Position numbers and translations under genes: made by a program
Origin: Patescibacteria group bacterium
Lineage (GTDB): Bacteria > Patescibacteriota > UBA1384 > XYA2-FULL-43-10 > 1-14-0-10-43-13
Length of the DNA: 64,000 nucleotides
Direction of reading: 5' to 3'
Assembly (NCBI GenBank): GCA_038078835.1
Contig: JBBTQI010000003.1
Location: 2,196-66,195 of the forward strand
Notes under the pieces: model-generated
The model's database searches: none
What the model was told of the DNA's origin: nothing
Seen by the model: the letters and a program-made list of their open reading frames with translations, nothing else
In this document: positions 1 through 64,000 of the stretch, in pieces
Layout of the letters: every line of letters starts with the position of its first letter
How positions within the stretch are numbered: position 1 is the first letter of the stretch

Positions 1-1779
1 GAACCAGCGCCGGCGCATCATTGATACCATCGCCAACCATTGCCACTCTCTTGCCGGCTTGCTGCAATTCTCGAACTTTATCCTGCTTGTGCTCCGGTAA
101 AACTTCGGCAAAGAAGGTTTTGATGCCAAGTTCGCGCGCAACCGTGGCGGCCACCGCCTGGGAATCACCGGTGATCATAGCCGTCTCCACCCCCATTGCC
201 CCAAGCGCGCGAATCGCCTCCCGCGATTCCGGCCGGATTTGATCGGCCAGAGTGATAACGCCGACAATATCCCTACCCCTGATAACGTAGATGATTGATT
301 CGCCGCGGTCCTCGGCTTGCTTGATCGGCTCCCGCAGAAGAGAGGGAACCTCGATCTTAAGCCCCTCAAGTAATCTTGGGCCGCCAACGGACACCCTGGC
401 TCCGGCGACTTTGCCCTCAATGCCGCGGCCGGGCAAAGCCCGAAAGTCAGAGGCCGCCGGAATTTCAACCCTCTCCCCCTTGGCTTTTTGAACGATAGCC
501 TGCCCGACAGGATGCTCTGACATTGCTTCAACTGCCGCCGCCAGCGCCAAAATATCTCTGGCTTGCTCTGATTTTACCGGAACAACACCGCCAACCCCCT
601 GTTCACCCCGTGTCAGTGTCCCGGTCTTGTCAAAAAGAACAATATTGATCTCCCGCGCCGCTTCGAGTGCCAACCGCTCGCGGACAAGCATACCGTTCTT
701 GGCGCCAAGTGTCGTCGAAATTGCCACAACCAGCGGAACAGCCAGGCCCAGAGCGTGCGGGCAGGCAATCACCAGCACTGTTACCGCTCTCTCCAGAGCA
801 AAACCCAAGGAAGCACCGGCCAGAAGCCAGCCGGCAAAGGCAAAGAGTGCAACCGCCAGAGCAACAATAGTGAGATAAAAAGCCGCTCTGTCCGCCAAAA
901 CCTGAGTTCGGGAACGGGAAGATTGCGCCTCAAGCACCAGAAGGGTAATCCGACCCAGAGCGGTATCCTGGCCGGTTTCGGTAACCCTGACCTGAAGGGC
1001 GCCATCAATATTGATTGTACCGGCAATCGCCCTGTCTCCAACCTCCTTGGCAACCGGTTTCGACTCGCCGGTAATGGCCGCTTCGTTAGCACTCGAGACA
1101 CCCTCAATTACCTTGCCATCAGCCGGAAAACGCCCTCCCGGCCTGACCAGAATAATATCACCGGCTCTCAGATCCGAAACCGGAATTCTCTGTGTTTCGC
1201 CGTCAACGACTTTCTCCGCCGTATCCGGCAAGAGTTTGGCTAGCTCCTTCAGCGCTCCCTCCGCCGCCCCGATCGAGCGCATCTCCAGCCAGTGGCCCAG
1301 GAGCATCACCGAGATCAAGGTAGAGAGCTCCCAAAAAAACTCGACGCCAACAATGATAAAAGTGGTCGCCAAGCTATATCCGTACGCCGTGATGATGGCC
1401 AGCGAAATAAGCGTCATCATCCCCGGCTGCCGGCTTTTAAGCTCCGAGGCAGCACTTCGAACAAAAATGGCGCCGCCATAAAAGAAGATAACGGAGCCCA
1501 AAATAGCCGGGATAAGGTCGGAGCCGGGAAAAGCGGGCGGAGAGAAGCCAAAAACACCCTGGATAAAGGGCGAATAAGCGAGCACAAACAGCGTTAAAAT
1601 CAAAACAATCCGGAAGCGCCGCCGGAAAAGTTCGGCGCTGTGACCGGCGTGCTTATCATGTGCCGGATGAGGTGTCTCTACATCCCGTCCGTGCCGGGCG
1701 TGTGACTCGTGTTCGACCCGATGATTATTTGCCGGTATTACCTGCCCGCGGTTGTGGTTATGATGGTCTTCTGCCACCT
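1..1779 (-). CDS. Heavy-metal P-type ATPase, CopB-like (P1B); the 3' end runs off the window start
   Basis: Reverse-strand translation gives a His-rich N-terminus (VAEDHHNHN...), a CPH motif (LVIACPHALG), DKTGTLT at rc ~610-630 and GDGINDAP at rc ~140-170. A GTG start near 1779 with an upstream AGGAAAAAGG is inferred. The ORF track does not list it because the stop lies outside the window. Confidence 0.8.
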
Positions 1780-1784
1780 TTTTC

Positions 1785-2078
1785 CTACTTGTCTAGCTGA
1801 CCGAGAATCTCTTCGACCTCTCGACTGCCGGATTCAAGTTCTTCTGCCTGCTCTTTATCATATTTCAAGAGAAGGGCCTGAAACTCGCCAACATGCTCCT
1901 TTTCCTCCTTGGCGACATCCAACAGAACGGTTTTGATTCTTTCATCACTCGCTTTGGCCGCCATCTGTTCATAGAAACTGACAGCGTCCAGCTCGGCGAT
2001 GATGCCGGCCCGTAAAATCTCTGCGTCAACCGTCCCCCGATCAACACCGTCAATATTGATTGGCAACTGCGACAACAT
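1785..2078 (-). CDS. Small ferritin-like diiron-domain protein (EncFtn / rubrerythrin-like)
   Basis: About 97 aa with ELDAVSFYEQ...KEEKEHVGEFQALLL, i.e. E..Y and ExxH metal-ligand spacing typical of encapsulated-ferritin-like proteins. Start taken at the internal Met (rc ATG at 2076-2078) preceded by GGAAGAGG. Confidence 0.55.
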   Translation of the reverse strand: MLSQLPINIDGVDRGTVDAEILRAGIIAELDAVSFYEQMAAKASDERIKTVLLDVAKEEKEHVGEFQALLLKYDKEQAEELESGSREVEEILGQLDK

Positions 2079-2136
2079 CCTCTTCCTTTCGCTTAATTCT
2101 CTACTTTTAATTATATCACAGCCGGAACACCTCAAC

Positions 2137-3363
2137 CTACAAATTACCACGATGCTTTTCGGCGGCGATGATCCGCTTAATCGCGATAGCGTAGGCGGCA
2201 GTGCGAAGATCAATCTTGTTTTTGTGCTCTTTGGCACACGCATTAACCCGATTCCAGGAGCCAAGCATCATCTTCTTGAGCTTGGCCCGCAAATACTCCT
2301 CATCAAGAATATTGCCGGTGCGGTTCTGCGCCCATTCAAAGTAGGAAACAACCACACCGCCGGCATTGGCCAGAATATCCGGCACAACGGTAATGCCGTT
2401 GGAGAAGAGAACATCATCAGCATAAAGGTCGACCGGACCGTTAGCCAGCTCAATAATATTTTTAGCCTTGATTCGAGCCGCATTCTTTTCGGTAATCTGA
2501 TTTTCAAGAGCAGCTAGGACTAAAACGTCCACCGGCAATTCTAAGAGCTCTTCGTTGCTGATCTTGTCGGCATCGTGATAAGCGGCCACATTGCCCTGCT
2601 CATCCTTGATCTTCAGCAGGTTGGCCACATTTAATCCATTTTTATTATGGATCCCGCCCTTGCTGTCTGAGGCCGCCGCCACATTGTAGCCATCTTCCGA
2701 GATCATATGGGCAAAGTGAGCACCGGCATTGCCAAAACCCTGGATGGCAACCGTTATCTGCTCCTTATTCTTTCTGATTTTCTTAACTAACTCTTTAAAA
2801 ATAATATAGCCGCCCTTGGCGGTCGAGTCGGCTCGAAGAGCAATCCCGCCAAGCTCGACGGGCTTGCCGGTAATCATACCCGGCTCGTGATGGCCAACCT
2901 GCTTTTCGTATTCATCCAGCATCCAGGCCATAATTTGCGGATTGGTATAAACATCGGGGGCCGGCACGTCTTTATCCTGCCCGACATATTTAGAGAACGC
3001 ACGCATATAAGCGCGGCTAATCGCCTCAAGCTCTTTCTTATCCCTGCCCTTCGGATTAATCCTCACTCCGCCCTTGGCGCCGCCGTAAGGCAAACCGGCA
3101 AGCGAGTTTTTGAGGCTCATCCAAAAGGCCAGGGACTTGATCTCATCCTCGCACACCTCGGGGTGAAAACGAATCCCGCCCTTGCCCGGTCCGAGAGCAT
3201 TGTTGTGGATAATGCGCCAGGCCTGATAGCTCTGGCCATTGATCTTGAGTTCGGCTTTATTGATTTGGCGCGATTTGGCTAAATAGTCAATCTCGCTCTG
3301 GTTCAAACCAACGATTTGTCCCACCTGCTCCAGGCGCCTAATAATCGTTTCGAATGTCGACAT
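2137..3363 (-). CDS. gdhA: Glutamate dehydrogenase (Glu/Leu/Phe/Val dehydrogenase family)
   Basis: GGAKGGVRINPKG catalytic-lysine motif and GFGNAGAH NAD(P)-binding motif, 408 aa. Confidence 0.9.
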   Translation of the reverse strand: MSTFETIIRRLEQVGQIVGLNQSEIDYLAKSRQINKAELKINGQSYQAWRIIHNNALGPGKGGIRFHPEVCEDEIKSLAFWMSLKNSLAGLPYGGAKGGVRINPKGRDKKELEAISRAYMRAFSKYVGQDKDVPAPDVYTNPQIMAWMLDEYEKQVGHHEPGMITGKPVELGGIALRADSTAKGGYIIFKELVKKIRKNKEQITVAIQGFGNAGAHFAHMISEDGYNVAAASDSKGGIHNKNGLNVANLLKIKDEQGNVAAYHDADKISNEELLELPVDVLVLAALENQITEKNAARIKAKNIIELANGPVDLYADDVLFSNGITVVPDILANAGGVVVSYFEWAQNRTGNILDEEYLRAKLKKMMLGSWNRVNACAKEHKNKIDLRTAAYAIAIKRIIAAEKHRGNL

Positions 3364-3377
3364 CTTTGGCCCTCAAG

Positions 3378-3719
3378 TTAATTATCAATAACACTCTTGA
3401 GCTCTGCAACAATATCATCCTTAGGACGCACGCCGATAATCTCCTTGGCAACCTCGCCGCCCTTAAAAATCTTCATATTGGGAATGCTCATAATTTTATA
3501 CTTATGAGCAAGATCCTGGTTTTCCTTCTCTTCAACGTTTAATTTGACAATCTTCGCCTTTCCGGCAATCCCCGGCTCTCCGGCAACCTCATCCAAAACG
3601 GGGGCCATCATCTGACAGGGCATACACCAGGGCGCCCAAAAATCAACCAGGACCGGCACATCCGACTCGAGAACTTGAGCCTCAAAATCCTTGGCGCCGA
3701 TCTCCACCGCCTTTGCCAT
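3378..3719 (-). CDS. trxA: Thioredoxin
   Basis: WAPWCMPCQ (WCxPC active site), 113 aa. Confidence 0.9.
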   Translation of the reverse strand: MAKAVEIGAKDFEAQVLESDVPVLVDFWAPWCMPCQMMAPVLDEVAGEPGIAGKAKIVKLNVEEKENQDLAHKYKIMSIPNMKIFKGGEVAKEIIGVRPKDDIVAELKSVIDN

Positions 3720-3763
3720 TACTCTCCTTTCGTTAGCTTTTCCACCCTCCCAATATACCAGCC

Positions 3764-5110
3764 TTAATTTTTGCCGGTCAATGGGGAACTGCTAATAGTG
3801 CCGCCGCCGAGGACAACCTCCCTGTCATAAAACACCGCCGCCTGGCCGGGAGTAATAGCCCGGATCGGGAGATCAAACCGAATTGTTAAATCAAAGTTTG
3901 GCGAGATGCTCGTATCGAGACTTGACGAGATATTGTTCGAAGCCTCAAGCTGAGAACCATAAACCATTGCCGGCTCTGCCGGACTTCGGTATCTTATCTT
4001 TACGCCGACCTTAATCGGAAGTTTAGGAACTTCGCCGATCCAGTGAACATTACTAACTTTGGCTTCATCTGAATACAAATCATCCTTATCGCCAACGTAA
4101 ATTTCGTTCTTCTTAACATCTTTACCAATAATATAATACGGCCCGCCGCCATCTTTGATATCAAAACCATGCCGCTGGCCAATAGTATAATACCAAGCCC
4201 CGTCATGCTCCCCTAACGTACGACCGTCGATGCGCTTTACCAAGCCTTTCTTCGGTTTAATGTAGTCTTTTAGAAATGACTTCATTTTGAGAGGCCCGAT
4301 AAAGCAGACTCCCTGGCTATCTTTCTTTTCAGCCGTTGGTAAATCAAATTTCTTAGCCAGTTCCCGAACCTCCGGCTTGGTATAATCGCCAATTGGAAAA
4401 AGAGTGCGTTCTAAGTGGCGTTGTTTAAGGGTGTAGAGAAAATATGATTGGTCCTTATTCTTATCAACCGCCTGGCAAAGTTCATAAATGAACGACGAAC
4501 CACCTAACGACGAACAACGAATATCATTATCCTCACCCCTGCCCTCTCCCGTCACACCAGGAGAGGGAGTTCCTTCTCCCTCTGGGAGAAGGTTAGGATG
4601 AGGGTTGTGAATCTGTTGTCCATTTGTCTGCTGTCCATTTATGACATTTATGCGAGCATAATGTCCCGTGGCCACATAATCAGCCCCTTCGGCCATGGCT
4701 TTATCAAAAAACAAGCCGAACTTGATCTCCTTATTGCACATAATATCCGGGTTGGGGGTAATTCCAGCCTTGTAAGCCTCCAGCATGTATGTTGCGACCT
4801 TTTCGCCGTACTCTTTGGTAAAGTCCCAGGTCAAGAGCGGAACGCCCAGCTTGGCCGCAACTCTCAAAGCGTCCCGACGCTCCTCTTTCCAAATGCAACC
4901 GGGGACCGCCGGGTTGGGGACTGTCGCCCATGGCGACTGTCCCCTTGACTTCGGACTTTTATCCCCCGTAGCCTCGGCGGAGGGGGACCAAAACTTCATA
5001 AACACGCCCACGACAAAATAGCCCTGTTCTTTCAGCAAGACCGCCGCAACAGAGCTGTCCACCCCGCCGCTCATCGCCACATAAACCTTTTTCTGCTTCT
5101 TCGTATCCAT
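3764..5110 (-). CDS. mnmA: tRNA-specific 2-thiouridylase MnmA, carrying in-frame repeat insertions
   Basis: PP-loop YVAMSGGVDSSVAAVLL. Start moved to the internal Met MDTKK (rc ATG at 5108-5110). About 449 aa versus a typical ~360 aa, because of in-frame palindromic repeat insertions at 4531-4608 and 4917-4945. Confidence 0.85.
   Translation of the reverse strand: MDTKKQKKVYVAMSGGVDSSVAAVLLKEQGYFVVGVFMKFWSPSAEATGDKSPKSRGQSPWATVPNPAVPGCIWKEERRDALRVAAKLGVPLLTWDFTKEYGEKVATYMLEAYKAGITPNPDIMCNKEIKFGLFFDKAMAEGADYVATGHYARINVINGQQTNGQQIHNPHPNLLPEGEGTPSPGVTGEGRGEDNDIRCSSLGGSSFIYELCQAVDKNKDQSYFLYTLKQRHLERTLFPIGDYTKPEVRELAKKFDLPTAEKKDSQGVCFIGPLKMKSFLKDYIKPKKGLVKRIDGRTLGEHDGAWYYTIGQRHGFDIKDGGGPYYIIGKDVKKNEIYVGDKDDLYSDEAKVSNVHWIGEVPKLPIKVGVKIRYRSPAEPAMVYGSQLEASNNISSSLDTSISPNFDLTIRFDLPIRAITPGQAAVFYDREVVLGGGTISSSPLTGKN
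4531..4608. repeat. REP-like palindromic element, family 1 (CCCTCACCCC..CCCTCTCCC / GGGAGAGGG), composite copy inside mnmA
   Basis: cctcacccctgccctctccc...ggagaggg...ccttctccctctgggagaagg. It is in frame in mnmA (encodes HPNPLPEGEGTPSPGVTGEGRG). Confidence 0.6.
4917..4945. repeat. Palindromic element, family 3 (GGGGACTGTCCCC pair), inside mnmA
   Basis: ggggactgtcgcccatggcgactgtcccc; the same element occurs in iscS and nifU. Confidence 0.6.
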
Positions 5111-5278
5111 ATCCGATGAATTATACCGGAAAACCTGCCATGAGTCCATGTAAGAAATAAAAAGGGCTACCCGTATGGTGGCGGACAGCCCTTTTGCGCG
5201 TCGACCGCCTTGCGGCGGTGAATCCAAGGATCAAATGGCAAGGAGCCAAAAGTTCAAAGGATTCAAGAAATCGAGGCT

Positions 5279-6208
5279 CTACTGCGGGAGGAAGCCCGAG
5301 GCAGAGCCGTAGCGGGCACCGTAGCCGCCGACCCCGTACGCGCCGAACCTGACCCTGCCGTCGCAGAAGAGGAAGAAGAACGGCGCGTAGCCGAAGCGGC
5401 CATCGGCTCCCAGAGCAAACTCGTCACCGGGGAGATCCTCGTGGAGCTGCTCCCTGCGAACGAACCGCTCGGGATGCGTCAACGCGATGGCGCCGCCAGC
5501 CAGGCTGCCGAGGCCGTACTCGTTGACCACGAAGGTCTCGCGGGCCCGGCACGTGGACTTGCCGCGGTGGCGCAGGCCGAGCTGGGCGGCGATGACCAGG
5601 ATATCGCCCCCCGTCTGTACCTCAATGATGCGCTCCATGGCTTGCGCCGTGCGAGCGTGCATCCGCAGGTAGCCGGGCGTGATCTGGCCGTCGCGGTAGT
5701 TGTAAAACGGACGCGAGGCCTTGATCTGCGCCAAGGTCAAGAGAATGGCCTGGCAATACTGCTCTGCCGGATCCTTGACCTTCGGGAAGTGCGCCCTGGC
5801 CAGGGCGCCGATCGACGGGATGGCAAACCACCCCTCGGCGCCTTCCGGAAGCTCGGGCAGACGTGCCGCGTAGTCGAGGGCTATCGCCGTGTCGAGGCAG
5901 GGGAAGATCTCGGCGATCATCCTGATCTGCTCGACGATCGGTTTCGGACCCTTGTACTCCGGCGGGTAGACGTAGTTCGACCTGACAACCTCACTGGCGT
6001 ACTTGTTACCCGAGCGATTTTCGGCGATGAAGGCGGTGATCAGGTCGACCAACCCAGGCGTGTTGTTGATACGCTGGGCTTCCTCTTCGGTAAGCCGCGC
6101 CTTGTTGTACGCGGCTTCGACGACCGAAACGAACTTGTGACCCTTCGGGTCTCGGGACGTGACAGACGGAGCCAATGTTGCCATCGGAGCCATCTCCTTT
6201 CGTTTCAT
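5279..6208 (-). CDS. Hypothetical protein on a ~65% GC island (probable horizontal acquisition)
   Basis: A 309-aa ORF whose GC content is visibly higher than the flanking ~50% GC DNA. It has no palindromic-repeat insertions and no recognisable motif. The true start may be an internal Met. Confidence 0.5.
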   Translation of the reverse strand: MKRKEMAPMATLAPSVTSRDPKGHKFVSVVEAAYNKARLTEEEAQRINNTPGLVDLITAFIAENRSGNKYASEVVRSNYVYPPEYKGPKPIVEQIRMIAEIFPCLDTAIALDYAARLPELPEGAEGWFAIPSIGALARAHFPKVKDPAEQYCQAILLTLAQIKASRPFYNYRDGQITPGYLRMHARTAQAMERIIEVQTGGDILVIAAQLGLRHRGKSTCRARETFVVNEYGLGSLAGGAIALTHPERFVRREQLHEDLPGDEFALGADGRFGYAPFFFLFCDGRVRFGAYGVGGYGARYGSASGFLPQ

Positions 6209-6336
6209 GCGGGGGTTCGTAGCTGTCCCATGAGTGGAACAAGCGTACTACCAATCAACCATGACTGGCAAAACGCTTGTTCCAAAAAACCGCAATAACG
6301 TGGCTACTATACACCATCATTAGACTTCTGTCAAGG

Positions 6337-6389
6337 TTGACAACCGTTAAAGCATAGTGCTAATCTAATAACAGACTAATTTAGTCTGG
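6337..6389 (+). promoter_or_regulatory. Putative sigma70 promoter (TTGACA-N18-TAATCT) plus a palindromic operator upstream of the rrf2-iscS-nifU operon
   Basis: ttgaca at 6337-6342 and taatct at 6361-6366, followed by the perfect palindrome cagactaatttagtctg at 6373-6389. This fits an Rrf2/IscR-type autoregulatory site. Confidence 0.4.
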
Positions 6390-6443
6390 ATTTGTGTGAT
6401 ATTTGTTATTAGATATTTGGATAATTCGTTATTCATTCCTGAT

Positions 6444-6833
6444 ATGCGCATCTCGACCAAAACCTACTATGGCCTGCGAGCGATGATCAACCTCGTTCGG
6501 AAAGAGGAGGTTTCTCCGATCGCCGATATCGCCTTTGAGGAAGATATCCCTTTTGCTTTTCTCGAAAAGATCTTTCAGCAACTAAAGCGCGCCGGATTAG
6601 TCAGGTCAAAGAAGGGATCACTAGGCGGCTATGAGTTAGCTCGATCTCCTAAGGAAATTACAGCCGGACAAGTCTTTGAAGCGTTGGGGGAAGAGGTCAT
6701 TTCCTCATTCTGTCCCGGCGATTCGAGCTGCTCCAGGCTTAATTCTTGCGGAACCAAGGACTTCTTGTCTAAACTAGAATCTTCGATCGGCCAAACTCTT
6801 GATTCAATGACACTAGAAAGACTGGCTAACTAA
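6444..6833 (+). CDS. Rrf2-family transcriptional regulator (IscR-like)
   Basis: N-terminal MRISTKTYYGLRAMINL... wHTH, conserved GGYELAR, and three C-terminal Cys (CPGDSSCSRLNSC). Start taken at the ATG at 6444. Confidence 0.8.
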   Translation: MRISTKTYYGLRAMINLVRKEEVSPIADIAFEEDIPFAFLEKIFQQLKRAGLVRSKKGSLGGYELARSPKEITAGQVFEALGEEVISSFCPGDSSCSRLNSCGTKDFLSKLESSIGQTLDSMTLERLAN

Positions 6834-6834
6834 A

Positions 6835-8088
6835 ATGAAACACATTTATCTTGATCATTCAGCTACAACGCCGCTCGATCCGAAGGTTCTTTCGGCGATG
6901 ATGCCGTACTTCGGCGACAACTTCGGCAATCCGGGATCCTTGCACTCGTTCGGTGTTGAGACCAAGAAAGCAATCAACGACGCGCGCAAAAACATTGCCG
7001 CTTTTTTGGGCTGCGATGAATCCGAGATTATTTTCACCTCTGGTGGATCAGAATCAGACAATCTGGCCATTCGAGGACTCGTATCACGTAGCAAAGGGGA
7101 CTGTCCCCTAAAGGGGACTGTCCCCGAGAACGCCAAGAAGCCCCACATTATCACGTCGGCGTTTGAGCACAAGGCTGTTTTGGATACAGTTAAATCGCTT
7201 GAAAGGGAGGGAATAATCAAGGCTACCTATATTAAACCGGGCGCGGACGGAGTTATTAAAGTTGATGATATTAAAAATGCCATTCGCGATAACACTGTTT
7301 TAGTCTCGATTATGTACGTCAATAACGAGATCGGCACCATCCAGCCAATCCGTGAAATTGGTAAGGTCATTTCCGGGCTTAATTCTAAAATCGAAAATCG
7401 AAAATCAAAAATCTATTTCCACACCGATGCCGTTCAGGCCACGGAGTTCTGTCCGATAAATGTCCGTGATCTCGGCGTCGATCTGCTCTCCCTCTCCGCC
7501 CACAAAATCCACGGTCCCAAGGGCGTTGGCTTACTCTATGTCAAATCAGGCACACTTCTCAAGCCAGAGATTACCGGCGGCGGACAGGAGAGAGGGTTCC
7601 GCGCCGGAACGGAAAACGTTCCCGGTATTGTTGGGTTTGCTAAAGCAATATCATTAATTAGCAGCTCAAATCCCAAAGTCATACCCCCCCTTTCTAAGGG
7701 GGGGCGAAGAGAGGTTGAGAAGCTTCGCGACAGACTTATCGACGGTATCTTGGAGCGGATTCCCGGCTCGATTTTGAATGGTGATCGTGACCATCTGGCG
7801 CCGCATATTGCCAATATCAGTTTTATTAATGCCGAAGGCGAGGCTATCCTTTTAAACCTCGATTTTCTGGGTATTGCTGTTTCGACCGGTTCGGCCTGCA
7901 CTTCGCGCACGCTTGAGCCCAGCCACGTTTTAACCGCGATGGGTATCCCGCCCGAGCAAGCCCATGGTTCTATTCGGTTCTCCTTGAGCCGGAACACAAC
8001 CGAGGCAGAGATTGATCGAGTACTGGATGTCCTGCCGGGTATCATTGAAAAATTGAGGACAATGAGCCCATTTGACACAAATGGATAA
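6835..8088 (+). CDS. iscS: Cysteine desulfurase (IscS/NifS family), carrying in-frame repeat insertions
   Basis: PLP-lysine motif SLSAHKIHGPKG and a C-terminal active-site Cys region (GSACTS). In-frame insertions at 7097-7125 (GGGGACTGTCCCC pair), a microsatellite at 7383-7409 (aaaatcgaaaatcgaaaatc) and the palindrome cccccctttctaaggggggg near 7683. Confidence 0.9.
   Translation: MKHIYLDHSATTPLDPKVLSAMMPYFGDNFGNPGSLHSFGVETKKAINDARKNIAAFLGCDESEIIFTSGGSESDNLAIRGLVSRSKGDCPLKGTVPENAKKPHIITSAFEHKAVLDTVKSLEREGIIKATYIKPGADGVIKVDDIKNAIRDNTVLVSIMYVNNEIGTIQPIREIGKVISGLNSKIENRKSKIYFHTDAVQATEFCPINVRDLGVDLLSLSAHKIHGPKGVGLLYVKSGTLLKPEITGGGQERGFRAGTENVPGIVGFAKAISLISSSNPKVIPPLSKGGRREVEKLRDRLIDGILERIPGSILNGDRDHLAPHIANISFINAEGEAILLNLDFLGIAVSTGSACTSRTLEPSHVLTAMGIPPEQAHGSIRFSLSRNTTEAEIDRVLDVLPGIIEKLRTMSPFDTNG
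7097..7125. repeat. Palindromic element, family 3 (GGGGACTGTCCCC TAAA GGGGACTGTCCCC), inside iscS
   Basis: Direct and inverted pair; encodes GDCPLKGTVP in frame. Confidence 0.6.
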
Positions 8089-8257
8089 CTAATTCATCCA
8101 AATGACTAATGACGAATAATATAACCCCCTACGCCCATCCTTCTCACACCCCACCCGACCTTCCCGCAGACAGGGGAGAAAACAAAAGAAGGAGAAAATC
8201 TGAATTAGTCATTCGTCATTTAGACCAATTCGTTATCCATTTGTGGTCAGGAGTTTG

Positions 8258-8710
8258 ATGGAACAGTATTCAAAAACAGTCTTAGAGCACTTTTATAACC
8301 CGCGCAATGTCGGGGAAATTGCCGATGCCGACGGCGTTGGCGAGGTGGGCAATCTTCGCTGCGGCGATGTTATGTACGTCTATATCAAAGTAGAAAGGCG
8401 AAAGGCGAAAGGCGAAAATGGTGCAAGGGGACTGTCCCCAAAGGGGACTGTCCCTGGATTTGCCGAAGAAGAATACATTAAGGACATTAAATTTAAAACC
8501 CTGGGCTGTGCGGCGGCCATTGCTTCGACCAGCATTATGACCGAGATGGTTCGAGGTATGAGCTTAGACGAAGCAATGAGGATCACGCGCGACGACATCA
8601 ATGATGCCCTGGGAATTCTCCCCAAACAAAAATACCACTGCTCTATCCTCTCGGCCGACGGTATCCATAAGGCAATCGAAAATTACAGGGCAAAAAAGCA
8701 ATTTAGCTAG
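8258..8710 (+). CDS. nifU: Fe-S cluster assembly scaffold (IscU/NifU N-terminal domain)
   Basis: FYNPRNVGEI...GDVMYVYIKV...LGCAAAIASTSIMTEMV conserved Cys ligands. Start at the ATG at 8258 preceded by AGGAG. Carries a family-3 repeat and a (aaggcg)n microsatellite in frame. Confidence 0.85.
   Translation: MEQYSKTVLEHFYNPRNVGEIADADGVGEVGNLRCGDVMYVYIKVERRKAKGENGARGLSPKGTVPGFAEEEYIKDIKFKTLGCAAAIASTSIMTEMVRGMSLDEAMRITRDDINDALGILPKQKYHCSILSADGIHKAIENYRAKKQFS
8427..8453. repeat. Palindromic element, family 3, inside nifU
   Basis: ggggactgtccccaaaggggactgtccc; encodes RGLSPKGTVPG. Confidence 0.6.
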
Positions 8711-8754
8711 TTAGCGTTTTAGCTAATTTGCTAACGCACTAATTTGCCAACATG

Positions 8755-11052
8755 CTATTTGGGCCATTCGGCAATCATGATGGACTCGACCAAATCAGGA
8801 GAGATCTCTCTTAACTCCTGCCAAACTGCCTCCGTCACAAAGGGCATAAAGGGATGAAGCATTATAAGGGTTTCGGATAGAACTTTGACGAGAGCTTTTT
8901 TAGTGTTTTTCTTGATCTGCTCATCGCTATGTTTATCAAAATATATCTTTGTCTCCTCGATATATATATCGGCGAACGTGTGCCAAAAATAGTCGTAGAG
9001 TTTCTCCCCAGCTAAAGAGAATTTGAAATCACTTAGTAACCGTGTTGTCTCTTTCTTAAGAGATTCGTGTTCGTTAAGCATTCTTTGATTTTCCACGGTA
9101 TGCTTTCCGCCTTCGATGAAATCTAAATCAGATAGTTTGTCAGTGCCAATTACACCCGTCTTGAGGTCGCCTTCTGAAACCCGAAGGATAACGTAGCGCG
9201 AAGCATTCCAGATCTTGTTGGCAAAGTTGCGCATACCGCGAATCTTTTCTTCGGAGATAATAACGTCGTTGCCGGCAGCAACACCGAAAACCAAAGCCAT
9301 TCGAACGGCATCGGTACCGTATTGTTCTGCTACGCCAAGGGGATTGATAACATTGCCTTTGGACTTGCTCATCTTCTGCCGATCCTTATCCCGAACCAAA
9401 CCATGTAGAAACACATGTTTAAACGGCACCTTGTCGGTGACATAGAGTCCTAGCATAATCATTCTGGCGACCCAGAAAAAGAGGATGTCCCAACCGGTCT
9501 CCATGACAGAGGTTGGATAGAACTTTTCAAAATCACTAGGCTTTGTTGTCTGGAGAGCGGCAAAGGGCCACTGACCGGAGGAGAACCAGGTGTCAAAAAC
9601 ATCAGGATCAGACACAAGATCAGCACAACCACAATCTGGACATTTTTCTGGTTTTTCCCCTTCTGTCACTATTGGTTTTCCACTAATTTTACTTATCCTA
9701 CCTGGAATTGTTCCCTCTTTTACTGCGGCTCCGTAAGTAATATCTGTAGCGACCTCGTTGCTACAATTTTGACAATACCACGCCGGAATTCTGATTCCCC
9801 AAACAATTTGGCGGGAGATATTCCAATCCCGAATGTTCTCCATCCAGTGAGTAAAGATCTTCTCAAAACGTTTGGTGACAAACTTGACTCTGCCGTCTTT
9901 TACGACTTTTAGAGCATCTTTGGCTAATATCTTGCCTGATTTGCCGGGCTTATTGACGGCAATAAACCACTGTTCGCGTGGCAGCGGCTCGATAACACTT
10001 TGGCACTTATAACAAACACCCACAGAATGGAGGTAGTTCTCATTTCTTTTTTCAACCAACTCATCCAACTCCTCCGCCACAAGAGCGCGAGCCTCGGCAG
10101 TTCTCTTGCCTGATAACCTTTCTATAATCTGGGGTTTTGCTTTGGCTTGTTCCAGATTGGCAAGACGCCCTCTATCATCAATAACCGCCAAAATCTCAAG
10201 GCCATGGCGCTGGCCGATTTCAAAGTCGGTCGGATCATGGGCCGGAGTAACCTTAACCGCCCCGGTGCCGAATTTCATATCAACGGCTTCGTCGGCAATG
10301 ACCGGAATATCGCGGTCTGTTAAGGGCAACGGCACACTCTTGCCAATCAAATCTTTATACCCCTCATCGTTCGGATTAACGGCGATAGCCACATCGCCAA
10401 ACATTGTCTCCGGTCTGGTTGTCGCCACGGTAATCGGGCCATATTTGATATAGTACAATGGATCTTGTCGCTCTTCGTATTTTACTTCAAGATCCGAGAG
10501 TGAGGTCTGGTGTTTCGGGCACCAGTTGACCAGCCTAAAAGCCCGATAAGCCAGGCCGTCGTCATAGAGCTTTTTAAAGGTCTCGTAAACGATCTTAATA
10601 ATGTCGGGGTCGAGGGTAAATTTCTCTCTCTGCCAGTCGCAACTGGCGCCTAGCTTTTTGAGCTGGGCTTCCATTGCCTTCTTGTTTTCCTGAGTGAAAT
10701 CCCACATCATTTGGTAGAGTTCGTCTCTTGGAATTTGGAATCGGCTCTTGCCCTCCTTCTCCAGCTTCTTTTCAAAAACAACCTGGGTTTCAAAGCCGGC
10801 GTGATCGGCGCCCGGCAGCCACAGAGCGGCTTTTCCTTTAAGTCTGGCATACCGGATCATAATATCTTCAAGGGTAACGAAAACGGCATGGCCGATATGA
10901 AGCGAACCGTTGGCATTGGGCGGCGGCATGATAATACTGAATGGTTCGCCCCCTGGATTTACCTCCGGCTTAAAATAGCCCGCTTTCTCCCAGCGTTGGT
11001 ATAGATTCTCCTCAAATTTTTCCGGCTGCCACGCCTTGTCGATCGTTTTCAT
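8755..11052 (-). CDS. valS: Valyl-tRNA synthetase (class I aaRS)
   Basis: HIGH motif PPPNANGSLHIGHA, WLPGADHAGFETQ, and KMSKSKGN. The N-terminus MKTIDKAWQPEK matches the ValRS start (rc ATG at 11050-11052). Confidence 0.85.
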   Translation of the reverse strand: MKTIDKAWQPEKFEENLYQRWEKAGYFKPEVNPGGEPFSIIMPPPNANGSLHIGHAVFVTLEDIMIRYARLKGKAALWLPGADHAGFETQVVFEKKLEKEGKSRFQIPRDELYQMMWDFTQENKKAMEAQLKKLGASCDWQREKFTLDPDIIKIVYETFKKLYDDGLAYRAFRLVNWCPKHQTSLSDLEVKYEERQDPLYYIKYGPITVATTRPETMFGDVAIAVNPNDEGYKDLIGKSVPLPLTDRDIPVIADEAVDMKFGTGAVKVTPAHDPTDFEIGQRHGLEILAVIDDRGRLANLEQAKAKPQIIERLSGKRTAEARALVAEELDELVEKRNENYLHSVGVCYKCQSVIEPLPREQWFIAVNKPGKSGKILAKDALKVVKDGRVKFVTKRFEKIFTHWMENIRDWNISRQIVWGIRIPAWYCQNCSNEVATDITYGAAVKEGTIPGRISKISGKPIVTEGEKPEKCPDCGCADLVSDPDVFDTWFSSGQWPFAALQTTKPSDFEKFYPTSVMETGWDILFFWVARMIMLGLYVTDKVPFKHVFLHGLVRDKDRQKMSKSKGNVINPLGVAEQYGTDAVRMALVFGVAAGNDVIISEEKIRGMRNFANKIWNASRYVILRVSEGDLKTGVIGTDKLSDLDFIEGGKHTVENQRMLNEHESLKKETTRLLSDFKFSLAGEKLYDYFWHTFADIYIEETKIYFDKHSDEQIKKNTKKALVKVLSETLIMLHPFMPFVTEAVWQELREISPDLVESIMIAEWPK

Positions 11053-11087
11053 AGTACTACCAAAATACCATAAATCCACTCGTGATT

Positions 11088-11540
11088 CTACCCTTCCAGC
11101 ATCTCGCTGATCTTGTCGCGGATCTCCTCCAATCGCTTCCTCTCGGCTAACAGTAATCGCTCATCAACCGAATAACCACGTAGTAACAAATTCTTCAGCG
11201 TCTTTGTTGCCCAGATCCGAAACAGAGTCGCTTTTTGGGAATTTACTCGATATCCGACAGACAAAATCGCGTCTAGATTGTAAAATTTAGTCTTATATTT
11301 CTTTCCGTCTTTGGCAGTACATTCCAAAATGGAATGAACTGATTTTTCTTCGAGTTCACTTGATTTAAAAACATTATGCAAGTGCTTTGCAATTGCTGGC
11401 TGATTTACGCCAAAAAGATCAGCCATTTGATTCTGGTTTAGCCAAAGAGTCTCATCCTTCAGGCGAGCCTCAATATAGACCTCACCCTTATAGACCTCAC
11501 CCTTCGGTGAAGTGTAAATGGCAATTTGATTCACTTCCAT
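11088..11540 (-). CDS. RhuM-family (virulence-associated DNA-binding) protein
   Basis: LWLNQNQMADLFGV...KYKTKFYNLDAILSVGYRVNSQKATLFRIWAT resembles the RhuM family consensus. Confidence 0.55.
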   Translation of the reverse strand: MEVNQIAIYTSPKGEVYKGEVYIEARLKDETLWLNQNQMADLFGVNQPAIAKHLHNVFKSSELEEKSVHSILECTAKDGKKYKTKFYNLDAILSVGYRVNSQKATLFRIWATKTLKNLLLRGYSVDERLLLAERKRLEEIRDKISEMLEG

Positions 11541-11549
11541 AGCACAATT

Positions 11550-13013
11550 TTAGCCCAACTCCCAGTTGGCGTCTACTTTAATCTTGCCCCAAGAAGAAAC
11601 ATTGTTTCGCAGAACGTGATAGTAGGCCGCCAGACCAATCATCGCCGCATTATCGCCGGTTAAAGCTATTGGCGGTACCAGAAAATCTACTTTCGACTTT
11701 TCACTTTCAACTTTCAACTTGCTTCGAAGGTGTTTGTTTGCAGCAACGCCGCCGGCCAAAACAACGGTTTTGGGGGTAAATTGTTCAACCGCTCTCATTG
11801 TTTTAGTTACCAGCACATCAACAACTGCATCCTCAAAGGCAGTGGCAATCTCCGCTTTATCGATATCATCAAGACCCTCACCCCTACCCTCTCCCAAAGG
11901 GCGAGGGAGTTTTAAGGAAATCCGACGCTTAACTTCCAGAAGAACAGCTGTCTTTAAACCGGAGAAAGAAAAATTAAAAGTGCCATTGTTAATAATCGGC
12001 CGAGGAAGAACTAATTTGCTTAAGGCTGGAGGCTTAAGGCCGACCTTCGACAAACTCAGGTCGCCCTGAGTGGAAATTGAATGGGCGGAGGCCACATCCT
12101 TCCCGCCTTCAGCCTTCGGCCTTGGGCCTTGGGCTGATTCGCCTTTAGGATCATTTCTAAATTGCTCCGCCAATTTAGAAATGATCGGTCCCCCGGGATA
12201 ACCAAGACTAAGCAACTTGGCCACCTTGTCAAAAGCCTCTCCCGCCGCGTCATCCAGGGTCTGGCCGAGAGTCTCATACTGATCGTGACCCTTCATCAGA
12301 ACAAGCGAAGTATGCCCGCCAGAAACCACTAAAGCCAAAATTGGAAATTTTGGCTCGTCCAAGGCCAAAGGCCCAAGGTCTAAGGTCTTTTCGTCTCGGC
12401 CTTCGACCTTCGACCTTCGACCTTCGACATTTACTCCGCTTAAAGCGGAGTAAATATGTCCTTCGATATGGTTGACGGGAATAATCGGCTTATCCAGCAC
12501 GTAAGCGATCGATTTGGCGGCGTTAAATCCAATCAAAAGAGACCCGATCAACCCCGGTCCCGCCGTTACCGCGATGTGGGTAATCTCATTTTTTAGATAA
12601 TCCTGACTTTCCTGAAAATTACTACCCTCACCCCAACCCTCTCCCTGAAAGGGAGAGGGAGTATTAAAGGTTCCATCGCCCCGTTTCACGGGGAGAGGGT
12701 TAGGGTGAGGGGTTATAATAGATCCGTTTCCTTTATTTTGCATTTTGCATTTTGCATTTTGATTTTTAGCCTGTAAGAGTGCTTGTACGATTACAGGCGT
12801 TATCGCTTCCATATGCGCCCGGCTGGCCACCTCCGGCACTACCCCGCCCGTCTTGGCATGGAGATCGATTTGAGAGCTCACCACATTCGACAAAATGACA
12901 GGCCGAAAGCCTGTCATCCCGGACTTGATCCGGGATCCATCTTTTCCTACCCCAATAACCGCCGCAGCGGTCTCATCACAAGACGACTCGATGGCAAGAA
13001 TTAGAGGGGACAT
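11550..13013 (-). CDS. tsaD: tRNA N6-adenosine threonylcarbamoyltransferase TsaD (Kae1/YgjD), strongly expanded by in-frame repeat insertions
   Basis: LILAIESSCDETAAAVI, HIEGHIYSA, and GGVAANKHLR. Start at the internal Met MSPLILAIESS (rc ATG at 13011-13013). About 487 aa versus a typical ~340 aa. It contains family-1 repeats (11875-11910, 12625-12712), family-2 repeats (12085-12135, 12352-12430) and a (cattttg)n microsatellite at 12738-12762. Confidence 0.85.
   Translation of the reverse strand: MSPLILAIESSCDETAAAVIGVGKDGSRIKSGMTGFRPVILSNVVSSQIDLHAKTGGVVPEVASRAHMEAITPVIVQALLQAKNQNAKCKMQNKGNGSIITPHPNPLPVKRGDGTFNTPSPFQGEGWGEGSNFQESQDYLKNEITHIAVTAGPGLIGSLLIGFNAAKSIAYVLDKPIIPVNHIEGHIYSALSGVNVEGRRSKVEGRDEKTLDLGPLALDEPKFPILALVVSGGHTSLVLMKGHDQYETLGQTLDDAAGEAFDKVAKLLSLGYPGGPIISKLAEQFRNDPKGESAQGPRPKAEGGKDVASAHSISTQGDLSLSKVGLKPPALSKLVLPRPIINNGTFNFSFSGLKTAVLLEVKRRISLKLPRPLGEGRGEGLDDIDKAEIATAFEDAVVDVLVTKTMRAVEQFTPKTVVLAGGVAANKHLRSKLKVESEKSKVDFLVPPIALTGDNAAMIGLAAYYHVLRNNVSSWGKIKVDANWELG
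12625..12712. repeat. REP-like palindromic element, family 1, composite nested palindrome inside tsaD
   Basis: ccctcaccccaaccctctccc-tgaaa-gggagaggg ... ggggagagggttagggtgaggg. The outer arms at 12625-12645 and 12692-12712 are reverse complements. Confidence 0.65.
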
Positions 13014-13032
13014 TAGAGGGGACGGTTCTCTT

Positions 13033-13683
13033 TTAGGCACAGTTTTTCGCTTTCTTTGATTTTCTGGCCACCTTTTCCTGTTCTCGGTATCTTTGATAAT
13101 TACTGCCCCAGATATTTTTACCATAAGTTTGCTCAATAATTTGGTCTACCACCAGTTTTTGATAGCTAATTTGTCTATCTTGTGCATCCTGTCCGATTGC
13201 CTCATAAAGAAAATCGGGGGTGATTAATAAATCTGTTTTACCTCGAACGTAATGGAGATAGCTTGAGTATTTGTAATCTTCCGGCCTTTCTACTAATCTC
13301 GCCCTGACCGGATTAAGTTCAATATACTTTCCGCACTGGATAAAGTAGGCGTCCTTACCGACCGCCTGACTTTTATAGCGATCTTGCCAAAAGTGGCCAA
13401 TCCAATCATAGGACTGCCGATAGTGTTGGAAATAGGCCAAATTTAACTTTTTCATAAAAGTCGAAAAGTCGAGAGCTTTCTTGGTTTGAATTAAAAAGTG
13501 AGTGTGGGTAGGCATCAAGCAATAATGATAAAGGTCAAAAGGATGTTCTGATTTATACCTGCCAATAAGTTCTAAAAAATACAAATAATCATCATCTGAC
13601 CTGAAAACCTTATTCCGGTTGTTGCCCCGGGTCATTATATGATAAAAACTCTGAGATAAAAGAAATCGTCGTGTTCTTGGCAT
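13033..13683 (-). CDS. REP-associated tyrosine transposase (RAYT, IS200/IS605 TnpA-like HUH enzyme)
   Basis: HUH motif CLMPTHTHFLIQ, plus WQDRYKS and YIELNPVRARLV with the catalytic Tyr region, 216 aa. A 12-bp direct repeat (cattagagggga x2) at 13001-13024 lies just downstream. Confidence 0.7.
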   Translation of the reverse strand: MPRTRRFLLSQSFYHIMTRGNNRNKVFRSDDDYLYFLELIGRYKSEHPFDLYHYCLMPTHTHFLIQTKKALDFSTFMKKLNLAYFQHYRQSYDWIGHFWQDRYKSQAVGKDAYFIQCGKYIELNPVRARLVERPEDYKYSSYLHYVRGKTDLLITPDFLYEAIGQDAQDRQISYQKLVVDQIIEQTYGKNIWGSNYQRYREQEKVARKSKKAKNCA

Positions 13684-13789
13684 AACGTAAGTTTACTAGA
13701 ATTCAGTAAAAAGCGAAATATCGAGATAAAAAGAGAACCGTCCCCTTAAGCTCTTAAGCTTATTAACAAAAATCCCTATAAAAATCAAA

Positions 13790-13820
13790 TGGAGCGGCCG
13801 ATCTTCGATCGGCCGCTCCA
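13790..13820 (-). terminator. Perfect GC-rich hairpin downstream of the GC-rich gene at 13857-14639
   Basis: ggagcggccgatc-ttc-gatcggccgctcc, a 13-bp stem, followed on the minus strand by an A/T-rich tract. Confidence 0.4.
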
Positions 13821-13856
13821 AGGGTCCAAGAGGGGGAACCCCAAGCACACAGCGCC

Positions 13857-14639
13857 CTAGGAAGCAAGGACTCCCAGAGGGCGAACCGCCGCGCGGCGCC
13901 AGCGGCCGTCGGCAAAGTTGTAGCTGACGCGCACGAGGCCGCCGTAGTTCGAATCGCCACCGACGAGGCGGTTCGACGCGTCCCCGAAGAACTCCTCGTA
14001 CCAGACCCACGTATCGGTCTGGCCGTCGTTCGCACGGGGGCACATGGCGGGGTATGCCTGCGGGACGATGTTCGCCTCGATAATGGTCTCGAGGCGCATC
14101 CGCTGAGCCGGGAGGCCGAGCAGCTCGGCGACCACCGAACGGAGGTGGTTGTCCCACTCCACGGGCGAGACACCGAAGCGGCTCTCCTGAGGGCCGTACT
14201 CGTACTTGACGAGCTTGCCATCTGCCCGAAGGCGGGCGATCAGCTTGCCCAGGAAGTTGGCGTCGTTTGCGAACATCTGCCGCCCGCCGTCGTACGACGG
14301 CTTGCAACGCGTGTCCACCAGGGCAACGATGCCCTCGAGGCCAACTTCGGTCATCGAAGCCAGCTCGCCGCTGGCGTTGCGCCGCTTGATGTTGCCGGCG
14401 CCGATCTGTTCCCAGAACCAGAACTCCGGCTTCTTCTTCCAGCCCTTGAGGCTGGTCTTAGCGGTAAGCACGAGCTTGGGCAGGAAGTGCACCTCGAGAC
14501 CGAGGGCATTCCAGGCCTTCACGCGCTCTTGGCCTGTGGCCTCGAGCACCTGGCGCATCAGCGCCAGGTTTTGTGTCTGGCCGAAGAATGCCTGGTGGCA
14601 TTTCTCTTCGGCGGCAATGATCTTGCCAATCCAATCCAT
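13857..14639 (-). CDS. Hypothetical protein on a second ~65% GC island (probable horizontal acquisition)
   Basis: Start at the internal Met MDWIGK (rc ATG at 14637-14639). GC-rich versus its flanks and free of repeats. Its C-terminal half shows faint similarity to the 5279-6208 protein (TFVVNEYG versus TWVWYEEFFG; ERIIEV versus ETIIEA). Confidence 0.5.
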   Translation of the reverse strand: MDWIGKIIAAEEKCHQAFFGQTQNLALMRQVLEATGQERVKAWNALGLEVHFLPKLVLTAKTSLKGWKKKPEFWFWEQIGAGNIKRRNASGELASMTEVGLEGIVALVDTRCKPSYDGGRQMFANDANFLGKLIARLRADGKLVKYEYGPQESRFGVSPVEWDNHLRSVVAELLGLPAQRMRLETIIEANIVPQAYPAMCPRANDGQTDTWVWYEEFFGDASNRLVGGDSNYGGLVRVSYNFADGRWRRAAVRPLGVLAS

Positions 14640-14774
14640 GGTCGTTCTCCTCTCTGAAACGTTGCGTTTATGATAGCGCGAACGCTTGCAGCGTACCACG
14701 AGTTGATAGTCTAAGACTATACACTATTTTCCTGTCACTGTCAATGTTTCTGGACTTGATATTTTCTGCTATCC

Positions 14775-15719
14775 TTGAAGTTAATGTCCACCTCTCTTTT
14801 CCAAACCCCCGAGTGGGGGGATTTTAAGTGCCAAACCGGCTGGAGCAAGCAGCATCGCCTTGACGGTATTTTGGTGCTGGAGAAAAAATTACCCCTTGGA
14901 CGGACGATGCTATATTCACCGATGATCAATGAGGCTCAAGGCCGGAGGCTCAAGGCCGGAGGCTTTTTGGAACAGATCAAAAACATCGCTCAAAAGCGCA
15001 ATGCCATATTTTACCGGGTGGAATTCGACACCCCGCTCCCAACCTTCGACCTTAAGCCTTCGACCTTCGGCGCCCGTCGGGCTTTCGAGGAGATGCAGCC
15101 GGAGCATACGCTGATTCTCGATATCACCCAGAGCGAGGAAGAGATTCTGGCTCAGATGAAACCAAAGGGGCGGTATAACATTAAAGTGGCCGAACGAAGC
15201 GGAATCGAGATAACGGAGTCAACTGATCCCAAGGGGCCGGAACTCGACAGCTTTTACACACTCTACGAGTCTATGGCCAAGCGGCAAAGAATTTCCTATC
15301 GAGATAAAAAATACTTCGAGGCTCTACTTGAAATCCTGGGCAAAAAGGATTATGCTCGACTGTACGATGCCTCTGTTAATATTGATGGCAAAACTACTAC
15401 CCTGGCATCAGCCATTGTCGGGAACTTTGATCGGCGGGTGACCTATCTCTTCGGCGGCTCAAGCAATGAACACCGTAATTTGATGGCGCCCTATCTCCTG
15501 CATTGGCAGATAATCAAAGATGCTAGAGCGCAGGGCTGCACTGAATACGACTTGTTCGGTATTGCCCCCAATGATGACCCCAAACATCCCTGGGCCGGCG
15601 TAACGCGGTTCAAAAAACAGTTCGGCGGCCGCGAGGTCCACCTGGCCGGAAACTGGGATCTGGTCTTTAGACCGGTTGAATATCAATCATTCAAGATAGT
15701 CGAGAAAATCCGAAGATAG
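14775..15719 (+). CDS. FemAB-family peptidoglycan interpeptide-bridge aminoacyltransferase
   Basis: FemAB-like architecture: LILDITQSEEEILAQMKPKGRYNIKVAER, then ...YLFGGSSNEHRNLMAPYLLHWQIIKDARAQGCTEYDLFGI. Carries two family-2 repeat insertions (14936-14966, 15041-15072). Confidence 0.8.
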   Translation: MKLMSTSLFQTPEWGDFKCQTGWSKQHRLDGILVLEKKLPLGRTMLYSPMINEAQGRRLKAGGFLEQIKNIAQKRNAIFYRVEFDTPLPTFDLKPSTFGARRAFEEMQPEHTLILDITQSEEEILAQMKPKGRYNIKVAERSGIEITESTDPKGPELDSFYTLYESMAKRQRISYRDKKYFEALLEILGKKDYARLYDASVNIDGKTTTLASAIVGNFDRRVTYLFGGSSNEHRNLMAPYLLHWQIIKDARAQGCTEYDLFGIAPNDDPKHPWAGVTRFKKQFGGREVHLAGNWDLVFRPVEYQSFKIVEKIRR

Positions 15720-16003
15720 CAAGCTATCTCTACTACGAAATTACAAATTCACCGAAGGTACAAATATTACCAGTGTTGCGTAATTAATTGGCGATTCCTC
15801 GAATTGTCATCTCGAATCCGCCAACCGGCGGATGAGAGATCTCCGATGTAGCAGCAAACCAATTCGAAGATTTCTCGCCTCCAAGGCCTCGAAATGACAG
15901 ATTGTGGGCATGATTGCGCAACATTGGTAAATATTACAAAACTACAAATTTGTAATTACGTAAGATTCGTAATTTTGTTCAATTTGTAATTTTGTAGGAG
16001 ACA

Positions 16004-17350
16004 ATGAGAAAAATATTGTCGAAGATATTATCTCAGTCAACCAAGAATAAATATCATAAAATCCAAGCCGATTGGGCGTCTTTTCGTTGTGGCAAGCCGA
16101 GCCGAAAAATTAAGGTTATCGGCGTCACCGGCACCAAGGGAAAAACCACAGTTTGCAATATGATCGCCTCTATCCTTGATGAGGCCGGCATCAGGAACGC
16201 GATGGAGACAACCATCAACACCAAAATCGGCGACCGGCTTATCTCGCACACAACAAAAGCGCGCTGGGTCACTACCCCGCCCGCCGCGGTCCTGCAGAGC
16301 TTTCTGCGCCAAGCGGCTCGGGAAAAGTGCCGCTACGCCATTCTGGAGGTTACCTCGCAAGCAATCGATCAATACCGAACTTGGGGCATTAACTTTGATC
16401 TTCTTGTCTACACCAATCTCTCTCACGATCACCTGGACTATCATAAAACCAAGGAGAATTACCTGGCCGCCAAACTAAAGGTTTTTCAGCAAAATCCCCA
16501 GGCGCGGTTTGTCATCAACGCGGATGACGCCTACTGGAATCGCTTTTACTCCCTATCCGCCGGCGACAAGCTCCTCTATTCAATCAAGCAATCAATCGAC
16601 CACGGCGCCGTCGCCCGCAAAATACTCCTTGGCGCCGCCACCGCCACCTTTACCGTTGCTTACGATAACGGGCAAAGCATCATTCACCTGAGCCTCCCCG
16701 GTATTTTTAATGTCCAGAATGCCCTCGCCGCCTTTTGTGTCGGCCGGGTCCTCCGGCTGGATCCGGAAAAGATAAAGGCGGGACTGGAACAGATCAAGCT
16801 GGTGCCGGGCCGGATGGAATCGATCCGCATCTCACCCAAGCAGAATTTTAGCGTTATCGTCGATTATGCTCACAATCCTGACTCCCTGAAGAATGTTTAT
16901 GAAGCCATCCGTGACGGTATAAAAAATACAGAGGGGAGACTCATCGCCGTTCTCGGCGCAACGGGGCGGCGGGATAAGACAAAGCGGCCGATTATGGGAG
17001 CGCTCGCCGGCGGCTATGCCGATCTTGTCGTCTTTACCAACGAGGATCCTTACGACGAAGATCCGGCGACCATTATGGAGGAGATGGCGGCCGGCATCCA
17101 TAGGGGCGGCCAGCGCAAGTATCAGTGGCACCTTAATCGAAACTACTGGAAGGTACTTGACCGAACCCAAGCAATTCATAAAGCGATCAAGGAAGCACGC
17201 AAAAATGACGTGGTGGTCATAACCGGTAAGGGCGCCGAGGAGGTTATGGCTGTGGGTCAAGATAAATTTGTCCCTTTCTCCGATCGGGCAGTGGTGCGGC
17301 AAGAACTCCTGATGCGCTTTCCAGTCACAAACGGACAACAAACCTCCTAA
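16004..17350 (+). CDS. murE: Mur ligase, MurE-like (UDP-MurNAc-L-Ala-D-Glu:diamino acid ligase)
   Basis: VIGVTGTKGKTTV P-loop, LEVTSQAIDQYR, NLSHDHLDYHKTKENY, VVDYAHNPDSL. Confidence 0.75.
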   Translation: MRKILSKILSQSTKNKYHKIQADWASFRCGKPSRKIKVIGVTGTKGKTTVCNMIASILDEAGIRNAMETTINTKIGDRLISHTTKARWVTTPPAAVLQSFLRQAAREKCRYAILEVTSQAIDQYRTWGINFDLLVYTNLSHDHLDYHKTKENYLAAKLKVFQQNPQARFVINADDAYWNRFYSLSAGDKLLYSIKQSIDHGAVARKILLGAATATFTVAYDNGQSIIHLSLPGIFNVQNALAAFCVGRVLRLDPEKIKAGLEQIKLVPGRMESIRISPKQNFSVIVDYAHNPDSLKNVYEAIRDGIKNTEGRLIAVLGATGRRDKTKRPIMGALAGGYADLVVFTNEDPYDEDPATIMEEMAAGIHRGGQRKYQWHLNRNYWKVLDRTQAIHKAIKEARKNDVVVITGKGAEEVMAVGQDKFVPFSDRAVVRQELLMRFPVTNGQQTS

Positions 17351-17363
17351 CAACGAACATCCC

Positions 17364-18491
17364 TCACTTTAATCCTCTCCCTTTGAAGGGGAGAGGGGAG
17401 GGGGAGGGTTTGGCTTGTGAGCGTTTGCCGTGAAAAGCTTGGTGAACTTCGCGCAGATGCTGATCGGTAACATGGGTATAGACTTGAGTGGTGGTGATGG
17501 AAGAGTGGCCCAAAAGCGACTGGACGCTCCGAACATCGGCGCCGTTAATTAAGAGATCGGTGGCAAAGGAGTGGCGCAAGGTGTGCGGCGATACCTTTTT
17601 AGTGAGACCGGCTTTCCTGGCCGCTTTCTCGACAATACGCTGGACACTTCGAACCGCGAGACGCCCGCCCCGGGGGGAAGAGAAAAGGGGCTCATTATCA
17701 CTTAAGGCCGGAGACCTAAGGCCGGAGACCAAATTGCTATTACCTTCAGCCTTCAGCCTTAGACCTTGGGCTGATTTGCCTTCAGCCTTAGACCTTCGGC
17801 CTTGAGCTGATTCGCCTTGGGCCTTGGGCATGGGGCCTTCGGCATAATTCTTCAACCAATATTTTGCGCTCTCTGAAAGAAAAACGACCCGAAGCTTCTT
17901 GCCCTTACCCAACACGGCAATCTCACCTCGTTCGAGATTTATCTGGTCCCGGTCAAGGGCGACCAACTCCGAGACTCGCACCCCCGTTGAAAAAAGAACC
18001 TCCAGAATCGTCCGATCGCGCAAACCGGAAGTTTTAGCAACATCGACAGACTCTAAAACGCTTCTAAGCTCCTCCGTTTCCAGAAAACTGATCTCGCGAT
18101 CCCCCGTTTTAGCGATAACAACCTTCTCCGGCGGTAAAGTCATAATCCCCCGCCAAGAGAGATAGCGCAAAAAAGCCCTAAGGGCTAGGGCATGATAATT
18201 TTGTGTCGTCTTCTTAAGCTCTTGCCCCTTCTTGTCGCCCAATCGATTGATGTAAAGCCGGTAGTGCCGCACCGTCTCTTGGGTAATCATTTCTGGCATA
18301 AGGCCGGAGGCCACATCCTTTTCGCCTTCGACCTTAGGCCTTTGGCCTTCGGCAACATAATCCTTCAGCCACGTTAAAAAACGATTAAGGTAGCGGTCAT
18401 ATCCGGCAATCGTTAAAGTTGACTGGCCCTTGTCCAGCTCGCAATACTCCAAAAACTCGCGTTTTAATTGAAATAAATCATTCATTATCAT
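17364..18491 (-). CDS. xerD: Tyrosine recombinase XerC/XerD family, carrying in-frame repeat insertions
   Basis: HTLRHSFATDLLINGADVRSVQSLLGHSSITTTQVYTHV (R..HxxR..Y catalytic box). Two family-2 repeat insertions (17697-17835, 18298-18360). The C-terminal tail and stop codon lie inside a family-1 palindrome (17361-17410). Confidence 0.85.
   Translation of the reverse strand: MIMNDLFQLKREFLEYCELDKGQSTLTIAGYDRYLNRFLTWLKDYVAEGQRPKVEGEKDVASGLMPEMITQETVRHYRLYINRLGDKKGQELKKTTQNYHALALRAFLRYLSWRGIMTLPPEKVVIAKTGDREISFLETEELRSVLESVDVAKTSGLRDRTILEVLFSTGVRVSELVALDRDQINLERGEIAVLGKGKKLRVVFLSESAKYWLKNYAEGPMPKAQGESAQGRRSKAEGKSAQGLRLKAEGNSNLVSGLRSPALSDNEPLFSSPRGGRLAVRSVQRIVEKAARKAGLTKKVSPHTLRHSFATDLLINGADVRSVQSLLGHSSITTTQVYTHVTDQHLREVHQAFHGKRSQAKPSPSPLPFKGRGLK
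17697..17835. repeat. GC-rich palindromic element, family 2 (AGGCCGAAGGC / GCCTTCGGCCT theme), inside xerD
   Basis: aaggccggagacctaaggccggagacc...ccttcagccttcagccttagaccttgg...ccttcggccttgagctgattcgccttgggccttgggc. The translated segment KAQGESAQGRRSKAEGKSAQGLRLKAEGNSNLVSGLRSPALSDN recurs in uppP and tsaD. Confidence 0.6.
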
Positions 18492-18608
18492 AAATGGATG
18501 ACTAATTGGTCTAAATAACAAATGACGAATATTCATATCCCCTCTATCTCCCTCCCGCATCGAGTACGGGACAGGCTCTACCTTAGGGGGAGAACCATTG
18601 GTTGTTCG

Positions 18609-19241
18609 TTATTTGGAAAATTCGTTATCCATTTCTGGTTGTGCTGTGGCATACTCCCAATGCCTCTCATATTTATGAACAAAGCGATAGGCCAGAACAC
18701 CGGACAAAACTCCCAGGATGGCGCCGGCGGCAGTATCAGAGGGGTAGTGCAGGCCCGTTCCAATCCGACCCAGCGCCACGCCGAAAGCAAGGATAAGCAA
18801 AGCTATGCCCAAACGACGGTGGCCATAGAGATAAACACTGATAGCAATGGCAAAAACAATATAGGTGTGACTGGAGGGAAATGAGCTCATCCTCTCGACC
18901 GAGAAGAGACTAAGAGAGGGATTAACGATGTCTTCGTGGGTAACAAAGGGGCGGGGGCGGCGCCAAAAAACGAAAATGATCAGGTCGGTCATTGCACCAA
19001 GGCCCATCGCGATGAAGGAGCAGATAAAAGCATTGATTCTTTTGCGCCAGATCAGATAGGTGAAGGAAAGCAGAAAAATCGCCATACCGAACTTGGCAAA
19101 GAAAAAAAAGAGTCGGTAAAACCAGGGATTGCCCTCGCCTAAATTATAGAAGAAATAATAAATCGTAAAATCATAACTACGCAAAGAATCAAAAAAGCTT
19201 TCCATAACCCTATGATAACACTCAGAGAAACCGGTTAGCAA
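18609..19241 (-). CDS. PAP2-family phosphatase (acid phosphatase / undecaprenyl-PP phosphatase-like membrane protein)
   Basis: PAP2 motifs ...RRPRP, SFPSSHT, RIGTGLHYPSDTAAG. The true start may be the internal Met MESFFDSL (~19205). Confidence 0.7.
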   Translation of the reverse strand: MLTGFSECYHRVMESFFDSLRSYDFTIYYFFYNLGEGNPWFYRLFFFFAKFGMAIFLLSFTYLIWRKRINAFICSFIAMGLGAMTDLIIFVFWRRPRPFVTHEDIVNPSLSLFSVERMSSFPSSHTYIVFAIAISVYLYGHRRLGIALLILAFGVALGRIGTGLHYPSDTAAGAILGVLSGVLAYRFVHKYERHWEYATAQPEMDNEFSK

Positions 19242-19261
19242 ATCAGTGTTTCTTTGATAAA

Positions 19262-20170
19262 ATGATAACTATGCAAGAATTCTTTCAGTCTCTGGTAATC
19301 GGCGCCATCCAGGGCATCACCGAATTTCTGCCGATCTCCTCGTCGGGGCACCTGGTCTTGGTCCCTTATCTTTTTGGTTGGGACTATCAGGGTCTCTCAT
19401 TTGATGTCGCCCTTCATTTTGGCACCGCCCTTGCTGTTATTGCCTACTTCCGGCGGGACTGGATAAAGATCATCGCTAAAGGCCTAAGGCTGAAGGCTGA
19501 AGGCAATAGCAATTTGGCCTCCGGCCTTAGGCCTCCGGCCTTAGGCTTTTCCGCTTCCAGCCCTAGGCCTCCGGCCTTAGGCAAAAATTTGCTGTGGCAA
19601 ATTTTAATCGCTTCCATTCCGGCGGCGATTGCCGGCATCTTGATCAACGACTATGTTGAATCAACTCTCCACTCTCCTCTCTTGCTCGCCGCTAACCTGA
19701 TTATCTTTGGCTGGCTTCTCTGGTATGCCGACAAACGAGCTGCCTTCGGCCTTTGGCCTTCGGCCTTCGCCCATTCGATTTCCACTCAGGGCGATCTGAG
19801 TCTATCGAAGATCGGCCTTCGGCACGCCTTGTTTATTGGTCTGGCTCAATCTCTTGCCCTGGTCCCCGGCGTCTCCCGCTCCGGCATCACCATCACCGCC
19901 GCTCGCAGCCTCGGCCTGAATCGGGAAGCGGCAACCCGCTTCTCCTTTCTCCTCGGTACTCCGGCGATTGTCGGCGCCTTTCTCTATAAATTCAAGGATA
20001 TCGATATTGCCCTAATTAACCTTCCCTTTATTGTTGCCACACTGGCGGCAATGGTCTTTGGTTTTCTTGCGATCAAGTATTTGCTACAATATTTAAGAAA
20101 GAGCGATTTCTCCGTTTTTTTGTGGTATCGAGTCGCACTAGCCATAATCGTGCTCTTCGGAGGGAAATGA
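19262..20170 (+). CDS. uppP: Undecaprenyl-diphosphatase UppP/BacA, carrying in-frame repeat insertions
   Basis: N-terminus LVIGAIQGITEFLPISSSGHL, and a C-terminal GVSRSGITITAA motif. Family-2 repeat insertions at 19478-19582 and 19742-19772 encode LRLKAEGNSNLASGLRPPALG and FAHSISTQGDLSLSKIGL. Both peptides also occur in xerD and tsaD. Confidence 0.85.
   Translation: MITMQEFFQSLVIGAIQGITEFLPISSSGHLVLVPYLFGWDYQGLSFDVALHFGTALAVIAYFRRDWIKIIAKGLRLKAEGNSNLASGLRPPALGFSASSPRPPALGKNLLWQILIASIPAAIAGILINDYVESTLHSPLLLAANLIIFGWLLWYADKRAAFGLWPSAFAHSISTQGDLSLSKIGLRHALFIGLAQSLALVPGVSRSGITITAARSLGLNREAATRFSFLLGTPAIVGAFLYKFKDIDIALINLPFIVATLAAMVFGFLAIKYLLQYLRKSDFSVFLWYRVALAIIVLFGGK
19478..19582. repeat. GC-rich palindromic element, family 2, inside uppP
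   Basis: aggcctaaggctgaaggctgaaggc...ggcctccggccttaggcctccggccttaggc. Confidence 0.6.
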
Positions 20171-20872
20171 ATGGCCGAGGAAACCAAGGTAAAACCTGCC
20201 GCAACCGAACCAAAACCAGTGAAGGTTGCGGCAAATGAGCAAAAGATCGATATCAAAAAGTACTTTCCTTTGATCAAGTGGTTAATAATAACCGCAATCG
20301 TTTTAGCTGTTCTCTACTTTGGGACACTGCCTGTCCGCAGCCGCCTCTCGGAAAAGTATCTCAAGCAAGGCGACCAACTCTTGGTTCAAAAACAGTATCT
20401 CTCTGCCGACCTGGCGTACCGGAAAGCCGAGATACTCTCGTCTAAAAACAAAGTAATCAAAGAGCGCCGGCACACTGCCAAAGAAGCGGCAGCCGATATT
20501 AAACTGCTTCTTCCCTTCTGGCAAGAGAAGGGCGAGCTGACTCAACTAAGTCTCTATGATGATGCCAATGCCGTGCCGGCAAATGAAGTTGAAGCAGTCA
20601 GGCTGGCACGCCGCCTGATTGAGCAAAATGAGCCCCAACTGGCGCTGATTCCAACCCAAACCGCCCTGGATATGGATAAAAACTATCGCGACGCCTGGCT
20701 CTACCTTGGCGCCGCCAACCTTCAGGCCGCCAAGATCCTCGAGATCTCCGCCGATGCCCGCAGTCATTACCTTAATCAGGCCAAATCCGCTCTCGAGAAA
20801 GCCCGGGAGCTCGACCCGACCTATAAACCAACCCACGACCTCCTGGCTCAGATCACAGAACCGAAAACTTAA
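20171..20872 (+). CDS. Hypothetical membrane-anchored protein, possibly TPR-like
   Basis: N-terminal TM helix (LIKWLIITAIVLAVLYFG), then a helical region with YRDAWLYLGAANLQAAK... resembling TPR. Confidence 0.4.
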   Translation: MAEETKVKPAATEPKPVKVAANEQKIDIKKYFPLIKWLIITAIVLAVLYFGTLPVRSRLSEKYLKQGDQLLVQKQYLSADLAYRKAEILSSKNKVIKERRHTAKEAAADIKLLLPFWQEKGELTQLSLYDDANAVPANEVEAVRLARRLIEQNEPQLALIPTQTALDMDKNYRDAWLYLGAANLQAAKILEISADARSHYLNQAKSALEKARELDPTYKPTHDLLAQITEPKT

Positions 20873-20899
20873 ACAAGAGTAAGAAAAATAAAGTCGTAG

Positions 20900-21448
20900 A
20901 TGAAAAAAGAGATTCCTAAAAAATTCTTCAATGGAAAAATATGCATTTTTATCGACGCCGCGAATGTTATTTATTCGCTGCGAAATTTGGGTTGGAAAAT
21001 TGATTACAAATTGCTTCAAAGATTCTTTGAAGCGCAGGGTGAATTGGTAGATATTTTCTTTTATACAGCATACTTTGACTCTGATCTCGGCCTGAAAAAT
21101 CTGCTGGAAATGCTTTCCAGAAAAGGTTTCATAATCCGAAGCAAAGAAGTAAAACAAATTAGAACACCTGGGGGTATCATACATAAAGCAAACTGTGACG
21201 TTGAGCTTGCCATGGATGTGATGACGCACTATTCGCGGCTTGATACCGCAGTAATAATGAGCGGTGACAGTGATTTTACGCCCCTGATAAAATTTCTTAA
21301 ATCCAAAAAGAAAAAGGTTGTGGTAATCTCGACTAGAGGACATGTCTCAAAAGAGGTAGTAGAATCAGCAGATATTTTTCTTCATTTCGGCCTCTTTAGA
21401 GATAAATGGGAACTAAAATCAAAGAACCCCGCGAAGCGAGGCTCTTGA
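20900..21448 (+). CDS. NYN-domain (LabA-like, PIN-like) protein
   Basis: ICIFIDAANV...CDVELAMDVM...IMSGDSDFTPL conserved acidic residues of the NYN/LabA family. Confidence 0.7.
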   Translation: MKKEIPKKFFNGKICIFIDAANVIYSLRNLGWKIDYKLLQRFFEAQGELVDIFFYTAYFDSDLGLKNLLEMLSRKGFIIRSKEVKQIRTPGGIIHKANCDVELAMDVMTHYSRLDTAVIMSGDSDFTPLIKFLKSKKKKVVVISTRGHVSKEVVESADIFLHFGLFRDKWELKSKNPAKRGS

Positions 21449-21508
21449 TGAAGTTTCTGTCTAGAGACTAACATGAAGCAACTGTTTCTGTCAAGAGGAA
21501 ATTTTTGC

Positions 21509-23320
21509 ATGACTATAGAGGGATTTAAAAAAGTTGTCTCTATCACTCTCCTTACGGCCACGCTGACCGCCCTTTTGCCAGTGGGACAGATCAATGCTCA
21601 AGAGCCCTCAGGACTCAATCCAGGCACTAACACCGGCCAACCCAAGACCCCAGCACCGCCCGCCGCAACCACGCCGTCACCACCAGATCCATCAGATGAA
21701 ACTAAGTGGGAATATATTGTCAGCGAATCTGGTTCTAACGCTTCAATGGCAGAAGAAAGCTTAAAAGACAAAACGATTAGCGGAAGGGTTTTCCCTACCG
21801 ACCAACGAGGGAAATCTTATTTTGAATATGACAATCAAAAATTATCTGCTTTTATGGTAACTGTAAATTCTTCCGGTAATTTTCCAAAAACGCTCTATCT
21901 TCTTACTGGATACAAGGGCTACTCCGAAAAAGAGGCGATTCTATACATGGCTCTGCCATTTTATTTCTCTGATCAAAGCGGCCTTGTAACTTCCGATAAA
22001 AATACTCTTGCCTTTATGCGAGATCCGGAAAATTATTATATCGGAGACGAAAACACACTCGACTCCGTCTCGTATTTTCAGCCCAATAGTACAATGGGTG
22101 GAAAAAGTCAGGGAAAGGTATTAAAAGAAAAACTCTATAACGGGAGGTACTTAGTCATAATACACTCCAATAATGGGGGGTTAGCCACAGGCAAGGCGCG
22201 AGAAAACATGGCTTACAACTATTTTGGCCTCAGTGCAACCAATAACTTAAATGAAATTAATTACCTGAATCGACTAATCGGTGCCGTTCAGGATAACGAA
22301 GAAATTGATGTTAGAGAGGTGAGACCGAGCACGGGAATTGATGACTGTAAAGATAAGTTTATCACTCCATTAATGAGCTCGGAAACAAACCGCCAAAAAC
22401 TAGCTGATGAGCTCAACAAATACAAAGAACAACTCGAGAAAGCCAACCAAGATAAAAAAGATCGTTATAAAAGCCTGATTAATGCCTATGATGCCATCTT
22501 GGGAGGAAAGAAGGTAACTAAAGATAACGTAAAAAACTTAATCTCCGAAAAGGATGACAAGGAGCTTTATAATACCTTCTATGCCTCTGACGAGGCAATG
22601 AAAGGGCAATATTCGGATCGTAAACCGACAAACAAAATGCTCGCCCAATTTTCAGATTTAACAACCAGTTATGCCGCCAAATTACCGTACTACAAAATGG
22701 ATTATGACAAGGGTGATATCACCACAACTGCCGCCGGAACCGGAACCGGGGCTGTTATATCAATAAGCGCTCTCGCGGCTTCAGCAAAAATAGCAGCTGG
22801 GGCGGCGGCGGCTAACGCCGCAACAGCAATAAATCCTGCAATAGTGTTGGCTGGTAATTCTTCCGGCATAGTGATGACCGGTGCCGCGCTTGGTACAGTG
22901 GGCGGTATTGCTGTTGGTGTAGCAGGAGCATCGGCAACGTATATGACCTATATAATTCAAGAAAGGGTTGCCTTCGCGCATGCCAACCAAGACGCAATAC
23001 GCTTTTATACCAAGATGTCGTTAGCTCTGTATTATGCTTACCAGTGCAACGAGTACAACAAGTGTTTAAAAGCTAACGATGATGATGCGGGTTATGTAAA
23101 TGAAAAAATAATTGCCGATTTAATTGACCACATGAACCAAGCGCAAAAAACAAAAGAGTTGGTCGAAGCCGAATGTAACGTCAGCGAGGGTGGTAAAGTA
23201 GAGGAAATGATTAAGGAAGCGCTTTGTAATCTCCTCCAGATAATTCACAATTTTACTAAATCGGTTTTTGAATTTGGTGCTACCAAGCTCGAGGAGTCAA
23301 TTGGTATCCAAGTTAAATAA
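21509..23320 (+). CDS. Secreted hypothetical protein with a Gly/Ala-rich hydrophobic C-terminal region (first gene of the T4SS-like locus)
   Basis: Start moved to MTIEGFKKVVSITLLTATLTALLPVGQINAQEP (signal peptide). A Pro/Thr linker follows. The C-terminal part has ~70 aa of G/A/I-rich helices (ISISALAASAKIAAGAAAANAATAINPAIVLAG...). Confidence 0.45.
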   Translation: MTIEGFKKVVSITLLTATLTALLPVGQINAQEPSGLNPGTNTGQPKTPAPPAATTPSPPDPSDETKWEYIVSESGSNASMAEESLKDKTISGRVFPTDQRGKSYFEYDNQKLSAFMVTVNSSGNFPKTLYLLTGYKGYSEKEAILYMALPFYFSDQSGLVTSDKNTLAFMRDPENYYIGDENTLDSVSYFQPNSTMGGKSQGKVLKEKLYNGRYLVIIHSNNGGLATGKARENMAYNYFGLSATNNLNEINYLNRLIGAVQDNEEIDVREVRPSTGIDDCKDKFITPLMSSETNRQKLADELNKYKEQLEKANQDKKDRYKSLINAYDAILGGKKVTKDNVKNLISEKDDKELYNTFYASDEAMKGQYSDRKPTNKMLAQFSDLTTSYAAKLPYYKMDYDKGDITTTAAGTGTGAVISISALAASAKIAAGAAAANAATAINPAIVLAGNSSGIVMTGAALGTVGGIAVGVAGASATYMTYIIQERVAFAHANQDAIRFYTKMSLALYYAYQCNEYNKCLKANDDDAGYVNEKIIADLIDHMNQAQKTKELVEAECNVSEGGKVEEMIKEALCNLLQIIHNFTKSVFEFGATKLEESIGIQVK

Positions 23321-23326
23321 GGTGAC

Positions 23327-26161
23327 ATGACAAGACTTTGGCAAAGAAAAATTTTTAAGACTGGAGCAATTTTAACGCCAGCTCTTCTTGTTCTGTTAAT
23401 TCCAAGCATAACTTATGCCATTGAGCCGGTCTGGAAAGTCCTCTCCGACACCACCACAGAGACCAGTTTTGGTTACGCCGTGGCCGAACGATGGAAAACT
23501 GTCCTAAACATGATTAATACATTAGTGGTGGCTGTTCTCATTTTTGTCGCCTTTGCCCAAATTCTCCACCTTAACATTAACACTTATGGCATTAAAAAGG
23601 TTATGCCCAGCTTGATATTTGCCGTTATCGCCGCCAACTTCAGTTTTCTAATTTGCCGTTTCTTAATTGATATCGCCAACATCGCCATGATCGCTCTTAT
23701 CAAACCGGAAGAAGCAAACAATGCCGCAGCTAAATTTACCGGTGCTTTTGGCACCCCTGAATTTCACAATCCTTTCGCCGTCCAGCCTGGAAAAACTCCG
23801 ATAGAATTATTGCTTGATATGATCTTTATGTTGGTCGCCGGAATAATGATGCTGATGCTGGCCTATCTCCTCTTTATTCGCAACTGGATCCTATATTTTC
23901 TGGTTGTTCTCGCTCCCCTGGCCTTTATGGCCACCGTTTTGCCGCAGACCAAAAGTGTTTTCAACCAGTGGTGGTCCAACTTTATCAAGTGGACTTTTAT
24001 GCCCGTTGTTTCGATCTTTTGGATCTGGCTAGCAAGTCTATGGATAACTGATAAAACCTCCGGGCAAGCAATCTATCTGACAACACTATTTGCCTTGGCA
24101 GCGATGTACCTTGCCCTGACAACGCCGTTTAAGATGGGCGGGGCGATTATGGGCCAGTGGGCCGGCCTGGGCAAAAAACTCTGGGGGTCAACCGGCGGTG
24201 CACTCCTGGGAAACGCCGGCGCTCTGGCAAAAGCCAAGGGTCAAAGTTGGCTTGAGTCGCAAGGTGCGGGCGACAAGTGGTATAGCAAGGCTAATCCGCT
24301 TGGCTGGCTAAAAAACTCCAAAGCAAGTTATGAGCGCGTATTGGAACACGAGAAAAAGACCCAAGAGCAGTACCAACAAAAACGCCGGGGGAATCTTCTG
24401 GGGCGCAATAAGAAATGGCAAAATATGTTTGCCGAAGAACAGACGTTTGGCGGCGACTGGGAGATGGCTGAGAAAAAGGCGATGAAAAATCTTCAAGAGT
24501 CGCCAAGGGGCCAAAGGTGGATGAAAGGTCGGGAAGAATGGCGAGCTGAGATGAAAGCCCTGGAAACGGAAATTGCCCATCGCGACAAAGAAGCCGCCCT
24601 AGGGGTCAGAGACGACCAAACAAACGCGGAGTTTTTTAAAAGAATTCTTGTAGCCACCAGACATGGTGCCATTGCCGAGAATGAAATCGCCGAACTTGAC
24701 AAGACTTTATCGGTTAATTTTGCCCGGAAAGAGGGGCCATTTGCAAATGATAAAGACCGGCGATTGTCCGACCTGTACTTTGCCACCCTAACTCGTAGTA
24801 AAGAACTTGACGAAATGGTCACAAAGGCCGACAACGATCGAGTCGAAGCTATACTTGCCGACCAGCTCCATGTCCATGACACCAAAGAAGCAATTGACAG
24901 AGGTACACGAGAATTGCAAAAGTTAAACCAACAAGAAGAAAGAATGCAAGAATTGATGCGGCGCGAACCAGCAAATGCTGCTGAACTAGTTGAACTAGGA
25001 GAGCTTCAACGCCAAGGGGGCGCAAGAAACATAAGGAAAAGTGAAATAGTTAGCGAACAAAACAGTGCTATCGCCAAAGCCCGCACTTTTGTCGAGGAAG
25101 GTATTGAGCAAGGCAAGACCTACCTTGCCGGTATGGTCGAGGGCAATACCATTAGAGGCTTTGCTGGACTAGTTGGCAACGATGAAGATCTAGGGAAACT
25201 AATGGCTTCCCGAGCCGGCAAGCTTATGAGTGCTGAAGTAAAAAGTGATGCCGACAAGTTACTTGACAAGATGACACCGGCAATGATCGCCGAAGAATTA
25301 CAAAACATCAACCCGCAAGTTTTAGAAAATTTTAAACAAGGCCGAAGATACGTCAATGTCCCCCTAGGACCTGAAGAAGGAGACGTGCCCACACTTAATC
25401 GAAAAATTGAAGCTCATGTTTTGGCTCTGGCTAAAGTTGCGCGCCAGGCAAATCACCCCGAGGCGCCCGATGCTCAAGTTGGTCTTGTTGGTATGCTAAC
25501 AGATAACGGCCTAGCCAAAGCAATAAATGCTTACAACAACCGCGTCCAACCTGCAGAACAGATCCAGACAAGAGAAGATCTTATCAGGAAGATGCGAGAC
25601 GGGGGAAGACCCGGAAGAGCCGCCTTTACCGCTGTTGTTAATCAACGTGACGTTGGCCTTCTGGATAATCCATCAGGTTATCTCTCGCTTGGTACGGATG
25701 AGGGGTCAACAGAGACCGCCAAAAGAATTATTCAGACCGTACAGCAGATCGACCCTCCCAACCTCCAGGCGCAAAATCTTAATTATCTCTACACAATAGC
25801 TTCCAAGGCTCACACTCCAGAATTCAGGGATATCGTCAAATTATTAAAACAAAACGGTGAATACACTCGAGAACTCTTAAGAGAAGCGCAAAAATCCCGA
25901 TATTTATTGGCAGCAGAAGAAACTCTGCATCGCGCCGGGATTACTGTTGATCAACACAACACCAGAGAATTAGCCCAGATCATTAAGACTGAACTGAAAA
26001 AGAGTGTTAGGGAGCGTAATCCCGAAGCGATGGTTGGCGGTATAAATAACTACATCCGAGGGAAAAATCCCAACACCAATTTCAGTATCGAGTCTATTTT
26101 GCACGAAACCCAAACACCAAATACGAAAGCAGCGAGTAATCCGACGGAGCCACGCAGATGA
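23327..26161 (+). CDS. Polytopic membrane protein, VirB6/TrbL-like, with a long C-terminal coiled-coil extension
   Basis: The N-terminal ~270 aa contain about six TM helices (LTPALLVLLIPSITYA, TLVVAVLIFVAFAQIL, LIFAVIAANFSFLICRFLIDIANIAMIAL, IFMLVAGIMMLMLAYLLFI, WILYFLVVLAPLAFMATVL, MPVVSIFWIWLASLWI). The next ~650 aa are charged and helical. The call is by architecture and context only. Confidence 0.4.
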   Translation: MTRLWQRKIFKTGAILTPALLVLLIPSITYAIEPVWKVLSDTTTETSFGYAVAERWKTVLNMINTLVVAVLIFVAFAQILHLNINTYGIKKVMPSLIFAVIAANFSFLICRFLIDIANIAMIALIKPEEANNAAAKFTGAFGTPEFHNPFAVQPGKTPIELLLDMIFMLVAGIMMLMLAYLLFIRNWILYFLVVLAPLAFMATVLPQTKSVFNQWWSNFIKWTFMPVVSIFWIWLASLWITDKTSGQAIYLTTLFALAAMYLALTTPFKMGGAIMGQWAGLGKKLWGSTGGALLGNAGALAKAKGQSWLESQGAGDKWYSKANPLGWLKNSKASYERVLEHEKKTQEQYQQKRRGNLLGRNKKWQNMFAEEQTFGGDWEMAEKKAMKNLQESPRGQRWMKGREEWRAEMKALETEIAHRDKEAALGVRDDQTNAEFFKRILVATRHGAIAENEIAELDKTLSVNFARKEGPFANDKDRRLSDLYFATLTRSKELDEMVTKADNDRVEAILADQLHVHDTKEAIDRGTRELQKLNQQEERMQELMRREPANAAELVELGELQRQGGARNIRKSEIVSEQNSAIAKARTFVEEGIEQGKTYLAGMVEGNTIRGFAGLVGNDEDLGKLMASRAGKLMSAEVKSDADKLLDKMTPAMIAEELQNINPQVLENFKQGRRYVNVPLGPEEGDVPTLNRKIEAHVLALAKVARQANHPEAPDAQVGLVGMLTDNGLAKAINAYNNRVQPAEQIQTREDLIRKMRDGGRPGRAAFTAVVNQRDVGLLDNPSGYLSLGTDEGSTETAKRIIQTVQQIDPPNLQAQNLNYLYTIASKAHTPEFRDIVKLLKQNGEYTRELLREAQKSRYLLAAEETLHRAGITVDQHNTRELAQIIKTELKKSVRERNPEAMVGGINNYIRGKNPNTNFSIESILHETQTPNTKAASNPTEPRR

Positions 26162-26595
26162 ATGATAAAGATTTAAATCTAATCATACGCCAATTGATGG
26201 TGCTTGAGGTGGCAGTGGAAACAATCGGCGTCTTGTCCGACCCTGATTATATTAATGATATACTTTTAAGGATTAAAACTCTAAGAGTGCATACTCCCCA
26301 GAAGATAATATCAACACACCAACACCTGCTAGAAACGCTGAATAAGGTCGACAGCCCCACTACGCGCCGTGAACAAATCCCCCCTCTTGTCCGCGATGCT
26401 CTGACACAAGCTGGAGTCGGGACCCAAGTCCCTCCGAGTCAACCCCAAGCCCGCGCTTGTCTACTAAAAACCATCAAAGCAACAGAAGCTTATATTGATT
26501 ATTTCAACGATTACCCCAATCAGCCGATTGATGTCGACAAGGTTAATGAGATAGCCATTAGAAAATTGCTGCGACAAAAGTTTGGGGAGGAATAG
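26158..26595 (+). CDS. Hypothetical protein
   Basis: 145-aa ORF that overlaps the previous stop (ATGA) and sits in the same operon-like run; no recognisable motif. Confidence 0.35.
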   Translation: MNDKDLNLIIRQLMVLEVAVETIGVLSDPDYINDILLRIKTLRVHTPQKIISTHQHLLETLNKVDSPTTRREQIPPLVRDALTQAGVGTQVPPSQPQARACLLKTIKATEAYIDYFNDYPNQPIDVDKVNEIAIRKLLRQKFGEE

Positions 26596-26597
26596 TT

Positions 26598-27740
26598 ATG
26601 ACCGAATTGGAAAAAATTCACTCTGTTGAAGATTATTTCACCACGATCGTTCCGCCGGAGCGAGGCGGGGTCTTGCAGGAAAAATGGCAAGAGTTGCGTG
26701 CGACGGGCAAGATCGATGTTGAGAGTTTAGGCAAGATACCCGATAGCGAGGGACGATTTAGGGTTGTTGAGGCTCTGGCTTCCTTGATTGAAAAAGGTAA
26801 GATCAATGCAGAGGATATCTCCGACCTGATTGAATCCTTCGGCTACGAAGAGAGGAGTTCTATAAATTACAACGGTGCTCATGGCGTGGCCGGATTTTAC
26901 AGCGGCCACGTTCGGGTTCATAACAAGCTTTTTGAGCGCTACGCCGAGGGAGAATTTGCCGGGCAATATCGGCATGAACTCGATCACAATATCGCCCACG
27001 AGATCGCCCACGCCATCATCGAATATGCCGACAAAAGTGAGAATATTCAACTCGCCGCCACTGAAGGATTGGAGACCGAAGTAGAAACCCCTCTCGAGTT
27101 AATTGCAGAAGCTTTAGGAGGCATTGACATTGATGCCGAGTCAATCACTGTGCAGGAAACAAAAGGTGCTCCGGCCGTCAACCGAAAAGAGCGCTTGGCT
27201 GAGGCCTTGGCAGTCTATATCGCTTCCGGCGGAGAAGAAAACGAATTTTTAAGGCGGCGGATCAGTCTTATCCAAAAAGATCATCTGGAAACATTCTTTG
27301 TCGCGCCAGCAAGCAAAGAGCTGAGTTTGACTAACACAATTGCTCAGGCAACCGAAAGAGGAAGAGTATTAATCGCATCGACAAAAGCACTTTTTCAAGC
27401 CATAGACGACAATTGGGAGAGACTAAAAGCCGGCGCTAAATCCGCCGCTCAAGGCGATACTGAGATCGACGGCATCTTTGATCTCTGGGGTCCCGAGAGT
27501 CAGCTAAGCGACTTGACTCAAGCGGCAACATTTTCTCCGGCCGCATCAGCACCGTCTCAACAACCAACGGCACCGGCCGAAAATAAAGCCGCCGGACAGT
27601 CTGGCCGGAAAACAAACTCCATTAGCCATCTTCCCGGCGAAAAGGCGGGGCATTCAAACGAAGTACTAAGCGCCTTGGGGGGATTACTTAAATCTTTTGA
27701 GGAGATAAATCCGATAAAAATTACACCGGCCAGTGTTTAG
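26598..27740 (+). CDS. Hypothetical protein with an HExxH-like motif (possible zinc-metallopeptidase fold)
   Basis: YRHELDHNIAHEIAHAII contains HEIAH. The Ser/Ala/Pro-rich C-terminus is low complexity. Confidence 0.4.
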   Translation: MTELEKIHSVEDYFTTIVPPERGGVLQEKWQELRATGKIDVESLGKIPDSEGRFRVVEALASLIEKGKINAEDISDLIESFGYEERSSINYNGAHGVAGFYSGHVRVHNKLFERYAEGEFAGQYRHELDHNIAHEIAHAIIEYADKSENIQLAATEGLETEVETPLELIAEALGGIDIDAESITVQETKGAPAVNRKERLAEALAVYIASGGEENEFLRRRISLIQKDHLETFFVAPASKELSLTNTIAQATERGRVLIASTKALFQAIDDNWERLKAGAKSAAQGDTEIDGIFDLWGPESQLSDLTQAATFSPAASAPSQQPTAPAENKAAGQSGRKTNSISHLPGEKAGHSNEVLSALGGLLKSFEEINPIKITPASV

Positions 27741-27986
27741 GGGGCGGCATTGCGGAGCGAAATACGTCCTCTCGCCAAAACCAAACGTCCGGATTTTTTG
27801 GCGCTTCTGCTCAAGTGCCCGAGGGCAATACCTGAACTTAAATTGTAGCAACTAACGATAGCCGGACAGAAACCCTACTGTCAAGAGCGAGTAAGCACAA
27901 ATCAACGAGGCCGCCGGTATCAACACCGTCACGTCAAAATGAACCCATAGACATCACATCCGGAAAACGCACTAAAACTATCATTA

Positions 27987-28036
27987 CCCTCACCCTAAAC
28001 CCTCTCCCTTTCGGGGAGAGGGAATAAGAGGGAGTG
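27987..28036. repeat. REP-like palindromic element, family 1, intergenic copy
   Basis: ccctcaccctaaaccctctccctttcggggagagggaataagagggagtg. Confidence 0.6.
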
Positions 28037-28069
28037 CGACCCTGTTGTATGACACCTGTGGTTACTCCC

Positions 28070-28099
28070 TTGACAAATTGGCAGCAAAATTGATATAAT
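28070..28099 (+). promoter_or_regulatory. Putative sigma70 promoter TTGACA-N18-TATAAT upstream of abiEi
   Basis: ttgaca at 28070-28075 and tataat at 28094-28099. Confidence 0.4.
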
Positions 28100-28128
28100 T
28101 TCATTAGATTATTAAAAATGATAATTTA

Positions 28129-28749
28129 ATGAAATACAATCAGCTCAGATTACAGATAAACAAGCCTTATTTCACGCTGGACGATCTGCGCTTGCGGGGA
28201 CTCAAGGTTTACAGCTACCAATTTTCTCTTTGGCAAAAAAGGGGATATATTAAACAGCTCAAGCGCGGCACATATGTCTTTGCGGACAAAGAGGACGAAC
28301 TAGCACCCCCCGAGATCTCCTTTCTTCTCTATCAGCCGAGCTATCTGAGCTTAGAAACAGCGCTAAACCATTATGGGCTGATTCCCGAGATCGTTCAGGC
28401 TCAAACCGCCGTCACCGCCAAAATCAATCGCCGCTTTAAAAACTCTTACGGTTCTTTTATTTATCGGCACTTGAAACCCTCTCTTTTTTTCGGCTACACC
28501 CCCGCGCAGACAAAATACGGAAAATATTTGCTGGCCGAACCGGAAAAGGCCCTGCTTGATTATCTGTATCTAAATTTGGGAAAAATAAATACCCAAAATG
28601 ATATCGAAAACTTGCGCCTGAATTGCCAAATCCTGCGAGAAATCATCACCAAAGGGAAACTTGACCGCTATCTTAAAATATTTGATAGCCGGAAACTCAA
28701 TCGAACAATTAACCAACTCTTAAGGCAATGCTCACCTACGAACAGCTGA
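28129..28749 (+). CDS. AbiEi-family antitoxin / transcriptional regulator (type IV TA system, abortive infection)
   Basis: N-terminal FTLDDLRLRGLKVYSYQFSLWQKRGYIKQLKRGTYVF (AbiEi_4-like wHTH). Overlaps the downstream toxin gene. Confidence 0.7.
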   Translation: MKYNQLRLQINKPYFTLDDLRLRGLKVYSYQFSLWQKRGYIKQLKRGTYVFADKEDELAPPEISFLLYQPSYLSLETALNHYGLIPEIVQAQTAVTAKINRRFKNSYGSFIYRHLKPSLFFGYTPAQTKYGKYLLAEPEKALLDYLYLNLGKINTQNDIENLRLNCQILREIITKGKLDRYLKIFDSRKLNRTINQLLRQCSPTNS

Positions 28750-29504
28750 AAAAATATTATTCCGATGGTCTAGCCGCTAAAATGCCGAAAAATATTTTAG
28801 TGGAGTATCTTCAGTATGAACTTCTTGACTCCCTCTTTAAACAAAAGAGGAGCGAGTTGCTGGTATTTATCGGCGGGACAGCAATCCGAATAATTTATGG
28901 CAGCAGCCGGTTTTCCGAGGATTTGGATTTTGACAACTTTGGCCTGCCGTTTGATGAATTTGAAGAAATTGTGGACAATGCGGGAAAAGATTTAGAGTTA
29001 AAGGGGTTCTCTGCTGAATTGCGCTTTGTCGAGAAGGGCGCCTACCACTGCTATTTAAAATTCCCGGAAATCCTCTATGACAACAACCTCTCCAGCTTGC
29101 TTCAGGAAAAAGTGCTCATTCGCCTTGATACAGTTAATAAAGAGCCCTCTTATCGGCCGGTTATTCATACTCTCAACAAATTTGATGTCTTTCGCAATAT
29201 TTTGGCGGCGCCGGCAGATATTATATTGGCCCAAAAACTGATCACGATTATGGAGCGCAAAAGGGAGAAGGGGCGGGATTTTTACGATGCCAGCTTTCTC
29301 CTTGGTCTGACTAAACCTGATTTTCTCTACATCAAAAAGACGACCGGACTAGCCCAGGATGAATTTGGGGGGAAATTTTTGGAACGTTTGAATCAGCTTG
29401 ATTTCAACTTTTTGGCCAAGGATGTGGAACCGTTTCTGGCCGCCCCGGAACAGTCGGAGCGGATTAAAAACTTTAAAGACTTTGTCGTCCCCCGCCTCCG
29501 CTAA
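28728..29504 (+). CDS. AbiEii/AbiGii-family nucleotidyltransferase toxin (DUF1814)
   Basis: LVFIGGTAIRIIYGSSRFSEDLDFDNF signature of the AbiEii nucleotidyltransferase fold. Confidence 0.75.
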   Translation: MLTYEQLKKYYSDGLAAKMPKNILVEYLQYELLDSLFKQKRSELLVFIGGTAIRIIYGSSRFSEDLDFDNFGLPFDEFEEIVDNAGKDLELKGFSAELRFVEKGAYHCYLKFPEILYDNNLSSLLQEKVLIRLDTVNKEPSYRPVIHTLNKFDVFRNILAAPADIILAQKLITIMERKREKGRDFYDASFLLGLTKPDFLYIKKTTGLAQDEFGGKFLERLNQLDFNFLAKDVEPFLAAPEQSERIKNFKDFVVPRLR

Positions 29505-29520
29505 ACTGTGGCGAGCGGTT

Positions 29521-29549
29521 TTGTTTTGCGTCGAGCGTTTTGCTATAAT
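29521..29549 (+). promoter_or_regulatory. Putative sigma70 promoter TTGTTT-N17-TATAAT upstream of prgI-like gene
   Basis: ttgttt at 29521-29526 and tataat at 29544-29549; GAGGGGAA ribosome-binding site before the ATG at 29581. Confidence 0.45.
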
Positions 29550-29580
29550 CAAACAAGCAGGCTAATTAAGTTGAGGGGAA

Positions 29581-29976
29581 ATGCGCTATAAGGTACCGCA
29601 AAATATTGATATGCAGGACCGGATTTTAGGACCACTAACAATGGTCCAGTTTCTCTATGCCATCATTGGCGGCGGCCTCTGCTACTCCATCTTTATGACC
29701 GTCCCTCGGCCACTCTCTTATGTTTTTGTTGTGCCGCTCGCCCTTTTTACCTTTGCCCTAAGCTTTCTTAAGGTGAACGAGCGGCCATTCTTGGACTTCT
29801 TTCTAGCCGCCATCAACTACTATTCAACCCCCAAAAAGCGGATCTGGCACCACCATGCTGCCGATAACCTCAGTGTCACGATCTTTGAAGCGAAAGCAAA
29901 GAAGAGCGAGGTGCAAACTAAACATATTTCTCACGAGAAGATTGAAGAACTGGCCGGCAAATTAGACCAAACATAA
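29581..29976 (+). CDS. PrgI-family protein (VirB3-like T4SS inner-membrane component)
   Basis: MRYKVPQNIDMQDRILGPLTMVQFLYAIIGGGLCYSIF... then a second TM helix; matches the PrgI family N-terminal pattern. Confidence 0.65.
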   Translation: MRYKVPQNIDMQDRILGPLTMVQFLYAIIGGGLCYSIFMTVPRPLSYVFVVPLALFTFALSFLKVNERPFLDFFLAAINYYSTPKKRIWHHHAADNLSVTIFEAKAKKSEVQTKHISHEKIEELAGKLDQT

Positions 29977-30130
29977 CCAAAGTCAAAATTCAAATGTCAA
30001 ATGTCAAAATGATAAAGGATAAACACAGGGCAATAAGGCTGTAGTGCTAGTAAGGCAGTAGAGTATTTATGGCAGCCCTATTGCTTTACAGGCTTTACTT
30101 GCTTATTATTCGATATTCGGATTTTACAAA

Positions 30131-31189
30131 ATGTCCCAATTTTCAACTCAACAATCAATCGACATTGCCGGGATTAAGGAGGGTGTCGTCATCCTCAAGA
30201 ATGGCGGCTACCGCCTGATCTTTTCGGTGGCGGCAATTAACTTTGCCCTAAAGAGCGAGCAGGAACAGAACTCGATTATTTTCCAGTACCAAAGCTTTTT
30301 AAACTCCCTTCACTTCCCCATTCAGATCGTGATGAGATCCAAGCGTTTAGACCTCGACCCGTATTTGCAAAAAGTCTCCAAGCTGGCCGGAGATCAGCAA
30401 AACGAGTTATTGCGAATTCAAACTGAGGATTACGTCGACTTTGTCGGCAAACTCATCAATATCGCCAACATTATGAAAAAGACCTTCTACGCCGTCATCC
30501 CCTACCAGCCCCTCTCTCTCCAAAACACGGGCGCTCTGGGCAAACTGTTCCGGCGAGAAAAAACGGTGACAGAGCTTAAGATCTCTGAAACGGAGTTCAA
30601 TCATAATATCCAGGAGCTTAAACAGCGCGCCGGCGTTGTCGCCAGCGGCCTGGGCTCGATGGGCCTGCGCTGTGTTCAGCTCTCAACCGAGGAGGTCATT
30701 GAGCTCTTTTATCAAGTCTACAACCCCGAAGAAGCCGGAACGGAGAGAGTCAGCGATGCCGAGAGCCTGACCTCGCCCGTTGTCATTCACAAAAGCGAAG
30801 CGCCCGAAGAAGCCGGAGGTCAAAGGCCGGAAGGTGAAGGCGATAATACGGCCGAGAGCCTAAGGCCGAAGGCCGAAGGGGGTCAAGCTGAAGGCGAAAG
30901 GCCGGAGGCTGAAAGCCAAAGAGAAGAGGTAATTGACAATTCGGCCTCGGTACTGGCGCAACAAAAAGAACAAGCTATGCTCCACCGCCAGGAGATGATG
31001 AAGGAGGGAGAGCGCAATATAGCCCAAGGCCAAAGGCCGGAGGCTGAAGACGACAACACCCCCAATCCGCCACCGGCAACGCCCGAACCAATAACTCAAA
31101 CGCCGAATCAAACCACTACTCAAACAAATCAGCCCGACAACTCGAACCCCGAGGAACAGGATGAAACCCAACAGCACAAGCCCCAATAA
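30131..31189 (+). CDS. VirB4/TraC-family ATPase, N-terminal fragment (split gene) with a low-complexity repeat-derived tail
   Basis: DIAGIKEGVVILKNGGYRLIFSVAAINFALKSEQEQNSIIFQYQSFLNSLHFPIQIVMRS matches the VirB4 N-terminus of Gram-positive conjugation systems. The C-terminal ~130 aa (EAPEEAGGQRPEGEGDNTAESLRPKAEGGQAEGERPEAE...) are encoded by family-2 repeats at 30812-30918 and 31021-31048. Confidence 0.55.
   Translation: MSQFSTQQSIDIAGIKEGVVILKNGGYRLIFSVAAINFALKSEQEQNSIIFQYQSFLNSLHFPIQIVMRSKRLDLDPYLQKVSKLAGDQQNELLRIQTEDYVDFVGKLINIANIMKKTFYAVIPYQPLSLQNTGALGKLFRREKTVTELKISETEFNHNIQELKQRAGVVASGLGSMGLRCVQLSTEEVIELFYQVYNPEEAGTERVSDAESLTSPVVIHKSEAPEEAGGQRPEGEGDNTAESLRPKAEGGQAEGERPEAESQREEVIDNSASVLAQQKEQAMLHRQEMMKEGERNIAQGQRPEAEDDNTPNPPPATPEPITQTPNQTTTQTNQPDNSNPEEQDETQQHKPQ
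30812..30918. repeat. GC-rich palindromic element, family 2, inside the virB4 N-terminal fragment
   Basis: ggaggtcaaaggccggaaggtgaaggc...gcctaaggccgaaggccgaaggg...gaaaggccggaggctgaaagcc. Confidence 0.55.
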
Positions 31190-31592
31190 AGGCTCCCTCC
31201 AATCCCCTCTCCTCCGAGAGGAGAGGGTGAGGGTGAGGAGAAAATTAAGAGTTAACTCAACTCCAGCTGAACAGATAATCTGGCACAAAATAAGATCAAG
31301 ACAATTAAACAACCTGAAGTTTCGGCGGCAACATCACTTTGGAAAATATATCGCCGATTTCTATTGCCCAGAGAAGAAATTGGTAATCGAGATCGATGGT
31401 GATGTTCATGATTTAGAATGTCAGAGAGAGCACGATAAAAAAAGAGGCCATTATTTAACGAGCTTAGGTTTGCGTGTCTTACACATTACCAATGATGAAG
31501 TGAGAAATAATCTTACAGGAGTACTAGAAAGCATCTTGCTGCAACCCCATCCCTCACCCCAACCCTCTCCCTTAAAAAGGGGGAGGGAGTAA
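31161..31592 (+). CDS. DUF559-family endonuclease-domain protein (Vsr/restriction-endonuclease-like fold) inserted between the two virB4 halves
   Basis: RKLRVNSTPAEQIIWHKIRSRQLNNLKFRRQHHFGKYIADFYCPEKKLVIEIDGDVHD...LGLRVLHITNDEV matches the DUF559 consensus. It is flanked by family-1 palindromes at 31194-31228 and 31551-31592. A likely alternative GTG start lies near 31231. Confidence 0.65.
   Translation: MKPNSTSPNKGSLQSPLLREERVRVRRKLRVNSTPAEQIIWHKIRSRQLNNLKFRRQHHFGKYIADFYCPEKKLVIEIDGDVHDLECQREHDKKRGHYLTSLGLRVLHITNDEVRNNLTGVLESILLQPHPSPQPSPLKRGRE
31194..31228. repeat. REP-like palindromic element, family 1, left flank of the DUF559 cassette
   Basis: tcccctctcctccgagaggagagggtgagggtgagg. Confidence 0.6.
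31551..31592. repeat. REP-like palindromic element, family 1, right flank of the DUF559 cassette
   Basis: tccctcaccccaaccctctcccttaaaaagggggagggag; encodes the DUF559 C-terminal tail HPSPQPSPLKRGRE. Confidence 0.6.
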
Positions 31593-31602
31593 TAAGGTTT
31601 AT

Positions 31603-33441
31603 ATGGCAAATCCAGCTGATCAAAATATGACCGCCTCTCCGGATGCGCGAACGATTGCCCAAAGCAATGTCGAGGCGAGAGAAAAAGCATCCAAACTCGC
31701 CTTTTGGAAACAGAACGGCGAGGATTTCTCGCGGGGCGCAACCTCCGTCCGCGATATCATCGCGCCGGCCGCCTTTGTTGTGAACTCAAACTACCTTCAG
31801 ATCGGTCCGCACTATGCCCGCACCCTCTTTGTCTTTACCTATCCCCGCTACCTCGAAACCAACTGGCTCTCGCCCATTATTAATTACGATATTACCGTCG
31901 ATATGGGAATGTACATCCATCCGCTCGAGTCCAAGGATGTAATGCACCAGTTAAAGACCCAGGTCGGCAAACTTGAGTCGACGATGATGATCGAACAGGA
32001 GAAGGGCCAGCCGCGCGACCCGGAGATCGAAACGGCTCTCGGCGACGTTGAGGCCCTACGCGACGTCCTCCAGCGCGGCGAGGTCCGCCTCTTTCAGTTC
32101 GGGCTCTATTTTACACTCTACGCCAAGTCGCTCGAGGAGCTAAAAACCATGACTGAGCAGCTTGAATCTACCCTCGGCGGTCTCCTTATCTACACCAAAG
32201 AGTCGCTCTTTCAGATGGAGCAGGGTTTTACCGCCACCCTGCCCTTAATGCACGACAAACTGGAGATCCTGCGCAACCTTGACACCAGCTCTCTCTCCTC
32301 CACCTTCCCCTTCACCTCCTCTGAGCTGACCCAGGACGACGGCATCCTCTACGGCATCAACCGCCACAACAATTCGCTGATAATATTCGACCGGTTTCAT
32401 CTTGAGAATGCCAACAGCGTCGTCTTTGCCAAATCCGGTTCGGGTAAATCTTACTTTGTCAAGCTTGAAGCCCTGCGTTACCTGATGCTTGGCACCGATA
32501 TCATCATCGTCGACCCGGAGAAGGAGTACAAAACGCTCTGCGATGCCATCGGCGGCAGTTACCTTGACATCTCTCTTAACTCTGATAAACGGATAAACCC
32601 CTTTGATCTGCCCCTGAATCCCAAAGCGGAGGCCAATGAGACGGGCGAGGATGTCCTCCGCTCCAACATCGCCTCCCTTCACGGCCTGATTAATCTGATG
32701 GGCGGCGGCCTCTCGCCGGAGGAAGACGCGATCGTCGACAAGGCGCTCTACGAAACCTATGCCCTAAAGGATATTACCGCCGACCCGGAGAGCCAGAAGA
32801 ACGAACCGCCTCTGCTTCAGGATTTCTACAACGTTCTGGGCAATATGCAGGGCACCGACTCTCTCCGCGCCAAGCTCTCCAAATACACCGAGGGCTCCTT
32901 TGCCTCCCTCTACAACCAGCCGACCAACTTTGAATTGAAGCCCGGTATGGTCGTCTTCTCTGTGCGCGATCTGGAGGAACAGCTCCGTCCCCTGGCGATG
33001 TATATGATCTTAAACTATATCTGGACCAAGATCCGCCAAAATATGCGGCGGCGGATTATGATTATCGATGAAGCCTGGTGGATGATGCAGTTTGAAGATT
33101 CGGCCAAATTCCTTCACGGCCTGGCTAAGCGGGGCCGGAAGTATTACCTGGGCCTGACGATTATCAGCCAGGATGTCGAGGACTTTCTGGGTTCGCGCTA
33201 CGGCAAGGCGGTGGTGGCCAACTCCTCGATGCAGATCCTGATGAAACAGTCCACGGCGTCGATTGACGTTGTCGCCGATGTCTTTAACCTGACCGAGGGG
33301 GAAAAGTACCTCCTGCTCGAATCTGACGTCGGCGAGGGGCTCTTCTTTGCCGGCCTGAATCACGTCGCCGTCAAAGTCGTCGCCTCTTACGCCGAGGATC
33401 AGATCATCACCACCGATCCGAAGCAATTACTCGGAGAGTAA
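31603..33441 (+). CDS. virB4: VirB4/TraC/CagE-family T4SS ATPase, C-terminal (ATPase) portion
   Basis: Walker A VVFAKSGSGKSYF, Walker B-like RIMIIDEAWWMM, and a mid-region DIIAPAAFVVNSNYLQIGPHYARTLFVFTYPRYLETNWLSP typical of VirB4. Confidence 0.8.
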   Translation: MANPADQNMTASPDARTIAQSNVEAREKASKLAFWKQNGEDFSRGATSVRDIIAPAAFVVNSNYLQIGPHYARTLFVFTYPRYLETNWLSPIINYDITVDMGMYIHPLESKDVMHQLKTQVGKLESTMMIEQEKGQPRDPEIETALGDVEALRDVLQRGEVRLFQFGLYFTLYAKSLEELKTMTEQLESTLGGLLIYTKESLFQMEQGFTATLPLMHDKLEILRNLDTSSLSSTFPFTSSELTQDDGILYGINRHNNSLIIFDRFHLENANSVVFAKSGSGKSYFVKLEALRYLMLGTDIIIVDPEKEYKTLCDAIGGSYLDISLNSDKRINPFDLPLNPKAEANETGEDVLRSNIASLHGLINLMGGGLSPEEDAIVDKALYETYALKDITADPESQKNEPPLLQDFYNVLGNMQGTDSLRAKLSKYTEGSFASLYNQPTNFELKPGMVVFSVRDLEEQLRPLAMYMILNYIWTKIRQNMRRRIMIIDEAWWMMQFEDSAKFLHGLAKRGRKYYLGLTIISQDVEDFLGSRYGKAVVANSSMQILMKQSTASIDVVADVFNLTEGEKYLLLESDVGEGLFFAGLNHVAVKVVASYAEDQIITTDPKQLLGE

Positions 33442-33497
33442 CATTGCCGAAGGCTGAAGGCCTAAAATAGTCGCCTTCGGCCTCAAGCAAATTATTA

Positions 33498-34748
33498 ATG
33501 TCTGAAAAACCAAACCAAAATCCTGTCGAGCCGAATCAAACAGTTGAGAACACAACTGAAGTTAAAAACACCGGTCTTTCCATAAAGACAATTTTGATAG
33601 TGGCTATCTGCTCATTCCTGCTCCTCTTTGGCGGCGGAGCCGCCATCGCCGTCCCCCTCGCCTTCCTCGGTCTCGTCGATCCCGGCGAACCCTCACCGCT
33701 TGCGGCAAAGATTTTCGGAAGTAGTGGAGATAATAGTTGCTGGCTATCAGATGATGCATTTAAAGACACAACTACTATCACGGAGGCTGATCAAATAGCA
33801 CGACTGATGGGTAACGACAGGAGACTATCGAATCCCCCAGAACAAAAAGATCGACTTAAAGTGATCATTGATGAGTCGAGAAGAAAAGTGGTCAATGATA
33901 AACAAACCGGCATAAACCCTGCGATCTTGGTTTCTTTTTGGGCGGGAGAACAGGGTTTCAGTTATGATTCTAACGATAAATATGACCCCGATCGCGATAT
34001 GAAAGCTTTTGGTTGTAGTGTCACTGGACCAGGCGTTAACAGCTATCCGTCATTTGAAGGACAAGTAAAATGTGTCCTAGATCAAGTTCAAAATGCAATC
34101 AACAAAGAGGGAAATTATAGGGAACCGGAAATTCCCGGTACCTGGGATCGTCTAATTTATCATTATATCGGCACAGAAGATCAGAAAGTTGCGCTAAAAA
34201 CTTATGGCCATGTCACCACCGCAAGTAATACCAGGATCAAAATATTGAAGAAGCTCGTCCCCGACCAAGTCACCTGTGCGGCAATTCAAGGTGCAAGCAC
34301 ATCAAATAAAATCGTTGGTGCCGCCCGCGGGCAAGTCGGATACAAGACTCAGAAATCAGATTGTGCCATTTACAACGAAAAAACTATCGACGAGAGCCGG
34401 CAGTATCAATGGTGCGTCAGTTTTGTCTCCTGGGTCTATCGCAAAGCCGGGCATAATGTTCCTCTTATGGTCGGTACCGAAGAGATTATGAATTATTTTA
34501 AAAACGAGCAAACGTGGATCGAAAGAAAAGATATTAAATCAGCAAACGATATTAAGGCCGGAGATGTCTTAATTGAAACCAGCGCCTCGAGCAGCAGCGG
34601 CAAGCATGCCGGGATTATTGATATCGAAAACGGCCGCTATTTCACCATTGAGGGCAACACCTCAAAAGATATGGTCGAGCGTCGAGAGATCGGTGATATG
34701 AACGCTTTTGTCAGGAATCTTGTCGACCTCGGCCGGATAAAGGAGTAG
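33498..34748 (+). CDS. Membrane-anchored CHAP-domain peptidoglycan hydrolase (T4SS-associated lytic enzyme)
   Basis: N-terminal TM helix. The C-terminus has QWCVSFVSWVY (catalytic Cys) and GKHAGIIDIENGRYFTIEGNTS (catalytic His), consistent with CHAP. Confidence 0.6.
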   Translation: MSEKPNQNPVEPNQTVENTTEVKNTGLSIKTILIVAICSFLLLFGGGAAIAVPLAFLGLVDPGEPSPLAAKIFGSSGDNSCWLSDDAFKDTTTITEADQIARLMGNDRRLSNPPEQKDRLKVIIDESRRKVVNDKQTGINPAILVSFWAGEQGFSYDSNDKYDPDRDMKAFGCSVTGPGVNSYPSFEGQVKCVLDQVQNAINKEGNYREPEIPGTWDRLIYHYIGTEDQKVALKTYGHVTTASNTRIKILKKLVPDQVTCAAIQGASTSNKIVGAARGQVGYKTQKSDCAIYNEKTIDESRQYQWCVSFVSWVYRKAGHNVPLMVGTEEIMNYFKNEQTWIERKDIKSANDIKAGDVLIETSASSSSGKHAGIIDIENGRYFTIEGNTSKDMVERREIGDMNAFVRNLVDLGRIKE

Positions 34749-34749
34749 A

Positions 34750-36018
34750 ATGAAAAATGATATTTATCAATATCTGAACGCGCGGATATATTTGGCGCTC
34801 TTTGTGATGGTCTCGGCTCTCTTTGGCCTCTACTGGTTTGCGACTCACTCCTACCTCACCATCAAGGTCACGCCGCCGGACGCTATGGTCACGATCAATA
34901 ACGCGCCGGTCTCGCTCTCCGCCGCCGGCAAAATAAAACGGGCTCTCGCGCCGGGCGCCTACTCGCTTCGGATTGAGGCTGACGGCTACGTCGGCTATAT
35001 CGAGGAGGTTGCCCTCAAACGAACTCAGCGCAAAACCGTCTCGGCCAGCCTCACGGAGGCGCCAAAGGTCCAGACTCTGGCGGAATCAGCGAAATTCCTC
35101 TCCGCCGGGCCGGACTTTAACACCATCCACTATCTGGGCGATGATGGCAGAACGCTCTACCGCGCCAAGACAACACTGGAAAACGGCGAGGTCAAACTCA
35201 AAGAGCACCTCCCGATAACCGAGCCGCGGTTCTCCGGCCTTGAGGAGATTGTCTGGTCGCCCGGCAAGGAGCTGGCTCTCCTGCGCAAGAGCGAGGGCAT
35301 CTATCTCTTCGATTTTAAAAAATACGATTTTATCAATCAAACCGAGACATTGTGGGCCAAGAGCGCCGGCAGTCTTGCCTGGTCGCCGGACAACTCCAAA
35401 ATCGCCTATTATTACGCCGACGACAAGGAGAAATCATTAATCTTTACTAATATTGCCAACACCGAACCGGTACGGGTGGCTAATCTGGCCGAGATGAATA
35501 TCGTCAATCCGATTCTGCGCTGGTCGCCGGACTCCGAATGGCTCCTTGTCATACCTCGTAATACTTTTTCATACGATTTAAGCAAAGTTTATGCCTTTAA
35601 CGCCTACAGTCGCTCCTTTATCGAACTGACGGAAACGGGCAGCCAGCTTGACGCCAGCTTCTCGCCGGACGGCAACAGAATCATCTACGGCACGTATTCG
35701 GAGCTCTCCAGCAATCCCGTCACTTCTCTAATATCGATTATGGATAAAGACGGCGCAAACAAACGCTCGCTTAATTTACGCGCCGATATCAGCCGGATGG
35801 CCTGGAAAAAAGACAGTAAAACCTTAGTCGCGGCGACTTATAATCCCTCAAGTCACAAAGAGTCGCTCTTTGGCTTTGACACCGAGAAGAAGCAGAAGAT
35901 TGATTTCTCCGTTAATGCTCTTGATTCGGGTTACATCCGCACTCTGGCCATTTCTGACGACGAAAAGATCATCATTTTTGAGTCGGGGAACGGGATATAC
36001 GGCATCGCAATAGAGTAA
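34750..36018 (+). CDS. Membrane-anchored PEGA-domain plus TolB-like beta-propeller protein
   Basis: TM helix, a PEGA-like LTIKVTPPDAMVTINNAPV...GAYSLRIEADGYV, then repeated WSPD / FSPDG motifs (WSPDNSKIAYY, RWSPDSEWLLV, FSPDGNRIIYG). Confidence 0.5.
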   Translation: MKNDIYQYLNARIYLALFVMVSALFGLYWFATHSYLTIKVTPPDAMVTINNAPVSLSAAGKIKRALAPGAYSLRIEADGYVGYIEEVALKRTQRKTVSASLTEAPKVQTLAESAKFLSAGPDFNTIHYLGDDGRTLYRAKTTLENGEVKLKEHLPITEPRFSGLEEIVWSPGKELALLRKSEGIYLFDFKKYDFINQTETLWAKSAGSLAWSPDNSKIAYYYADDKEKSLIFTNIANTEPVRVANLAEMNIVNPILRWSPDSEWLLVIPRNTFSYDLSKVYAFNAYSRSFIELTETGSQLDASFSPDGNRIIYGTYSELSSNPVTSLISIMDKDGANKRSLNLRADISRMAWKKDSKTLVAATYNPSSHKESLFGFDTEKKQKIDFSVNALDSGYIRTLAISDDEKIIIFESGNGIYGIAIE

Positions 36019-36245
36019 ATCTCAAACAACAAGCACCAAATATCAAATAATTTCCAAATCACAAACCTCAAATAACAAATAAATTCCAGATTGCAATTAC
36101 CAGCTACAAAAGCGTTTGAAAATTAGAGATTGGGACTTGGAACTTATCTAAGATTTGTTATTTGGGATTTAAATTTTACTTGTGGTTTGGTGCTTGGTAT
36201 TTGAGGTTTCTCCGCTTTGGCGGAGAGGAGGGGTTTTGGCAACCG
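36019..36245. repeat. ~220 bp AT-rich MITE-like inverted-repeat element, copy 1
   Basis: ...caagcaccaaatatcaaataatttccaaatcacaaacctcaa...ttacttgtggtttggtgcttggtatttgaggtttctccgctttggcggagaggagg. The arms are imperfect reverse complements. It ends in a small hairpin plus GGAGAGGAGG. Confidence 0.5.
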
Positions 36246-37672
36246 GTCGGCAAAATCGGGAGGAGTACGAGGCCTTAAGGCGCAACCTTAAGGCGGCAAT
36301 CGGGCGGCGGAGTCCGACCGTTTATAGCATTGCCCAAAAGATGAACTCCTTGGGCGTCTCCGACCCCGAGCTGGGACCGATCATTGAAGCCCTCGCTTCC
36401 CGCCAATTCAGCGCTATGGCCGAAGCCCAGCGCCATTTTGGCGTGAAAACACCATCAAACCGCCCTGATTCGGCCAGACCATCGGAATCGCCAGGGAGCG
36501 GAACTGAAACCGGCACTCCCTTTGAAAATGCCGGCGAGGGCATCAAGGCCAAGAAACCGAGTGATATCGGCCGGATCGGACAGGTCGCTAAAAATATCAG
36601 AGACCTGCAAAAGCGAGCTCAAAACTACCTTCGCGCCCTCAAGGCGGCCGGCATTTTGGCCAATCCCTGGACATGGGTGGTGATCGGCATTGCGATTTTA
36701 ATTATCCTAATTATTCTCTTTGTCGTCATTCTCTCGATTGTTTTGAACAAAAACCAGATGACGCCCCATCCCGGCGGCAAATCCCAAGCCCAGGCCGCCG
36801 ACCCCATCGCCGACCGCGAATTTGTCCGGAAATTACTGGCTCTAACCGGAGACCAAGATATTAAAAACGAGGCGATCGCCGGCAACAATAAAAAACTGCT
36901 AACCCAAATCGACGACCTCATTACCGAGATCAGAAAGCCGGAAAACGCCGACCTTCCCGATCGCGACCAAATTAAAAAGGACTATCTCGCCATCAGGGAT
37001 ATCGCTCAAAATATCAGCCCCAGCAATTCCAATAATGCCGCTCTCTACGACCAGGTTATCGCCAAGCTTAAAGAAACAAGAAAATATCTCTCCGCTCCCC
37101 TCGCCGCCTACCCCGGCCCTTCGACCTTGCCGCTAAATTTGCCTCGGGATCAAATTAGAACCGGGAATAGCCTTCACCATTGCACCCGCTGGCGGCCAGA
37201 TCACTGTTTTAAAGGCTCTGGTCACGGCACCTTTGTAATGAACAGTAGCAAGCGCTCCGATGCCGTTGATCTCTCACCCACTACAAAACCTGTCCACGAT
37301 GTCAAAATCATCGCCGTTTTCGACGGCACTATTAAAGATAAAGAGCATGGCGGTGTAGACACCAAGAAAGAGTATTTTTATCTCACCGATACAACTGGCC
37401 AATATAAGGCGGTTTATGCCCACGTTAAGCTCAATGATGGTACAAAAAATGTTAAGAAGGGCGATGAAATCGGCTATATTCTCGACAGTATCGGCCATCT
37501 TCACTTTGAGCTTTACCAAATTACAAAGATCGGTTTGAGGCCATTAAATTATACCGAGGAAGATATTAAAGCTTGCGGCCTGGATAAAAATCCGCTCACT
37601 CCCAACTGCCCCAACGGCCGCCGCATCGGTGATTATTATTGGGATTACCTTACTTTGATTTTGCAGAAATGA
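36182..37672 (+). CDS. M23-family (LytM-like) metallopeptidase with an N-terminal TM helix; start uncertain
   Basis: C-terminal HCTRWRPDHCF...GDEIGYILDSIGHLHFELYQ (M23 HxxxD / HLH motifs). TM helix WTWVVIGIAILIILIILFVV. The listed ATG lies inside the MITE-like element; the real start is probably downstream (for example Met ~36344). Confidence 0.65.
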   Translation: MVWCLVFEVSPLWRRGGVLATGRQNREEYEALRRNLKAAIGRRSPTVYSIAQKMNSLGVSDPELGPIIEALASRQFSAMAEAQRHFGVKTPSNRPDSARPSESPGSGTETGTPFENAGEGIKAKKPSDIGRIGQVAKNIRDLQKRAQNYLRALKAAGILANPWTWVVIGIAILIILIILFVVILSIVLNKNQMTPHPGGKSQAQAADPIADREFVRKLLALTGDQDIKNEAIAGNNKKLLTQIDDLITEIRKPENADLPDRDQIKKDYLAIRDIAQNISPSNSNNAALYDQVIAKLKETRKYLSAPLAAYPGPSTLPLNLPRDQIRTGNSLHHCTRWRPDHCFKGSGHGTFVMNSSKRSDAVDLSPTTKPVHDVKIIAVFDGTIKDKEHGGVDTKKEYFYLTDTTGQYKAVYAHVKLNDGTKNVKKGDEIGYILDSIGHLHFELYQITKIGLRPLNYTEEDIKACGLDKNPLTPNCPNGRRIGDYYWDYLTLILQK

Positions 37673-40600
37673 AAGCGGTTTTCCAAAAATCTATCTGTAT
37701 TCTTCTGGTAATCGGGTCGCTTTTAATTCAAGTGGCGCCGATTCTGTCGTTTCCAACAAAAGTTAGAGCCCAAGAAGACATCGCCAATGAAACAACCAAT
37801 CTTAATGTGGAAACGGTCGGACCAGATGGTGAAATCTATGGTGATGTCCCGCCAGAAGTTAAGGCGTACGAAGAAACTAACTCCATCTATGATCAGATGG
37901 AGAAGCTTTACGACTTTGCCGAGGAAGCCAATTTCCGCGACGATGATCCCACCCGCCTCTCGCCAAGCGATCTCTTTGGCACGAGCGATGCAAGGATAAT
38001 TCTGCGGCAGTCGGATTATCTCAAGGTCAAAGCCCTTTACTGCATCTCGGAGTCGGTCGGGGGGTATCCCGACTACGAGAATGATCTGGCGCTTTTAGCT
38101 AAGGATTCGGGGCGAGACGAGGGCAAGCTCACCGAACTCAAAAACAGCCTGGCTGTGGCTGATCGGGTCGAGTTCAGACGAATTATGCGGGGCACCCTGG
38201 TCAAGTGGGGTGAGAGTTACGATATTAAAGCGAAACTCAAGGATGAGGCAAATCTCCGGACACTTGAGTGCATCACCGGCCTCTCCGGCAACGCGCTGGC
38301 CGAGCTTCGCGCCAGCCAAAAGGAGAAACTGGATCCGATTATCGACGATGCCGTGGAGGGATTGAAGATCGACATTAGAATTATAAAGACCCTCGTTTAT
38401 CTTGTCACACCAAAAGAGAAGGGTGGAGCGGGGCATTATCGTATTCGAGTCCACCGCATCTTTCAGATCAAAGAGCTCTCGACCGAATCCGATGCCATCC
38501 TCGGCCGCAACTTAAAACAGCAAAAGGACGGCACGGCCGCCGATATCGGCCAGGCCGAACGGGAAGGCGCCGATGCCACAATTGAGGATGCCTCCGGCAA
38601 CGCTGTCGCCGATGCCTATCTCGAAGAGATAACGCAAGAAGAGGACAAGGTTGAGGCCAACCGCTCCGCCCACGCCGACGGCCAGGCGGTTGATATTTCC
38701 GAGATTGACGACATTCGCTGCACCGTTGTCGGCCGGCGACGAGTAGGACAAGACAAAGTCGAGAACAAACCGGCCCAGCCCGTCCGACTGTCTTGGCAAA
38801 CCAATGATGGCTACAGCGCCTCCGGCGGCAACAACGCCTATGATCTTATGGAGCTGATGCGGGAAAGCGCCAAGGAAAGCCTGCGCGAGCTGGCCAATGG
38901 TCTCGGCGGCGACATCACCGATTACGAGGGCGACCTCTCCAGGGCCAACCTCGAGGACTTAACCACCCTGATCGGCAAATCGCTCTTTGCCGAGATCATT
39001 AACTCTCCCGGCGCTTTTCTTTCGGGCTACGATGTCGGCGACACGATGGAGAAGCTGGGGTCGATGTATCTGGCCGATTACCTCGGTCTCCCGCGCGAAG
39101 TCTTTGCCGGGCGCGGCATCGAGAGCTTTGACGACATCTCCGTCCTGGTCGGCGAGGCTTCGATTGAAAAGAAGCTGAATCAGCCGATCGGCCTGCTCGA
39201 GCCGATTATGGAGCCCTCGCCTGGAAATAGTCTCTCCGATCTTGAATTTTGGCTGCGCCAGATCGGCCGGCGCAAGATCGCTCTGGAGATGAATTTAAAC
39301 CTAAACGACCTCGTCGATTACTCCGGTGATAAGCCGATATCTCTTCTGGTGGGTCAAAAGGCGATCGAGAAGGGTATTGATCTTCCCCCCGGCTCCTTCA
39401 ATTATCACAGCGCCAGCTTTAACGAGCTCAAAAGTCATATCGGCACGATTAAGGTCCAAGTCATTCAAACCGACCCCGCCTGGGTCGATCGGACGCTTCA
39501 CATTCCTCTCGGTTCAACCAAGAAATTATTGGACAACAAGGATAGCGAGGAGGCTCTGGCCGAATTCATCGCTTTGGTCGGAACCACCCGGATTGAAGAC
39601 ACGGTCAGAGGATTTAAATACCTTGCCGCTCACAGCAGTGCGTACAACCTGCCGGATGACGACTGGGAGAGAGCGGTCAACGGCGACCCTGACGGCCTAA
39701 CTCAGATCGGCATCTTTATGGCCGCCCGCGCTTTTGCCGAGGATAATGACGACTACCAGCGTCTGGCCATCCAGCAATGGATTAATGATGCGGTGAGCGG
39801 CTCTGATAACGGCGCTTGCGTCAATAATCCTTACATTAAAAAGAACGTTGAGATTGCCAAAGCCGAACCCCAGTTGGTTCTGACCGAGAGCGGACAATTT
39901 AAGGAGATCACCATCTCCGAGGACAGCGCCCGCAAGGCCGGTCTGGCCGAGGGCGATCTCTGCCAGATGTTCGGACAGAAGGCCGCCGCCGCCTATGATA
40001 TCTTTGAGCGCATCGGCGAGCGCTATCTCTACTATGCTTTTGTCAACGCTGTCGCCAACGAAGAGAGAGTCAAGGTCGATTTGATGCAGGATCCCGCTTA
40101 CCATATCACCAACACCGAAGTTCTCTTCTACACCACCCGGGTTGAAAAAGCTCAGACGCTCTCCAAGAAGATCAAAAAAGATTGGGAAACGCTCAAGAAA
40201 GACGAGCGCCTAAAAGATGATCCCGAACTGATGAGCGCGCTTGACGAGATCATCGCCGCCTCGGCTGATATCTCCTCCACCCAAACCAATATATCCGGCA
40301 TCAGAGATAAGTCGCGGCAGCTAACCGCCAAGAGCAGCCGGATCAGCGCCCGGCTTCGGCAAAAGAGAGCCGAACTCTCCGATCTCTCCGACCACATTAA
40401 CGCGCTGGTTCGGGACACCCGGGAGCTCTATCGAACAGTGATGGAGTTAATCGAGGGCCAGCCGATTCCGGCCGCCTCGCTCCTGGAGGCCAACCAGATT
40501 AAAACGACCGATTTAAGCCGGCGCGAGAACGGCCGCAACAATAGTAATGTCAAAGTTACGACCGCGCCGACGCTGGTCGCCGCTTTTCTCAAGGGCCGGA

Positions 40601-43600
40601 TCAAGCCGGCACAATTCTTCAAGAAGCTGGCGATATCCAAAGTCGAATCCGAACTCAACCTCCCCAAAAATTCCGTCACCTATTACGTCCAAAACTGGGA
40701 GATCAAAGGGGTCGAGGGTAATAATATCGACGCTTTCTATCAGGCGATCGGCCAGGCCAAAATTGAGGAGAAGCTGGGTCTGCCGGAATTTTATTTCCAG
40801 GGACCGATCTATAAAGATGTTAAGGATTACAGCCAAATTGCCTGCAATGCCATCCAAGACGGCGACAATTGGCAGCTGGCGGTGGATGAACGCTCCGATA
40901 AGCTGTACGGCGAACTTCAAAATTTCTATCGAGAATCGAACAAAACAATCAAAGTTCCAGGAAGCGGCGACAATATCAACATCGACAACGAGAATCAGGT
41001 TTGCGATCTCCTCCTTCGAGCCAAGAGCGGCACGGCCGTCCGCCACCGGGAAGCCAAGCAGGTCTGGCGCGAGATTGAACGGGCCGCTATCTCGATCTTT
41101 CGGCGAGAGCAGAATGAAAAGAACAAAAATACCGACAGCACTATGACCGATGTCGCCAGGAATGTCGATTATCAGAAACTCGCCGACGGCATCAGGGGCG
41201 GCAACAATGATGTTATGCTCCGCTTCGGTCTGGCCGGCAGCCTGGAAGCCGCTTTTAATCAACTTTATTGGTCAGCTAATCCGGGCAGCCGGCAGCGCGC
41301 CGAGAAAATTGATCGTGATCTGGGCATTACCGCCGCCGGCAAAAGTCGATCCACCAACACCCAGGCTCTCTTTACCGGCGAAACTCTTCTCTGGCGCGAC
41401 GGCCAGGATATGCTGACGGAGACGGAGAAAAATTCTCTTGCCGAGAGCGGACTCACCCTCACGCAAACCCTCTCCGGCACAGAGGAATATGCGCGTAAAA
41501 TCGCTCTGTCGGAGGATGTTTTAAACCGTTATCTTCAGGTCCTAAACAACGAGATCGACCTAAACGGTTTTAAGAACTACAAACAGCATCCCGTCTCTTA
41601 TAATTCGACCAATCGCTACCAAAAGGACAGAAGAACCAATGACGACGCCGAGAAGAGCTGCAAGATAACCTACACCAAAAAGGATGGCTTTGAGGTGGCG
41701 GAAAACTCGATTCAGGATGACGCCTATGTCTATGTTGACGCCCAAGGCAAGCCCTACTCCTTCCGCAATAAGGAGGCGGCGGCGGCCTTTATTAAGGGAC
41801 AGGGATTTGAGGAGCAATATTATATCTCGCTCTTAGCTCAATACCTCTATGATCTCGGCCAATATATTCAATCCGAATATGGTCCCTTTAGCCAGGAGTA
41901 CCGCGAGCGTTTCTCGTCGACTGCCCGCGTTCAGGACGCCCTGGAACGCTTCTTGCAGCAGGCGGACATTGACCTCCTGCCCTTTGCGGAAATTATCGAT
42001 AAAGCGGAGGCAAAAAATCATCAATTCACGCCGGAAAACCAGATCCTCTTCGGCAACACTTCTCTCTCTACTCTGCGCAAACTCTTCGGCCAACCTCTCC
42101 TGGCCGACAAACCCCTTCAGCGCTACCGCCATATTGTCGGCTCGGCCGAAGCTAAAAGGATATTGACCGCCACACTCCTGCGCAACGTTGGCATTACAAT
42201 CAATCCCGAAGATTTCGGACCGGAGGATTTCCTGGCCATTCTCTCCGGCGACTACCGCCCCCTCACCCGTCTGGGAGCAACCTTAATCGACAAAAGCATG
42301 GATCTTCCCCAGGGCTCAACCCGGGCGCTCTTTGCCATTCAGTCGCTGGACGATATCACCTGCGTTTTGAGTGATATCGGCGCTCAACGCCTGGGCAAGC
42401 TGGTCGGCCTGAAACGCCTGCCCCTAAACGGCGAGATCGGCGCGCACTATCTCTCCCAGCTCTATCACAATATGGGCCAGGCCAAGATCGAGGAAACTCT
42501 GGGTCTCCCCTACGGCAGTTTCCGCGGCCAGGCTCTCTCAACTTATCCGGGCAGTCCGGGCCTCATCGAGAACATTGGGCACCTTAACTTTGCCCTGGCT
42601 TTTGAAATCCCCCTTGAGGGCGTAATTGAAGGTTCAAATGAGACTATCGCCAGCGCCGCCCTCCAGGTTATCGGCGAGATAATGGGCCAGGCCGCGGTTG
42701 AGAAGTATCGGAAAGCCTCAACAACCAATCTCTTAAAGCTCATTCGCGACAATCTGGCTTACACTACCAGCCGCAAGATCAATTCATTAGAATCTCTCGA
42801 TCGGACAATATATTACCGGGTTTCCGAACTAGTCAAAGCCGATGACAAAAACGGCAAGTTCTGGCAGGGCGATCTTAAAAAAGAAACGGAGGACTTCTTT
42901 GCCCGCCTGCGCTATCTCGACGGCGTCTTTGAGCTTGATTCCCTCTCGGCCGACAGTCGAACCTTCGCCCTCTTTAACGGCAAAATTAAGCCCGACGCTT
43001 ACGCCGAGCGGGTGGCGGCGATGATGGCCCGGCGCTTAACCGCAACCTCATTGGCTAACGCCTTCGGTATTGACGAGGAGGACGCTAAGGACGCTAAGGC
43101 CGCCTATGAGATTATCCGCAACTGGAACAATATCTTTCACTGCTATGATAAAGACTTCAATTCATACTCCGGTCCCATGGGGCTTGACGATGCCTGCGCC
43201 GGCTGGAACCAGAACTGGGGCAAGCTCTATGACGGCTTAAGTAAAATTGTCGATGTCGATCTGGATGACCGGGCCGGCTTGTCGGACGGCAGTATGCGGG
43301 CGATGATCAACAATCCCGAGATCGCCCCCCAGATTCTTCTGGCCAACGGCGCCGCCGATCTGGATGAGAAGTGGGAGCTTGACACACCCTCTGCCGCCGA
43401 TATAACCGGCGCCGTCATTGGCGCTCTCGGCGGGAGTGGTATTGCCGACATTAAAGACGGCACCTTTGCCACCGCCTATACTTCAGCCCTGAATTGGCAG
43501 GCTTATAAAAACTTTACTCCGGCCGAGCGGGCCAACCTGAGCAATGTCCGGAGTTTTTGCGCCAAAAACTACGCCGATCCCGACTTAAATTTGCTGACCG

Positions 43601-45960
43601 CCGCCGAACGGGAACAACTCGAGAGTAAAAGCGGCGACAAGGTTACGCTCGATATTATCCGCGACCGGGCCATCCGCCGCTGTAGCGAAAATTACCGGCT
43701 GGATGGATCGATTGATCCTCCGACCAAACAGGCGGGCAAAAACCGCTATGCCGGACTTCAAAGATATCTTTCCGGCCGCATCTCGGCCAAAATCAGCGAC
43801 GCGACCGGGGGAACAATTAAAATGCCGGCGGCCGACCTCGAACGGCTCGTCTTTGAGGGCGATATGCGCTTTGTGGAGATTGCCGCCGTCTCTTATCTTA
43901 TGAATATTACCGTCAATGACACCGGCGGCAAGGAAAAGGCGCCCAACGGATATATCATAAGCTACGACGATATCAGGCTGGCGATTGTCGGCGACCGGGG
44001 CGCCGAGGAGAGTGCCGCCCTGACTCAGCAATACGTGGCGGCCCAAGGGGTGACCGTGGTGCCGGAGGAAGCCCAGCGGCCCTACGGCGCCACCTGCCCC
44101 GACGGCTCCTCCGATGTCCAGTGTATCGCCCTGACGCAGGACGCCAGCCAGTCTTTAGCCAGGAACCACGGCGATCTGACCAAGGCCAACACCGCCGCCA
44201 TCCGCCACGATAACGGCATCGACCCCAACCTGACCGAGGAGCAGATGAAGGAAGCGATCGCCGCCCGCCAGATCGAGTGGGAGCGCACGGTGGCGGAAAA
44301 AGATTGCCGGCGGATTACCGCAACTATTGATACAACGGAAGCCGGCCAGCAAAACGCCGCCTCGCCTGAAGATGTTGCCGCCTGCCGGCAGGCCATGGAC
44401 GGCCTCAAGCGTCTCGAGGGCGCCGACTTGGAGGGGCGCGGTCAGGCCCGCCAATACTTCCGCGACACCCTGATGTACCGCACTCTGGATATTATGCTCT
44501 GGAAGATGGACCAAAACATCTACCCGGGCTTTGCCTACGATATGATTAAGGGCAATTGGCAAACCCGCATTAAAGCTATTGGTATTTACGTCTTAAACGG
44601 CGCCGAACGAGGCGAGCTCTTCGGCCAAAAACTGCCCGAGTGGGCCAAGGAGGCCGCCGAGATCGGACTGGCAGTCGACTACCTTGTCAACATCAGCGGC
44701 CGCCGCAACGGCGACCGCGTCCTGGATCAATTCATCACCGACAGAAAAGTTTATAACTTCTTCGAAAATAAACTAAGAGACTACTTTCAGGAGCAGTTTA
44801 ACGTCGGCCTGCCGGCCGGCATCCTTGGCGGCGTTCTGATCGGCACTGTCACCAGCGACTGGGGCTTTAACACCGGCAATGAGAATTATAAATTCACCGT
44901 CGGCGGTAAGGAACAGACCTTTGCCACTCTTAAGAACATTATTGAAGAATCAGTCAAGCGAACCATTTTCCGCTGGGCCGATAAAAAACTTAATATACCG
45001 GCCGGCACGATCTACCAAGCCTATAACCTTTATCGCGACATCACCAAGGCCCGCTTCGCTCTCAACAACTTCAACGCGGCCGGCGGCGTGGCTGGAGTCG
45101 GTCTGACCAATGCCGAAAACCTTGCCTCGCTTTCAACCGGCAGTAAAGTGACATACCAAGGCGTAGAGTGGACAAAGCAGGCAGACGGCAACTTTATGGC
45201 TACGGCCGATGGTACGGATACCATTATTGATGCCGATACACTTGGCGAGGCACAAGCAACCAAACAGGGCGACACTCTTAAACAGGGTATCAATGCCGCC
45301 AAGGCCGCCTTTGTTACTTATGTCGTCACAACGGTAGTTAACAAACTCTTCGGCGAGGCGATGGCCAAGTTCGATCAATCCTTAGGATTGGTGCCGGGAA
45401 CAACGGGAATGATTGTTAACACAGCGATCGGCGTCGGCGTCGGTATGGCCTTTGGTATTATGCCCGATCCTTGGTTGATCGGCGCCCAACTCCTTTATAT
45501 CGTTGCGATGAATCTCTTTAGTGTTTACAAAACCGACGTTTACTGTACCGCTGACGGCTTTTACCCCGACAAGCAAGCCGCCCGGCGGACGCAGCAGTTA
45601 AACTCGGCGGTTAATCCGACCGGGCTGGGCATTTGGGACGGCAGCAACACCGACACCCATCGTGATAAGTCGATCGGCGCCGCTCAAGCCCGCGCCCGCC
45701 AGCTTATCGGCGATGTTTTGCAAATGCAGTTTAATCCCTACTTTGCCGATGTTATTCCCAACCAGATAATGACCGGGCGCGAGGAGGATGTTGCCTACTG
45801 GAACGAACTCGCTAATGAAAACTTATGCCGCCGTATGGGGCCGGAGTGGAGTGCTGATGCTGCCGGCGTCTGCACCACCAGCGAAACTCATACCCCGGAT
45901 GAACGCGCCGGAGTATGGGCCAATCCGCAGACAGTCGGGTTTACGCATATCGGTTTCTAG
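37669..45960 (+). CDS. Giant secreted/surface protein (~2764 aa) with internal repeats and a C-terminal hydrophobic anchor
   Basis: Start at MKAVFQKSICILLVIGSLLIQVAPILSFPTKVRAQE (signal peptide). One uninterrupted 8.3 kb ORF. The motif [IL]G[QE]A[KS]IE[EK][KT]LGLPxGxF recurs near 39150, 39355, 40741 and 42473. The last ~120 aa contain two to three TM helices. Confidence 0.6.
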   Translation: MKAVFQKSICILLVIGSLLIQVAPILSFPTKVRAQEDIANETTNLNVETVGPDGEIYGDVPPEVKAYEETNSIYDQMEKLYDFAEEANFRDDDPTRLSPSDLFGTSDARIILRQSDYLKVKALYCISESVGGYPDYENDLALLAKDSGRDEGKLTELKNSLAVADRVEFRRIMRGTLVKWGESYDIKAKLKDEANLRTLECITGLSGNALAELRASQKEKLDPIIDDAVEGLKIDIRIIKTLVYLVTPKEKGGAGHYRIRVHRIFQIKELSTESDAILGRNLKQQKDGTAADIGQAEREGADATIEDASGNAVADAYLEEITQEEDKVEANRSAHADGQAVDISEIDDIRCTVVGRRRVGQDKVENKPAQPVRLSWQTNDGYSASGGNNAYDLMELMRESAKESLRELANGLGGDITDYEGDLSRANLEDLTTLIGKSLFAEIINSPGAFLSGYDVGDTMEKLGSMYLADYLGLPREVFAGRGIESFDDISVLVGEASIEKKLNQPIGLLEPIMEPSPGNSLSDLEFWLRQIGRRKIALEMNLNLNDLVDYSGDKPISLLVGQKAIEKGIDLPPGSFNYHSASFNELKSHIGTIKVQVIQTDPAWVDRTLHIPLGSTKKLLDNKDSEEALAEFIALVGTTRIEDTVRGFKYLAAHSSAYNLPDDDWERAVNGDPDGLTQIGIFMAARAFAEDNDDYQRLAIQQWINDAVSGSDNGACVNNPYIKKNVEIAKAEPQLVLTESGQFKEITISEDSARKAGLAEGDLCQMFGQKAAAAYDIFERIGERYLYYAFVNAVANEERVKVDLMQDPAYHITNTEVLFYTTRVEKAQTLSKKIKKDWETLKKDERLKDDPELMSALDEIIAASADISSTQTNISGIRDKSRQLTAKSSRISARLRQKRAELSDLSDHINALVRDTRELYRTVMELIEGQPIPAASLLEANQIKTTDLSRRENGRNNSNVKVTTAPTLVAAFLKGRIKPAQFFKKLAISKVESELNLPKNSVTYYVQNWEIKGVEGNNIDAFYQAIGQAKIEEKLGLPEFYFQGPIYKDVKDYSQIACNAIQDGDNWQLAVDERSDKLYGELQNFYRESNKTIKVPGSGDNINIDNENQVCDLLLRAKSGTAVRHREAKQVWREIERAAISIFRREQNEKNKNTDSTMTDVARNVDYQKLADGIRGGNNDVMLRFGLAGSLEAAFNQLYWSANPGSRQRAEKIDRDLGITAAGKSRSTNTQALFTGETLLWRDGQDMLTETEKNSLAESGLTLTQTLSGTEEYARKIALSEDVLNRYLQVLNNEIDLNGFKNYKQHPVSYNSTNRYQKDRRTNDDAEKSCKITYTKKDGFEVAENSIQDDAYVYVDAQGKPYSFRNKEAAAAFIKGQGFEEQYYISLLAQYLYDLGQYIQSEYGPFSQEYRERFSSTARVQDALERFLQQADIDLLPFAEIIDKAEAKNHQFTPENQILFGNTSLSTLRKLFGQPLLADKPLQRYRHIVGSAEAKRILTATLLRNVGITINPEDFGPEDFLAILSGDYRPLTRLGATLIDKSMDLPQGSTRALFAIQSLDDITCVLSDIGAQRLGKLVGLKRLPLNGEIGAHYLSQLYHNMGQAKIEETLGLPYGSFRGQALSTYPGSPGLIENIGHLNFALAFEIPLEGVIEGSNETIASAALQVIGEIMGQAAVEKYRKASTTNLLKLIRDNLAYTTSRKINSLESLDRTIYYRVSELVKADDKNGKFWQGDLKKETEDFFARLRYLDGVFELDSLSADSRTFALFNGKIKPDAYAERVAAMMARRLTATSLANAFGIDEEDAKDAKAAYEIIRNWNNIFHCYDKDFNSYSGPMGLDDACAGWNQNWGKLYDGLSKIVDVDLDDRAGLSDGSMRAMINNPEIAPQILLANGAADLDEKWELDTPSAADITGAVIGALGGSGIADIKDGTFATAYTSALNWQAYKNFTPAERANLSNVRSFCAKNYADPDLNLLTAAEREQLESKSGDKVTLDIIRDRAIRRCSENYRLDGSIDPPTKQAGKNRYAGLQRYLSGRISAKISDATGGTIKMPAADLERLVFEGDMRFVEIAAVSYLMNITVNDTGGKEKAPNGYIISYDDIRLAIVGDRGAEESAALTQQYVAAQGVTVVPEEAQRPYGATCPDGSSDVQCIALTQDASQSLARNHGDLTKANTAAIRHDNGIDPNLTEEQMKEAIAARQIEWERTVAEKDCRRITATIDTTEAGQQNAASPEDVAACRQAMDGLKRLEGADLEGRGQARQYFRDTLMYRTLDIMLWKMDQNIYPGFAYDMIKGNWQTRIKAIGIYVLNGAERGELFGQKLPEWAKEAAEIGLAVDYLVNISGRRNGDRVLDQFITDRKVYNFFENKLRDYFQEQFNVGLPAGILGGVLIGTVTSDWGFNTGNENYKFTVGGKEQTFATLKNIIEESVKRTIFRWADKKLNIPAGTIYQAYNLYRDITKARFALNNFNAAGGVAGVGLTNAENLASLSTGSKVTYQGVEWTKQADGNFMATADGTDTIIDADTLGEAQATKQGDTLKQGINAAKAAFVTYVVTTVVNKLFGEAMAKFDQSLGLVPGTTGMIVNTAIGVGVGMAFGIMPDPWLIGAQLLYIVAMNLFSVYKTDVYCTADGFYPDKQAARRTQQLNSAVNPTGLGIWDGSNTDTHRDKSIGAAQARARQLIGDVLQMQFNPYFADVIPNQIMTGREEDVAYWNELANENLCRRMGPEWSADAAGVCTTSETHTPDERAGVWANPQTVGFTHIGF

Positions 45961-46016
45961 TGTAAAGCACCAGAAACCGATTATAAGACCTATATGTCCC
46001 ATAAGTCTTATATGAC

Positions 46017-46289
46017 TTATCCTAAATTAATAATCCTGATTGATTTCACGTACTTCTTCCCCATTTTGGAGTTAATGAGGTCGATCAGCACCTCCTCCTT
46101 CATTTGAAGTTCCTGGGCGGCGGCGGATGAGGCAACGGAAACCTTTAAAATCGCCCGGGAGAAAGATTCGGCCCGAAAAAGATCGTTGCCCTGTTCGTTG
46201 GCCAGAAAGCAAACCTGAGCGCTTAGAGCGGTTTTACCCAAGCCCTTCTTGGCCAGGGTTCCCAGTATAAAATCACCGAGTTTTTTCAT
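46017..46289 (-). CDS. DUF721-family small protein (the small gene typically found next to recF)
   Basis: MKKLGDFILGTLAKKGLGK...LKVSVASSAAAQELQMKEEVLIDLINSKMGKKYVKSIRII matches the DUF721 pattern, and it sits immediately downstream of recF. Confidence 0.5.
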   Translation of the reverse strand: MKKLGDFILGTLAKKGLGKTALSAQVCFLANEQGNDLFRAESFSRAILKVSVASSAAAQELQMKEEVLIDLINSKMGKKYVKSIRIINLG

Positions 46290-46303
46290 AAGTCTTATAC
46301 GTC

Positions 46304-47347
46304 TTATAATTCTATTATTTTTGCCTTCTTTAAAATCTTTTCCGGCAACAGCCCTCGGTCGGCGGCGGTGATAATTGTCTGATGATCGCTGATTAAGCTA
46401 AGCAGATGCTCCCGCCGCTGGGCATCGAACTCTGAAAAAACATCATCAAGGAGAAGAAGGGGTTCTGCACCTTCACCTCCACCCCGGGAGACGCCTTCTA
46501 AGAATTTCAGTTCGGCAACCTTTAGCGCCAAGATGGCGGACTTAATCTCCCCTCTCGAGGCAAAGTTTGCCATATCCCGATTATCCAATAAGAAGATAAG
46601 GTTGTCCGTATGCGGACCAAGATTGGTCCTCTCGTCGGCAATATCGCGGCCGCGAGAGAGGGGCAGATCCCGGACCAGATCGTTCGATCGCCGGTCATAA
46701 TTCAACTTCAACATAACATTATCAGAATTGGCAATAACCGCATAATGATCCGAGATAAAAAGATTCAGATTGTCAACAGCGCTCTGCCGTCTTTGGCCGA
46801 TAAATACACCGAGCCGAATTAACTCGCCATCCCAATAATTCAACTCGGAAACCGCAGCGCTCTTTTGCTTAATCAGACGCAAAAGGCGATTGCGCTGGCG
46901 CCTGATTTTAGTATAGTCAACCAGGGTACGCAGATACTCATAATCGGTTTGGCTGATGAGAATATCAAAAAATCGGCGGCGATCGCCGGGAGAACCGGTA
47001 ATAATCGCCATTGTCTCCGGAGAGAAGATTACCGCCCTTAAGATGCCGACAAGGCCCGTTGTCCGCCGCGGCACGCCCTTGACCCGGACCTTCATTATAA
47101 ACTGCGGTTCTCGGCATAAAACCAAATCCAGATCATCGCCGGTCAGGCGGGCAAAATTCTGGTGATAGTTAATCAAGTTCTGTTTCTTCTCCTCCCGATA
47201 AGACCGGCAGAAGGAGAGCATTGCTATCGCCTCAATAATATTGCTCTTGCCGGCGCCATTCCGACCGGTAATAATAGTAAGAGGAGAGAAATCCAGTCTT
47301 AAGTCCAGATGATTGCGAAAGTTTTGGAGATGAAGAGTTTTAAGCAT
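46304..47347 (-). CDS. recF: DNA replication and repair protein RecF
   Basis: MLKTLHLQNFRNH...ITGRNGAGKSNIIEAI Walker A, and an SMC-like C-terminal LLLDDVFSEFD. Confidence 0.9.
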   Translation of the reverse strand: MLKTLHLQNFRNHLDLRLDFSPLTIITGRNGAGKSNIIEAIAMLSFCRSYREEKKQNLINYHQNFARLTGDDLDLVLCREPQFIMKVRVKGVPRRTTGLVGILRAVIFSPETMAIITGSPGDRRRFFDILISQTDYEYLRTLVDYTKIRRQRNRLLRLIKQKSAAVSELNYWDGELIRLGVFIGQRRQSAVDNLNLFISDHYAVIANSDNVMLKLNYDRRSNDLVRDLPLSRGRDIADERTNLGPHTDNLIFLLDNRDMANFASRGEIKSAILALKVAELKFLEGVSRGGGEGAEPLLLLDDVFSEFDAQRREHLLSLISDHQTIITAADRGLLPEKILKKAKIIEL

Positions 47348-47386
47348 AAGTCTTATATGACCTATAAGACATATGGGTCTTATGGA

Positions 47387-48493
47387 CTAATTATCTATCT
47401 TCAGCGGCATCACTATATATAAATAGTCCCTATCATCATCAAAGCCGAGAACGCCCGAGGAGGAGCCGTCATTAAGTTTGAGTGAGATATTCTTGCTGGA
47501 GACGGCACCAAGAGCATCAATAAGATAACGGGCGTTAAAGGCGATTTCCATCTCTTCGCCGGAGACCTCGGCCGAGACCCTGGAGGTAGCATCGCCCGAC
47601 TGGGCCAGGGCGGAGTTAACAACCAGCTCCGTTTTTTTGGTTGTTACCCGAATGTTGTTAGCCGCATCCTTGGCAAACAACGCCGCCATCTTGATTCCAG
47701 CTAAAAACTCCTTGCTGTCGGCCACAGCCGTGACCTTAAAATCCCGAGGAATGATCTGGTTATAGGGCGGAAAAGCGCCCTCAATCAAGCGCGAGACAAG
47801 ACTGGTTTCCCCGGCTGAAAAGAAGATCTGGTTTTCGGCGGCCGAGATACTGATAACATTAACCTCCGCCTGGCTGGAGATCACCCTCACAACCTCGGCC
47901 ATTGTTTTTGTCGGAACGATCATCTTGCGCTCCGGGACCTCGGTCTCGAGAATTAATTTCTTTTCTGCCAGGCGGTACGAATCAGTGGCCGCCAAGACCA
48001 GGTCCTTGCCGGAAAAGTGGCAGTAAATTCCGGCCAGCGTCGGACGGGTTTCATCGTTGGCCGGCGCGATTATTACCTTCTTGACCGCATCAATAAAATC
48101 CGCCTTCTTTATCCGGCAAGAGAAGTCGGTCGGGATCTCGGGAATTGTGGGGAACTCATCTGCGCCAATTCCGTTAATATTTGCCTCGAAGTGAGCCGAC
48201 TTAAGGTTCAGTTTAAGATCGGTCGCTTTCATCTCGATCGAGTCATCGTTGTTATTCACGATGAAGTCAGCTAATAGGCGCGCCGGCACCGTTAGTTCGC
48301 CCTCGGTCTCAACCTTGCCGCCGACAGTCGTTTTAATTCCTATCTCCAAATCCGTCGCGGCAAGCGTTATCTGTCCCTTTTTTGCCGACAAAAGAATATT
48401 ACTAAGCACCGGCAGAGTTGTCCGTGTTCCAACTACACGTGAAACCTGGTTCAGCGCTCGGGTAAAATTAACTTGTTTGATTGTTGCTTTCAT
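47387..48493 (-). CDS. dnaN: DNA polymerase III beta sliding clamp
   Basis: MKATIKQVNFTRALNQVSRVVGTRTTLPVLSNILL typical DnaN N-terminus; three-domain length. Start at the internal Met (48493). Confidence 0.9.
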   Translation of the reverse strand: MKATIKQVNFTRALNQVSRVVGTRTTLPVLSNILLSAKKGQITLAATDLEIGIKTTVGGKVETEGELTVPARLLADFIVNNNDDSIEMKATDLKLNLKSAHFEANINGIGADEFPTIPEIPTDFSCRIKKADFIDAVKKVIIAPANDETRPTLAGIYCHFSGKDLVLAATDSYRLAEKKLILETEVPERKMIVPTKTMAEVVRVISSQAEVNVISISAAENQIFFSAGETSLVSRLIEGAFPPYNQIIPRDFKVTAVADSKEFLAGIKMAALFAKDAANNIRVTTKKTELVVNSALAQSGDATSRVSAEVSGEEMEIAFNARYLIDALGAVSSKNISLKLNDGSSSGVLGFDDDRDYLYIVMPLKIDN

Positions 48494-48793
48494 CACAATA
48501 CCTTTCGCTAATATTTTCCTGTGGATAACTCCCTGATTTATCCGCAACCCTGTGGATAACTTATGAAAAACTCGTCGCCTGTAAGGGCGCCGGTTTAAGC
48601 CGGTATATTCTTATCCCCGACACCGGGTATTAATCCACATCTTTTCCCCCACCTTTGTCCAGAACTTATCCCCAACCTCCTCCTTTGTTTTTGATATTTG
48701 ATATCTGATATTTGATATTTATCCACTTATCCACAAGCCTTACTATTACTACTATTAAGTATTTATTATCTTTTCAATAAAACAGGGGATAAG
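48494..48793. other. Chromosomal replication origin (oriC) between dnaA and dnaN, with DnaA boxes and an AT-rich unwinding element
   Basis: TGTGGATAA at 48520-48528 and 48551-48559, TTATCCGCA near 48538, TTATCCAC/TTATCCACA at 48719-48735, plus AT-rich (tgatattt)n repeats at ~48690-48725. A further TTATCCACA lies upstream of dnaA at 50228-50236. Confidence 0.7.
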
Positions 48794-50182
48794 TTAACGA
48801 AGAAAAGTGTAAATTCTCTCTTTAATCATCAATATATCATCTTTGACTCGATCGTTTTTATTTAACTCGGATTCAATCTTGCGATAACCGTGAATGACTG
48901 TCGAGTGATCTTTCCCGCCCATAATACGGCCGATATCGGGAAAGGACAACCCGCCCTCGCTTTTGAGTAAAAACATTGCTATCTGCCGCGGCAAAACCAA
49001 CTCTTTTGTTCGGCGTTTTCCCAGGATATCATCTATCGGAACCTTGAAGTGGCGATGAATCTCCCGCATAATGAGATCGGGAGTGATTGTTTGGCGCCGC
49101 TCTTTAATCATCTCCCCCAGAATTTCATTGACGCAATCGGTATCAATCGGGACATTTTTAAGCTCGCATGTCGCGATAATCTTGGTTAGGACCCCTTCAA
49201 GCTCACGAATGGAGGAGTGGATATTTTCGGCGATAAAACGGATTACCTCGGGTTCGATGTGGACTCCGTGCTTGCGCGCCTTATGACGCAGGATAGCCTC
49301 TCGTGTTTCCAGGTCGGGCTGGCTGATGTCGGTCACCATTCCCCCCTCGAAGCGTGTTTGGAGCCTGATTTCAAGTCCTCTGATGGATTTGGGGTGGGTA
49401 TCGGCGGTTAAAACCACCTGTTTTTTGTTTTGGTGTAGGTGATTAAAGGTGTGAAAGAATTCATCCTGAGTGCTTTCTTTGCGGGAGAGGAACTGAATAT
49501 CGTCGATCAGAAGAAGGTCGACATTGCGGTACCGGTCTTTAAAGTCCTTTGCCCGGCCGTGCCCCGCCTCAACGGCGGTGATAAAATCATTAATGAAGGT
49601 TTCGCTTGAGATATACAAAACCTGTTTGCCGGGACTCTTCTCTAAGAAAGCGTGGCCGATTGCCTGAATAAGATGAGTTTTGCCTAATCCCGAGTTGCCG
49701 TAAATAAAGAGCGGATTGTACTGACTGCCGGGACGGCTGGCGACGGCAAGGGCGGCGGCGTGAGCAAGTTGATTTGAGGGACCGACAATAAAATCATTAA
49801 ATTTATAATCCTCGTTCAAATTGTTGCCGATGAGCGACTTTTGCCGGTTGGCATTGACGCGAGCCGGCTCAGAGTTATCCACAGGGCTGTGGATAACTCT
49901 GGATTTTTGAAGGATATTTTTAAACTCCGGCGGGGGTGAGGCGATCTTGAACTTGATGCCGACGACTGTTTCTGTCACCTGCTTTTGCAGGGCGTTTTGT
50001 ATCTCTTTTAAATACTTACGTTTCAGCCAGTTTTCAAAGAAGATATTCGGCGCCCCGATTGTAAAATAACCCTTTTTAAAATCAGCTAAAAAGGCGCCCC
50101 GAAACCAGGTTTGATAGTTGGCTGTTGAGAGCGAAACCTCTAACTCATTCAGAACATTGCGCCAAATTTGGACTAAATCCAT
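48794..50182 (-). CDS. dnaA: Chromosomal replication initiator DnaA
   Basis: AAA+ Walker A GNSGLGKTHL, LLIDDIQF, and a C-terminal DNA-binding domain (...HSTVIHGYRKIE). Start at MDLVQIW (50182). Confidence 0.95.
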   Translation of the reverse strand: MDLVQIWRNVLNELEVSLSTANYQTWFRGAFLADFKKGYFTIGAPNIFFENWLKRKYLKEIQNALQKQVTETVVGIKFKIASPPPEFKNILQKSRVIHSPVDNSEPARVNANRQKSLIGNNLNEDYKFNDFIVGPSNQLAHAAALAVASRPGSQYNPLFIYGNSGLGKTHLIQAIGHAFLEKSPGKQVLYISSETFINDFITAVEAGHGRAKDFKDRYRNVDLLLIDDIQFLSRKESTQDEFFHTFNHLHQNKKQVVLTADTHPKSIRGLEIRLQTRFEGGMVTDISQPDLETREAILRHKARKHGVHIEPEVIRFIAENIHSSIRELEGVLTKIIATCELKNVPIDTDCVNEILGEMIKERRQTITPDLIMREIHRHFKVPIDDILGKRRTKELVLPRQIAMFLLKSEGGLSFPDIGRIMGGKDHSTVIHGYRKIESELNKNDRVKDDILMIKERIYTFLR

Positions 50183-50401
50183 AGCTGGAAAATCCCTTAA
50201 AAAAATAGACAACTCAAATATAGCAAGTTATCCACAGGGTACGTCAATAGAGCGTTGGGCAAGGCATCCATCGTCGCTAAAGTGACTTCTCCTACAAAAT
50301 TACAAATTTTACAAATACTATGGTGAACAGGTTCGAATCAATTTGTAATATTTGTAGTTTCGAAAGATTTGTAATTTTGTAGGATATTTAGGTGTATTGT
50401 G

Positions 50402-50430
50402 TTGACTTTAGTTTTAAGATAAGCTAAACT
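50402..50430 (+). promoter_or_regulatory. Putative sigma70 promoter TTGACT-N17-TAAACT for rpmH (short or leaderless 5' UTR)
   Basis: ttgact at 50402-50407 and taaact at 50425-50430; the ATG is at 50440 with no obvious SD. Confidence 0.35.
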
Positions 50431-50439
50431 ATCTCTGTT

Positions 50440-50574
50440 ATGAAGAGAACATTTCAACCAAACAGACAGCGCCGGGCCAAGAAACACGGCTTTTTAAAAC
50501 GTATGGCCACTCTTAGCGGTCGTCTTGTTATTAAGCGTCGCCGCAACAAGGGCAGATCAAAATTGACAGCATAA
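50440..50574 (+). CDS. rpmH: 50S ribosomal protein L34
   Basis: [44 protein letters not shown] (44 aa). It is below the ORF-track size cutoff and was translated by hand. Confidence 0.9.
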
Positions 50575-50742
50575 ATGTAAGTGTGAAGGTACTAAGCGTG
50601 AAAGGGGAATGAAAGCGCTGACTTAATATCTCACACTTTCATCTGCTATCTTTGCGGCGAGCTTCGGCTCGCTTTTTGATTGGCGTGTTGGTCGAACTTG
50701 TGTTATGATTAGAAAAGGCCGACTTCGGCCTGTTTTCAAGCA

Positions 50743-51090
50743 ATGCTCAAATCAGAGAACCGCCTTAAAAAAGACACGGAGTTTCGTCGGATTTTTCGTT
50801 CAGTCCGCCCCGTCTGCACGACCAATCTTGCCGTGCGGGTCCAGGAGTCACGCACCAATGTGACAAGGTTTGGTTTTGTTATTGGTATAAAAGTTGAAAA
50901 GCTTGCCGTCAGGCGCAATGCTCTGCGGCGGCTTTTCCACCGGGCGGCCAGGGAATTTTTGCCGCTGATTAAAACCTCCCTTAATATCGTTGTCGTGGTC
51001 AAGCAACCCTTTCCCTATCCCTATGGTCCGAATGAAATCAAGCGGCAGTTGGAGGAAGGGCTGAGAAAAGCCGGGGTACTGAAACAATGA
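50743..51090 (+). CDS. rnpA: RNase P protein component
   Basis: Basic protein with LKKDTEFRRIFR...RFGFVIGIKV...VRRNALRRLFH conserved RnpA motifs, downstream of rpmH. Confidence 0.85.
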   Translation: MLKSENRLKKDTEFRRIFRSVRPVCTTNLAVRVQESRTNVTRFGFVIGIKVEKLAVRRNALRRLFHRAAREFLPLIKTSLNIVVVVKQPFPYPYGPNEIKRQLEEGLRKAGVLKQ

Positions 51091-51317
51091 AACAGTTGAT
51101 GCTAAAACTTATTAACCTATATCAACAAACTTTATCCCGCGACCGGGGCTGGAATTTAATTCGATACCCCGGCGGATATTGTAAATATATCCCTCACTGT
51201 TCAGAGTATTGCAAGAGATCGATCGATAAGCGCGGCCTGATTTATGGCGGGATTGCCTCAATCTGGCGGGTGCTGCGCTGCAATCCCTGGAGCGAGGGAG
51301 GGATTGATTTACCATAA
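51087..51317 (+). CDS. yidD: Membrane protein insertion efficiency factor YidD
   Basis: CKYIPHCSEYCKRSIDKRGL...RCNPW conserved Cys motifs; overlaps the rnpA stop. Confidence 0.85.
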   Translation: MKQLMLKLINLYQQTLSRDRGWNLIRYPGGYCKYIPHCSEYCKRSIDKRGLIYGGIASIWRVLRCNPWSEGGIDLP

Positions 51318-51382
51318 ATATTTAGCAATTTAGTATGTTAGCTAATTAGCTGTCTTGCTAACCTGCTAGCAAGCTATTAAAA

Positions 51383-52285
51383 ATGATGGACATTATCAAA
51401 ACAATTTTATATCAGCCCCTGTACAACCTCCTGATCTTTTTGGCGTGGGTGCTTCCCGGCCATTCGTTGGGTTGGGCGATTATCGCTTTAACGATTATTG
51501 TACGCGTCCTGCTTTTGCCCAGCTCGATTAAGGCGGCCAAAGCTCAGGCCAGAATTCAACTGCTTCAGCCCAAGATTATGGAGATCCGCAAAAAGTACAA
51601 GGATCACACCGAGCAGAGCCGGGCGCTTTTTGATCTCTACCGCCAGGAGGGCGTCTCTCAGTTTGGCTCCTGCTTGCCGCTCTTGATTCAGTTTCCGATT
51701 CTGATTGTTTTATACCAGGTTTTTCGTGTCAGTCTCGATACCTCCCAATACTCCCTGCTCTATCCCTTTACACCCCATCCGGCGGCGATTAACACAACTT
51801 TTTCGGGTATCGATCTGGCCGTGCCCGACCCCTGGGTTTTACCAATAGCGGCCGGTTTGAGCCAGTTCCTGTTGTCACGCCTGATGACGCCAAAGCCGAT
51901 TGCTTCCACGGACGGCAAAGAGGATCCCTCTATGCTGATGATGCGGCAAATGAACTACATCTTTCCTTTGGTCACGGTTTTTATCGGCCGAACCTTTCCA
52001 GCGGCGCTGGCGCTATATTGGGTCGCCTCAACCCTCTTTGGCGTTATCCAGCAGATTTATGTTAATAAAAACATCAAAGATCAAAATACCCCTTCTTTCT
52101 CTTCCCCTAAGATAGTGGGAGATGGCGGGGGTATGAAGGGGGAAGGTTTAGTTAAGGAAGAGCCGTCGATTTCCCGGGCCGATAAACCAAAGAAGGATTT
52201 AATGTCCAAGATGGTCCAGCGGCGCCTGGCGAAACAGGAGAAGAAAAGCGGTGTTAGCGTGACCGTAAGGAGCAAAAAGAGATGA
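51383..52285 (+). CDS. yidC: Membrane protein insertase YidC/Oxa1 (short form)
   Basis: ...IIALTIIVRVLLLPSSIKAAKAQARIQLLQPKIMEIRKKYKD...GSCLPLLIQFPILIVLY typical YidC core. Confidence 0.85.
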   Translation: MMDIIKTILYQPLYNLLIFLAWVLPGHSLGWAIIALTIIVRVLLLPSSIKAAKAQARIQLLQPKIMEIRKKYKDHTEQSRALFDLYRQEGVSQFGSCLPLLIQFPILIVLYQVFRVSLDTSQYSLLYPFTPHPAAINTTFSGIDLAVPDPWVLPIAAGLSQFLLSRLMTPKPIASTDGKEDPSMLMMRQMNYIFPLVTVFIGRTFPAALALYWVASTLFGVIQQIYVNKNIKDQNTPSFSSPKIVGDGGGMKGEGLVKEEPSISRADKPKKDLMSKMVQRRLAKQEKKSGVSVTVRSKKR

Positions 52286-52734
52286 ACGAGGCATTAGAGA
52301 TTAAAAAGAAGATAGAGATGCTGGTTAGCCGGCTGGGTTTTGGCGGCGAGGCGATCGTGAAACAGCGCGATCAGGCCTTTCTGGTTCATCTGGCGGTTGA
52401 CACCCCGGCCATCCTGATCGGCCGGGACGGCGAGGGCCTGTATGCTCTCCAACACCTTCTGCGCCTCCTCTGTTTACGGCCGCAGGCAGAGGGAAGCCGG
52501 CCGATAATTCTGGATATCAACGGTTATCGGGAAAAAAAGGAGGATTTTATCACTCAATCGGTAAAGGCGGCGATCGCGGCGGCGGAAGCGACCGGGCAGG
52601 AGCAAATCCTGCCGCCGATGAATTCCTTTGAACGTCGCCTCATTCATGTTTTAGTTGCTAAGCACCCCGGTTTTACGAGTGAAAGTACAGGGGAGGGTCC
52701 GGAGAGGCAAGTGGTGATTAAACCAGCTGGGTAA
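52282..52734 (+). CDS. Jag/KhpB-like RNA-binding protein (KH/R3H)
   Basis: C-terminal R3H-like SFERRLIHVLVAKHPGFTSESTGEGPERQVVI; in the conserved yidC-jag position. Confidence 0.7.
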   Translation: MNEALEIKKKIEMLVSRLGFGGEAIVKQRDQAFLVHLAVDTPAILIGRDGEGLYALQHLLRLLCLRPQAEGSRPIILDINGYREKKEDFITQSVKAAIAAAEATGQEQILPPMNSFERRLIHVLVAKHPGFTSESTGEGPERQVVIKPAG

Positions 52735-52782
52735 GGCCAACCTTGTGATTCCCGTCAATTTCGGGTTTAATAATAGGGAAAC

Positions 52783-52872
52783 GGAAGTGTGGCAGAGCGG
52801 TTGAATGCGCCGGTTTCGAAAACCGGTAGCCGAGCAATCGGCTCAGAGGTTCGAATCCTCTCGCTTCCGCCA
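52783..52872 (+). tRNA. tRNA-Ser (anticodon CGA), class II with a long variable arm, CCA encoded
   Basis: GGAAGTG acceptor stem pairing with CGCTTCC, anticodon stem CCGGT/ACCGG with loop TTCGAAA (anticodon CGA), ~18-nt variable arm, T-arm AGAGG-TTCGAAT-CCTCT, and a 3' GCCA. Confidence 0.85.
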
Positions 52873-52914
52873 TAATCCCATACGTCTCATAGGACATATA
52901 AGTCGTATAGGATT

Positions 52915-54564
52915 ATGCCTGATATTTCCGGCACAATTTACCACCTAAACCGCGAGCAGGAGGAGCGCCATACGCAGGAAATGGCGGCTAAGTTGAATTT
53001 GCCCTATATTAATCTGGTCGGCTATCCCCTGACGAAGGATGTGCTTGATCTGGTCACCGAGGAGATCGCGATTAAGCATCAGATTATTCCTTATCTCAAA
53101 GTCGGCAAGACGGTCAAGGTCGGTCTCGTCCGCCCCGGCGACAAGACAACATCTGACTTTCTGGGACAACACCTAAAGCGACTCGGGGTTGATTTTGCGA
53201 TCTCGGTTATCTCCCAATCCAGTTTTCTCTACGGTATATACTTTTATGACAAGTTAAAGAAGGAATCGGGACTCAAGGCGGAAACGGCCAAGAGAGAGCA
53301 GGAGGAGTCGTTTTCGACCGAAATCAAGGATATCCAAAGCGCCGGCGCGGCGGCAAAAAAGGTGAGCGTGACGCGCCTGCTTGACGTGGTGGTGATGGGT
53401 GCGATCAAGACCAAGGCCTCCGATATTCACCTTGAGCCGGGCGAGAAGGATTTTCTGATCCGCTACCGCGTTGACGGCGTCCTGCAGGATGTCGTGCGTT
53501 TGTCTCTGTCTCAGTTCCACCAGTTGATCTCCCGCATCAAATATCTGGCCCAGCTGCGGATGGATCTCGCCAATCAGCCGCAGGACGGCCGTTTCTCGGT
53601 TAAGGGTTTGGGCGGGGAGAATATCGATTTGCGTATCTCGATTATGCCGACATCCTTCGGCGAGGCGGTGGTGATCCGACTGCTCGGCCAGGAGAAGTCG
53701 ATATTGGAGCTGGACAAGCTCGGTTTCCACCCGGAGGCGCTCTTGGCGATCCGCCAAGCGATCGGCAAGCCCCACGGTATGATTCTCACCTCCGGCCCGA
53801 CCGGTTCGGGTAAATCCTCTACCCTCTATGCCGTTTTGATGGAGTTGAAAAAGCCCGGGGTGAAGATTATCACGCTTGAGGATCCGGTGGAGTATCGGAT
53901 TGAGGGTATCGAGCAAAGCCAGGTCAAACCTGGGGCGGGGTATGAGTTCTCCCAGGGTCTTCGGGCCTCCCTGCGCCAGGATCCGGACATTTTAATGGTC
54001 GGCGAGATCCGTGATGCCGATACCGCCGAAATCGCCATCCAGGCGGCTCTCACCGGCCACCTGCTCATCTCCACTATTCACGCCAACTCCGCTCCGGCCG
54101 TCTTTGCCCGCTTTATCGAGATGGGTGTCAAGCCCTTCCTTCTCTCGGGTTCGATTAACTTGGTGATGGCTCAACGTCTGGTGCGCAAAACCTGTCCTTA
54201 TTGCCGGGAGCAATTTGCCCCCCGGCCGGAGATTTGGCAGGAGATCAAAAACTCTCTTTTGCCAATCAAAGCGCGGCTCGACCAAAAGACCCAGCAGATT
54301 CTAGATAACCCCAAACCGGTCCTTATCCGCGGCCGGGGCTGTGCCCGCTGCAACAACACCGGTTTCCTGGGACGGCAGGTGGTGGTGGAGGTGCTGGTGC
54401 CGGACGAGACGATCGAAGCTCTGATTGCCAAGAGTGCTTCAATCTCGGAATTTGACAAGGCCGCCAGGGGACAGGGTATGATAAGTATGGAACAAGACGG
54501 TTTAATCAAGGTTCTCTCCGGCTCAACGACGGTTGAGGAGGTGTGGAGAGTAACCAAAGATTAG
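52915..54564 (+). CDS. Type II/IV secretion system ATPase (PilB/GspE family)
   Basis: N-terminal GSPII_E_N-like domain, Walker A LTSGPTGSGKSSTLYA, Asp box, MVGEIRD, and a tetracysteine CPYC...CARC motif. Confidence 0.8.
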   Translation: MPDISGTIYHLNREQEERHTQEMAAKLNLPYINLVGYPLTKDVLDLVTEEIAIKHQIIPYLKVGKTVKVGLVRPGDKTTSDFLGQHLKRLGVDFAISVISQSSFLYGIYFYDKLKKESGLKAETAKREQEESFSTEIKDIQSAGAAAKKVSVTRLLDVVVMGAIKTKASDIHLEPGEKDFLIRYRVDGVLQDVVRLSLSQFHQLISRIKYLAQLRMDLANQPQDGRFSVKGLGGENIDLRISIMPTSFGEAVVIRLLGQEKSILELDKLGFHPEALLAIRQAIGKPHGMILTSGPTGSGKSSTLYAVLMELKKPGVKIITLEDPVEYRIEGIEQSQVKPGAGYEFSQGLRASLRQDPDILMVGEIRDADTAEIAIQAALTGHLLISTIHANSAPAVFARFIEMGVKPFLLSGSINLVMAQRLVRKTCPYCREQFAPRPEIWQEIKNSLLPIKARLDQKTQQILDNPKPVLIRGRGCARCNNTGFLGRQVVVEVLVPDETIEALIAKSASISEFDKAARGQGMISMEQDGLIKVLSGSTTVEEVWRVTKD

Positions 54565-54790
54565 ACCAAAAAATCCCAAATTACAAGCACCAAATAACAA
54601 ATAATTTCCAAATCACAAACCTCAAGTAATAAATAAATTCCAGATTTCAATTACTAACTACAAAAGCGTTGAAATTGAAATTAGAGATTGGAACTTGGAG
54701 CTTATCTGAGATTTGTTGTTTGATATTTGTAATTTACTTGTGGTTTGGTGCTTGTTGTTTGAATTTTCTCCGCCAAGGGCGGAGAGGAGG
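54565..54790. repeat. ~220 bp AT-rich MITE-like inverted-repeat element, copy 2
   Basis: Close to colinear with copy 1 (...acaagcaccaaataacaaataatttccaaatcacaaacctcaag...tacttgtggtttggtgcttgttgtttgaattttctccgccaagggcggagaggaggg). Its terminal GGAGAGGAGG acts as the SD for the ATG at 54795. Confidence 0.5.
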
Positions 54791-54794
54791 GATT

Positions 54795-55619
54795 ATGACA
54801 AGGAGGGGACGGAGGAGAAAATTTTCACCCCGGAGATGGCTTATGCTGGGCATTTTTTCGATTCTGGCGGTAGTTTTTGCCGCGAACTTAAATTTGATCT
54901 CCGCTGATACTAGGGCGGCTGATCCGCTCAAAGGGTCCAAGCTGGAGACTGATGTTGACAGTCCGTACGGCGACCGAGTTGTGGCCGAGTTTCCCAATAA
55001 TCGCGACTGCATCTTTTTTAGCGTCAATGCAATTAAAAAGGATGGCGGCGCCTTAACCGGAGAGAAGATGAGAATAGATCTTTTTAACGGCGCTCATCTG
55101 CGGGACGCCTCTTCGCGAGCCGAGATTGATGCCGGCAATCAGAGCACGGGCGGCGGCCAAACCAGATACTGTCTGACCTCCTCGGAGGCAAGGAAGGGAA
55201 CGGTGACGGTGAAGCTGGCGAACTATCCGAGAACCAAGAAAAAATTCAAAGTTAGTTTTAAACCTGTCGGCAAAGTTGCCAACACTACCGACACTGGCAC
55301 CTTCTTTGGCGACCAGGCGGTCACCTTTGCCGCCGAGATCGCGCCTTGGATGACTAATAATATTAAAGAGGCGAAACTGGTTTACTCCTACCGCCGCCGC
55401 TACAACTCCTGGGGGAGATGGAAGAATCGGGCTGAGACCGAGGAGAAGGCGCTCACCTGCATTGACAGCCGCTGCGAGGCGACGATCGGCGGCTATAAAG
55501 ACGGCCCGACCTCTCTCAACCGCGTTAGCAAGGGCCGCTTTACTTATACTTTTCAATTTACCGACGAGAACGGCAAAAGTTTCAAAAAGTCATTTAGAGG
55601 CAAACTAAAATCACCCTAA
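54795..55619 (+). CDS. Secreted hypothetical protein with an Arg-rich N-terminus plus TM/signal helix; paralogue of 60669-62039
   Basis: MTRRGRRRKFSPRRWLMLGIFSILAVVFAANLNLISADTRAADPLKG resembles MAKRRRSRRGFSARTRVRLLIGTAAILLAVVGV...ADADPNLKA of the paralogue. Start taken at the ATG after the MITE-derived SD. Confidence 0.5.
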   Translation: MTRRGRRRKFSPRRWLMLGIFSILAVVFAANLNLISADTRAADPLKGSKLETDVDSPYGDRVVAEFPNNRDCIFFSVNAIKKDGGALTGEKMRIDLFNGAHLRDASSRAEIDAGNQSTGGGQTRYCLTSSEARKGTVTVKLANYPRTKKKFKVSFKPVGKVANTTDTGTFFGDQAVTFAAEIAPWMTNNIKEAKLVYSYRRRYNSWGRWKNRAETEEKALTCIDSRCEATIGGYKDGPTSLNRVSKGRFTYTFQFTDENGKSFKKSFRGKLKSP

Positions 55620-55629
55620 TGCTTACATA

Positions 55630-55673
55630 ATCCACCTGGAAGGTGAATGCGCCCAAACACCTTCCAGGTGGAT
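55630..55673. terminator. Conserved hairpin CCACCTGGAAGGTG-N12-CACCTTCCAGGTGG, copy 1 (terminator-like)
   Basis: atccacctggaaggtg aatgcgcccaaa caccttccaggtggat, directly after the stop of the 54795-55619 gene. Confidence 0.5.
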
Positions 55674-55738
55674 TACTCGCTCGAACTATAACAAAAACCG
55701 CTTCGATCGCGAGCGGTTTTTGCTGTTATCACTAAGAT

Positions 55739-56056
55739 TTAATTAACGGCAGTATTGGCAGTGCCGGCAACGGCGTTGACGATGACGTAAGCCAGAACGA
55801 TGATGATGATGCCGATAATGGCGTTAACCACGCCCTGCTGGCCCTTCTTGGCGGCATCGGGGTTGCCGGCGGCGGTCAAGTAGAGAATGCCGGAGTAGAT
55901 CAGGTAGATAACGGCGATGGCGCCGGCAATCGGCAGAACCACGCTTGTAATAGCGCCGCTGATTAATGGAACAACTCCCTCCTCTCCGCCCTTGGCGGTG
56001 TCCAGGGTTATGTCACTCAAACCCTCATCAGCAAGGGCTCTTTGAACCAAATTCAT
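55739..56056 (-). CDS. Small VirB2/TrbC-like (T4SS pilin-like) two-helix membrane protein, paralogue 1
   Basis: ...VVLPIAGAIAVIYLIYSGILYLTAAGNPDAAKKGQQGVVNAIIGIIIIVLAYVIVNAV. Start at the internal Met MNLVQ preceded by GGAGGAG. Shares the core motif with the four other pilin-like copies. Confidence 0.5.
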   Translation of the reverse strand: MNLVQRALADEGLSDITLDTAKGGEEGVVPLISGAITSVVLPIAGAIAVIYLIYSGILYLTAAGNPDAAKKGQQGVVNAIIGIIIIVLAYVIVNAVAGTANTAVN

Positions 56057-56189
56057 CTCTCCTCCTTTTATTAGGTCTAAATGAAAAATATTGTGCCTGC
56101 GATCGACCCTCGCTCTATGCACACCGCAGGACATGCTTAATAGCTAACTTGCTTTCTAAATCCTACCACACCCCTCAAATCTTTTGCAA

Positions 56190-56513
56190 CTATAATTTTA
56201 ACAAAGTGCCGCGGACGGCCCGGACAATGGCGTAGGACAAAACGATGACGGCGATGCCGATGATGGCATTAACCACTCCTTGCTGGCCCTTTTTGGCGTT
56301 ATCGGGATTGCCGGCGGCGGTGATGTAGAGAATGCCGGAGTAGATGAGGTAGAGCACAGCCAGAGCGCTGGCGATCATTAAGAGAATGTTGACGATGCCG
56401 GTGATGAGGCCGGCAATATTGTCGGTGCCGGTGGCAAAGGCGGTGCCGCCGGAGAGATCGCTGACGGCGTCGCCGGCCGAGGTGGCGGCGCGGCTTGATT
56501 CAATTATCTTCAT
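56190..56513 (-). CDS. Small VirB2/TrbC-like pilin-like membrane protein, paralogue 2
   Basis: ...LLMIASALAVLYLIYSGILYITAAGNPDNAKKGQQGVVNAIIGIAVIVLSYAIVRAV, nearly identical in its core to paralogue 1 (tandem duplicate). Confidence 0.55.
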   Translation of the reverse strand: MKIIESSRAATSAGDAVSDLSGGTAFATGTDNIAGLITGIVNILLMIASALAVLYLIYSGILYITAAGNPDNAKKGQQGVVNAIIGIAVIVLSYAIVRAVRGTLLKL

Positions 56514-56538
56514 TTATCCTCCATGATAACTCACCGCC

Positions 56539-56586
56539 AACCCACCTGGAAGGTGTTTGGCCACACTCACCTTCCAGGTGGGTTGG
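56539..56586. terminator. Conserved hairpin CCACCTGGAAGGTG-N12-CACCTTCCAGGTGG, copy 2
   Basis: aacccacctggaaggtg tttggccacact caccttccaggtgggtt, between pilin-like genes 2 and 3 (downstream of the stop of gene 3 on the minus strand). Confidence 0.5.
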
Positions 56587-56590
56587 AATA

Positions 56591-56932
56591 TCACCCTAAA
56601 AATTTATTTGTTGTCAAGATTGCCACGATGGCGCGGGCGGCCAGGACAAGGATCAAACCCAGGATGGCCCAAGTCAGGGTTTTCTTGGCGTTCTCCGCCT
56701 CCGCCTCGTTTCCTTGCGATTTCACGTACAAAAAAGCGGCGTAAAGAATGTAGATAAAAGCGACCACGGCGGCGGCGTTAAGGGCCATAGTGATAATAAG
56801 CCCGACATAGCCGCCATTCTCACTATTATAAATATCACCAAGACCCTTCTTGGTGCCGTCAAAACCGCGCCCGTCCCAGATGCTCTCGGGTAAACTTGCG
56901 GCGTAAGTTTTTTGAATTAAGAAATCCATCAT
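56591..56932 (-). CDS. Small VirB2/TrbC-like pilin-like membrane protein, paralogue 3
   Basis: ...MALNAAAVVAFIYILYAAFLYVKSQGNEAEAENAKKTLTWAILGLILVLAARAIV. Confidence 0.5.
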   Translation of the reverse strand: MMDFLIQKTYAASLPESIWDGRGFDGTKKGLGDIYNSENGGYVGLIITMALNAAAVVAFIYILYAAFLYVKSQGNEAEAENAKKTLTWAILGLILVLAARAIVAILTTNKFLG

Positions 56933-56952
56933 TTAGAAAAATTTTACTCCCC

Positions 56953-59900
56953 CTACCCCTTCTTCACAAGAGGGATGATGACGCTGGTGGTGAGGCGGAC
57001 GAGGGCGTAGGCCAAAATTAAGACAATGACGCCGGTGACGGCGTAAGTTAAGACCTTTTTCGCTTTGTCGGATTTGCCGGTGTCGCCGCCGGAGGTGATG
57101 TACATAATGCCGCCGGAGATAAGAGCGAGGAGGGAGAGGGTCATTACCAGCCAGTAGAGAATCTCGACGATTCGCACTGCCAGCTCGTAAATACTGTTAA
57201 TCATACTGCCGCCGATCAGCTCATTCGGTTTCAGACCGCCGCCCCCGCCTTGGTCAGGCGGACAAATCGGCTTGCTGCCGTCGGCTGGGTCAGTACAGCC
57301 CTTATTGCTGGCGTTGGGGTCGAGTGTGATCGCCCGCTCGGCCTTGCCGGTGCATCTTGTAACCGTGTCATCGCTTAAATCGGCGATCTCGTTAAGGGTG
57401 TATCCCTCTCCGGAATCGTTGTCGGCATCAATCGCCTCCTCACTATCATCCGATGTTAGCCCCAAGGTTTCACCAGATCTCAGATCGGCGATGATTTTAG
57501 CGCGGGAGGCCTGCGCGCCTCGAGCGATCTGCTTAATCAGCTGGCTTAAGATAATATCGCTATCATCACTGTTGTAACTCTCCTCTTTCAATCCAGTATC
57601 CCCTTTGTCGGTATTAGTGTCATTAGATTGGCCGTCAGTTTGATCATTCACTTTGGTGCTATTGGTATTTGGCTGATCGACCGGTGTTTCGGTCTCGCCT
57701 GTCGGACTCTCCTCCAGACCTGTTGTCGAACCCGCCTCGATTAATCCCCGCTCAATCTCACCAAACGCACTCCGGCAATTCTCCAGCTGATCGATATCAA
57801 TGCCGCGATAGGTTTTAACCCGGATATAGTGAAGGCCGGCCTCACTGTCGCTGTTCGGCCAATCGGTGTAGACAAACTCCTCGGCCTCGCCCTTGTTATT
57901 TTTGTTAAAAGTACAGGCTTTTTTAAGACTCCACTCCTCTTCTTTAAGGTTTTTAAGATCATCGGCGCTGCCTACCTTGGGTGAGATATAAAGCTTTAAG
58001 ACATCACTGACACTCAAGTCATCGGCACGGCGTTTCTCCAGGGGGGGTCTCACTTTGATTTTAGTCATCGCCGCCGCCTGTTTATCGGGATCGGTCGCCT
58101 TTTTAATCTGGCTCGGCGCGTTGATAGAGATGGAACAGCCAAAACAGCCGTTGACCTGGTTATCGTCATTTTCGCCATTCGGTCCGAAAATTTTGAAGTC
58201 TTTTGTCGCTTCACTGATTATTGTTCCACTGTTAGTAATAGTAATCCTAAATTGGTGATTTCCGATTCCAAGAGGACCGCCCTTGTCATTGCCACCGGAA
58301 ACTTGACCGGAGAGCGCCGATGTATGGAATGCGGCATTGAGATCCCAAAGAAACTCACCCTCATAACCGATTGTACCGGCAATAAATTTGGTATCCGCAA
58401 GATAGTTTGGACTATCCTTGGAGATAATTTCTAAAACCGCCGAAAAACCGCCGCCCTTAACTTGACTTAAAATTTTATCATTGGGGTTTACTTTATAAGG
58501 AATGGAGACACTGTTGCCGTAATTGCGGAAGATTTTATCGAAGTTGGAATTTTTATCATCGCGGCCGTCAATATACTCTTTGGTCAAGCGGAAGGAGGCG
58601 GGGGCGGTGATTTTGATCTCGTCGTTGCCCCACTCCTCCAGGGCGTAAGACATATAGCTGTCGTAAATCCGCTGGATGATCTCTTTGTCGTCACTGCTTT
58701 TGGCTTTTCCCAGAGCCTCCTTAAGCAGAGCGGCCGCCTTGGAGTTGGCGCGGGCGTTTTCGTACTTGCCGCCCTCATACCGGCCGGGAGAAGAGATAGA
58801 GCAGATTTGTACTTGTTTATCGAGATTAACCAAGACTTGAACATTGGGATCCTCGCCCTCATTCATGCCCTTGCAGGTGCCAGAGGGCCCGCCGTAGATA
58901 TCGAGCCATTTATAGCTGCCCTGGTCGCGCCAAGCGTAAAAGGTCGGGTTTTTAATCGCGTCTTTAATGGTTTGGATCGACTGATGAGCGTCAACTTTGT
59001 CGCTCAGGTTGTCGCCGGCATTATCCTCAATAAATTTATAGATCTCCTGAATGTAGCCCCAGGTCTTCTCGTCGTTCTTCTGGTCAATGACAATAACCTC
59101 ATCCCGCTTGATCTGACGGGATAGAGTAAGTTCTTCTCCTTCGACCAAATTGAAGGGATAGAAGTAAACTCTCTCGGTTAATTCGGAGATCGCCTTGGCT
59201 TTACTCCGACCGTCTTTGAGCTTGCCGGAGATGCCGCAGAGAACAAAGTTTTCGCCGTTGACGCCGTAAGGCTTGTCAAAACTGCCGCAGTTTTTGAGAG
59301 CGAGATAGGAATTGATATAGGTGCGGAGGTTGTTAATGGAGGCAAGGGCTTTACTGGTATCGCCGCCGGATTCATTATCCTCGGAGGCATCCCGAACCGC
59401 TTCGTACATCTTTAAAATCTTACCGGCAAGAGCGGTGGTGAGCGGCGTTGTTGCCTCCGAAATGTAATAGTTGGCCGCCATTTCCCGGGGGATGACGGCA
59501 TTATCACCCTGGAAGAAGGGCCAGGCTTGAATCGGCATGCCGTTAAAGTGGCCGACGTTTTTAATGTTATTGATATCTTCCTCGGTGAGGCCGTATTTTG
59601 AATATTTGTAAACCAGAAACGAATCGATTGTTTTGTAAGTAACGACCTCGTAAACCCCGTTGGACTCCTGCTTGGCCTTGAGCGCCTCGCCGATGGTGTT
59701 AGACCACCCCTCGGCCTGCTGGTAATCAGTCTGGGCTTCCTTCTCGCCATCAGCTTTATTGCCGCCGCGCTGTTTGGCGCTGGTCATAATCGCCTTGTAG
59801 ATCTTTTGAAGATTTTTCCAGTTGGGACGGGTTAAGGTGTTAACCTCAATCTTGCTGGCGAGATAGGGGTTGGCATTAAGTTTTAAGGTATCGGCACTGC

Positions 59901-60465
59901 CGTCATACTCCGCCTGGTAGATATTAAAGTTGAGAGTTTGCCGCTCCTCCGCTTTTTTGACGTGCTTGCTTAAGTCGTAGAGGGTAAAACCGTTGTACGA
60001 GCTGTAGCTGGCCTGACTTTTGCTTAAGCGCCGGCTAACCTCCTGCATAACGCGGCGGGCATGGCCCTCATTCACCAGGTTTCTCTCGCGGCGGGCGGCG
60101 CTCTGGATATCGCTATAAGTGCCGTAAACCGCCTTCCAGCTGTCATAGAGACGCTCAACCTTCTTGCTCTCGCTATCGTAAATGTCGTCGATGGCACTTG
60201 GCGCCAGGACAATTGGCAGTTCCAGCTGTTTGTTGCTTCTAATAAATTTGGCGGTGGCGTCGTTAGCCTTAATTTTGTCATAATCCTCTTTTGAGAGACG
60301 GTAATAGACAAAATTATCGCCGGCACGGTCATAGGTTTCGTTGGGGTTAATATCGGCGCCGACCTGCAGGCGGGAATAAGCGAGGATTCCGCCGATCATC
60401 AAAAAGAAGGGCAGTGCCAGCAGCCCGCTAAACTTCCAAAATTTTCGGCTCAAACCGAGTTTCAT
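56953..60465 (-). CDS. Large (~1170 aa) membrane-anchored protein whose C-terminal ~70 aa form a pilin-like domain (pilin fusion, candidate tip/adhesin subunit)
   Basis: C-terminus ...LVMTLSLLALISGGIMYITSGGDTGKSDKAKKVLTYAVTGVIVLILAYALV matches the pilin-like core. N-terminal TM helix LLALPFFLMIGGILAY. Start moved to MKLGLS (rc ATG at 60463-60465), because the upstream in-frame extension is encoded by hairpin copy 3. The middle of the protein has no recognisable domain. Confidence 0.55.
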   Translation of the reverse strand: MKLGLSRKFWKFSGLLALPFFLMIGGILAYSRLQVGADINPNETYDRAGDNFVYYRLSKEDYDKIKANDATAKFIRSNKQLELPIVLAPSAIDDIYDSESKKVERLYDSWKAVYGTYSDIQSAARRERNLVNEGHARRVMQEVSRRLSKSQASYSSYNGFTLYDLSKHVKKAEERQTLNFNIYQAEYDGSADTLKLNANPYLASKIEVNTLTRPNWKNLQKIYKAIMTSAKQRGGNKADGEKEAQTDYQQAEGWSNTIGEALKAKQESNGVYEVVTYKTIDSFLVYKYSKYGLTEEDINNIKNVGHFNGMPIQAWPFFQGDNAVIPREMAANYYISEATTPLTTALAGKILKMYEAVRDASEDNESGGDTSKALASINNLRTYINSYLALKNCGSFDKPYGVNGENFVLCGISGKLKDGRSKAKAISELTERVYFYPFNLVEGEELTLSRQIKRDEVIVIDQKNDEKTWGYIQEIYKFIEDNAGDNLSDKVDAHQSIQTIKDAIKNPTFYAWRDQGSYKWLDIYGGPSGTCKGMNEGEDPNVQVLVNLDKQVQICSISSPGRYEGGKYENARANSKAAALLKEALGKAKSSDDKEIIQRIYDSYMSYALEEWGNDEIKITAPASFRLTKEYIDGRDDKNSNFDKIFRNYGNSVSIPYKVNPNDKILSQVKGGGFSAVLEIISKDSPNYLADTKFIAGTIGYEGEFLWDLNAAFHTSALSGQVSGGNDKGGPLGIGNHQFRITITNSGTIISEATKDFKIFGPNGENDDNQVNGCFGCSISINAPSQIKKATDPDKQAAAMTKIKVRPPLEKRRADDLSVSDVLKLYISPKVGSADDLKNLKEEEWSLKKACTFNKNNKGEAEEFVYTDWPNSDSEAGLHYIRVKTYRGIDIDQLENCRSAFGEIERGLIEAGSTTGLEESPTGETETPVDQPNTNSTKVNDQTDGQSNDTNTDKGDTGLKEESYNSDDSDIILSQLIKQIARGAQASRAKIIADLRSGETLGLTSDDSEEAIDADNDSGEGYTLNEIADLSDDTVTRCTGKAERAITLDPNASNKGCTDPADGSKPICPPDQGGGGGLKPNELIGGSMINSIYELAVRIVEILYWLVMTLSLLALISGGIMYITSGGDTGKSDKAKKVLTYAVTGVIVLILAYALVRLTTSVIIPLVKKG

Positions 60466-60518
60466 TGCCAAAAAAGCGATGCTAATGACGAATTTACATG
60501 CGAATGACCAGAATGCTT

Positions 60519-60562
60519 GCCCACCTGGAAGGTGAATGTGCTCAAACACCTTCCAGGTGGGC
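60519..60562. terminator. Conserved hairpin CCACCTGGAAGGTG-N12-CACCTTCCAGGTGG, copy 3
   Basis: gcccacctggaaggtg aatgtgctcaaa caccttccaggtgggc, downstream of the stop (60669) of the secreted paralogue gene. Confidence 0.5.
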
Positions 60563-60668
60563 AACACAGGTGGGCAACAGAAGACTCCCTGGTTGGCGAT
60601 TAACGGTTCGTTTCGTTTATGATTTGTCCGGATGTGCCTATCGGATCATCTTTTATTTTTCACAGGAT

Positions 60669-62039
60669 CTACTCCGCCTTTACTTCCGGCCAGTCGATCT
60701 TGACGGTTTTCTTGTGCGTCTTGCCGTCGCTGGTCTTGAACTTGAAGGTGTACTCGTTAATCTGGCGGACAATGCTTTCCGGGTAAACCTTTCTGATTTT
60801 GTTATTGTTGCGAATTATCTTAATAATATCGCTTGGGACCGTGACCTGTCCGCTAAAAGAAAACGATACATTGGCATATGTCTGTTGGGCAGAGTAGGCG
60901 CCCTTGCCTTCGTTAAAGTTTAAAGTGTGATCATCGGTAATATTTTTTTTGCCGGCGTCGGTGTTGTACTGCCAATTTTGGCCGTCGGTGGTTTCGCAGG
61001 CCGGACAACCGATGATATCTTGCCGCCAGAAGAGATCATATTTTACCTCAAGCGTGGCTTCGGTAATGTCGGCGATGGCGGCCGGATTAACTTTGGCGGC
61101 GTAAAGATACTGGCCGGCGGTTCTGTTTTTGACGGCATCCTGGTCGGTAATATCCTCAACCATAAGATCAGGTGCGACAAAGCTTACTTTAAGGTCGGCT
61201 GATTTTCGGGTATAGTTCTTGAGTTTGACCTTGATCTCTTTGTTTTTTATCTCTTTATCGGAGGTAAAGACCCACTGCGTCTCGCCCGAACTGGTATCAG
61301 CCTCAACCGTCGTGCCCTCCTTGCCCTCCATCCTGACGTTTTGGGGCAGTTCGATGATAACCGGCTGATTGGCGAGGGCGGAATCATCGGCTTTGTAAAA
61401 TCGCGCCGTTACTCTGATGCCGTGTTCCACTTTGCCGGTGTTGTAGCCGGTGGGAGTGCTGTCGTTGTCAAGCGGCGAGGATGTTTCAAATTTGATTTGG
61501 GCATTTTTGAGAATATCCTGTTCACCTGCCGTGGCATCGGGCGTCTCGACGAAGACGGTCTTTATAGTGAATTTGCGGTAAACTTTCGGCTGACCGAGGA
61601 CATTTTCGCCGATCTTAAACCAGAAATAAACCTTCTTGACGCCTTTTTTCTCGGAGGTGATGCACTGATCAAGGGTGCCGTCTCCGGTTGTCGATTCAAA
61701 GGTGCCGGTTTGGCCATTAATAGTGATGTTGGAGCTGTTCTTGGGCGCTTTCATCCAGAGTGTCTGGTCAAAGAGCGGCGACTCTTCTTCGTCCTCAAAA
61801 TCTATGATCGGATTGGCGCAGTCTTTACCGTCGGCTATCGCCTGCAGGGTGGATGACTCTGTGTCCAGTGTGACCCTGGCTGTTTTTAGAAAGGCTTTAA
61901 GGTTGGGATCGGCGTCGGCCGAGGCGGTGTTGTAATTCATTACTCCGACCACGGCCAATAATATCGCTGCCGTGCCGATCAGCAGACGAACTCTGGTCCG
62001 GGCGGAGAATCCGCGTCGCGATCGTCTCCTTTTTGCCAT
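60669..62039 (-). CDS. Secreted hypothetical protein, paralogue of 54795-55619 (Arg-rich N-terminus plus TM/signal)
   Basis: MAKRRRSRRGFSARTRVRLLIGTAAILLAVVGV, start after GAGGAGGA (rc of tcctcctc at 62042-62049). Beta-rich body with no recognisable domain. Confidence 0.5.
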   Translation of the reverse strand: MAKRRRSRRGFSARTRVRLLIGTAAILLAVVGVMNYNTASADADPNLKAFLKTARVTLDTESSTLQAIADGKDCANPIIDFEDEEESPLFDQTLWMKAPKNSSNITINGQTGTFESTTGDGTLDQCITSEKKGVKKVYFWFKIGENVLGQPKVYRKFTIKTVFVETPDATAGEQDILKNAQIKFETSSPLDNDSTPTGYNTGKVEHGIRVTARFYKADDSALANQPVIIELPQNVRMEGKEGTTVEADTSSGETQWVFTSDKEIKNKEIKVKLKNYTRKSADLKVSFVAPDLMVEDITDQDAVKNRTAGQYLYAAKVNPAAIADITEATLEVKYDLFWRQDIIGCPACETTDGQNWQYNTDAGKKNITDDHTLNFNEGKGAYSAQQTYANVSFSFSGQVTVPSDIIKIIRNNNKIRKVYPESIVRQINEYTFKFKTSDGKTHKKTVKIDWPEVKAE

Positions 62040-62062
62040 ATTCCTCCTCTTTTTATAGTGAT

Positions 62063-62419
62063 TTAACAATAAAACAATTTGATAATCGTCGAAGTTGTCT
62101 TTGTCGGATCGGGGAGGGCGAGGAAGCTGAGGATCAGTTTAACCAGCCAGAGCGTGGCTAAGCCGAGGATGGCTCCCAGAAAAATCTCTTTGGCCTCGCC
62201 GATGGCGGTCTGGTTGCCGGCGGAGGTGATGTAGCGGTAGCCGGCATAAATAATCATCAAAACGGCCAGGGCGGAACCGAGCTTTAAGGCAAAGCCATAC
62301 ATATCGGCAATATAGGTGGCGTAAGTGTAGCTGGTGCGGCTGCTGCCGGGAATGCCGACACCGATACCGACACCCTCGGCGGCATACACCTTTGTTAAGT
62401 TTATAAAGTTATTTACCAT
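62063..62419 (-). CDS. Small VirB2/TrbC-like pilin-like membrane protein, paralogue 5
   Basis: ...GSALAVLMIIYAGYRYITSAGNQTAIGEAKEIFLGAILGLATLWLVKLIL. Confidence 0.5.
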   Translation of the reverse strand: MVNNFINLTKVYAAEGVGIGVGIPGSSRTSYTYATYIADMYGFALKLGSALAVLMIIYAGYRYITSAGNQTAIGEAKEIFLGAILGLATLWLVKLILSFLALPDPTKTTSTIIKLFYC

Positions 62420-63801
62420 CCTGTCTTTCTTAAGCTCTCGGTAATGGTGTTGGCGGCGAGGTCGAGAGCGGCTTGGGGTTCCTGGGTATCATTGTTTACT
62501 GCATTGATTGCCAGGCGGAAGGCATCATCAAAGTTGCCGGGGTAGCGGCCCTTGACCAGCGATTTGGCGGTGGCCAAGGAGAGTTTCTCGGGATTATTGC
62601 CTTTGCGCTCATCAATCGAGATATCATAACTTTTGGCTTTGGCGGCAGTGTAGAGACGGGTAGCCGAGTTAAAGCTCTTGGCGGCATCGTCAACCAGAAT
62701 CTTGACCGCCCCCCAAGAGGTGTTTGGCGCTTTGGAGAGGCGATTGACGCCAAAAGCCTGGAAGCGGGTGTAATCAACGATCTTCTCGGCGTCCTGCTCG
62801 ACTTGCGGCACAAAGGCCTTTTTGTACTTAAGATCAGGATACTTTTGGTCAAAATAATTAGCCAGGCCGCTGTAGCCAAAGATCATTGCCGCCTTTCCGT
62901 TGGCGAAGGCCTCAATCTCACTGCCAAGCGAGTCGTTCCAAGTATGGTTATCACTGCCGGGATCGGCAAAGGAGGTGTAGAATTCCAGCGCCCGGCGGCC
63001 GGGGTAGTCGTTGCCGCCCCGGGCGGTGGCGGCCGGCAGATTAAAGGTAGCCAAATTCATCTCCGAGGCGACAACCGGAGTTTCGTTTTGCATCATCAGG
63101 AGATAGAGAATGTCGGGGGCGAGAGTGACGTTGCTGGTGCCGAGCGCGACGCCGGCCCTTTCGATGTCATCGCCATCGGTTTCGGTCAGAAGGTTGGCCA
63201 GCTCGATAAAGTCAGTCCAGTTTGCCGGTATTGTCTTGAGCAGGTTAGAATACTGCGCTTTGGTTTCGGGATCATCTCCGTATTCCTCCTTGATCTCCTC
63301 TTTGGCCGAGTCAAAGATGGCAGGGTTGTAGTAAACCATTAAGGGTTCGGCCGAGGGCGAGAGAGCGTAGATCTGATTGTTAAAATAGACCGATTGTTTG
63401 ACGGCCGGCACAAATTGGCTATCAAGACTCACAGTCTTGGCTAGTGCCGTCGGCATCGGCTGGAGCTTCTCTTTGTGGCGATAGACCCAGTCGTTGGGCA
63501 TCGCCCAGATATCGGGTTTTTGGGTCGAGAGCACCGAGTTCATCACCCGGTTTTCGTAATCGGCATCAAAGGTCTGTTTCTCGTAGACCAGAGCGTAGCC
63601 CTCATATTCACTTTCAAATTTCTTCTCAACCGGCTTCCAGGCATCTTCATCCTCAAAACTCCAGACGACAATCTGCTTGGAGGCCGGATCCTCGGCCGAT
63701 TTCTTTTTGGGGATAATGGTACAGCCGGAGAGCAGGAATGAAAAAAGAACGCCAAAGGCGGTGTACTTAACAATTCGACCGATCTTTTTAGTTGGACTCA
63801 T
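62413..63801 (-). CDS. Lipoprotein, extracellular solute-binding protein (ABC transporter family-1 SBP-like)
   Basis: Lipobox FLLSGC after a signal peptide. Mature body ~440 aa with SBP-like segments (IVVWSFEDEDAW..., KAAMIFGYSGLANYF). Confidence 0.55.
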   Translation of the reverse strand: MSPTKKIGRIVKYTAFGVLFSFLLSGCTIIPKKKSAEDPASKQIVVWSFEDEDAWKPVEKKFESEYEGYALVYEKQTFDADYENRVMNSVLSTQKPDIWAMPNDWVYRHKEKLQPMPTALAKTVSLDSQFVPAVKQSVYFNNQIYALSPSAEPLMVYYNPAIFDSAKEEIKEEYGDDPETKAQYSNLLKTIPANWTDFIELANLLTETDGDDIERAGVALGTSNVTLAPDILYLLMMQNETPVVASEMNLATFNLPAATARGGNDYPGRRALEFYTSFADPGSDNHTWNDSLGSEIEAFANGKAAMIFGYSGLANYFDQKYPDLKYKKAFVPQVEQDAEKIVDYTRFQAFGVNRLSKAPNTSWGAVKILVDDAAKSFNSATRLYTAAKAKSYDISIDERKGNNPEKLSLATAKSLVKGRYPGNFDDAFRLAINAVNNDTQEPQAALDLAANTITESLRKTGW

Positions 63802-63814
63802 ATCTCCCTCTCCT

Positions 63815-63990
63815 GTTCAAAATCCCAAACAACAAATATCAAATAACAAATAATTTCCAATTTTCGAATTTCAAAAACTTTGGACTTTGGTAGTTGAAAT
63901 TTATTTGGGATTTGGTTTTTGGATTTTGTAATTTCCGAAACTTTGTTTTACAAAGTTTCGGCTGTTTCTCTTATAAACTTCGCAAACTCG
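63815..63990. repeat. Diverged third copy of the ~220 bp MITE-like element (upstream of the SBP gene start)
   Basis: aaatcccaaacaacaaatatcaaataacaaataatttccaa ... ttggatttggtttttggattttgtaatttccgaaactttgttttacaaagtttcgg. Shares the 5' arm words and the inverted structure with copies 1 and 2. Confidence 0.35.
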
Positions 63991-64000
63991 CCATTGATAT

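Follow-up and report, generated by a model that had tools for sequence, protein, structure and literature searches.

The window (the whole 64-kb stretch of DNA that we analyzed) comes from a Patescibacteria (CPR) genome and contains a T4SS cluster, which is chromosomal and adjoins dnaA. The features of interest within this cluster are listed in Table 1. The sequence-only reading of this DNA had called three open reading frames (30131-31189, 31161-31592, and 31603-33441), and all three are present at these coordinates. We refer to the first as ORF1 and to the last as ORF3.

Table 1. Genes, repeats, and motifs between prgI and the cell-wall hydrolase gene
Feature	Coordinates	Strand	Remarks
prgI (VirB3-like)	29581..29976	+	Pfam PrgI, E 6.8e-12; opens the conserved prgI-trsD-virB4 run
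trsD-like gene (ORF1), 352 aa	30131..31189	+	VirB4 N-terminal domain, aa 1-~220; C-terminal tail, aa ~221-352
Family-2 (GGCCGRAGG-type) repeats, three copies	30811-30849, 30886-30924, 31021-31059	+	repeat families D6 and D12
Conserved 36-aa motif EEVIDNSASVLAQQKEQAMLHRQEMMKEGERNIAQG	30923..31030	+	aa 265-300 (EEVIDNSA...MMKEGER), inside the TrsD tail
Longest ORF for DUF559, 143 aa	31161-31592	+	overlaps trsD
Left terminal hairpin unit	31193..31240	-	family-1 unit, reversed; perfect 10-bp stem 31205-31227, then GGGTGAGGGTGAGG
DUF559 (Vsr-like PD-(D/E)XK) predicted nuclease gene	31233..31592	+	likely start GTG 31233 (or 31227)
Right terminal hairpin unit	31551..31591	+	CCCTCACCCCAACCC, then stem-loop 31563-31587
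Remaining virB4 leader TAATAAGGTTTAT	31592..31602	+	SD-like AAGG ahead of ATG 31603
virB4 ATPase gene (ORF3), 612 aa	31603..33441	+	middle and C-terminal ATPase domains
CHAP-domain cell-wall hydrolase (VirB1-like role)	33498..34748	+	Pfam CHAP; next in conserved cluster

The T4SS context around virB4 includes PrgI, the CHAP hydrolase, and a 944-aa ORF with a TrbL_3 match (from precomputed annotation), and the gene order is the same in relatives: prgI has the same position in loci L001, L003, L147, and L145, and the CHAP gene in L003. ORF1 is also upstream of virB4, as its counterparts are in L001, L003, L147, and L148, but with a gap of 413 nt that holds the DUF559 gene. The leader that remains just ahead of virB4 resembles the entire 14-nt spacer of L001 (TAATTTAAGGTAAGCATATG). 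The long DUF559 ORF (start at ATG 31161, overlapping ORF1) is probably an artefact of ORF calling, because the conserved domain begins at about aa 25 of this ORF and because the in-frame GTG at 31233 is preceded by an SD-like GGAGAGG.

The TrsD-like protein and the VirB4 ATPase

ORF3 is a VirB4-type ATPase that has the mid-region and the ATPase motifs, as had been read from the sequence. It matches 4AG5 (E 3e-48) and TrwK (E 8.5e-7) and scores 367.8 bits against the CD1110-family VirB4 of NCBIfam (NF045971; cut-off 325). Its Walker A motif, SGSGKS, lies at aa 278, and its Walker B motif, IIDEAW, at aa 487. ORF3 spans only positions 177-732 of the 752 positions in the CD1110 profile. Positions 1-176 are absent, and the N-terminal (membrane/VirB3-proximal) domain is not on the same polypeptide.

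That domain was assigned to ORF1 by the sequence-only reading, and NCBIfam matches and predicted-fold matches agree on this. Amino acids 7-84 of ORF1 align to positions 2-82 of the CD1110 VirB4 profile, and there are further NCBIfam matches to VirB4_plasma (positions 109-233) and TrsD (positions 18-95). The 14 top PDB matches of the predicted fold (model pLDDT 72.8) are all TrwK/VirB4 chains (E 8e-4, TM 0.39-0.43). A profile search of ORF1 with a local copy of Pfam gave no match; the precomputed annotation has it as Pfam PF26593, TraC-like. Like the TrsD/TraD family, ORF1 is homologous to the N-terminal part of VirB4, and in L001, L003, L147, and L148 the family member is a separate small gene directly upstream of virB4. 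ORF1 scores just 30.4 bits against the TrsD family of NCBIfam (NF041427), which is far below the cut-off of 200, so it is better named TrsD-like, or TraC-like after PF26593.

The C-terminal tail of ORF1 had been described as low-complexity sequence made from family-2 repeats. The three copies are indeed there, in frame and in the variable parts of the tail, but the tail is not purely low-complexity: it also carries the conserved 36-aa motif, which was found in all 11 of the closest orthologues listed. The tail is partly disordered, and tails have a median length of 111 aa across 264 homologues. The family-2 repeat is also found inside the tsaD, femAB, xerC-like, and bacA ORFs. These comparisons indicate that the tail is a native linker or tail of the protein family, not the debris of a disruption.

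The headline of the sequence-only reading was that virB4 is split by the DUF559 cassette. If a single ancestral virB4 had recently been cut, so that the N-terminal piece was a truncated remnant ending in junk, then we would expect the two pieces to be collinear with a full-length VirB4, and they are. ORF1 aligns to aa 13-235 of P0342, a rare fused homologue of 898 aa (34% identity to aa 13-285, E 3e-48), and ORF3 is 60% identical to aa 323-890. Together they cover one protein with no overlap and with a low-complexity linker in between, and the cassette is located precisely in the gap that parts the two ORFs. However, four relatives carry trsD directly followed by virB4, at the same gene lengths and with no DUF559 gene (the gaps are 14 nt in L001, 17 nt in L003, 59 nt in L147, and 33 nt in L148). 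Both genes in the window are full length relative to their orthologues: the TrsD alignment starts at residue 1, and residues 1-612 of ORF3 pair with residues 1-613 of its orthologue in L003 (80% identity; 82% to L001). The N-terminal domain is a stand-alone protein in 149 of 150 cluster representatives (50% clustering), the remaining one being the fused 898-aa form, and the best 120 homologues of this domain are all of 284-383 aa. Because the relatives carry both genes without DUF559 and nearly all of the representatives are stand-alone, the cassette is not the cause of the split. Each half is independently conserved, which, along with the DUF559-free pairs, is the outcome that the sequence-only reading had itself named as refuting its headline. 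Also, the tail of ORF1 bears a conserved motif. A recent disruption is thus extremely unlikely, and we rejected it on the basis of the relatives' cassette-free gene pairs, the homologue lengths, and the full-length alignments.

The functional two-piece VirB4 that had been offered as an alternative agrees with these alignments, which indicate that VirB4 is natively two polypeptides in this lineage. This two-gene arrangement was already known, and the published account also contradicts a disruption. According to a 2025 paper, the TrsD and VirB4 pair is the norm in Patescibacteria, with 1,664 of 2,272 TrsD homologues adjoining VirB4, and one TrsD homologue is essential in Southlakia ML1 (PMC12102498). 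As in the TrsD and TrsE/VirB4 pair of monoderm conjugation systems (MPF_FATA, pGO1-type) and in the Patescibacteria T4SS (PMC12102498), the window has a small homologue of the VirB4 N-terminus directly upstream of a VirB4 without that domain, in the context of prgI/VirB3, VirB6/TrbL, and a cell-wall hydrolase, and with the cluster near oriC. Unlike that pair, the two genes in the window are parted by a gap with a foreign gene, the TrsD-like protein falls far short of the family's bit-score cut-off, and its tail is about 130 aa.

We expect that the T4SS is still functional despite the insert, since neither reading frame is touched and virB4 still has a ribosome-binding site and a start codon of its own downstream of the cassette. 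The 413-nt insert may have polar effects on the expression of virB4.

The DUF559 gene and its hairpin ends

The DUF559 ORF matches Pfam PF04480 with E 9e-32 (109.6 bits; cut-off 20.6). The family profile matches PDB 3HRL (E 2e-34) and the homing endonuclease I-Bth0305I (3R3P; E 1e-4), and DUF559 also has weak matches to PADLOC HEase and PHROG homing endonuclease families. The core acidic and histidine residues expected of such a nuclease are intact: all 13 of the invariant residues of the DUF559 family are kept, and D66, E77, D79, H83, and D92, which are invariant in 32 homologues, are present in the window protein. The closest homologue (L088) has 74% amino acid identity over 119 aligned codons, with pN of 0.17 versus pS of 0.86 (saturated), so the gene is under purifying selection. 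In L088, the DUF559 gene is situated after a gene for an unrelated membrane-anchored protein.

Family-1 palindromes had been reported on both sides of the gene, and they are real. The two units are inverted relative to each other and form imperfect terminal inverted repeats of about 40 nt, with CTCCCTCC/GGAGGGAG as the outermost 8 bp. As a possible target-site duplication, AATAAAGG is found at the left of the cassette and AATAAGG at its right; a similar TAARGG also trails gene-less units. The left unit folds as DNA at -14 kcal/mol (z -2.85) and shares 33 of 36 nt with the left-hand end of the cassette in L088. The right unit, within which the DUF559 stop codon lies, is 96% identical over 26 nt to a gene-less unit at 12625. 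Neither hairpin is followed by a terminator-like T-run, as an intrinsic terminator would be.

Overall, the cassette occupies about 31193-31591 (roughly 390-400 bp) in the trsD-virB4 spacer, on the same strand as the operon. Its DNA similarity to L088 runs from the left hairpin to GGGAGTA and is confined within these bounds, and the flanking units match those of L088 at about 92% identity although synonymous sites are saturated. A selfish insertion was another alternative in the sequence-only reading, and it is borne out by the position of the cassette in the spacer and of its closest relative in an unrelated locus. These comparisons indicate that the DUF559 gene, together with its two hairpin units, was inserted secondarily into the spacer between the genes. 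A repeat-induced chimeric join could also have placed the cassette between the genes, given that the genome is rich in repeats and comes from a metagenome assembly. However, 560 nt across both junctions are identical, base for base, in three independent assemblies (an ENA assembly plus two Logan runs that were assembled separately; the locus is on nine contigs), which makes an assembly artefact exceedingly improbable.

Across the 64-kb window, gene-less units are found at five further sites: 4523-4600 (a doublet), 11868, 12618-12711 (a doublet), 17361, and 27980. The second of these doublets folds, over 12618-12715, as one long hairpin (-31 kcal/mol, z -6.2). Some gene-less copies sit in frame inside mnmA and tsaD.

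Hairpin-flanked DUF559 genes across phyla

For a broader view, we used 80 DUF559 loci from more than 10 phyla, which were the best matches to this DUF559 subfamily and were retrieved through the DUF559 gene alone. Perfect stems (8 bp or longer, no more than 130 nt away) were present on one or both sides in 71% of the loci versus 11% of control positions, and on both sides in 46% versus 0%. When the two flanks were compared with each other, the inverted-repeat score reached 15 or more in 45% of loci and in 0% of controls (p about 1e-25). Because the loci were chosen as best matches, the hairpin association is shown for this subfamily only. The arms are homopurine in 83% of the flank hairpins. 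In L029 and L049, the units are near-perfect inverted copies of about 38 nt. The similarity of hairpin arms is weakly correlated with that of the proteins (Mantel r 0.18, p 5e-4), and cognate hairpins recur elsewhere in the same loci (0.056/kb versus 0.013/kb, p 0.02); both of these correlations are significant but weak. The cassettes have two polarities (tail-in and tail-out), and no single simple transposition model fits both. The cassette in the window belongs to a class of hairpin-flanked DUF559 genes that is widespread and apparently undescribed, and that may be new.

We consider it likely that the locus combines a native two-gene VirB4 with a mobile, hairpin-flanked DUF559 cassette that was inserted in the spacer. 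In the most probable mechanism, the putative DUF559 nuclease would recognize cognate hairpin units and then nick or cut the DNA there, and repair or strand transfer would copy the cassette, or gene-less units, into new sites. Such mobilization would be analogous to the pairs of REP and RAYT or of MITE and autonomous element, with a different enzyme.

Alternatively, DUF559 could be an accessory nuclease of the host or of the T4SS (for repair or DNA processing), with the hairpins acting in regulation, termination, or RNA stability. Purifying selection acts on the gene, which is intact and lies inside the operon and on its strand, and the purine arms of the hairpins look like Shine-Dalgarno sequences. 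Yet the gene is missing at this position from every relative examined, its closest homologue is in an unrelated context, the hairpins lack a T-run, and DUF559 genes from unrelated phyla and neighbourhoods have the same hairpin sequence at their flanks. Also, the 80 loci (retrieved via DUF559 alone, with neighbours unannotated) suggest no preferential linkage to T4SS. An accessory role is therefore very unlikely. A less remote alternative, which we still think doubtful, is that the hairpin units are mobile or REP-like repeats in their own right, moved by another enzyme (e.g., a transposase of the Y1/RAYT type elsewhere in the genome). DUF559 would then be a free-standing gene of the homing-endonuclease type that lands on units or doublets or hitch-hikes between two of them. 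Just 10 of the 58 exact copies of the left unit in metagenome contigs are within 150 nt of a DUF559 gene; since most copies are away from these genes, another enzyme could mobilize the units. The same exact unit also flanks DUF559 proteins that are just 40-65% identical to the window's. Gene-less doublets such as 12618-12711 resemble the "outward" type of cassette minus its gene, the DUF559 profile is related to I-Bth0305I, and one relative has a Y1_Tnp gene in its T4SS operon. On the other hand, the 64-kb window has no Y1 transposase gene, the link between gene and hairpins spans more than 10 phyla, and the conservation of the hairpins with the gene is simpler to explain if the protein reads them. 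Independent repeats would predict the same anatomy as mobilization by DUF559.

Likeness to known mobile elements

The cassette resembles REP/RAYT systems (REPtrons and REPINs) in that a single small nuclease-type gene lies between inverted hairpin repeats and in that copies of the hairpin are scattered without a gene, singly or as inverted doublets, with hairpins far outnumbering genes. It differs in that its protein is a predicted Vsr-like PD-(D/E)XK nuclease where RAYTs are Y1 (HUH) tyrosine transposases, its stems pair homopurine with homopyrimidine arms, and some units are in frame inside genes. Also, classical REPs are species-specific, whereas near-identical hairpin sequences occur across phyla in the DUF559 class. 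Homing endonucleases of the EDxHD type, such as I-Bth0305I, which have a Vsr-like catalytic domain and are free-standing or carried by introns, have a related catalytic fold and are likewise small selfish genes with a patchy spread across phyla that spare host genes. Unlike these, the DUF559 gene in the window is intergenic and free-standing, outside any intron or intein; it lacks a large DNA-binding domain (it has about 119 aa in total); it is bounded by inverted hairpins; and it is found at unrelated sites, with no one conserved target gene. In contrast to MITEs and their autonomous IS partners, the cassette encodes only DUF559, with no recognizable transposase family. Rickettsia palindromic elements (RPEs) are not known to be linked to any enzyme. 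Like MITE/IS pairs and RPEs, the elements studied here have short palindromic units with inverted ends, and they come in a coding version (about 390 bp) and non-coding versions (about 40-95 bp). As with RPEs, units are tolerated in frame in essential genes (mnmA and tsaD).

The trsD-like and virB4 genes

The sequence-only reading had proposed that virB4 was split by a DUF559 endonuclease cassette flanked by family-1 palindromes. The three ORFs and both palindromes are present where it had placed them (see table), and their membership in the TrsD-like, DUF559, and VirB4 families is supported. A split caused by the cassette is refuted: relatives carry both genes without DUF559, and, judging from the alignments, neither the trsD-like gene nor virB4 is truncated in the window.

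The downstream ORF scores 367.8 bits against the NCBIfam CD1110 model for VirB4 (curated cut-off, 325), of which it spans only positions 177-732 out of 752. The upstream ORF has no match in our local copy of Pfam. Its first 84 to 123 residues correspond to the N-terminal parts of NCBIfam profiles for VirB4 (positions 2-82 of CD1110 and 109-233 of VirB4_plasma), and it also matches a TrsD/TraD model. When the first 223 residues were modelled (pLDDT 72.8), the 14 best matches in the PDB were all TrwK or VirB4 chains (E from 8e-4, TM 0.36-0.43).

One search with this N-terminal domain gave 2,675 homologues, of which the best 120 are all from Patescibacteria and are 284-383 amino acids long. We also searched 1.84 billion cluster representatives exhaustively with HMMER. 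Among the 150 representatives listed, down to 36% identity, the domain stands alone (in proteins of 97-478 amino acids) in 149. The remaining one, P0342, is an 898-residue fusion of the TrsD-like domain to VirB4. The upstream ORF aligns with its residues 13-235 and the downstream ORF with its residues 323-890 (60% identity), with a low-complexity linker between. Taken together, the two thus follow the order of a single VirB4 and do not overlap, as the sequence-only reading had expected. By the same alignment, the tail of the TrsD-like protein corresponds to the linker. The gene for P0342 occurs in five contigs (for example, at L145 4001-6697 and L146 1431-4127) and overlaps prgI by 4 nt.

The sequence-only reading had itself named a two-gene order lacking DUF559 in related genomes as the outcome that would count against it, and this is the order that relatives have. 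In the T4SS loci L001 and L003 (73% and 67% identity), prgI is followed by a TrsD-like (TraC-like) gene (332 or 352 amino acids) and then by virB4 (611 or 613 amino acids), with gaps of just 14 and 17 nt between the last two and no DUF559. The same two genes are adjacent in the Berkelbacteria relative L147 and in L148 (tail-less 225-aa form). Residues 1-612 of the window's VirB4 align with 1-613 of an orthologue at 80% identity, and the alignment of the TrsD-like protein begins at residue 1. Thus, the two-gene VirB4 is native, and the arrangement has already been published: of the 2,272 TrsD homologues listed in PMC12102498, 1,664 adjoin VirB4, and one, from Ca. Southlakia epibionticum, is entered there as an essential gene. 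For the T4SS, this removes a false lead: the window has an ordinary, intact Patescibacteria TrsD and VirB4 pair, neither broken nor newly split.

The tail of the TrsD-like protein is a trait of the family (median 111 amino acids in 264 homologues). A conserved 36-residue motif (residues 265-300 in the window) lies between variable acidic and P/T/Q-rich stretches, and the three family-2 copies in the tail fall in the variable stretches. These copies belong to a genome-wide pattern of family-2 repeats inside ORFs.

Features of the window and, in the last row, of a related locus (family 1, palindromic hairpin units; family 2, GGCCGRAGG-type repeats)
Feature	Position	Strand	Remarks
mnmA	3764-5227	-
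Family-1 inverted doublet, gene-less	4523-4600		In frame inside mnmA
tsaD	11550-13136	-
Family-1 single unit, gene-less	11868-11905		In frame inside tsaD
Family-2 repeats	12016-12430		In frame inside tsaD
Family-1 inverted doublet, gene-less	12618-12711		In frame inside tsaD; folds into a single long hairpin (-31 kcal/mol, z -6.2)
FemAB-family gene	14775-15719	+	Contains family-2 repeats
Family-1 single unit, gene-less	17361
XerC-like integrase	17364-18560	-	Contains family-2 repeats
BacA/UppP	19262-20170	+	Contains family-2 repeats
Family-1 single unit, gene-less	27980-28026		Just upstream of the AbiE pair
AbiEi/AbiEii pair	28129-29504	+	PADLOC E 1e-58 and 5e-85
trsD-like gene	30131-31189
DUF559 protein	31161-31592		PF04480, E 9e-32; weaker match to MTES_1575 REase
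Left hairpin unit	31193-31240		Perfect 10-bp stem at 31205-27, then GGGTGAGGGTGAGG
Right hairpin unit	31551-31591		CCCTCACCCCAACCC, then stem-loop
VirB4-type ATPase	31603-33441		4AG5 (Thermoanaerobacter VirB4 C-terminal domain), E 3e-48; also R388 TrwK
AT-rich ~200-nt repeat	36017-36215; 54571-54773; 63819-63874		The first two lie immediately upstream of ORFs starting at 36182 and 54669
2,773-aa ORF	37639-45960	+	After the T4SS cluster; no Pfam match
recF, dnaN, dnaA (-), yidC (+)	46304-52285
PilB-type ATPase	52915-54564
Third palindromic family	55629-55674; 56539-56584; 60520-60561
1,204-aa ORF	56953-60567	-	Ends in a T4SS_pilin domain
Small selfish-type genes in L147	2313-2903; 3574-3945		Same T4SS operon spacers

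The DUF559 cassette between trsD and virB4

The DUF559 gene and two mutually inverted hairpin units fill the 413-nt gap between trsD and virB4. On either side of the cassette, the stop codon of trsD and a leader with AAGG ahead of the ATG of virB4 are kept. The locus was recovered in three independent assemblies (ERZ1292635, ERR3858135, and ERR3858133), and 560 nt across both junctions are identical in all of them. The cassette is an insertion in the spacer, and it is a real and intact selfish insertion.

The DUF559 gene is intact: its protein has all 13 of the residues that are invariant in 32 homologues. The family profile matches the DUF559 structure from N. gonorrhoeae (3HRL) at E 2e-34; it also has a weak match, at E 1e-4, to I-Bth0305I (3R3P), a homing endonuclease of the Vsr-like type. 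With its start at ATG 31161, the ORF is probably called too long, because the conserved domain begins around residue 25 and a GTG at 31233 sits 6 nt past an SD-like GGAGAGG.

The closest homologue (P0122, 74% amino acid identity) is encoded in locus L088, downstream of an unrelated gene for a membrane-anchored protein, so the cassette is a discrete unit that occurs in unrelated contexts. DNA similarity to L088 runs from the left hairpin to GGGAGTA just past the right hairpin, which delimits a unit of ~390 bp. Between the two loci, the DUF559 genes have pN of 0.17 and pS of 0.86 (synonymous sites are saturated), while the flanking units are ~92% identical; the left unit differs at three positions, two of them in the loop. 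Purifying selection therefore acts on the gene, and constraint on the non-coding ends is greater still.

When 27500-34000 was scanned against Rfam (E<=1), there were just two matches, both at chance level. A terminator scan found none at the hairpins, and no T-run follows them. PADLOC gave only weak nuclease-domain matches for DUF559, which places it outside any recognised defence system. We infer that the T4SS is still functional: trsD and virB4 are both intact, the insert points the same way as they do, nothing in it has the signature of a terminator, and virB4 retains a ribosome binding site of its own.

Hairpin-flanked DUF559 genes across phyla

DUF559 is one of the oldest domains of unknown function, and YcjD from E. 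coli is a member. Homologues at ~45-55% identity are found in Patescibacteria, Cyanobacteria, Bacteroidota, Chloroflexota, Nitrospirota, Planctomycetota, Acidobacteriota, Desulfobacterota, and Proteobacteria. Many of the predicted proteins end in hairpin-encoded tails such as PSPxPSPLKRGxE. The cassette is present in complete genomes such as those of Scytonema HK-05 (AP018194), Mucilaginibacter (CP168503), and Rivularia PCC 7116.

For the 80 best genome loci, we used regex and hairpin scripts to identify flanking hairpins (perfect stems, 8 bp or longer, no more than 130 nt from the conserved DUF559 core), with other positions in the same loci as controls. Such hairpins lay on one side or both in 71% of the loci (versus 11% at control positions) and on both in 46% (versus 0%). 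Similarly, 45% of the loci but 0% of controls had a flank-to-flank inverted repeat with a score of at least 15 (Mann-Whitney p ~1e-25). The association of hairpins with this subfamily of DUF559 is statistically strong across phyla. Of the flank hairpins, 83% have homopurine/homopyrimidine arms, and the tail motif CCTCACC is enriched 10-fold in the flanks; its exact form points outward in nine loci and inward in four. When flanks were sorted into tail-in and tail-out according to where the "third arm" copy lies, the outcome was scattered, and we place no reliance on it. Similarity of hairpin arms is weakly correlated with similarity of the proteins (Mantel r 0.18, p 5e-4), and within 6-kb DUF559 loci, other copies of the cognate hairpin are more frequent than non-cognate ones (0.056 versus 0.013 per kb, p 0.02).

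These conserved flanks lead to a testable hypothesis: that the hairpin units are the DNA substrate of DUF559. The most probable mechanism is that DUF559 recognises the units and nicks or cuts there, which would drive the copying of both the cassette and the gene-less units. The tail and arm of a unit have an alternative pairing, which creates an A·A or T·T mismatch. More broadly, we tentatively propose, as a reading that may well be wrong, that this subfamily is the enzyme of an unrecognised, cross-phylum group of miniature mobile elements, in which a Vsr-like nuclease recognises and nicks the hairpin units in a functional analogue of REP/RAYT. The elements may comprise homopurine/homopyrimidine units as singlets, inverted doublets, and ~390-bp gene-carrying cassettes. 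These units may be benign enough to sit in frame in essential genes (mnmA and tsaD) and in essential operons of streamlined CPR genomes. The anatomy of the cassette is like that of REP/RAYT and REPINs, or of MITEs with an autonomous partner, but the enzyme is a PD-(D/E)XK nuclease rather than Y1 or DDE. Membership among RAYTs, insertion sequences, or classical homing endonucleases fails, in each case, on at least one defining feature.

The main rival, which we judge to be on the unlikely side, is that something else moves the units and that DUF559, a free-standing gene of the homing type, inserts itself within or between them. We scanned metagenomes for exact copies of the left unit, with 33 bases specified; of the 58 copies, only 10 had a DUF559 homologue within 150 nt. 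The homologues near units were only 40-65% identical to the window's protein, so the unit is commoner and more conserved than the gene. If DUF559 does act on the units, the few enzymes known to drive REP- or MITE-type repeats would gain a new class, and this would help to account for the genes in some CPR genomes that are laden with repeats and interrupted in frame.

In the literature, which we covered incompletely, no paper was seen to describe DUF559 cassettes flanked by hairpins, so this absence is no proof. The sole hint is that genes between invertible inverted repeats are enriched in DUF559 (PMC9881135). Of these results, it is the class of cassette and the in-frame palindromes at other sites in the window that deserve further work.

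Other inserts and repeats

The complete AbiE toxin-antitoxin (abortive-infection) pair lies inside the T4SS cluster, between a gene for a 380-aa protein and prgI, and is missing from L001 and L003. In L147, a Y1_Tnp (IS200/RAYT-like) gene precedes prgI and a 23S_rRNA_IVP gene lies between prgI and trsD. The spacers of the T4SS operon look like recurrent landing sites. Because recF, dnaN, dnaA, and yidC are nearby, the cluster adjoins the replication origin region, as is common in Patescibacteria (PMC12102498). Although the near-origin operon is reported to be essential in a related species, its short spacers evidently tolerate selfish inserts: DUF559 and AbiE here, and the Y1 transposase and 23S-IVP genes in a relative.

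Two genes, mnmA and tsaD, are interrupted in frame. Against solved structures, MnmA advances from residue 154 to 211 while the chain advances only from 134 to 144, which corresponds to an insert of ~47 amino acids that contains PHPNLLPEGEGTPSPGVTGEGRGE. The palindromic doublet responsible resembles Rickettsia palindromic elements. TsaD, an essential enzyme for tRNA t6A, has 487-528 residues instead of the usual ~340 and aligns with E. coli TsaD (4YDU) in four blocks, with inserts of ~55, 24, 44, and 15 amino acids, and every insert falls on a repeat of family 1 or family 2. Family-2 repeats (9-nt period) are found inside ORFs on either strand.

Copies of the AT-rich repeat are 86-91% identical, and it is a long imperfect palindrome with arms of 81-87 nt. 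The third palindromic family, CCACCTGGAAGGTG...CACCTTCCAGGTGG, is ~40 nt long, has three copies, and is unrelated in sequence to family 1.

What the first reader, a model, noticed from the sequence alone, without database searches (positions are those of the whole stretch)
36019..36245. A ~220 bp AT-rich, internally inverted MITE-like element occurs three times, always 5' of a gene, and supplies the ribosome-binding site
Copies at 36019-36245 and 54565-54790 are nearly colinear and 63815-63990 is diverged. Each has a 5' arm (acaagcaccaaa...atttccaaatcacaaacctcaa) and a 3' arm (ttacttgtggtttggtgcttg...ttgaggttt) that are imperfect reverse complements. They end in a small hairpin (ctccgcc-aaggg-ggcggag) followed by GGAGAGGAGG 6-8 nt before an ATG (54795; probably also the M23 peptidase gene). 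All three copies precede envelope or secreted genes (M23 peptidase, Arg-rich secreted protein, SBP lipoprotein). Candidates are a mobile promoter/RBS-delivering MITE, a structured 5' leader (riboregulator) or a small RNA gene.
Basis: seen in the sequence. Interest (0 to 1): 0.6.

Follow-up and report, generated by a model that had tools for sequence, protein, structure and literature searches.

The report
Seven-base-word hairpin repeat between genes
It is a ~195-base hairpin-forming repeat built from 7-base words, most likely a gene-less miniature of the 'intervening sequences' known from ribosomal RNA genes, lodged between co-transcribed genes of a groundwater CPR bacterium. It does not bring the ribosome-binding site, but the same word pattern turns up in about a dozen bacterial phyla.

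Summary
The repeat is real. Copies 1 (36017-36209) and 2 (54572-54767) are about 90% identical and colinear. Copy 3 (63806-63940) is a weak relative. Each is an imperfect palindrome of 7-nt words, with an A/C-rich left arm and a G/T-rich right arm. No Rfam family and no sigma-70 promoter was found. Both strands fold equally well.

The Shine-Dalgarno sequence and TTG start of the M23 gene are conserved in orthologues that lack this element, so the RBS is native.

An exact search for the terminal words hit at least 118 loci in about 11 phyla. These loci share a conserved word order (AAATYCC-AAATYMC-AAGCACC-AAATNNC-AAAYAAAT).

At the orthologous site, five CPR relatives carry other-word palindromes (two), word arms flanking a GxxExxY nuclease gene, word arms flanking a 23S-rRNA-IVS protein gene, or nothing. 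In a Nitrospira contig, arms with the window's own vocabulary flank an IVS-protein gene. In cyanobacterial plasmids such genes are flanked by heptamer arrays.

Best reading: a mobile, ORF-less, IVS-type palindromic element that is co-transcribed and probably cut by RNase III. The MITE-like reading is partly right. RBS or promoter delivery, a riboregulator and an sRNA are not supported.

The parts
36017..36209 (.). Copy 1: imperfect palindrome of 7-nt words. A/C-rich left arm 36017-36097, loop 36098-36128, G/T-rich right arm 36129-36209. It lies between the stop of the PEGA/beta-propeller gene (36018) and the M23 peptidase gene.
   Evidence: I5, D10, D13; arm profile E 1e-4 and 2.6e-6
36210..36225 (+). 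Mini hairpin CTCCGC-TTTG-GCGGAG abutting copy 1. It appears to be a separate small dispersed hairpin module.
   Evidence: 3 copies against 0.03 expected; similar CCGCC..GGCGG hairpins are embedded in family members of other phyla and in L125
36227..36238 (+). Native Shine-Dalgarno GGAGGGG (36227-36233) and TTG start (36236-36238) of the M23 peptidase gene. Not part of the element.
   Evidence: conserved in orthologues L124, L125, L126, L131, L132
54572..54767 (.). Copy 2: about 90% identical to copy 1. Arms 54577-54663 and 54675-54761. It lies between the PilB/GspE ATPase stop (54564) and a 274-aa secreted-protein gene.
   Evidence: I1; E 1.1e-6 and 1.5e-4
54768..54784 (+). Mini hairpin CTCCGCC-AAG-GGCGGAG abutting copy 2.
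54786..54797 (+). SD GGAGGG (54786-54791) and ATG (54795-54797) of the 274-aa gene. This gene is inverted relative to its orthologue in L120.
63806..63940 (.). Copy 3: a shorter, diverged palindrome using related words, with no CAAGCACC word. It lies between the NTP-transferase gene stop and the SBP lipoprotein gene start (63801), both on the minus strand.
   Evidence: D3: 80% over 56 nt; E 0.0024; z -4.1
63935..63961 (.). Perfect 12-bp hairpin CCGAAACTTTGT-TTT-ACAAAGTTTCGG next to copy 3, just after the upstream (minus-strand) gene. The T-run follows it only on the plus strand.
12434..12450 (.). Third copy of the mini hairpin (CTCCGC-TTAAA-GCGGAG). It sits inside a CCTTCGA heptamer array within the TsaD-like ORF.

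Best explanation
The element is an ORF-less miniature of an 'intervening-sequence (IVS)-type' selfish palindromic element.

Anatomy (shown):
- Two arms of degenerate 7-nt words, A/C-rich on the left and G/T-rich on the right, surround a short unique loop.
- The outer word order AAATYCC-AAATYMC-AAGCACC-AAATNNC-AAAYAAAT is shared with elements in about 11 bacterial phyla.

Behaviour (shown by comparison):
- Such elements come and go in intercistronic spacers.
- At the PEGA-to-M23 site, relatives carry this kind of palindrome with other words, or the same kind of arms around a small cargo gene, or nothing. The cargo is either a PF05635 23S-rRNA-IVS / Avd-like four-helix-bundle protein or a GxxExxY PD-(D/E)XK nuclease.
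- Copy 2 looks like a recent copy of copy 1, or the reverse.

How it works (inferred):
- The element is transcribed as part of the operon mRNA and folds into a hairpin of about 85 imperfect pairs (-67 to -78 kcal/mol).
- Like rRNA IVSs with the same build, the hairpin is probably cut by RNase III. That would split the upstream and downstream cistrons and leave the downstream mRNA starting with the mini hairpin plus its own native Shine-Dalgarno sequence.
- Each arm keeps to a family consensus rather than to its partner arm. This suggests the words are recognition sites for a trans-acting protein that spreads or maintains the element. The cargo proteins are candidates. The mobility mechanism itself is unknown.
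For: (1) The copies are real. Copy identity is about 90%, the palindromes are confirmed, and fold z-scores are -4 to -9.

(2) Period 7 is specific. It is the dominant lag in the arms. It is also the only enriched short period in the window: 40 windows, against 0 for lags 5, 6, 8 and 9.

(3) The family crosses phyla. My own estimate of chance hits is about 1-2. The hits share unselected words, a conserved order and a sharp outer boundary. A profile built only from those loci finds exactly the three window copies in 64 kb.

(4) Turnover at orthologous sites:
- L125 and L126 carry other-word palindromes.
- L124 has arms plus a GxxExxY gene.
- L132 has arms plus a PF05635 gene.
- L131 is empty, with a 42-nt spacer.
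- At the copy-3 site, L120 and L121 carry other words and L122 has only a 20-nt spacer.
- The copy-2 site has no element in L120, L121 or L122.

(5) Direct link to the window's own vocabulary. In the Nitrospira contig L039, family-A words flank a PF05635 ORF.

(6) Generality. PF05635 genes on cyanobacterial and Gemmatirosa plasmids have heptamer arrays next to them in 8 of 9 cases read. The arrays are mostly inverted, and the genes sit between co-directional genes.

(7) Literature. The Coxiella 23S IVS has terminal inverted repeats, a stem cut by RNase III, an S23p ORF and tandem GACAGAT heptamers that vary between strains (PMC4990558). IVP ORFs occur in CPR rRNA insertions (PMC11270868).

(8) Arm behaviour. 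Arms of the same element are barely more complementary than arms of different elements (12.5 against 9.9, sd about 6.5). There is no sense/antisense folding bias.
Against: - No target-site duplication is visible at copies 1 or 2.
- No transposase or other recurrent neighbouring gene was found among the 118 loci.
- No IVP or GxxExxY gene lies in the window, so trans-mobilisation in this genome is unproven.
- Only 64 kb of the host genome was seen. Three copies is a small family.
- RNase III cleavage, and even transcription, are inferred by analogy only.
- Copy 1/2 homology runs through the mini hairpin and SD, possibly to the start codon. That fits a segmental copy or gene conversion as well as transposition.
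- The cross-phylum similarity could partly reflect convergence on a favoured word set.
- A few of the 118 hits are unrelated (L040, L068, L116) or use other words (Prevotellamassilia).
- The link to cargo ORFs rests on about a dozen inspected cases, not a census.
Confidence: 0.55

Rival explanations
1. Locally grown simple-sequence repeats. On this view, heptamer arrays arise and change in place by polymerase slippage (the explanation offered for heptamer over-representation in bacteria). Paired inverted arrays are then a by-product, with no mobility and no relation to IVS elements.
For: - Strict 7-nt periodicity.
- Heptamer SSRs are known to be over-represented in intergenic DNA. In Xanthomonas they occur as close inverted pairs at conserved gene contexts, with variable length and sequence (PMC4692102).
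- Orthologous CPR sites often hold some heptamer palindrome with different words.
- No TSD and no transposase were found.
Against: - Copies 1 and 2 share a non-repetitive loop and the same order of degenerate words 18.5 kb apart. They differ mainly by substitutions, with one 4-nt indel, rather than by gain or loss of whole 7-nt units.
- The same word order and a sharp outer boundary recur across phyla.
- Arms flank cargo genes.
- An empty orthologous site exists.
Confidence: 0.15
2. A host-selected DNA or RNA signal rather than a selfish element. Two forms are possible. One is a bidirectional insulator or Rho-loading site, since the 5' arm is C-rich and G-poor on whichever strand is transcribed. 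The other is an array of binding sites for a nucleoid or RNA-binding protein. On this view the signal is kept at particular operon junctions.
For: - The polarity is almost fixed. Adjacent arm pairs read C-arm then G-arm 78 times and the reverse 0 times. The reversed pattern gave only 4 loci in the much larger metagenome collection.
- Each arm keeps to a consensus independently of its partner.
- Five of six genomes have some palindrome at the PEGA-to-M23 junction.
- From memory: E. coli BIMEs can attenuate transcription through Rho and bind gyrase and IHF.
Against: - The site is empty in L131 and nearly empty in L122 with no obvious substitute.
- The occupants include selfish-looking cargo genes.
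- Fixed polarity is also what common descent of one element family predicts.
- The forward and reversed patterns were not counted in the same database.
- The presence of Rho in this organism is unknown.
Confidence: 0.15
3. One reading: a mobile cassette that delivers a promoter and/or ribosome-binding site to envelope genes.
For: - Copies 1 and 2 share the mini hairpin and GGAGAGGAGGG, and 7 of the next 11 bases, up to the start codon.
- The 274-aa gene after copy 2 is inverted relative to L120. It therefore acquired a new upstream region that now looks like the M23 leader.
Against: - The SD and TTG are conserved in M23 orthologues that have other elements or none.
- The L120 orthologue of the 274-aa gene has its own GGGAGGGG SD.
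- There is no promoter-like site.
- Copy 3 lacks the hairpin and SD.
- The family-wide outer boundary lies before the hairpin.
- Family members also sit between convergent genes.
Confidence: 0.07
4. A structured cis-regulatory leader (riboregulator) or a small RNA gene.
For: Strong predicted structure and a position directly upstream of start codons.
Against: - No Rfam family matched, even at permissive thresholds.
- Both strands fold equally well.
- There is no compensatory pattern between copies 1 and 2 in the outer stem (by inspection).
- Arm pairing is no better than between unrelated elements.
- No promoter or terminator brackets the element.
- It is not conserved in orthologous leaders.
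Confidence: 0.05

Closest known systems
Intervening sequences (IVS) of bacterial 23S/16S rRNA genes (Leptospira, Coxiella, Salmonella; also CPR rRNA insertions)
   Same: - Long terminal inverted repeats form a stem around a variable centre.
- The optional cargo is the same protein family (PF05635 / S23p four-helix bundle).
- The Coxiella IVS carries tandem heptamers (GACAGAT).
- ORF-less short versions exist.
- Distribution is sporadic and looks horizontal.
- The element is carried inside a host transcript (PMC4990558, PMC11270868).
   Different: The element here lies in protein-operon spacers, not in an rRNA helix. RNase III excision is not shown. The arms are much longer arrays of 7-nt words with a cross-phylum consensus.
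Heterogeneous heptameric repeats of Xanthomonas (GGGANTN)n and Nostoc GGGGA(C/T)T; cyanobacterial STRR repeats
   Same: - 7-nt degenerate units, mostly intergenic and mostly transcribed.
- Often arranged as close inverted pairs.
- The same gene context is kept between species while sequence and length vary.
- About 16% lie between convergent genes (PMC4692102), compared with 18% here.
- The G-strand words here (GGGATTT, GGAATTT) resemble theirs.
   Different: - Those repeats were treated as SSRs or G-quadruplex motifs, with no link to IVS proteins or to mobility.
- Here the words are A/T-richer (GG or GGG runs only) and the word order is fixed.
- Here a unique loop is copied along with the arms.
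- STRR (Mazel 1990) and SDR mini-hairpins in heptamer arrays (Elhai 2008) are recalled from memory. Those papers could not be read.
REP / BIME / REPIN elements of enterobacteria and pseudomonads
   Same: - Extragenic palindromes in operon spacers and 3' ends.
- Mosaic build with other small motifs.
- Non-autonomous.
- Species-specific consensus at conserved positions.
- Arms that follow a consensus, which implies a binding protein (PMC3116915; the rest from memory).
   Different: REPs are 20-40 nt with a GTAG-type head and are tied to RAYT transposases. No RAYT, no such head and no 7-nt word structure links the two.
Bacterial MITEs such as Correia (Neisseria) and ERIC (enterobacteria)
   Same: 100-200-bp imperfect palindromes that are co-transcribed. 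From memory, Correia RNA is cut by RNase III and ERIC modulates mRNA decay.
   Different: Those are confined to narrow taxa, have defined TIRs and TSDs (TA for Correia), and some carry promoter boxes. Here no TSD and no promoter were found, and the spread crosses phyla.

Membership tests
MITE (miniature inverted-repeat transposable element) | Terminal inverted repeats on a short non-coding unit present in several copies | tested here: met
   81-87-nt arms. Three copies in 64 kb. At least 100 related loci elsewhere.
MITE (miniature inverted-repeat transposable element) | Target-site duplication flanking each copy | tested here: not met
   No direct repeat at the homology boundaries of copies 1 and 2. 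The boundaries are blurred by the adjoining mini hairpin.
MITE (miniature inverted-repeat transposable element) | Presence/absence polymorphism at orthologous sites | tested here: met
   Empty site in L131. 20-nt spacer in L122. No element after PilB in L120-L122. The relatives are distant, at 56-73% amino-acid identity.
MITE (miniature inverted-repeat transposable element) | A parent autonomous element with the same ends that encodes a transposase | tested here: inconclusive
   No transposase and no recurrent neighbour was found. Longer relatives with the same kind of arms carry PF05635 or GxxExxY genes. Neither is a known transposase.
IVS-type element (rRNA intervening sequence) | Long inverted termini forming a stem around a variable centre that may hold a PF05635 ORF | tested here: met
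   Stem. PF05635 ORF between word arms at the orthologous site (L132). PF05635 ORF between family-A word arms (L039).
IVS-type element (rRNA intervening sequence) | Inserted in an rRNA helix | tested here: not met
   All three copies lie between protein-coding genes. No rRNA is present in the window.
IVS-type element (rRNA intervening sequence) | Excised from the host transcript by RNase III | not testable with these tools
   Only predicted structure is available. This needs RNA-end mapping or an in vitro cleavage assay.
Heptameric simple-sequence repeat (STRR-like) | Tandem units of 7 nt | tested here: met
   Lag-7 autocorrelation 0.53-0.57 in the window arms and 0.46 across 118 loci. Lag 7 is uniquely enriched in the window.
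Heptameric simple-sequence repeat (STRR-like) | Near-perfect units whose number varies by slippage | tested here: not met
   The units are degenerate and in a fixed order. Copies 1 and 2 differ mainly by substitutions plus one 4-nt indel, not by unit number.
REP/REPIN | Short palindromic units associated with a RAYT (TnpA_REP) gene | not tested
   No RAYT was seen in the window or among recurrent neighbours, but whole genomes were not searched.
Any curated RNA family (Rfam 15) | Match to a covariance model at gathering score | tested here: not met
   Only tRNA-Ser was found in the window. Only weak miRNA-hairpin noise appeared at E up to 10. Nothing was found in five foreign loci.

The most novel reading that the evidence does not exclude
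Several things now treated separately may be one ancient, cross-phylum class of small selfish 'IVS elements': the intergenic heptamer repeats of many bacteria (cyanobacterial STRR, Xanthomonas G-rich heptamers, the CPR palindromes here), the rRNA intervening sequences, and the stray 'four helix bundle / S23p' and 'GxxExxY' genes found inside operons, including cas operons. On this reading the ends of these elements are arrays of 7-nt words. The cargo is an Avd-like or PD-(D/E)XK protein. The ORF-less miniatures are what genome surveys have been recording as heptamer SSRs.
Probability: 0.35. Interest if true: 0.8.

Novelty: new variant of a known kind. Interest (0 to 1): 0.62.

Why it matters
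Heptamer repeats have been known for over 30 years in cyanobacteria and were flagged as over-represented in many bacteria, but they have no accepted origin or function. The PF05635 and GxxExxY gene families are abundant and uncharacterised.

The comparisons here tie these together with rRNA intervening sequences:
- word arms around these genes;
- an ORF-less miniature and an empty site at one orthologous junction;
- one word pattern shared by about 11 phyla.

If this holds, many 'SSRs', 'hypothetical proteins in cas operons' and unexplained long spacers in compact CPR genomes would be reclassified as one kind of mobile element. It would also predict RNase III processing sites inside operons. 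For annotation, it warns that such hairpins, and the in-frame arrays seen in TsaD and NifU here, are insertions and not regulatory leaders.

Tried and rejected
- Rfam at gathering and permissive thresholds found nothing.
- Sigma-70 promoter and terminator scans of all three copies found no promoter and no terminator in gene direction.
- Scans of viral contigs with both arm polarities gave 0 hits, so there is no sign of a phage vehicle.
- blastn of copy 2 against plasmids gave no match. The low-complexity filter may hide hits.
- All-against-all clustering of 1,862 ORFs from the 118 loci found no recurrent neighbour gene or transposase.
- A GxxExxY search in all loci and the window found only L124 itself.
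- A literature search by sequence strings returned only chance primer matches.
- The Elhai 2008 paper is not held.
- Sense against antisense folding as a test for RNA-level selection showed no bias.
- A first G-poor/C-poor segment scan with too strict a threshold found nothing and was redone.
- The polarity comparison is imperfect. The forward pattern was scanned in genome contigs and the reversed one in metagenome contigs.
- G-quadruplex formation was considered and set aside, because the G-arm has mostly GG runs.
- attC, CRISPR and REP were considered and rejected on anatomy.
Full report
SOURCE AND SETTING. The window matches a 70.6-kb ENA contig from Hainich groundwater (Hain_H43_02um_R3_81). 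Its gene content is typical of CPR/Patescibacteria: T4SS-type pilins and a dnaA-dnaN-recF origin region. NCBI names its proteins 'Patescibacteria group bacterium'. All three copies lie in stop-to-start spacers between co-directional genes:
- Copy 1 lies between the PEGA/beta-propeller gene (stop 36018) and the M23 peptidase gene (TTG 36236).
- Copy 2 lies between the PilB/GspE ATPase gene (stop 54564) and a 274-aa secreted-protein gene (ATG 54795).
- Copy 3 lies on the minus strand, between the NTP-transferase gene and the SBP lipoprotein gene (start 63801).

THE OBSERVATION. Copies 1 and 2 align without rearrangement at about 90% identity from 36017/54572 to just past the start codons.

Each copy is an imperfect palindrome. 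Arms are 81-87 nt and 70-71% complementary. Folds are far better than shuffles: -66.8 to -77.5 kcal/mol, z -4.3 to -9.3. The two strands fold about equally well.

Copy 3 is shorter and only loosely related (D3). It lacks the mini hairpin.

The mini hairpin CTCCGC-N4/5-GCGGAG occurs three times in the window against 0.03 expected. The third copy sits inside a CCTTCGA array within the TsaD-like ORF, so it is a separate small module.

No tRNA or Rfam family overlaps the copies. No sigma-70-like promoter is present in them.

ANATOMY: SEVEN-BASE WORDS. The arms are degenerate tandem heptamers (CAAATNC-type words and their complements). Lag-7 identity is 0.53-0.57 in the window arms. Period 7 is the only short period enriched anywhere in the window: 40 windows at 0.74 or more, against none for lags 5, 6, 8 and 9.

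The window also holds palindromes with the same layout but other vocabularies (8076-8252, 15729-16001, 50288-50391). It holds heptamer arrays inside ORFs as well.

A CROSS-PHYLUM FAMILY. I searched one representative genome per species for the two best-conserved 11-mers in palindromic arrangement. I expected only the source genome. My own estimate of chance hits is about 1-2.

The carriers are listed:
- Aminicenantes/Acidobacteriota
- Planctomycetota
- Desulfobacterota
- Bacteroidota
- Firestonebacteria
- Verrucomicrobiota
- Gammaproteobacteria
- Nitrospira
- Omnitrophota
- a Clostridia bin
- five CPR lineages
- one Methanophagales bin

Several hits lie on contigs of 0.2-4 Mb, so mis-binning cannot explain the spread.

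A few hits are unrelated (L040, L068, L116) or use other words (Prevotellamassilia). The rest share words that were not part of the query. Aligned on the anchor, they share a fixed order, AAATYCC-AAATYMC-AAGCACC-AAATNNC-AAAYAAAT. Information drops sharply 13 nt outside the anchor, which marks a defined outer end.

GC-rich mini hairpins of the CCGCC..GGCGG kind are embedded in many of them.

A profile built only from these foreign arms finds exactly the arms of copies 1, 2 and 3 in the 64-kb window (E 1e-6 to 2e-3). It finds nothing in the CPR relatives. The window's element is therefore a member of this family.

FAMILY BEHAVIOUR.
- Flank types: 41 co-directional, 11 convergent and 9 divergent (cruder count). 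The elements are not specifically 5' of genes.
- Strand bias: the sense strand folds no better than the antisense strand (mean difference -0.27 +/- 6.9 kcal/mol, n=41, p=0.81).
- Arm pairing: the two arms of one element are hardly more complementary than arms taken from different elements (12.5 against 9.9, sd about 6.5). Each arm is held to a consensus rather than to its partner. That is what protein-recognised ends look like, and not what a freely co-varying RNA helix looks like.
- Polarity: it is nearly fixed, with the A/C arm first (78 against 0 adjacent arm pairs). The reversed pattern gave 4 loci in the far larger metagenome collection. The two patterns were not scanned in the same database.
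- Neighbours: no protein family recurs next to the elements.
- Viruses: no hits in viral contigs.
- Aminicenantes: 85%-similar copies share the loop and at least 60 nt beyond the arms.

ORTHOLOGOUS SITES. Gene order around all three sites is conserved in CPR relatives at 56-73% protein identity.

Site 1 (PEGA to M23):
- L125 has a GGTAGGC/GCCTACC palindrome with a mini hairpin inside one arm.
- L126 has a GGTAAAGC/GCTTTACC palindrome.
- L124 has TACGAAA/TTTCGTA arms (48 nt, 81% complementary) around a 125-aa GxxExxY / PF13366 gene.
- L132 has CACGTAA x3 / TACGTGA x3 arms around a 108-aa PF05635 / TIGR02436 four-helix-bundle gene.
- L131 is empty, with 42 nt between stop and start.

In every one of these, GGAGGGG/GGAGGGA plus a few bases plus TTG precedes the M23 gene. 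The RBS therefore belongs to the gene.

Site 3 (NTP-transferase to SBP): L120 and L121 hold other-word palindromes, and L122 has 20 nt.

Site 2 (after PilB): L120-L122 have no element. The 274-aa gene is absent there in L121 and L122. In L120 it lies on the other strand with its own promoter-like region and SD.

In the window's lineage that gene was inverted. It now follows a near-copy of the M23 leader (element, mini hairpin and SD). Whether the SD travelled with the copy or is native cannot be settled. Seven of the 11 bases after GGAGGG match, and two of those are forced by the start codon.

LINK TO IVS-TYPE ELEMENTS. PF05635 is the protein found in 23S rRNA intervening sequences. The Coxiella IVS has terminal inverted repeats, a stem cut by RNase III, this ORF, and tandem GACAGAT heptamers whose number varies between strains (PMC4990558). 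IVP ORFs also occur in CPR rRNA insertions (PMC11270868).

Among the cross-phylum loci, a Nitrospira contig (L039) has a PF05635 ORF (E 3e-17). It is flanked by the window's own vocabulary...AAATCTCAAATCACAAAACACAAGCACCAAC|ATG on one side and ...TTTGGAATTTGTGGTTTGGAGCTTGTAATTTG on the other.

tblastn of the L132 protein against plasmids found 22 records. Nearly all are cyanobacteria, the classical hosts of heptamer (STRR) repeats.

In 8 of 9 flanks read, heptamer arrays abut the gene. They are usually inverted, for example GGGAACA/TGTTCCC, GGGAAAA/TTTTCCC and CAGGAGT/ACTTCTG. The gene sits between co-directional genes such as cas6|cas4 and cas10|cmr3. An earlier survey had noted IVP genes inside cas loci without explaining them (PMC3936711).

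GxxExxY genes on plasmids also have inverted or direct word arrays nearby, but less cleanly.

WHAT WAS ALREADY KNOWN. Several facts are in the literature (PMC4692102):
- Heptamer SSRs are over-represented in bacteria.
- In Xanthomonas about 40% of the (GGGANTN)n arrays form close inverted pairs.
- 83% of them keep their gene context between two species while changing in length and sequence.
- About 16% lie between convergent genes.
- Most are transcribed.

These were discussed as slippage products or G-quadruplex motifs. In the held literature I found no statement linking them to IVS proteins, and no description of the cross-phylum CAAGCACC word family. The library is incomplete, so that absence is weak evidence.

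MECHANISM.

Shown:
- The anatomy of the element.
- Its membership of the cross-phylum family.
- Turnover at orthologous sites, including an empty site.
- Cargo-bearing relatives.
- A native RBS.
- No promoter, no strand bias and no Rfam family.

Inferred:
- The element is co-transcribed with its operon. There is no terminator in gene direction and no promoter between the element and the start codon.
- It folds into a long hairpin.
- By analogy with rRNA IVSs, it is cleaved by RNase III. That would uncouple the two cistrons and leave the mini hairpin plus SD at the new 5' end.
- The word arrays are recognised by a trans-acting protein, with the cargo proteins as candidates.
- How the unit is copied is unknown. 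No TSD was found.

Rivals are scored separately: in-situ slippage, a host-selected insulator or Rho site or protein-binding array, RBS or promoter delivery, and a riboregulator or sRNA.

VERDICT. The 'MITE-like' label is partly right. The RBS, promoter and riboregulator ideas are not supported.

The local finding alone would be a routine intergenic repeat. It ranks higher because it is a member of an undescribed cross-phylum word family, and because comparison at one junction connects heptamer repeats, ORF-less palindromes and IVS-protein genes.

Noticed in passing
window 11550-13136 (-): The TsaD-like ORF is 528 aa (my recollection of typical TsaD length is about 340). Pfam matches the TsaD domain in four separate stretches. 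The extra sequence is in-frame heptamer arrays and palindromes: TTTCAAC (11681-11727), CCTTCGA (12092-12136, 12386-12439), TTTTGCA (12723-12778), and a CCCTCACCCC...GGGGTGAGGG palindrome (12618-12712). This is reminiscent of Rickettsia palindromic elements inside genes.
   Followed up: partly
window 8243-8710 (+), 6835-8088 (+), 17364-18560 (-): Heptamer arrays also sit inside other ORFs. A NifU_N ORF has its Pfam match split in two by GAAAGGC x3 at 8386-8430. A class-V aminotransferase has AAAATCG x3 at 7371-7422. A 398-aa XerC-like integrase has CCTTCAGCC-type arrays at 17703-17843 and 18295-18354.
   Followed up: partly
window 8076-8252; 15729-16001; 50288-50391; 29977-30025; 48676-48725: Further spacer palindromes or arrays have the same layout (A-rich arm, centre, T-rich arm ending next to an SD) but other 7-nt vocabularies (ATTNGTC, TTTGTAA, AAATGTC, TTTGATA). 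One lies in the dnaA-rpmH spacer beside DnaA boxes.
   Followed up: partly
window 55632-55671, 56542-56581, 60521-60560: A 40-nt near-perfect hairpin, CCACCTGGAAGGTG...CACCTTCCAGGTGG, is repeated three times within the T4SS-pilin gene cluster.
   Followed up: no
window 54795-55619 versus L120 1877-2749: The 274-aa secreted-protein gene is inverted relative to its orthologue (33% identity) in the closest relative. It is missing at this position in two others.
   Followed up: yes
L010, L013, L016, L024, L026, L051, L079, L080: In Aminicenantes, an Acidobacteria bin and a Clostridia bin, the family-A palindrome is the core of a larger repeat of about 330 nt or more. The repeat has a conserved, possibly structured centre and conserved flanks (GTAAGACTAAAA... 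/ ...TTTTGGACAGATCTG). The copies are about 85% alike.
   Followed up: partly
L137, L138, L139 (cyanobacterial plasmids): PF05635 'four helix bundle' genes sit between cas6 and cas4, or between cas10 and cmr3, and are flanked by heptamer arrays. Their reported association with cas operons may reflect insertion of a selfish element rather than a CRISPR function.
   Followed up: partly
L129/L130 7222-7380 and L127/L128: Rare reversed-polarity elements (G/T arm first, then A/C arm) exist. One lies in a divergent promoter region.
   Followed up: no

Follow-up and report, generated by a model that had tools for sequence, protein, structure and literature searches.

What does the 8.3 kb gene at the end of a Patescibacteria T4SS operon encode, and what might so large a protein do at the cell surface? 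To our knowledge, no T4SS before that of Patescibacteria had been shown to be essential for the growth of its bearer (by Tn-seq in Southlakia), and we know of no substrate, envelope-spanning parts or host-contact element assigned to it. In published surveys, adhesins are absent from Patescibacteria T4SS and VirB8 nearly so (PMC12102498). The window analysed here, a stretch of 64,000 nucleotides from a Patescibacteria group bacterium, carries such an operon, and its last gene amounts to about 1% of a sub-megabase genome:

37669..45960, + strand: giant gene, 2763 codons plus stop (ORF listing and translation)

The giant gene is a single genuine reading frame

The longest frame runs from a TTG start at 37639 to 45960; the ATG at 37669, which overlaps the stop codon of the upstream M23 gene (ATGA), gives a product of 2763 aa. 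An earlier note on this DNA had described one uninterrupted ORF of 8.3 kb and about 2764 aa, and this was confirmed (37669-45960, + strand, 2763 aa). The product is MEK9155831.1 (NCBI; P0001). The fusion of several genes that the note had raised as a possible artefact could be excluded, because an identical protein was found on 5 contigs from three sources and in 27 species-representative genomes the homologue, of 2300–3160 aa, is likewise one ORF. The reading that misassembly or a missed frameshift joined several genes has next to no probability: no point was found in its favour, and it is refuted by the independent identical copies, by dozens of independent genomes and metagenomes in which one ORF has this length and architecture, and by the coupling of the two extreme chain ends in conservation and co-variation (see below). 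The gene is real and codes for a previously undescribed giant helical surface protein.

The giant gene closes a conserved T4SS operon next to the replication origin

The following genes surround it in the window:

23327..26161, + strand: VirB6-like candidate, 944 aa, polytopic (6 hydrophobic segments within aa 1-270)
29581-29976, + strand: PrgI/VirB3 (profile match)
30131-31189, + strand: TrsD (profile match)
31161-31592, + strand: inserted DUF559 gene (profile match)
31603-33441, + strand: VirB4 (NCBIfam conju_CD1110, 368 bits)
33498-34748, + strand: CHAP hydrolase, membrane-anchored, wall-remodelling
34750-36018, + strand: PEGA plus TolB-like propeller protein, membrane-anchored, wall-remodelling
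36182-37672, + strand: M23 peptidase, membrane-anchored, wall-remodelling
46017..50212, − strand: dciA, recF, dnaN and dnaA, convergent (same arrangement in related loci)

The gene therefore lies, as had been proposed, directly downstream of T4SS genes, with PrgI, TrsD, VirB4 and the wall genes upstream on the same strand, and the T4SS locus borders on the replication origin. The 56-nt gap between the giant gene and dciA showed neither a terminator nor a promoter consensus. In every related locus examined the giant gene was the last of the T4SS operon. The order PrgI-TrsD-VirB4-[hydrolase]-PEGA/propeller-[M23 or LAS-like]-giant, followed by convergent dciA-recF-dnaN-dnaA, held wherever the contig reached in 28 of 28 loci, all from the window's own lineage; the VirB6-like candidate is kept upstream of PrgI in related loci. 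In a more distant lineage (VirB4 57–61% identical), a subfamily of 1400 aa lies between VirB4 and convergent recF-dnaN-dnaA, and no recognisable PEGA/propeller, M23 or dciA homologues were seen in these loci. The search for homologues at the same locus that had been suggested thus returned the same placement in more than 50 loci of at least two distant lineages, with dciA only in the window's lineage.

Co-location and co-orientation with virB4, trsD and prgI are conserved, which by context places the gene within a Patescibacteria MPF-FATA-like T4SS. The protein itself matched no named VirB, Prg or Trs component in Pfam, NCBIfam or PDB, and the T4SS literature cited here (PMC10633639, PMC12102498, PMC12857230) does not mention the family.

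A signal peptide and a membrane hairpin bracket a helical chain

Homologues formed about 195 clusters at 50% identity (E<1e-3), nearly all of 1400–3300 aa, which share the architecture and the N-block described below. Most full-length members follow one plan: an N-terminal hydrophobic segment, the N-block, a transmembrane hairpin and a C-terminal His. The full protein had no significant match among Pfam, NCBIfam, PHROGs or PDB sequences, the full-family profile gave only coiled-coil noise against PDB (aa 840-960), and Foldseek searches of both AF2 halves against PDB returned none at E<0.001, the structures that came up being generic four-helix bundles or solenoids. The suggestion that the protein may be novel was therefore supported in every family and structure library searched.

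The features that set its topology are:

37669..37770, + strand: Sec-type signal peptide, aa 1-34, with a VRA|Q cleavage-like site (sequence, hydropathy)
45403..45528, + strand: transmembrane hairpin, aa 2579-2620 (hydropathy, AF2, relatives)

The signal peptide reads MKAVFQKSICILLVIGSLLIQVAPILSFPTKVRA|QE and coincides with a hydropathy peak at aa 1-32, which bears out its earlier prediction; most relatives also have a hydrophobic N-terminal segment. Two to three C-terminal transmembrane helices had been proposed. Two are clear from hydropathy (2579-2599 and 2601-2620) and the third candidate (2377-2395) is weak. In most full-length relatives the hairpin lies about 150–250 aa ahead of the C-terminus. 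With the signal peptide at one end and the hairpin near the other, both the C-terminal domain and everything N-terminal of the hairpin would lie outside the cytoplasmic membrane.

Between these elements, about 2500 residues consist mostly of alpha-helical repeat modules, and the AF2 models, for which the two halves were modelled separately, are almost entirely alpha-helical. The modules are:

39082..39438, + strand: helical repeat module 1, aa 472-590, with two LGLPxG-type motifs (HMM, window profiles)
40561..40806, + strand: repeat module, aa 965-1046 (HMM, window profiles)
42193..42573, + strand: repeat module, aa 1509-1635 (window profiles, E 1.8e-11 to module 1)
42910..43500, + strand: weaker repeat modules, aa 1748-1800 and 1851-1944 (window profiles)

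A recurring motif of about 17 aa had been noticed before, and its four copies were recovered, beginning at aa 494, 561, 1027 and 1603 (DNA 39148, 39349, 40747 and 42475). The repeats are real: an iterated HMM of the motif found 178 copies in 44 homologues and 0 matches in each of 20 shuffles of the giant protein. The true unit, however, is larger, about 60–120 aa, as judged by comparing profiles of 200-aa windows with one another. Within the protein, module 1 (472-590) is matched best by 1509-1635 (113 columns); further pairs are 965-1035 with 1516-1610, 486-540 with 979-1035, 604-635 with 1748-1780, and 1527-1620 with 1851-1944.

The N-block resembles half of a LAS peptidase

Two features define the conserved N-terminal part:

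38350..38838, + strand: N-block, aa 228-390, similar to the N-terminal half of LAS/VanY (conservation; weak profile matches; 195 clusters)
38665..38694, + strand: SxHxxGxAxD motif, S333-D342, with H335 and D342 as putative zinc ligands (conservation, profile alignment)

Conservation is highest in the N-block (aa 235-380), with the consensus IDIR..YLVTPK.GGAGH ... SAHADGQAVDISEIDDIRCT ... PVRLSWQT. Its motif, S333-A-H335-ADGQAV-D342 in the giant protein, has the H-x(3-6)-D arrangement of the LAS zinc ligands and is near-invariant across the family: the alignment keeps the Asp in 137 of 146 members and the His in 117 (more if an insertion is allowed). The spacing from His to Asp varies, with an insertion of about 12 aa in distant members. 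Since SAH is retained there ahead of the insertion, the apparent loss of the His is an alignment artefact, and the idea that in distant members one zinc-binding His had shifted out of the N-block into the C-terminal HxH was dropped.

Searches pointed repeatedly to the same clan of peptidases. The family profile aligned exactly on the motif with the VanY-type DD-carboxypeptidases 6a6a and 5zhf in PDB (E=1.3). Compact N-blocks of distant members matched Pfam VanY at E 0.004–0.006 (profile positions 39-87) and, weakly, M15_4, M15_3 and DUF5715; N-blocks of other members gave weak matches to Extensin-like_C, M15_3 and HH_signal. No LAS family matched above its curated threshold, the scores being 16–17 bits (best VanY 17.4, E 0.004) against a cut-off of 25. 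The view of the earlier note that neither an adhesin nor an enzymatic domain was evident thus holds for adhesins, none being found; the enzymatic part needs revision in the light of SxHxxGxAxD and these sub-threshold matches. At the level of sequence, the N-block looks like the first half of a LAS/VanY peptidase.

No third-ligand His (HxH or ExxH) is conserved in the N-block 40–80 residues past D342, where KLAWQT is found instead. Nor does the giant protein have the canonical catalytic residue (first His of HxH, or Glu of ExxH): a Thr stands where HxH would begin, and catalysis by the putative site is uncertain. AF2 modelled the N-block as alpha/beta with low confidence (pLDDT 31–78), and a split domain could not form in these models because the halves were modelled apart.

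The two ends of the chain co-vary

Two features bear on the other end of the chain:

45529..45957, + strand: conserved C-terminal domain, aa 2621-2763 (conservation; AF2 pLDDT 72–90 for aa 2653-2763)
38719..38721, + strand: codon of Cys351, the putative disulfide partner of Cys2626 (co-occurrence, co-variation)

The C-terminal domain of about 140 aa contains C2626-x-ADGFYP and P-x-QIMTGR-x-EDV and ends in THIGF, which includes H2760. A His at position −4 is present in 137 of 146 full-length members, and distant relatives have HxH at the chain end.

Cys351 and the Cys of C-x-ADGYxP occurred together in 70 members, were jointly missing from 24 and were discordant in none (70/0/0/24), although shared ancestry inflates these counts and phylogeny confounds them; on a rough tree, parsimony gave about 5 state changes for C351. 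The number of Cys residues in the C-terminal 170 aa is odd when C351 is present and even when it is absent. Among the 249x200 N-by-C column pairs (49,800), Cys351/Cys2626 ranked first by APC-corrected mutual information and L374 (of KLAWQT) with T2759 (of THIGF) third. From this co-variation, both chain ends appear to sit at the producer cell's own membrane, and N-block and C-terminal domain may be in physical contact, held by a Cys351-Cys2626 disulfide.

In some genomes the gene just upstream codes for a contiguous LAS-like domain, '..SSHYCGQGVDIS..(about 65 aa)..HTHIGF'. With hhalign, the giant N-block aligned to these neighbours at P=1.4e-4, over the 14-column motif only, and the C-terminal domain to their C-half (P-x-Q ... 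HIGF) at P=1.6e-3. The C-terminal domain alone had no LAS match in Pfam or PDB by profile search, N-block and C-terminus stitched together matched Pfam no better than the N-block alone, and a protein homologue search with the L007 LAS-like domain returned nothing. The two distant ends may nevertheless together form a zinc site like that of a cell-wall peptidase.

A possible envelope scaffold clasped by its own ends

On the basis of SxHxxGxAxD in the N-block, the LAS-like THIGF end and the Cys351/Cys2626 coupling, we propose that the giant protein is a membrane-anchored envelope scaffold of the T4SS whose ends clamp into a LAS-like module that binds or cleaves peptidoglycan, a reading to which we give a probability of about one half. 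The N-block would pack on the juxtamembrane C-terminal domain, both held by the disulfide, and H335 and D342 together with H2760 of the terminal THIGF strand would build one LAS-type (VanY/M15-like) site, in a domain split by a helical insertion of about 2200 residues. Such a module might bind or cut peptidoglycan stem peptides at the membrane surface, beside the CHAP, M23 and PEGA/propeller proteins made from the same transcript. The helical loop would be a scaffold spanning wall and S-layer, a role suggested by topology only, through or beside which a VirB2-type pilus or channel would emerge, and host contact may fall to its outer parts, which evolve fast. A bolder version is tentative, less probable than not: a LAS domain split by 1100–2900 residues and rejoined by a disulfide outside the cell would close a giant membrane-anchored helical loop, the missing wall- and S-layer-spanning stalk of the essential T4SS and possibly its host-contact element, in place of the VirB8, VirB10 or PrgB functions that are missing from surveys.

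The divergence of the protein also invites the reading that the epibiont reaches out with these helical repeats to bind its host's surface, as PrgB-type adhesins do in Gram-positive conjugation systems, the conserved ends serving only as anchors. Homologues are only 24–45% identical, against 76–86% for VirB4, and the family alignment has variable, indel-rich segments; the protein is giant and extracytoplasmic, and PrgB-like adhesins were absent from the Patescibacteria T4SS clusters of a published survey (PMC12102498). Such fast divergence is compatible with surface exposure, but adhesion is not thereby shown. Neither adhesin-type or Ig domains nor beta-rich repeats, LPXTG or wall-anchor motifs were found (Pfam, AF2; the C-terminus is THIGF), conservation is strongest in enzyme-like motifs rather than in anchors, and both chain ends appear at the producer's own membrane. 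The earlier suggestion of a host-attachment factor thus found no support in the almost all-alpha models or in the co-variation, and we regard it as rather unlikely, although it is compatible with a scaffold, whose loop might still make contact with the host by its outer part.

A long all-alpha chain with a hydrophobic hairpin and a wall-hydrolase-like motif could also be a ruler or plug extruded through the T4SS, like a phage tape measure, with the hairpin inserting into the host membrane. The top BFVD structure matches were indeed tape-measure proteins, but they were non-significant (E 0.1–1, TM-score about 0.08, rmsd >35 A) and, being so poor, reflect only a long helical protein. As PHROGs gave no match, the locus in the chromosomal origin region has no phage context, and the Sec signal peptide and conserved paired cysteines favour Sec export and folding outside the producer over passage through a T4SS channel, this reading is improbable.

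Improbable, too, is an extended VirB6-type channel subunit or mating-pair-stabilisation protein (F TraG-like or rickettsial extended VirB6-like): extended VirB6 proteins are on record (PMC12857230) and this T4SS-operon protein combines transmembrane helices with a very large hydrophilic domain, but it has only two such helices against five or more in VirB6, matches no VirB6, TrbL or TraG, and shares its operon with the 944-aa polytopic protein that already fits VirB6.

As a scaffold or otherwise, the family is a large, strictly syntenic T4SS subunit in many Patescibacteria lineages, and it offers testable targets in the H335/D342/H2760 site, the C351-C2626 pair and the repeat modules. The split-domain architecture, if true, would be evolutionarily unusual in that a small enzyme fold has become the clasp of a giant extracellular loop.

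Comparison with known systems

PrgB-type and other giant adhesins are likewise large, surface-located and tied to mating or host contact, but they are beta-rich, with repeat-Ig or polymer-adhesin domains and LPXTG anchors, none of which the giant protein has. Phage tape-measure proteins with lytic domains are also very long and alpha-helical, with hydrophobic segments and often a wall-hydrolase module; the giant protein differs in its Sec signal peptide and chromosomal T4SS and shows no sequence or significant structural similarity to them.

VirB1-type wall hydrolases have 300–900 aa and recognisable SLT, CHAP, NlpC/P60 or M23 domains. Those of PrgK (pCF10), TraG (pIP501), CwlT (ICEBs1) and TcpG (pCW3) type are, like the giant protein, membrane-anchored, extracytoplasmic products of virB4-adjacent genes in T4SS operons. 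In monoderms, their peptidoglycan-hydrolase modules open the wall for the T4SS (PMC12102498). The giant protein differs from them in its 2763 aa, of which >80% are helical repeats, in a LAS-like signature that stays below all thresholds, and in a putative active site assembled from two chain ends. With the LAS metallopeptidases (VanY/VanX, Peptidase_M15, MepA (M74) and lysostaphin-type M23) it shares SxHxxGxAxD (H-x6-D) and a C-terminal His strand (HxH in distant family members). It differs from these enzymes in that some 2400 residues, rather than 40–80, separate the third-ligand motif from the first, the catalytic Glu/His is not conserved in it and no match exceeds the gathering threshold.

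A published parallel comes from Southlakia, in which the T4SS is essential for epibiotic growth (PMC10633639; PMC12102498). SEML1_0007 of Ca. Southlakia epibionticum ML1 has 1113 aa with a Hedgehog/DD-peptidase domain at 951-1105, lies directly after VirB4 within the essential T4SS cluster SEML1_0006-0019, and is itself essential in Tn-seq (PMC10633639). Its LAS domain is contiguous and C-terminal and it is 2.5 times shorter than the giant protein; no protein of about 1113 aa with a complete C-terminus was among the 150 best N-block profile matches. Both proteins are nevertheless large, otherwise unannotated and encoded just downstream of virB4 in a dnaA-proximal Patescibacterium T4SS cluster, and the LAS-fold domain of SEML1_0007 and its PEGA and lysozyme/CHAP neighbours recall the LAS-like N-block and the PEGA and CHAP neighbours of the giant gene.

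A single gene encodes an exported giant protein

The earlier note had proposed that one reading frame spans the whole 8.3 kb, and the ORF listing of the window confirmed an uninterrupted frame at 37639-45960 (+ strand). Its likely start is the ATG at 37669, which overlaps the TGA of the preceding gene (ATGA) and gives a protein of 2763 aa, here called the giant. The protein carries export signals: sequence and hydropathy bore out the expected signal peptide, which is of the Sec type with two Lys, a hydrophobic core and VRA|Q. Of the two to three C-terminal TM helices claimed, hydropathy supported a clear hairpin at aa 2579-2620, while the third segment (2377-2395) was weaker.

The same protein is recorded as NCBI MEK9155831.1 ('Patescibacteria group bacterium') and occurs in identical form on five contigs from three sources. 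BLAST identity of 45 homologues to the giant was 26-39%; their lengths are 2300-3160 aa in 43 cases, with two shorter proteins of 1529 and 1762 aa. The few named ones bear Patescibacteria or Berkelbacteria labels, with one exception (Verrucomicrobiae). Among GTDB species representatives, 27 loci with giant homologues were detected, each holding one long ORF where no contig end cuts it. An assembly or annotation artefact as the origin of the ORF is excluded; the giant is a real gene and a member of a real family.

Conservation in the giant peaks at aa 235-380 (N-block). The N-block profile was searched against 1.84 billion cluster representatives and matched 195 clusters at E<1e-3, of which 156 also passed E<1e-10, with family lengths from ~1400 to ~3300 aa, fragments aside. 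Most full-length members share an N-terminal hydrophobic segment and an N-block (~aa 150-560), a TM hairpin 150-250 aa ahead of the C-terminus, and the C-terminal form [T/H/V]-H-[I/V]-[G/R/A]-[F/Y/W], with His at position -4 in 137/146.

The giant closes a conserved T4SS operon

The giant belongs to the T4SS operon; it lies on the same strand as the T4SS genes and, as had been stated before, directly downstream of them.

Genes of the T4SS operon and its flank (window coordinates)
21473-23320, +, 615-aa unannotated protein with signal peptide and two C-proximal hydrophobic segments
23327-26161, +, 944-aa polytopic membrane protein, VirB6-like candidate, six hydrophobic segments in first 270 aa
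upstream of giant, +, PrgI/VirB3
upstream of giant, +, TrsD
upstream of giant, +, VirB4 (conju_CD1110 family, 368 bits)
33498-34748, +, CHAP hydrolase with N-terminal TM segment
between CHAP and M23 genes, +, PEGA + TolB-like propeller protein with N-terminal TM segment
36182-37672, +, M23 peptidase with N-terminal TM segment
downstream of giant, convergent, dciA, recF, dnaN, dnaA
beyond dnaA, rnpA, yidC, PilB-type ATPase and five VirB2-like pilin genes in array

The large unannotated 615-aa and 944-aa proteins stand first in the operon; the latter is conserved in distant lineages and is probably the VirB6 equivalent. Homologues at the same locus in relatives, which the earlier note had asked about, were found: the position of the giant is kept in 28/28 loci as far as contigs reach, in the order PrgI-TrsD-VirB4-[hydrolase]-PEGA/propeller-[M23]-giant, then dciA-recF-dnaN-dnaA. 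Within the giant subfamily the giant itself is only 24-45% identical, against 76-86% for VirB4. The shorter, 1400-aa subfamily, whose lineage has a VirB4 only 57-61% identical to that of the window, likewise lies between VirB4 and convergent recF-dnaN-dnaA, in loci without recognisable PEGA/propeller, M23 or dciA homologues.

In the hydrolase slots of the window (33498-34748 and 36182-37672) and the 28 loci, a membrane-anchored N-terminal part of ~240 aa is conserved and catalytic modules are exchanged between genomes: CHAP, Peptidase_M15_4, VanY or M74 after VirB4, and before the giant either M23 or a LAS-like domain that is contiguous and ends in HIHIGF.

Several further genes of the window were also noted. 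An AbiEi/AbiEii toxin-antitoxin pair (28129-29504, +) is inserted between a 380-aa gene and prgI; the window's other upstream genes had no match in the ~1-3 kb of sequence preceding prgI in 21 related loci. A tyrosine recombinase gene of the phage-integrase family (17364-18560, -) lies ~3 kb upstream of the operon. A DUF559 (Vsr-like endonuclease) gene (31161-31592, +) between trsD and virB4 overlaps the trsD 3' end by 29 nt; it was found in none of ~90 related loci examined and would therefore seem to be a selfish gene that entered an essential operon recently. One protein of the pilin array (55739-62419) has 1203 aa (56953-60567, -), with a T4SS_pilin (VirB2-like) domain as its last ~70 residues, and may be a giant pilin fusion; it lies among four ordinary pilin paralogues of 107-131 aa.

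Helical repeat modules in the giant

The recurring ~17-aa motif was recovered at aa 494, 561, 1027 and 1603 (DNA 39148, 39349, 40747 and 42475). An HMM iterated over the family detected the motif 178 times across 44 proteins and not once in 20 shuffles. To find the repeat unit, profiles of 200-aa windows along the family alignment were compared with one another, which revealed a larger module with the motif as its core: aa 472-590 matched 1509-1635 (prob 97%, E 1.8e-11, 113 columns), 965-1035 matched 1516-1610 (95%), 486-540 matched 979-1035 (93%), 604-635 matched 1748-1780 (89%) and 1527-1620 matched 1851-1944 (87%). Weaker copies of x-D-x-x-L-x-L-P-x-G-S/T run on as far as the TM hairpin.

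AF2 models of aa 36-1235 and aa 1564-2763, built separately from 44-sequence alignments, had a mean pLDDT of 69 and pTM of 0.57 and 0.43, respectively. Both are alpha-helical almost throughout; short beta elements occur in the N-block, the C-terminal domain and two hairpins (aa 1059-1072 and 2406-2419). The C-terminal domain was modelled confidently (pLDDT 72-90). Foldseek against PDB gave no match at E<0.001. Neither the giant (against Pfam, NCBIfam, PHROGs and PDB sequences) nor the family profile (against PDB sequences) had a significant match, and none of the 45 homologues contains a Pfam domain.

The two ends of the giant resemble parts of a LAS peptidase

The signature zinc motif (H-x6-D) of VanY/M15-type LAS peptidases is SxHxxGxAxD, and a third His is also required in a LAS domain. 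The N-block consensus (IDIRxxKTLVYLVTPKxxGGAGH ... SxESD ... TAA ... NxSAHxxGQAVDISEIDDIRCT ... PxKLAWQT) contains this motif; D347 and Q377 are conserved, and E273 is invariant in 44 close homologues and Glu in 109/146 members across the superfamily. The only non-trivial PDB matches of the N-block profile were VanY-type DD-carboxypeptidases (6a6a, 5zhf) on SxHxxGxAxD (E=1.3). Single members weakly matched Extensin-like_C, Peptidase_M15_3 and HH_signal. Compact N-blocks of distant members matched Pfam VanY (E 0.004-0.006) at profile positions 39-87, which take in SGYR-like and SxH motifs, as well as M15_4, M15_3 and DUF5715. No LAS-family match of the N-block passes a curated threshold; judged from these profiles, it is improbable that its matches fall on a single peptidase clan by chance. 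No conserved His follows D342 within the N-block.

In some related genomes, the place directly upstream of the giant (M23 in the window) is taken by a different gene, in whose product the LAS-like domain is contiguous, '...SSHYCGQGVDIS...(~65 aa, including F-P-x-Q-x-I-G-P)...HTHIGF', the last motif lying at or a few residues ahead of the C-terminus. In these neighbours the first motif weakly matches M15_4, and the last one the C-terminal end of M15_3. The giant's N-block counterpart of the first motif is SAHADGQAVDIS; the C-terminal domain of the giant contains I-P-N-Q-I-M-T-G-R and finishes with ...FTHIGF, with Thr in place of the first His of HxH; distant members end in a full HxH (DHIHIGF or DHIHVRW). 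By hhalign, the N-block motif aligned with the neighbours at P=1.4e-4 and the C-terminal domain with their C-half at P=1.6e-3 over 73 columns. Stitching N-block and C-terminus together gave no better Pfam match.

The two ends also covary. Cys351 (in DDIRCT) and Cys2626 (six residues after the second hairpin helix, in C-x-ADGYxP) occur together in 70 members and are jointly missing from 24, with zero discordance wherever the motif was locatable. A rough tree, for which an unrelated region was used, puts the changes of state of C351 at about five. When 249x200 N-by-C column pairs were scanned without bias, C351 and C2626 came first in APC-corrected mutual information, and the pair of L374 (KLAWQT) and T2759 (THIGF) came third. 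The last 170 residues hold an odd number of Cys (3, 1 or 5) in 90/102 members with C351 and an even number in 42/44 without it. Of the 20 mature cysteines of the giant, all but 351 and 2626 could be matched with a neighbour in the sequence, a pattern suggestive of successive local disulfides and a single long-range clasp. We infer a disulfide between the N-block and the juxtamembrane C-terminal domain, and propose that H335, D342 and H2760 form one putative LAS-type site. This site may be catalytic or bind peptides only: it has Thr at the first HxH position, although E273, D347 and Q377 are conserved.

Possible function of the giant

We file the giant as a T4SS-associated wall-remodelling or scaffold protein. 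Its N-terminus would lie outside the membrane and the hairpin would bring the chain back outside, which would therefore place the LAS-like clasp on the membrane's outer side. The ~2200 residues of helical modules would then form a closed loop into or through the wall and S-layer, and the giant, with the co-transcribed CHAP, M23 and PEGA/propeller proteins, might act on the wall surrounding the T4SS channel or pilus, opening and organising it. The variable outer segments of the giant may touch the host. An architecture in which a split LAS clasp closes a giant loop outside the cell would be new; we give this tentative reading a probability of about 0.3.

Among rival readings, an adhesin may coexist with the scaffold role; the fast divergence of the giant fits, but no adhesin feature was found in it. 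A tape-measure or translocon protein would agree with matches that are non-significant and of the 'long helical protein' kind only, and the Sec signal speaks against it. An extended VirB6 is at odds with a count of only two TM helices and with the other VirB6 candidate in the operon.

Comparison with known systems

The T4SS itself is known, and the giant subunit family is without a significant match in the sequence and structure libraries searched. The Patescibacteria T4SS has been characterised with its MPF-FATA affinity, TrsD/VirB4 pair, pilin arrays and dnaA proximity, and neither a PrgB-like adhesin nor, with few exceptions, VirB8 is reported (PMC12102498). No mention of the giant family was found in the sections consulted of this literature (PMC12102498, PMC10633639, PMC12857230). 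In Southlakia the T4SS is essential (PMC10633639; reviewed in PMC12857230). The closest experimental precedent there is SEML1_0007, a protein of 1113 aa with a Hedgehog/DD-peptidase domain, whose gene directly follows virB4 and was scored essential (PMC10633639).
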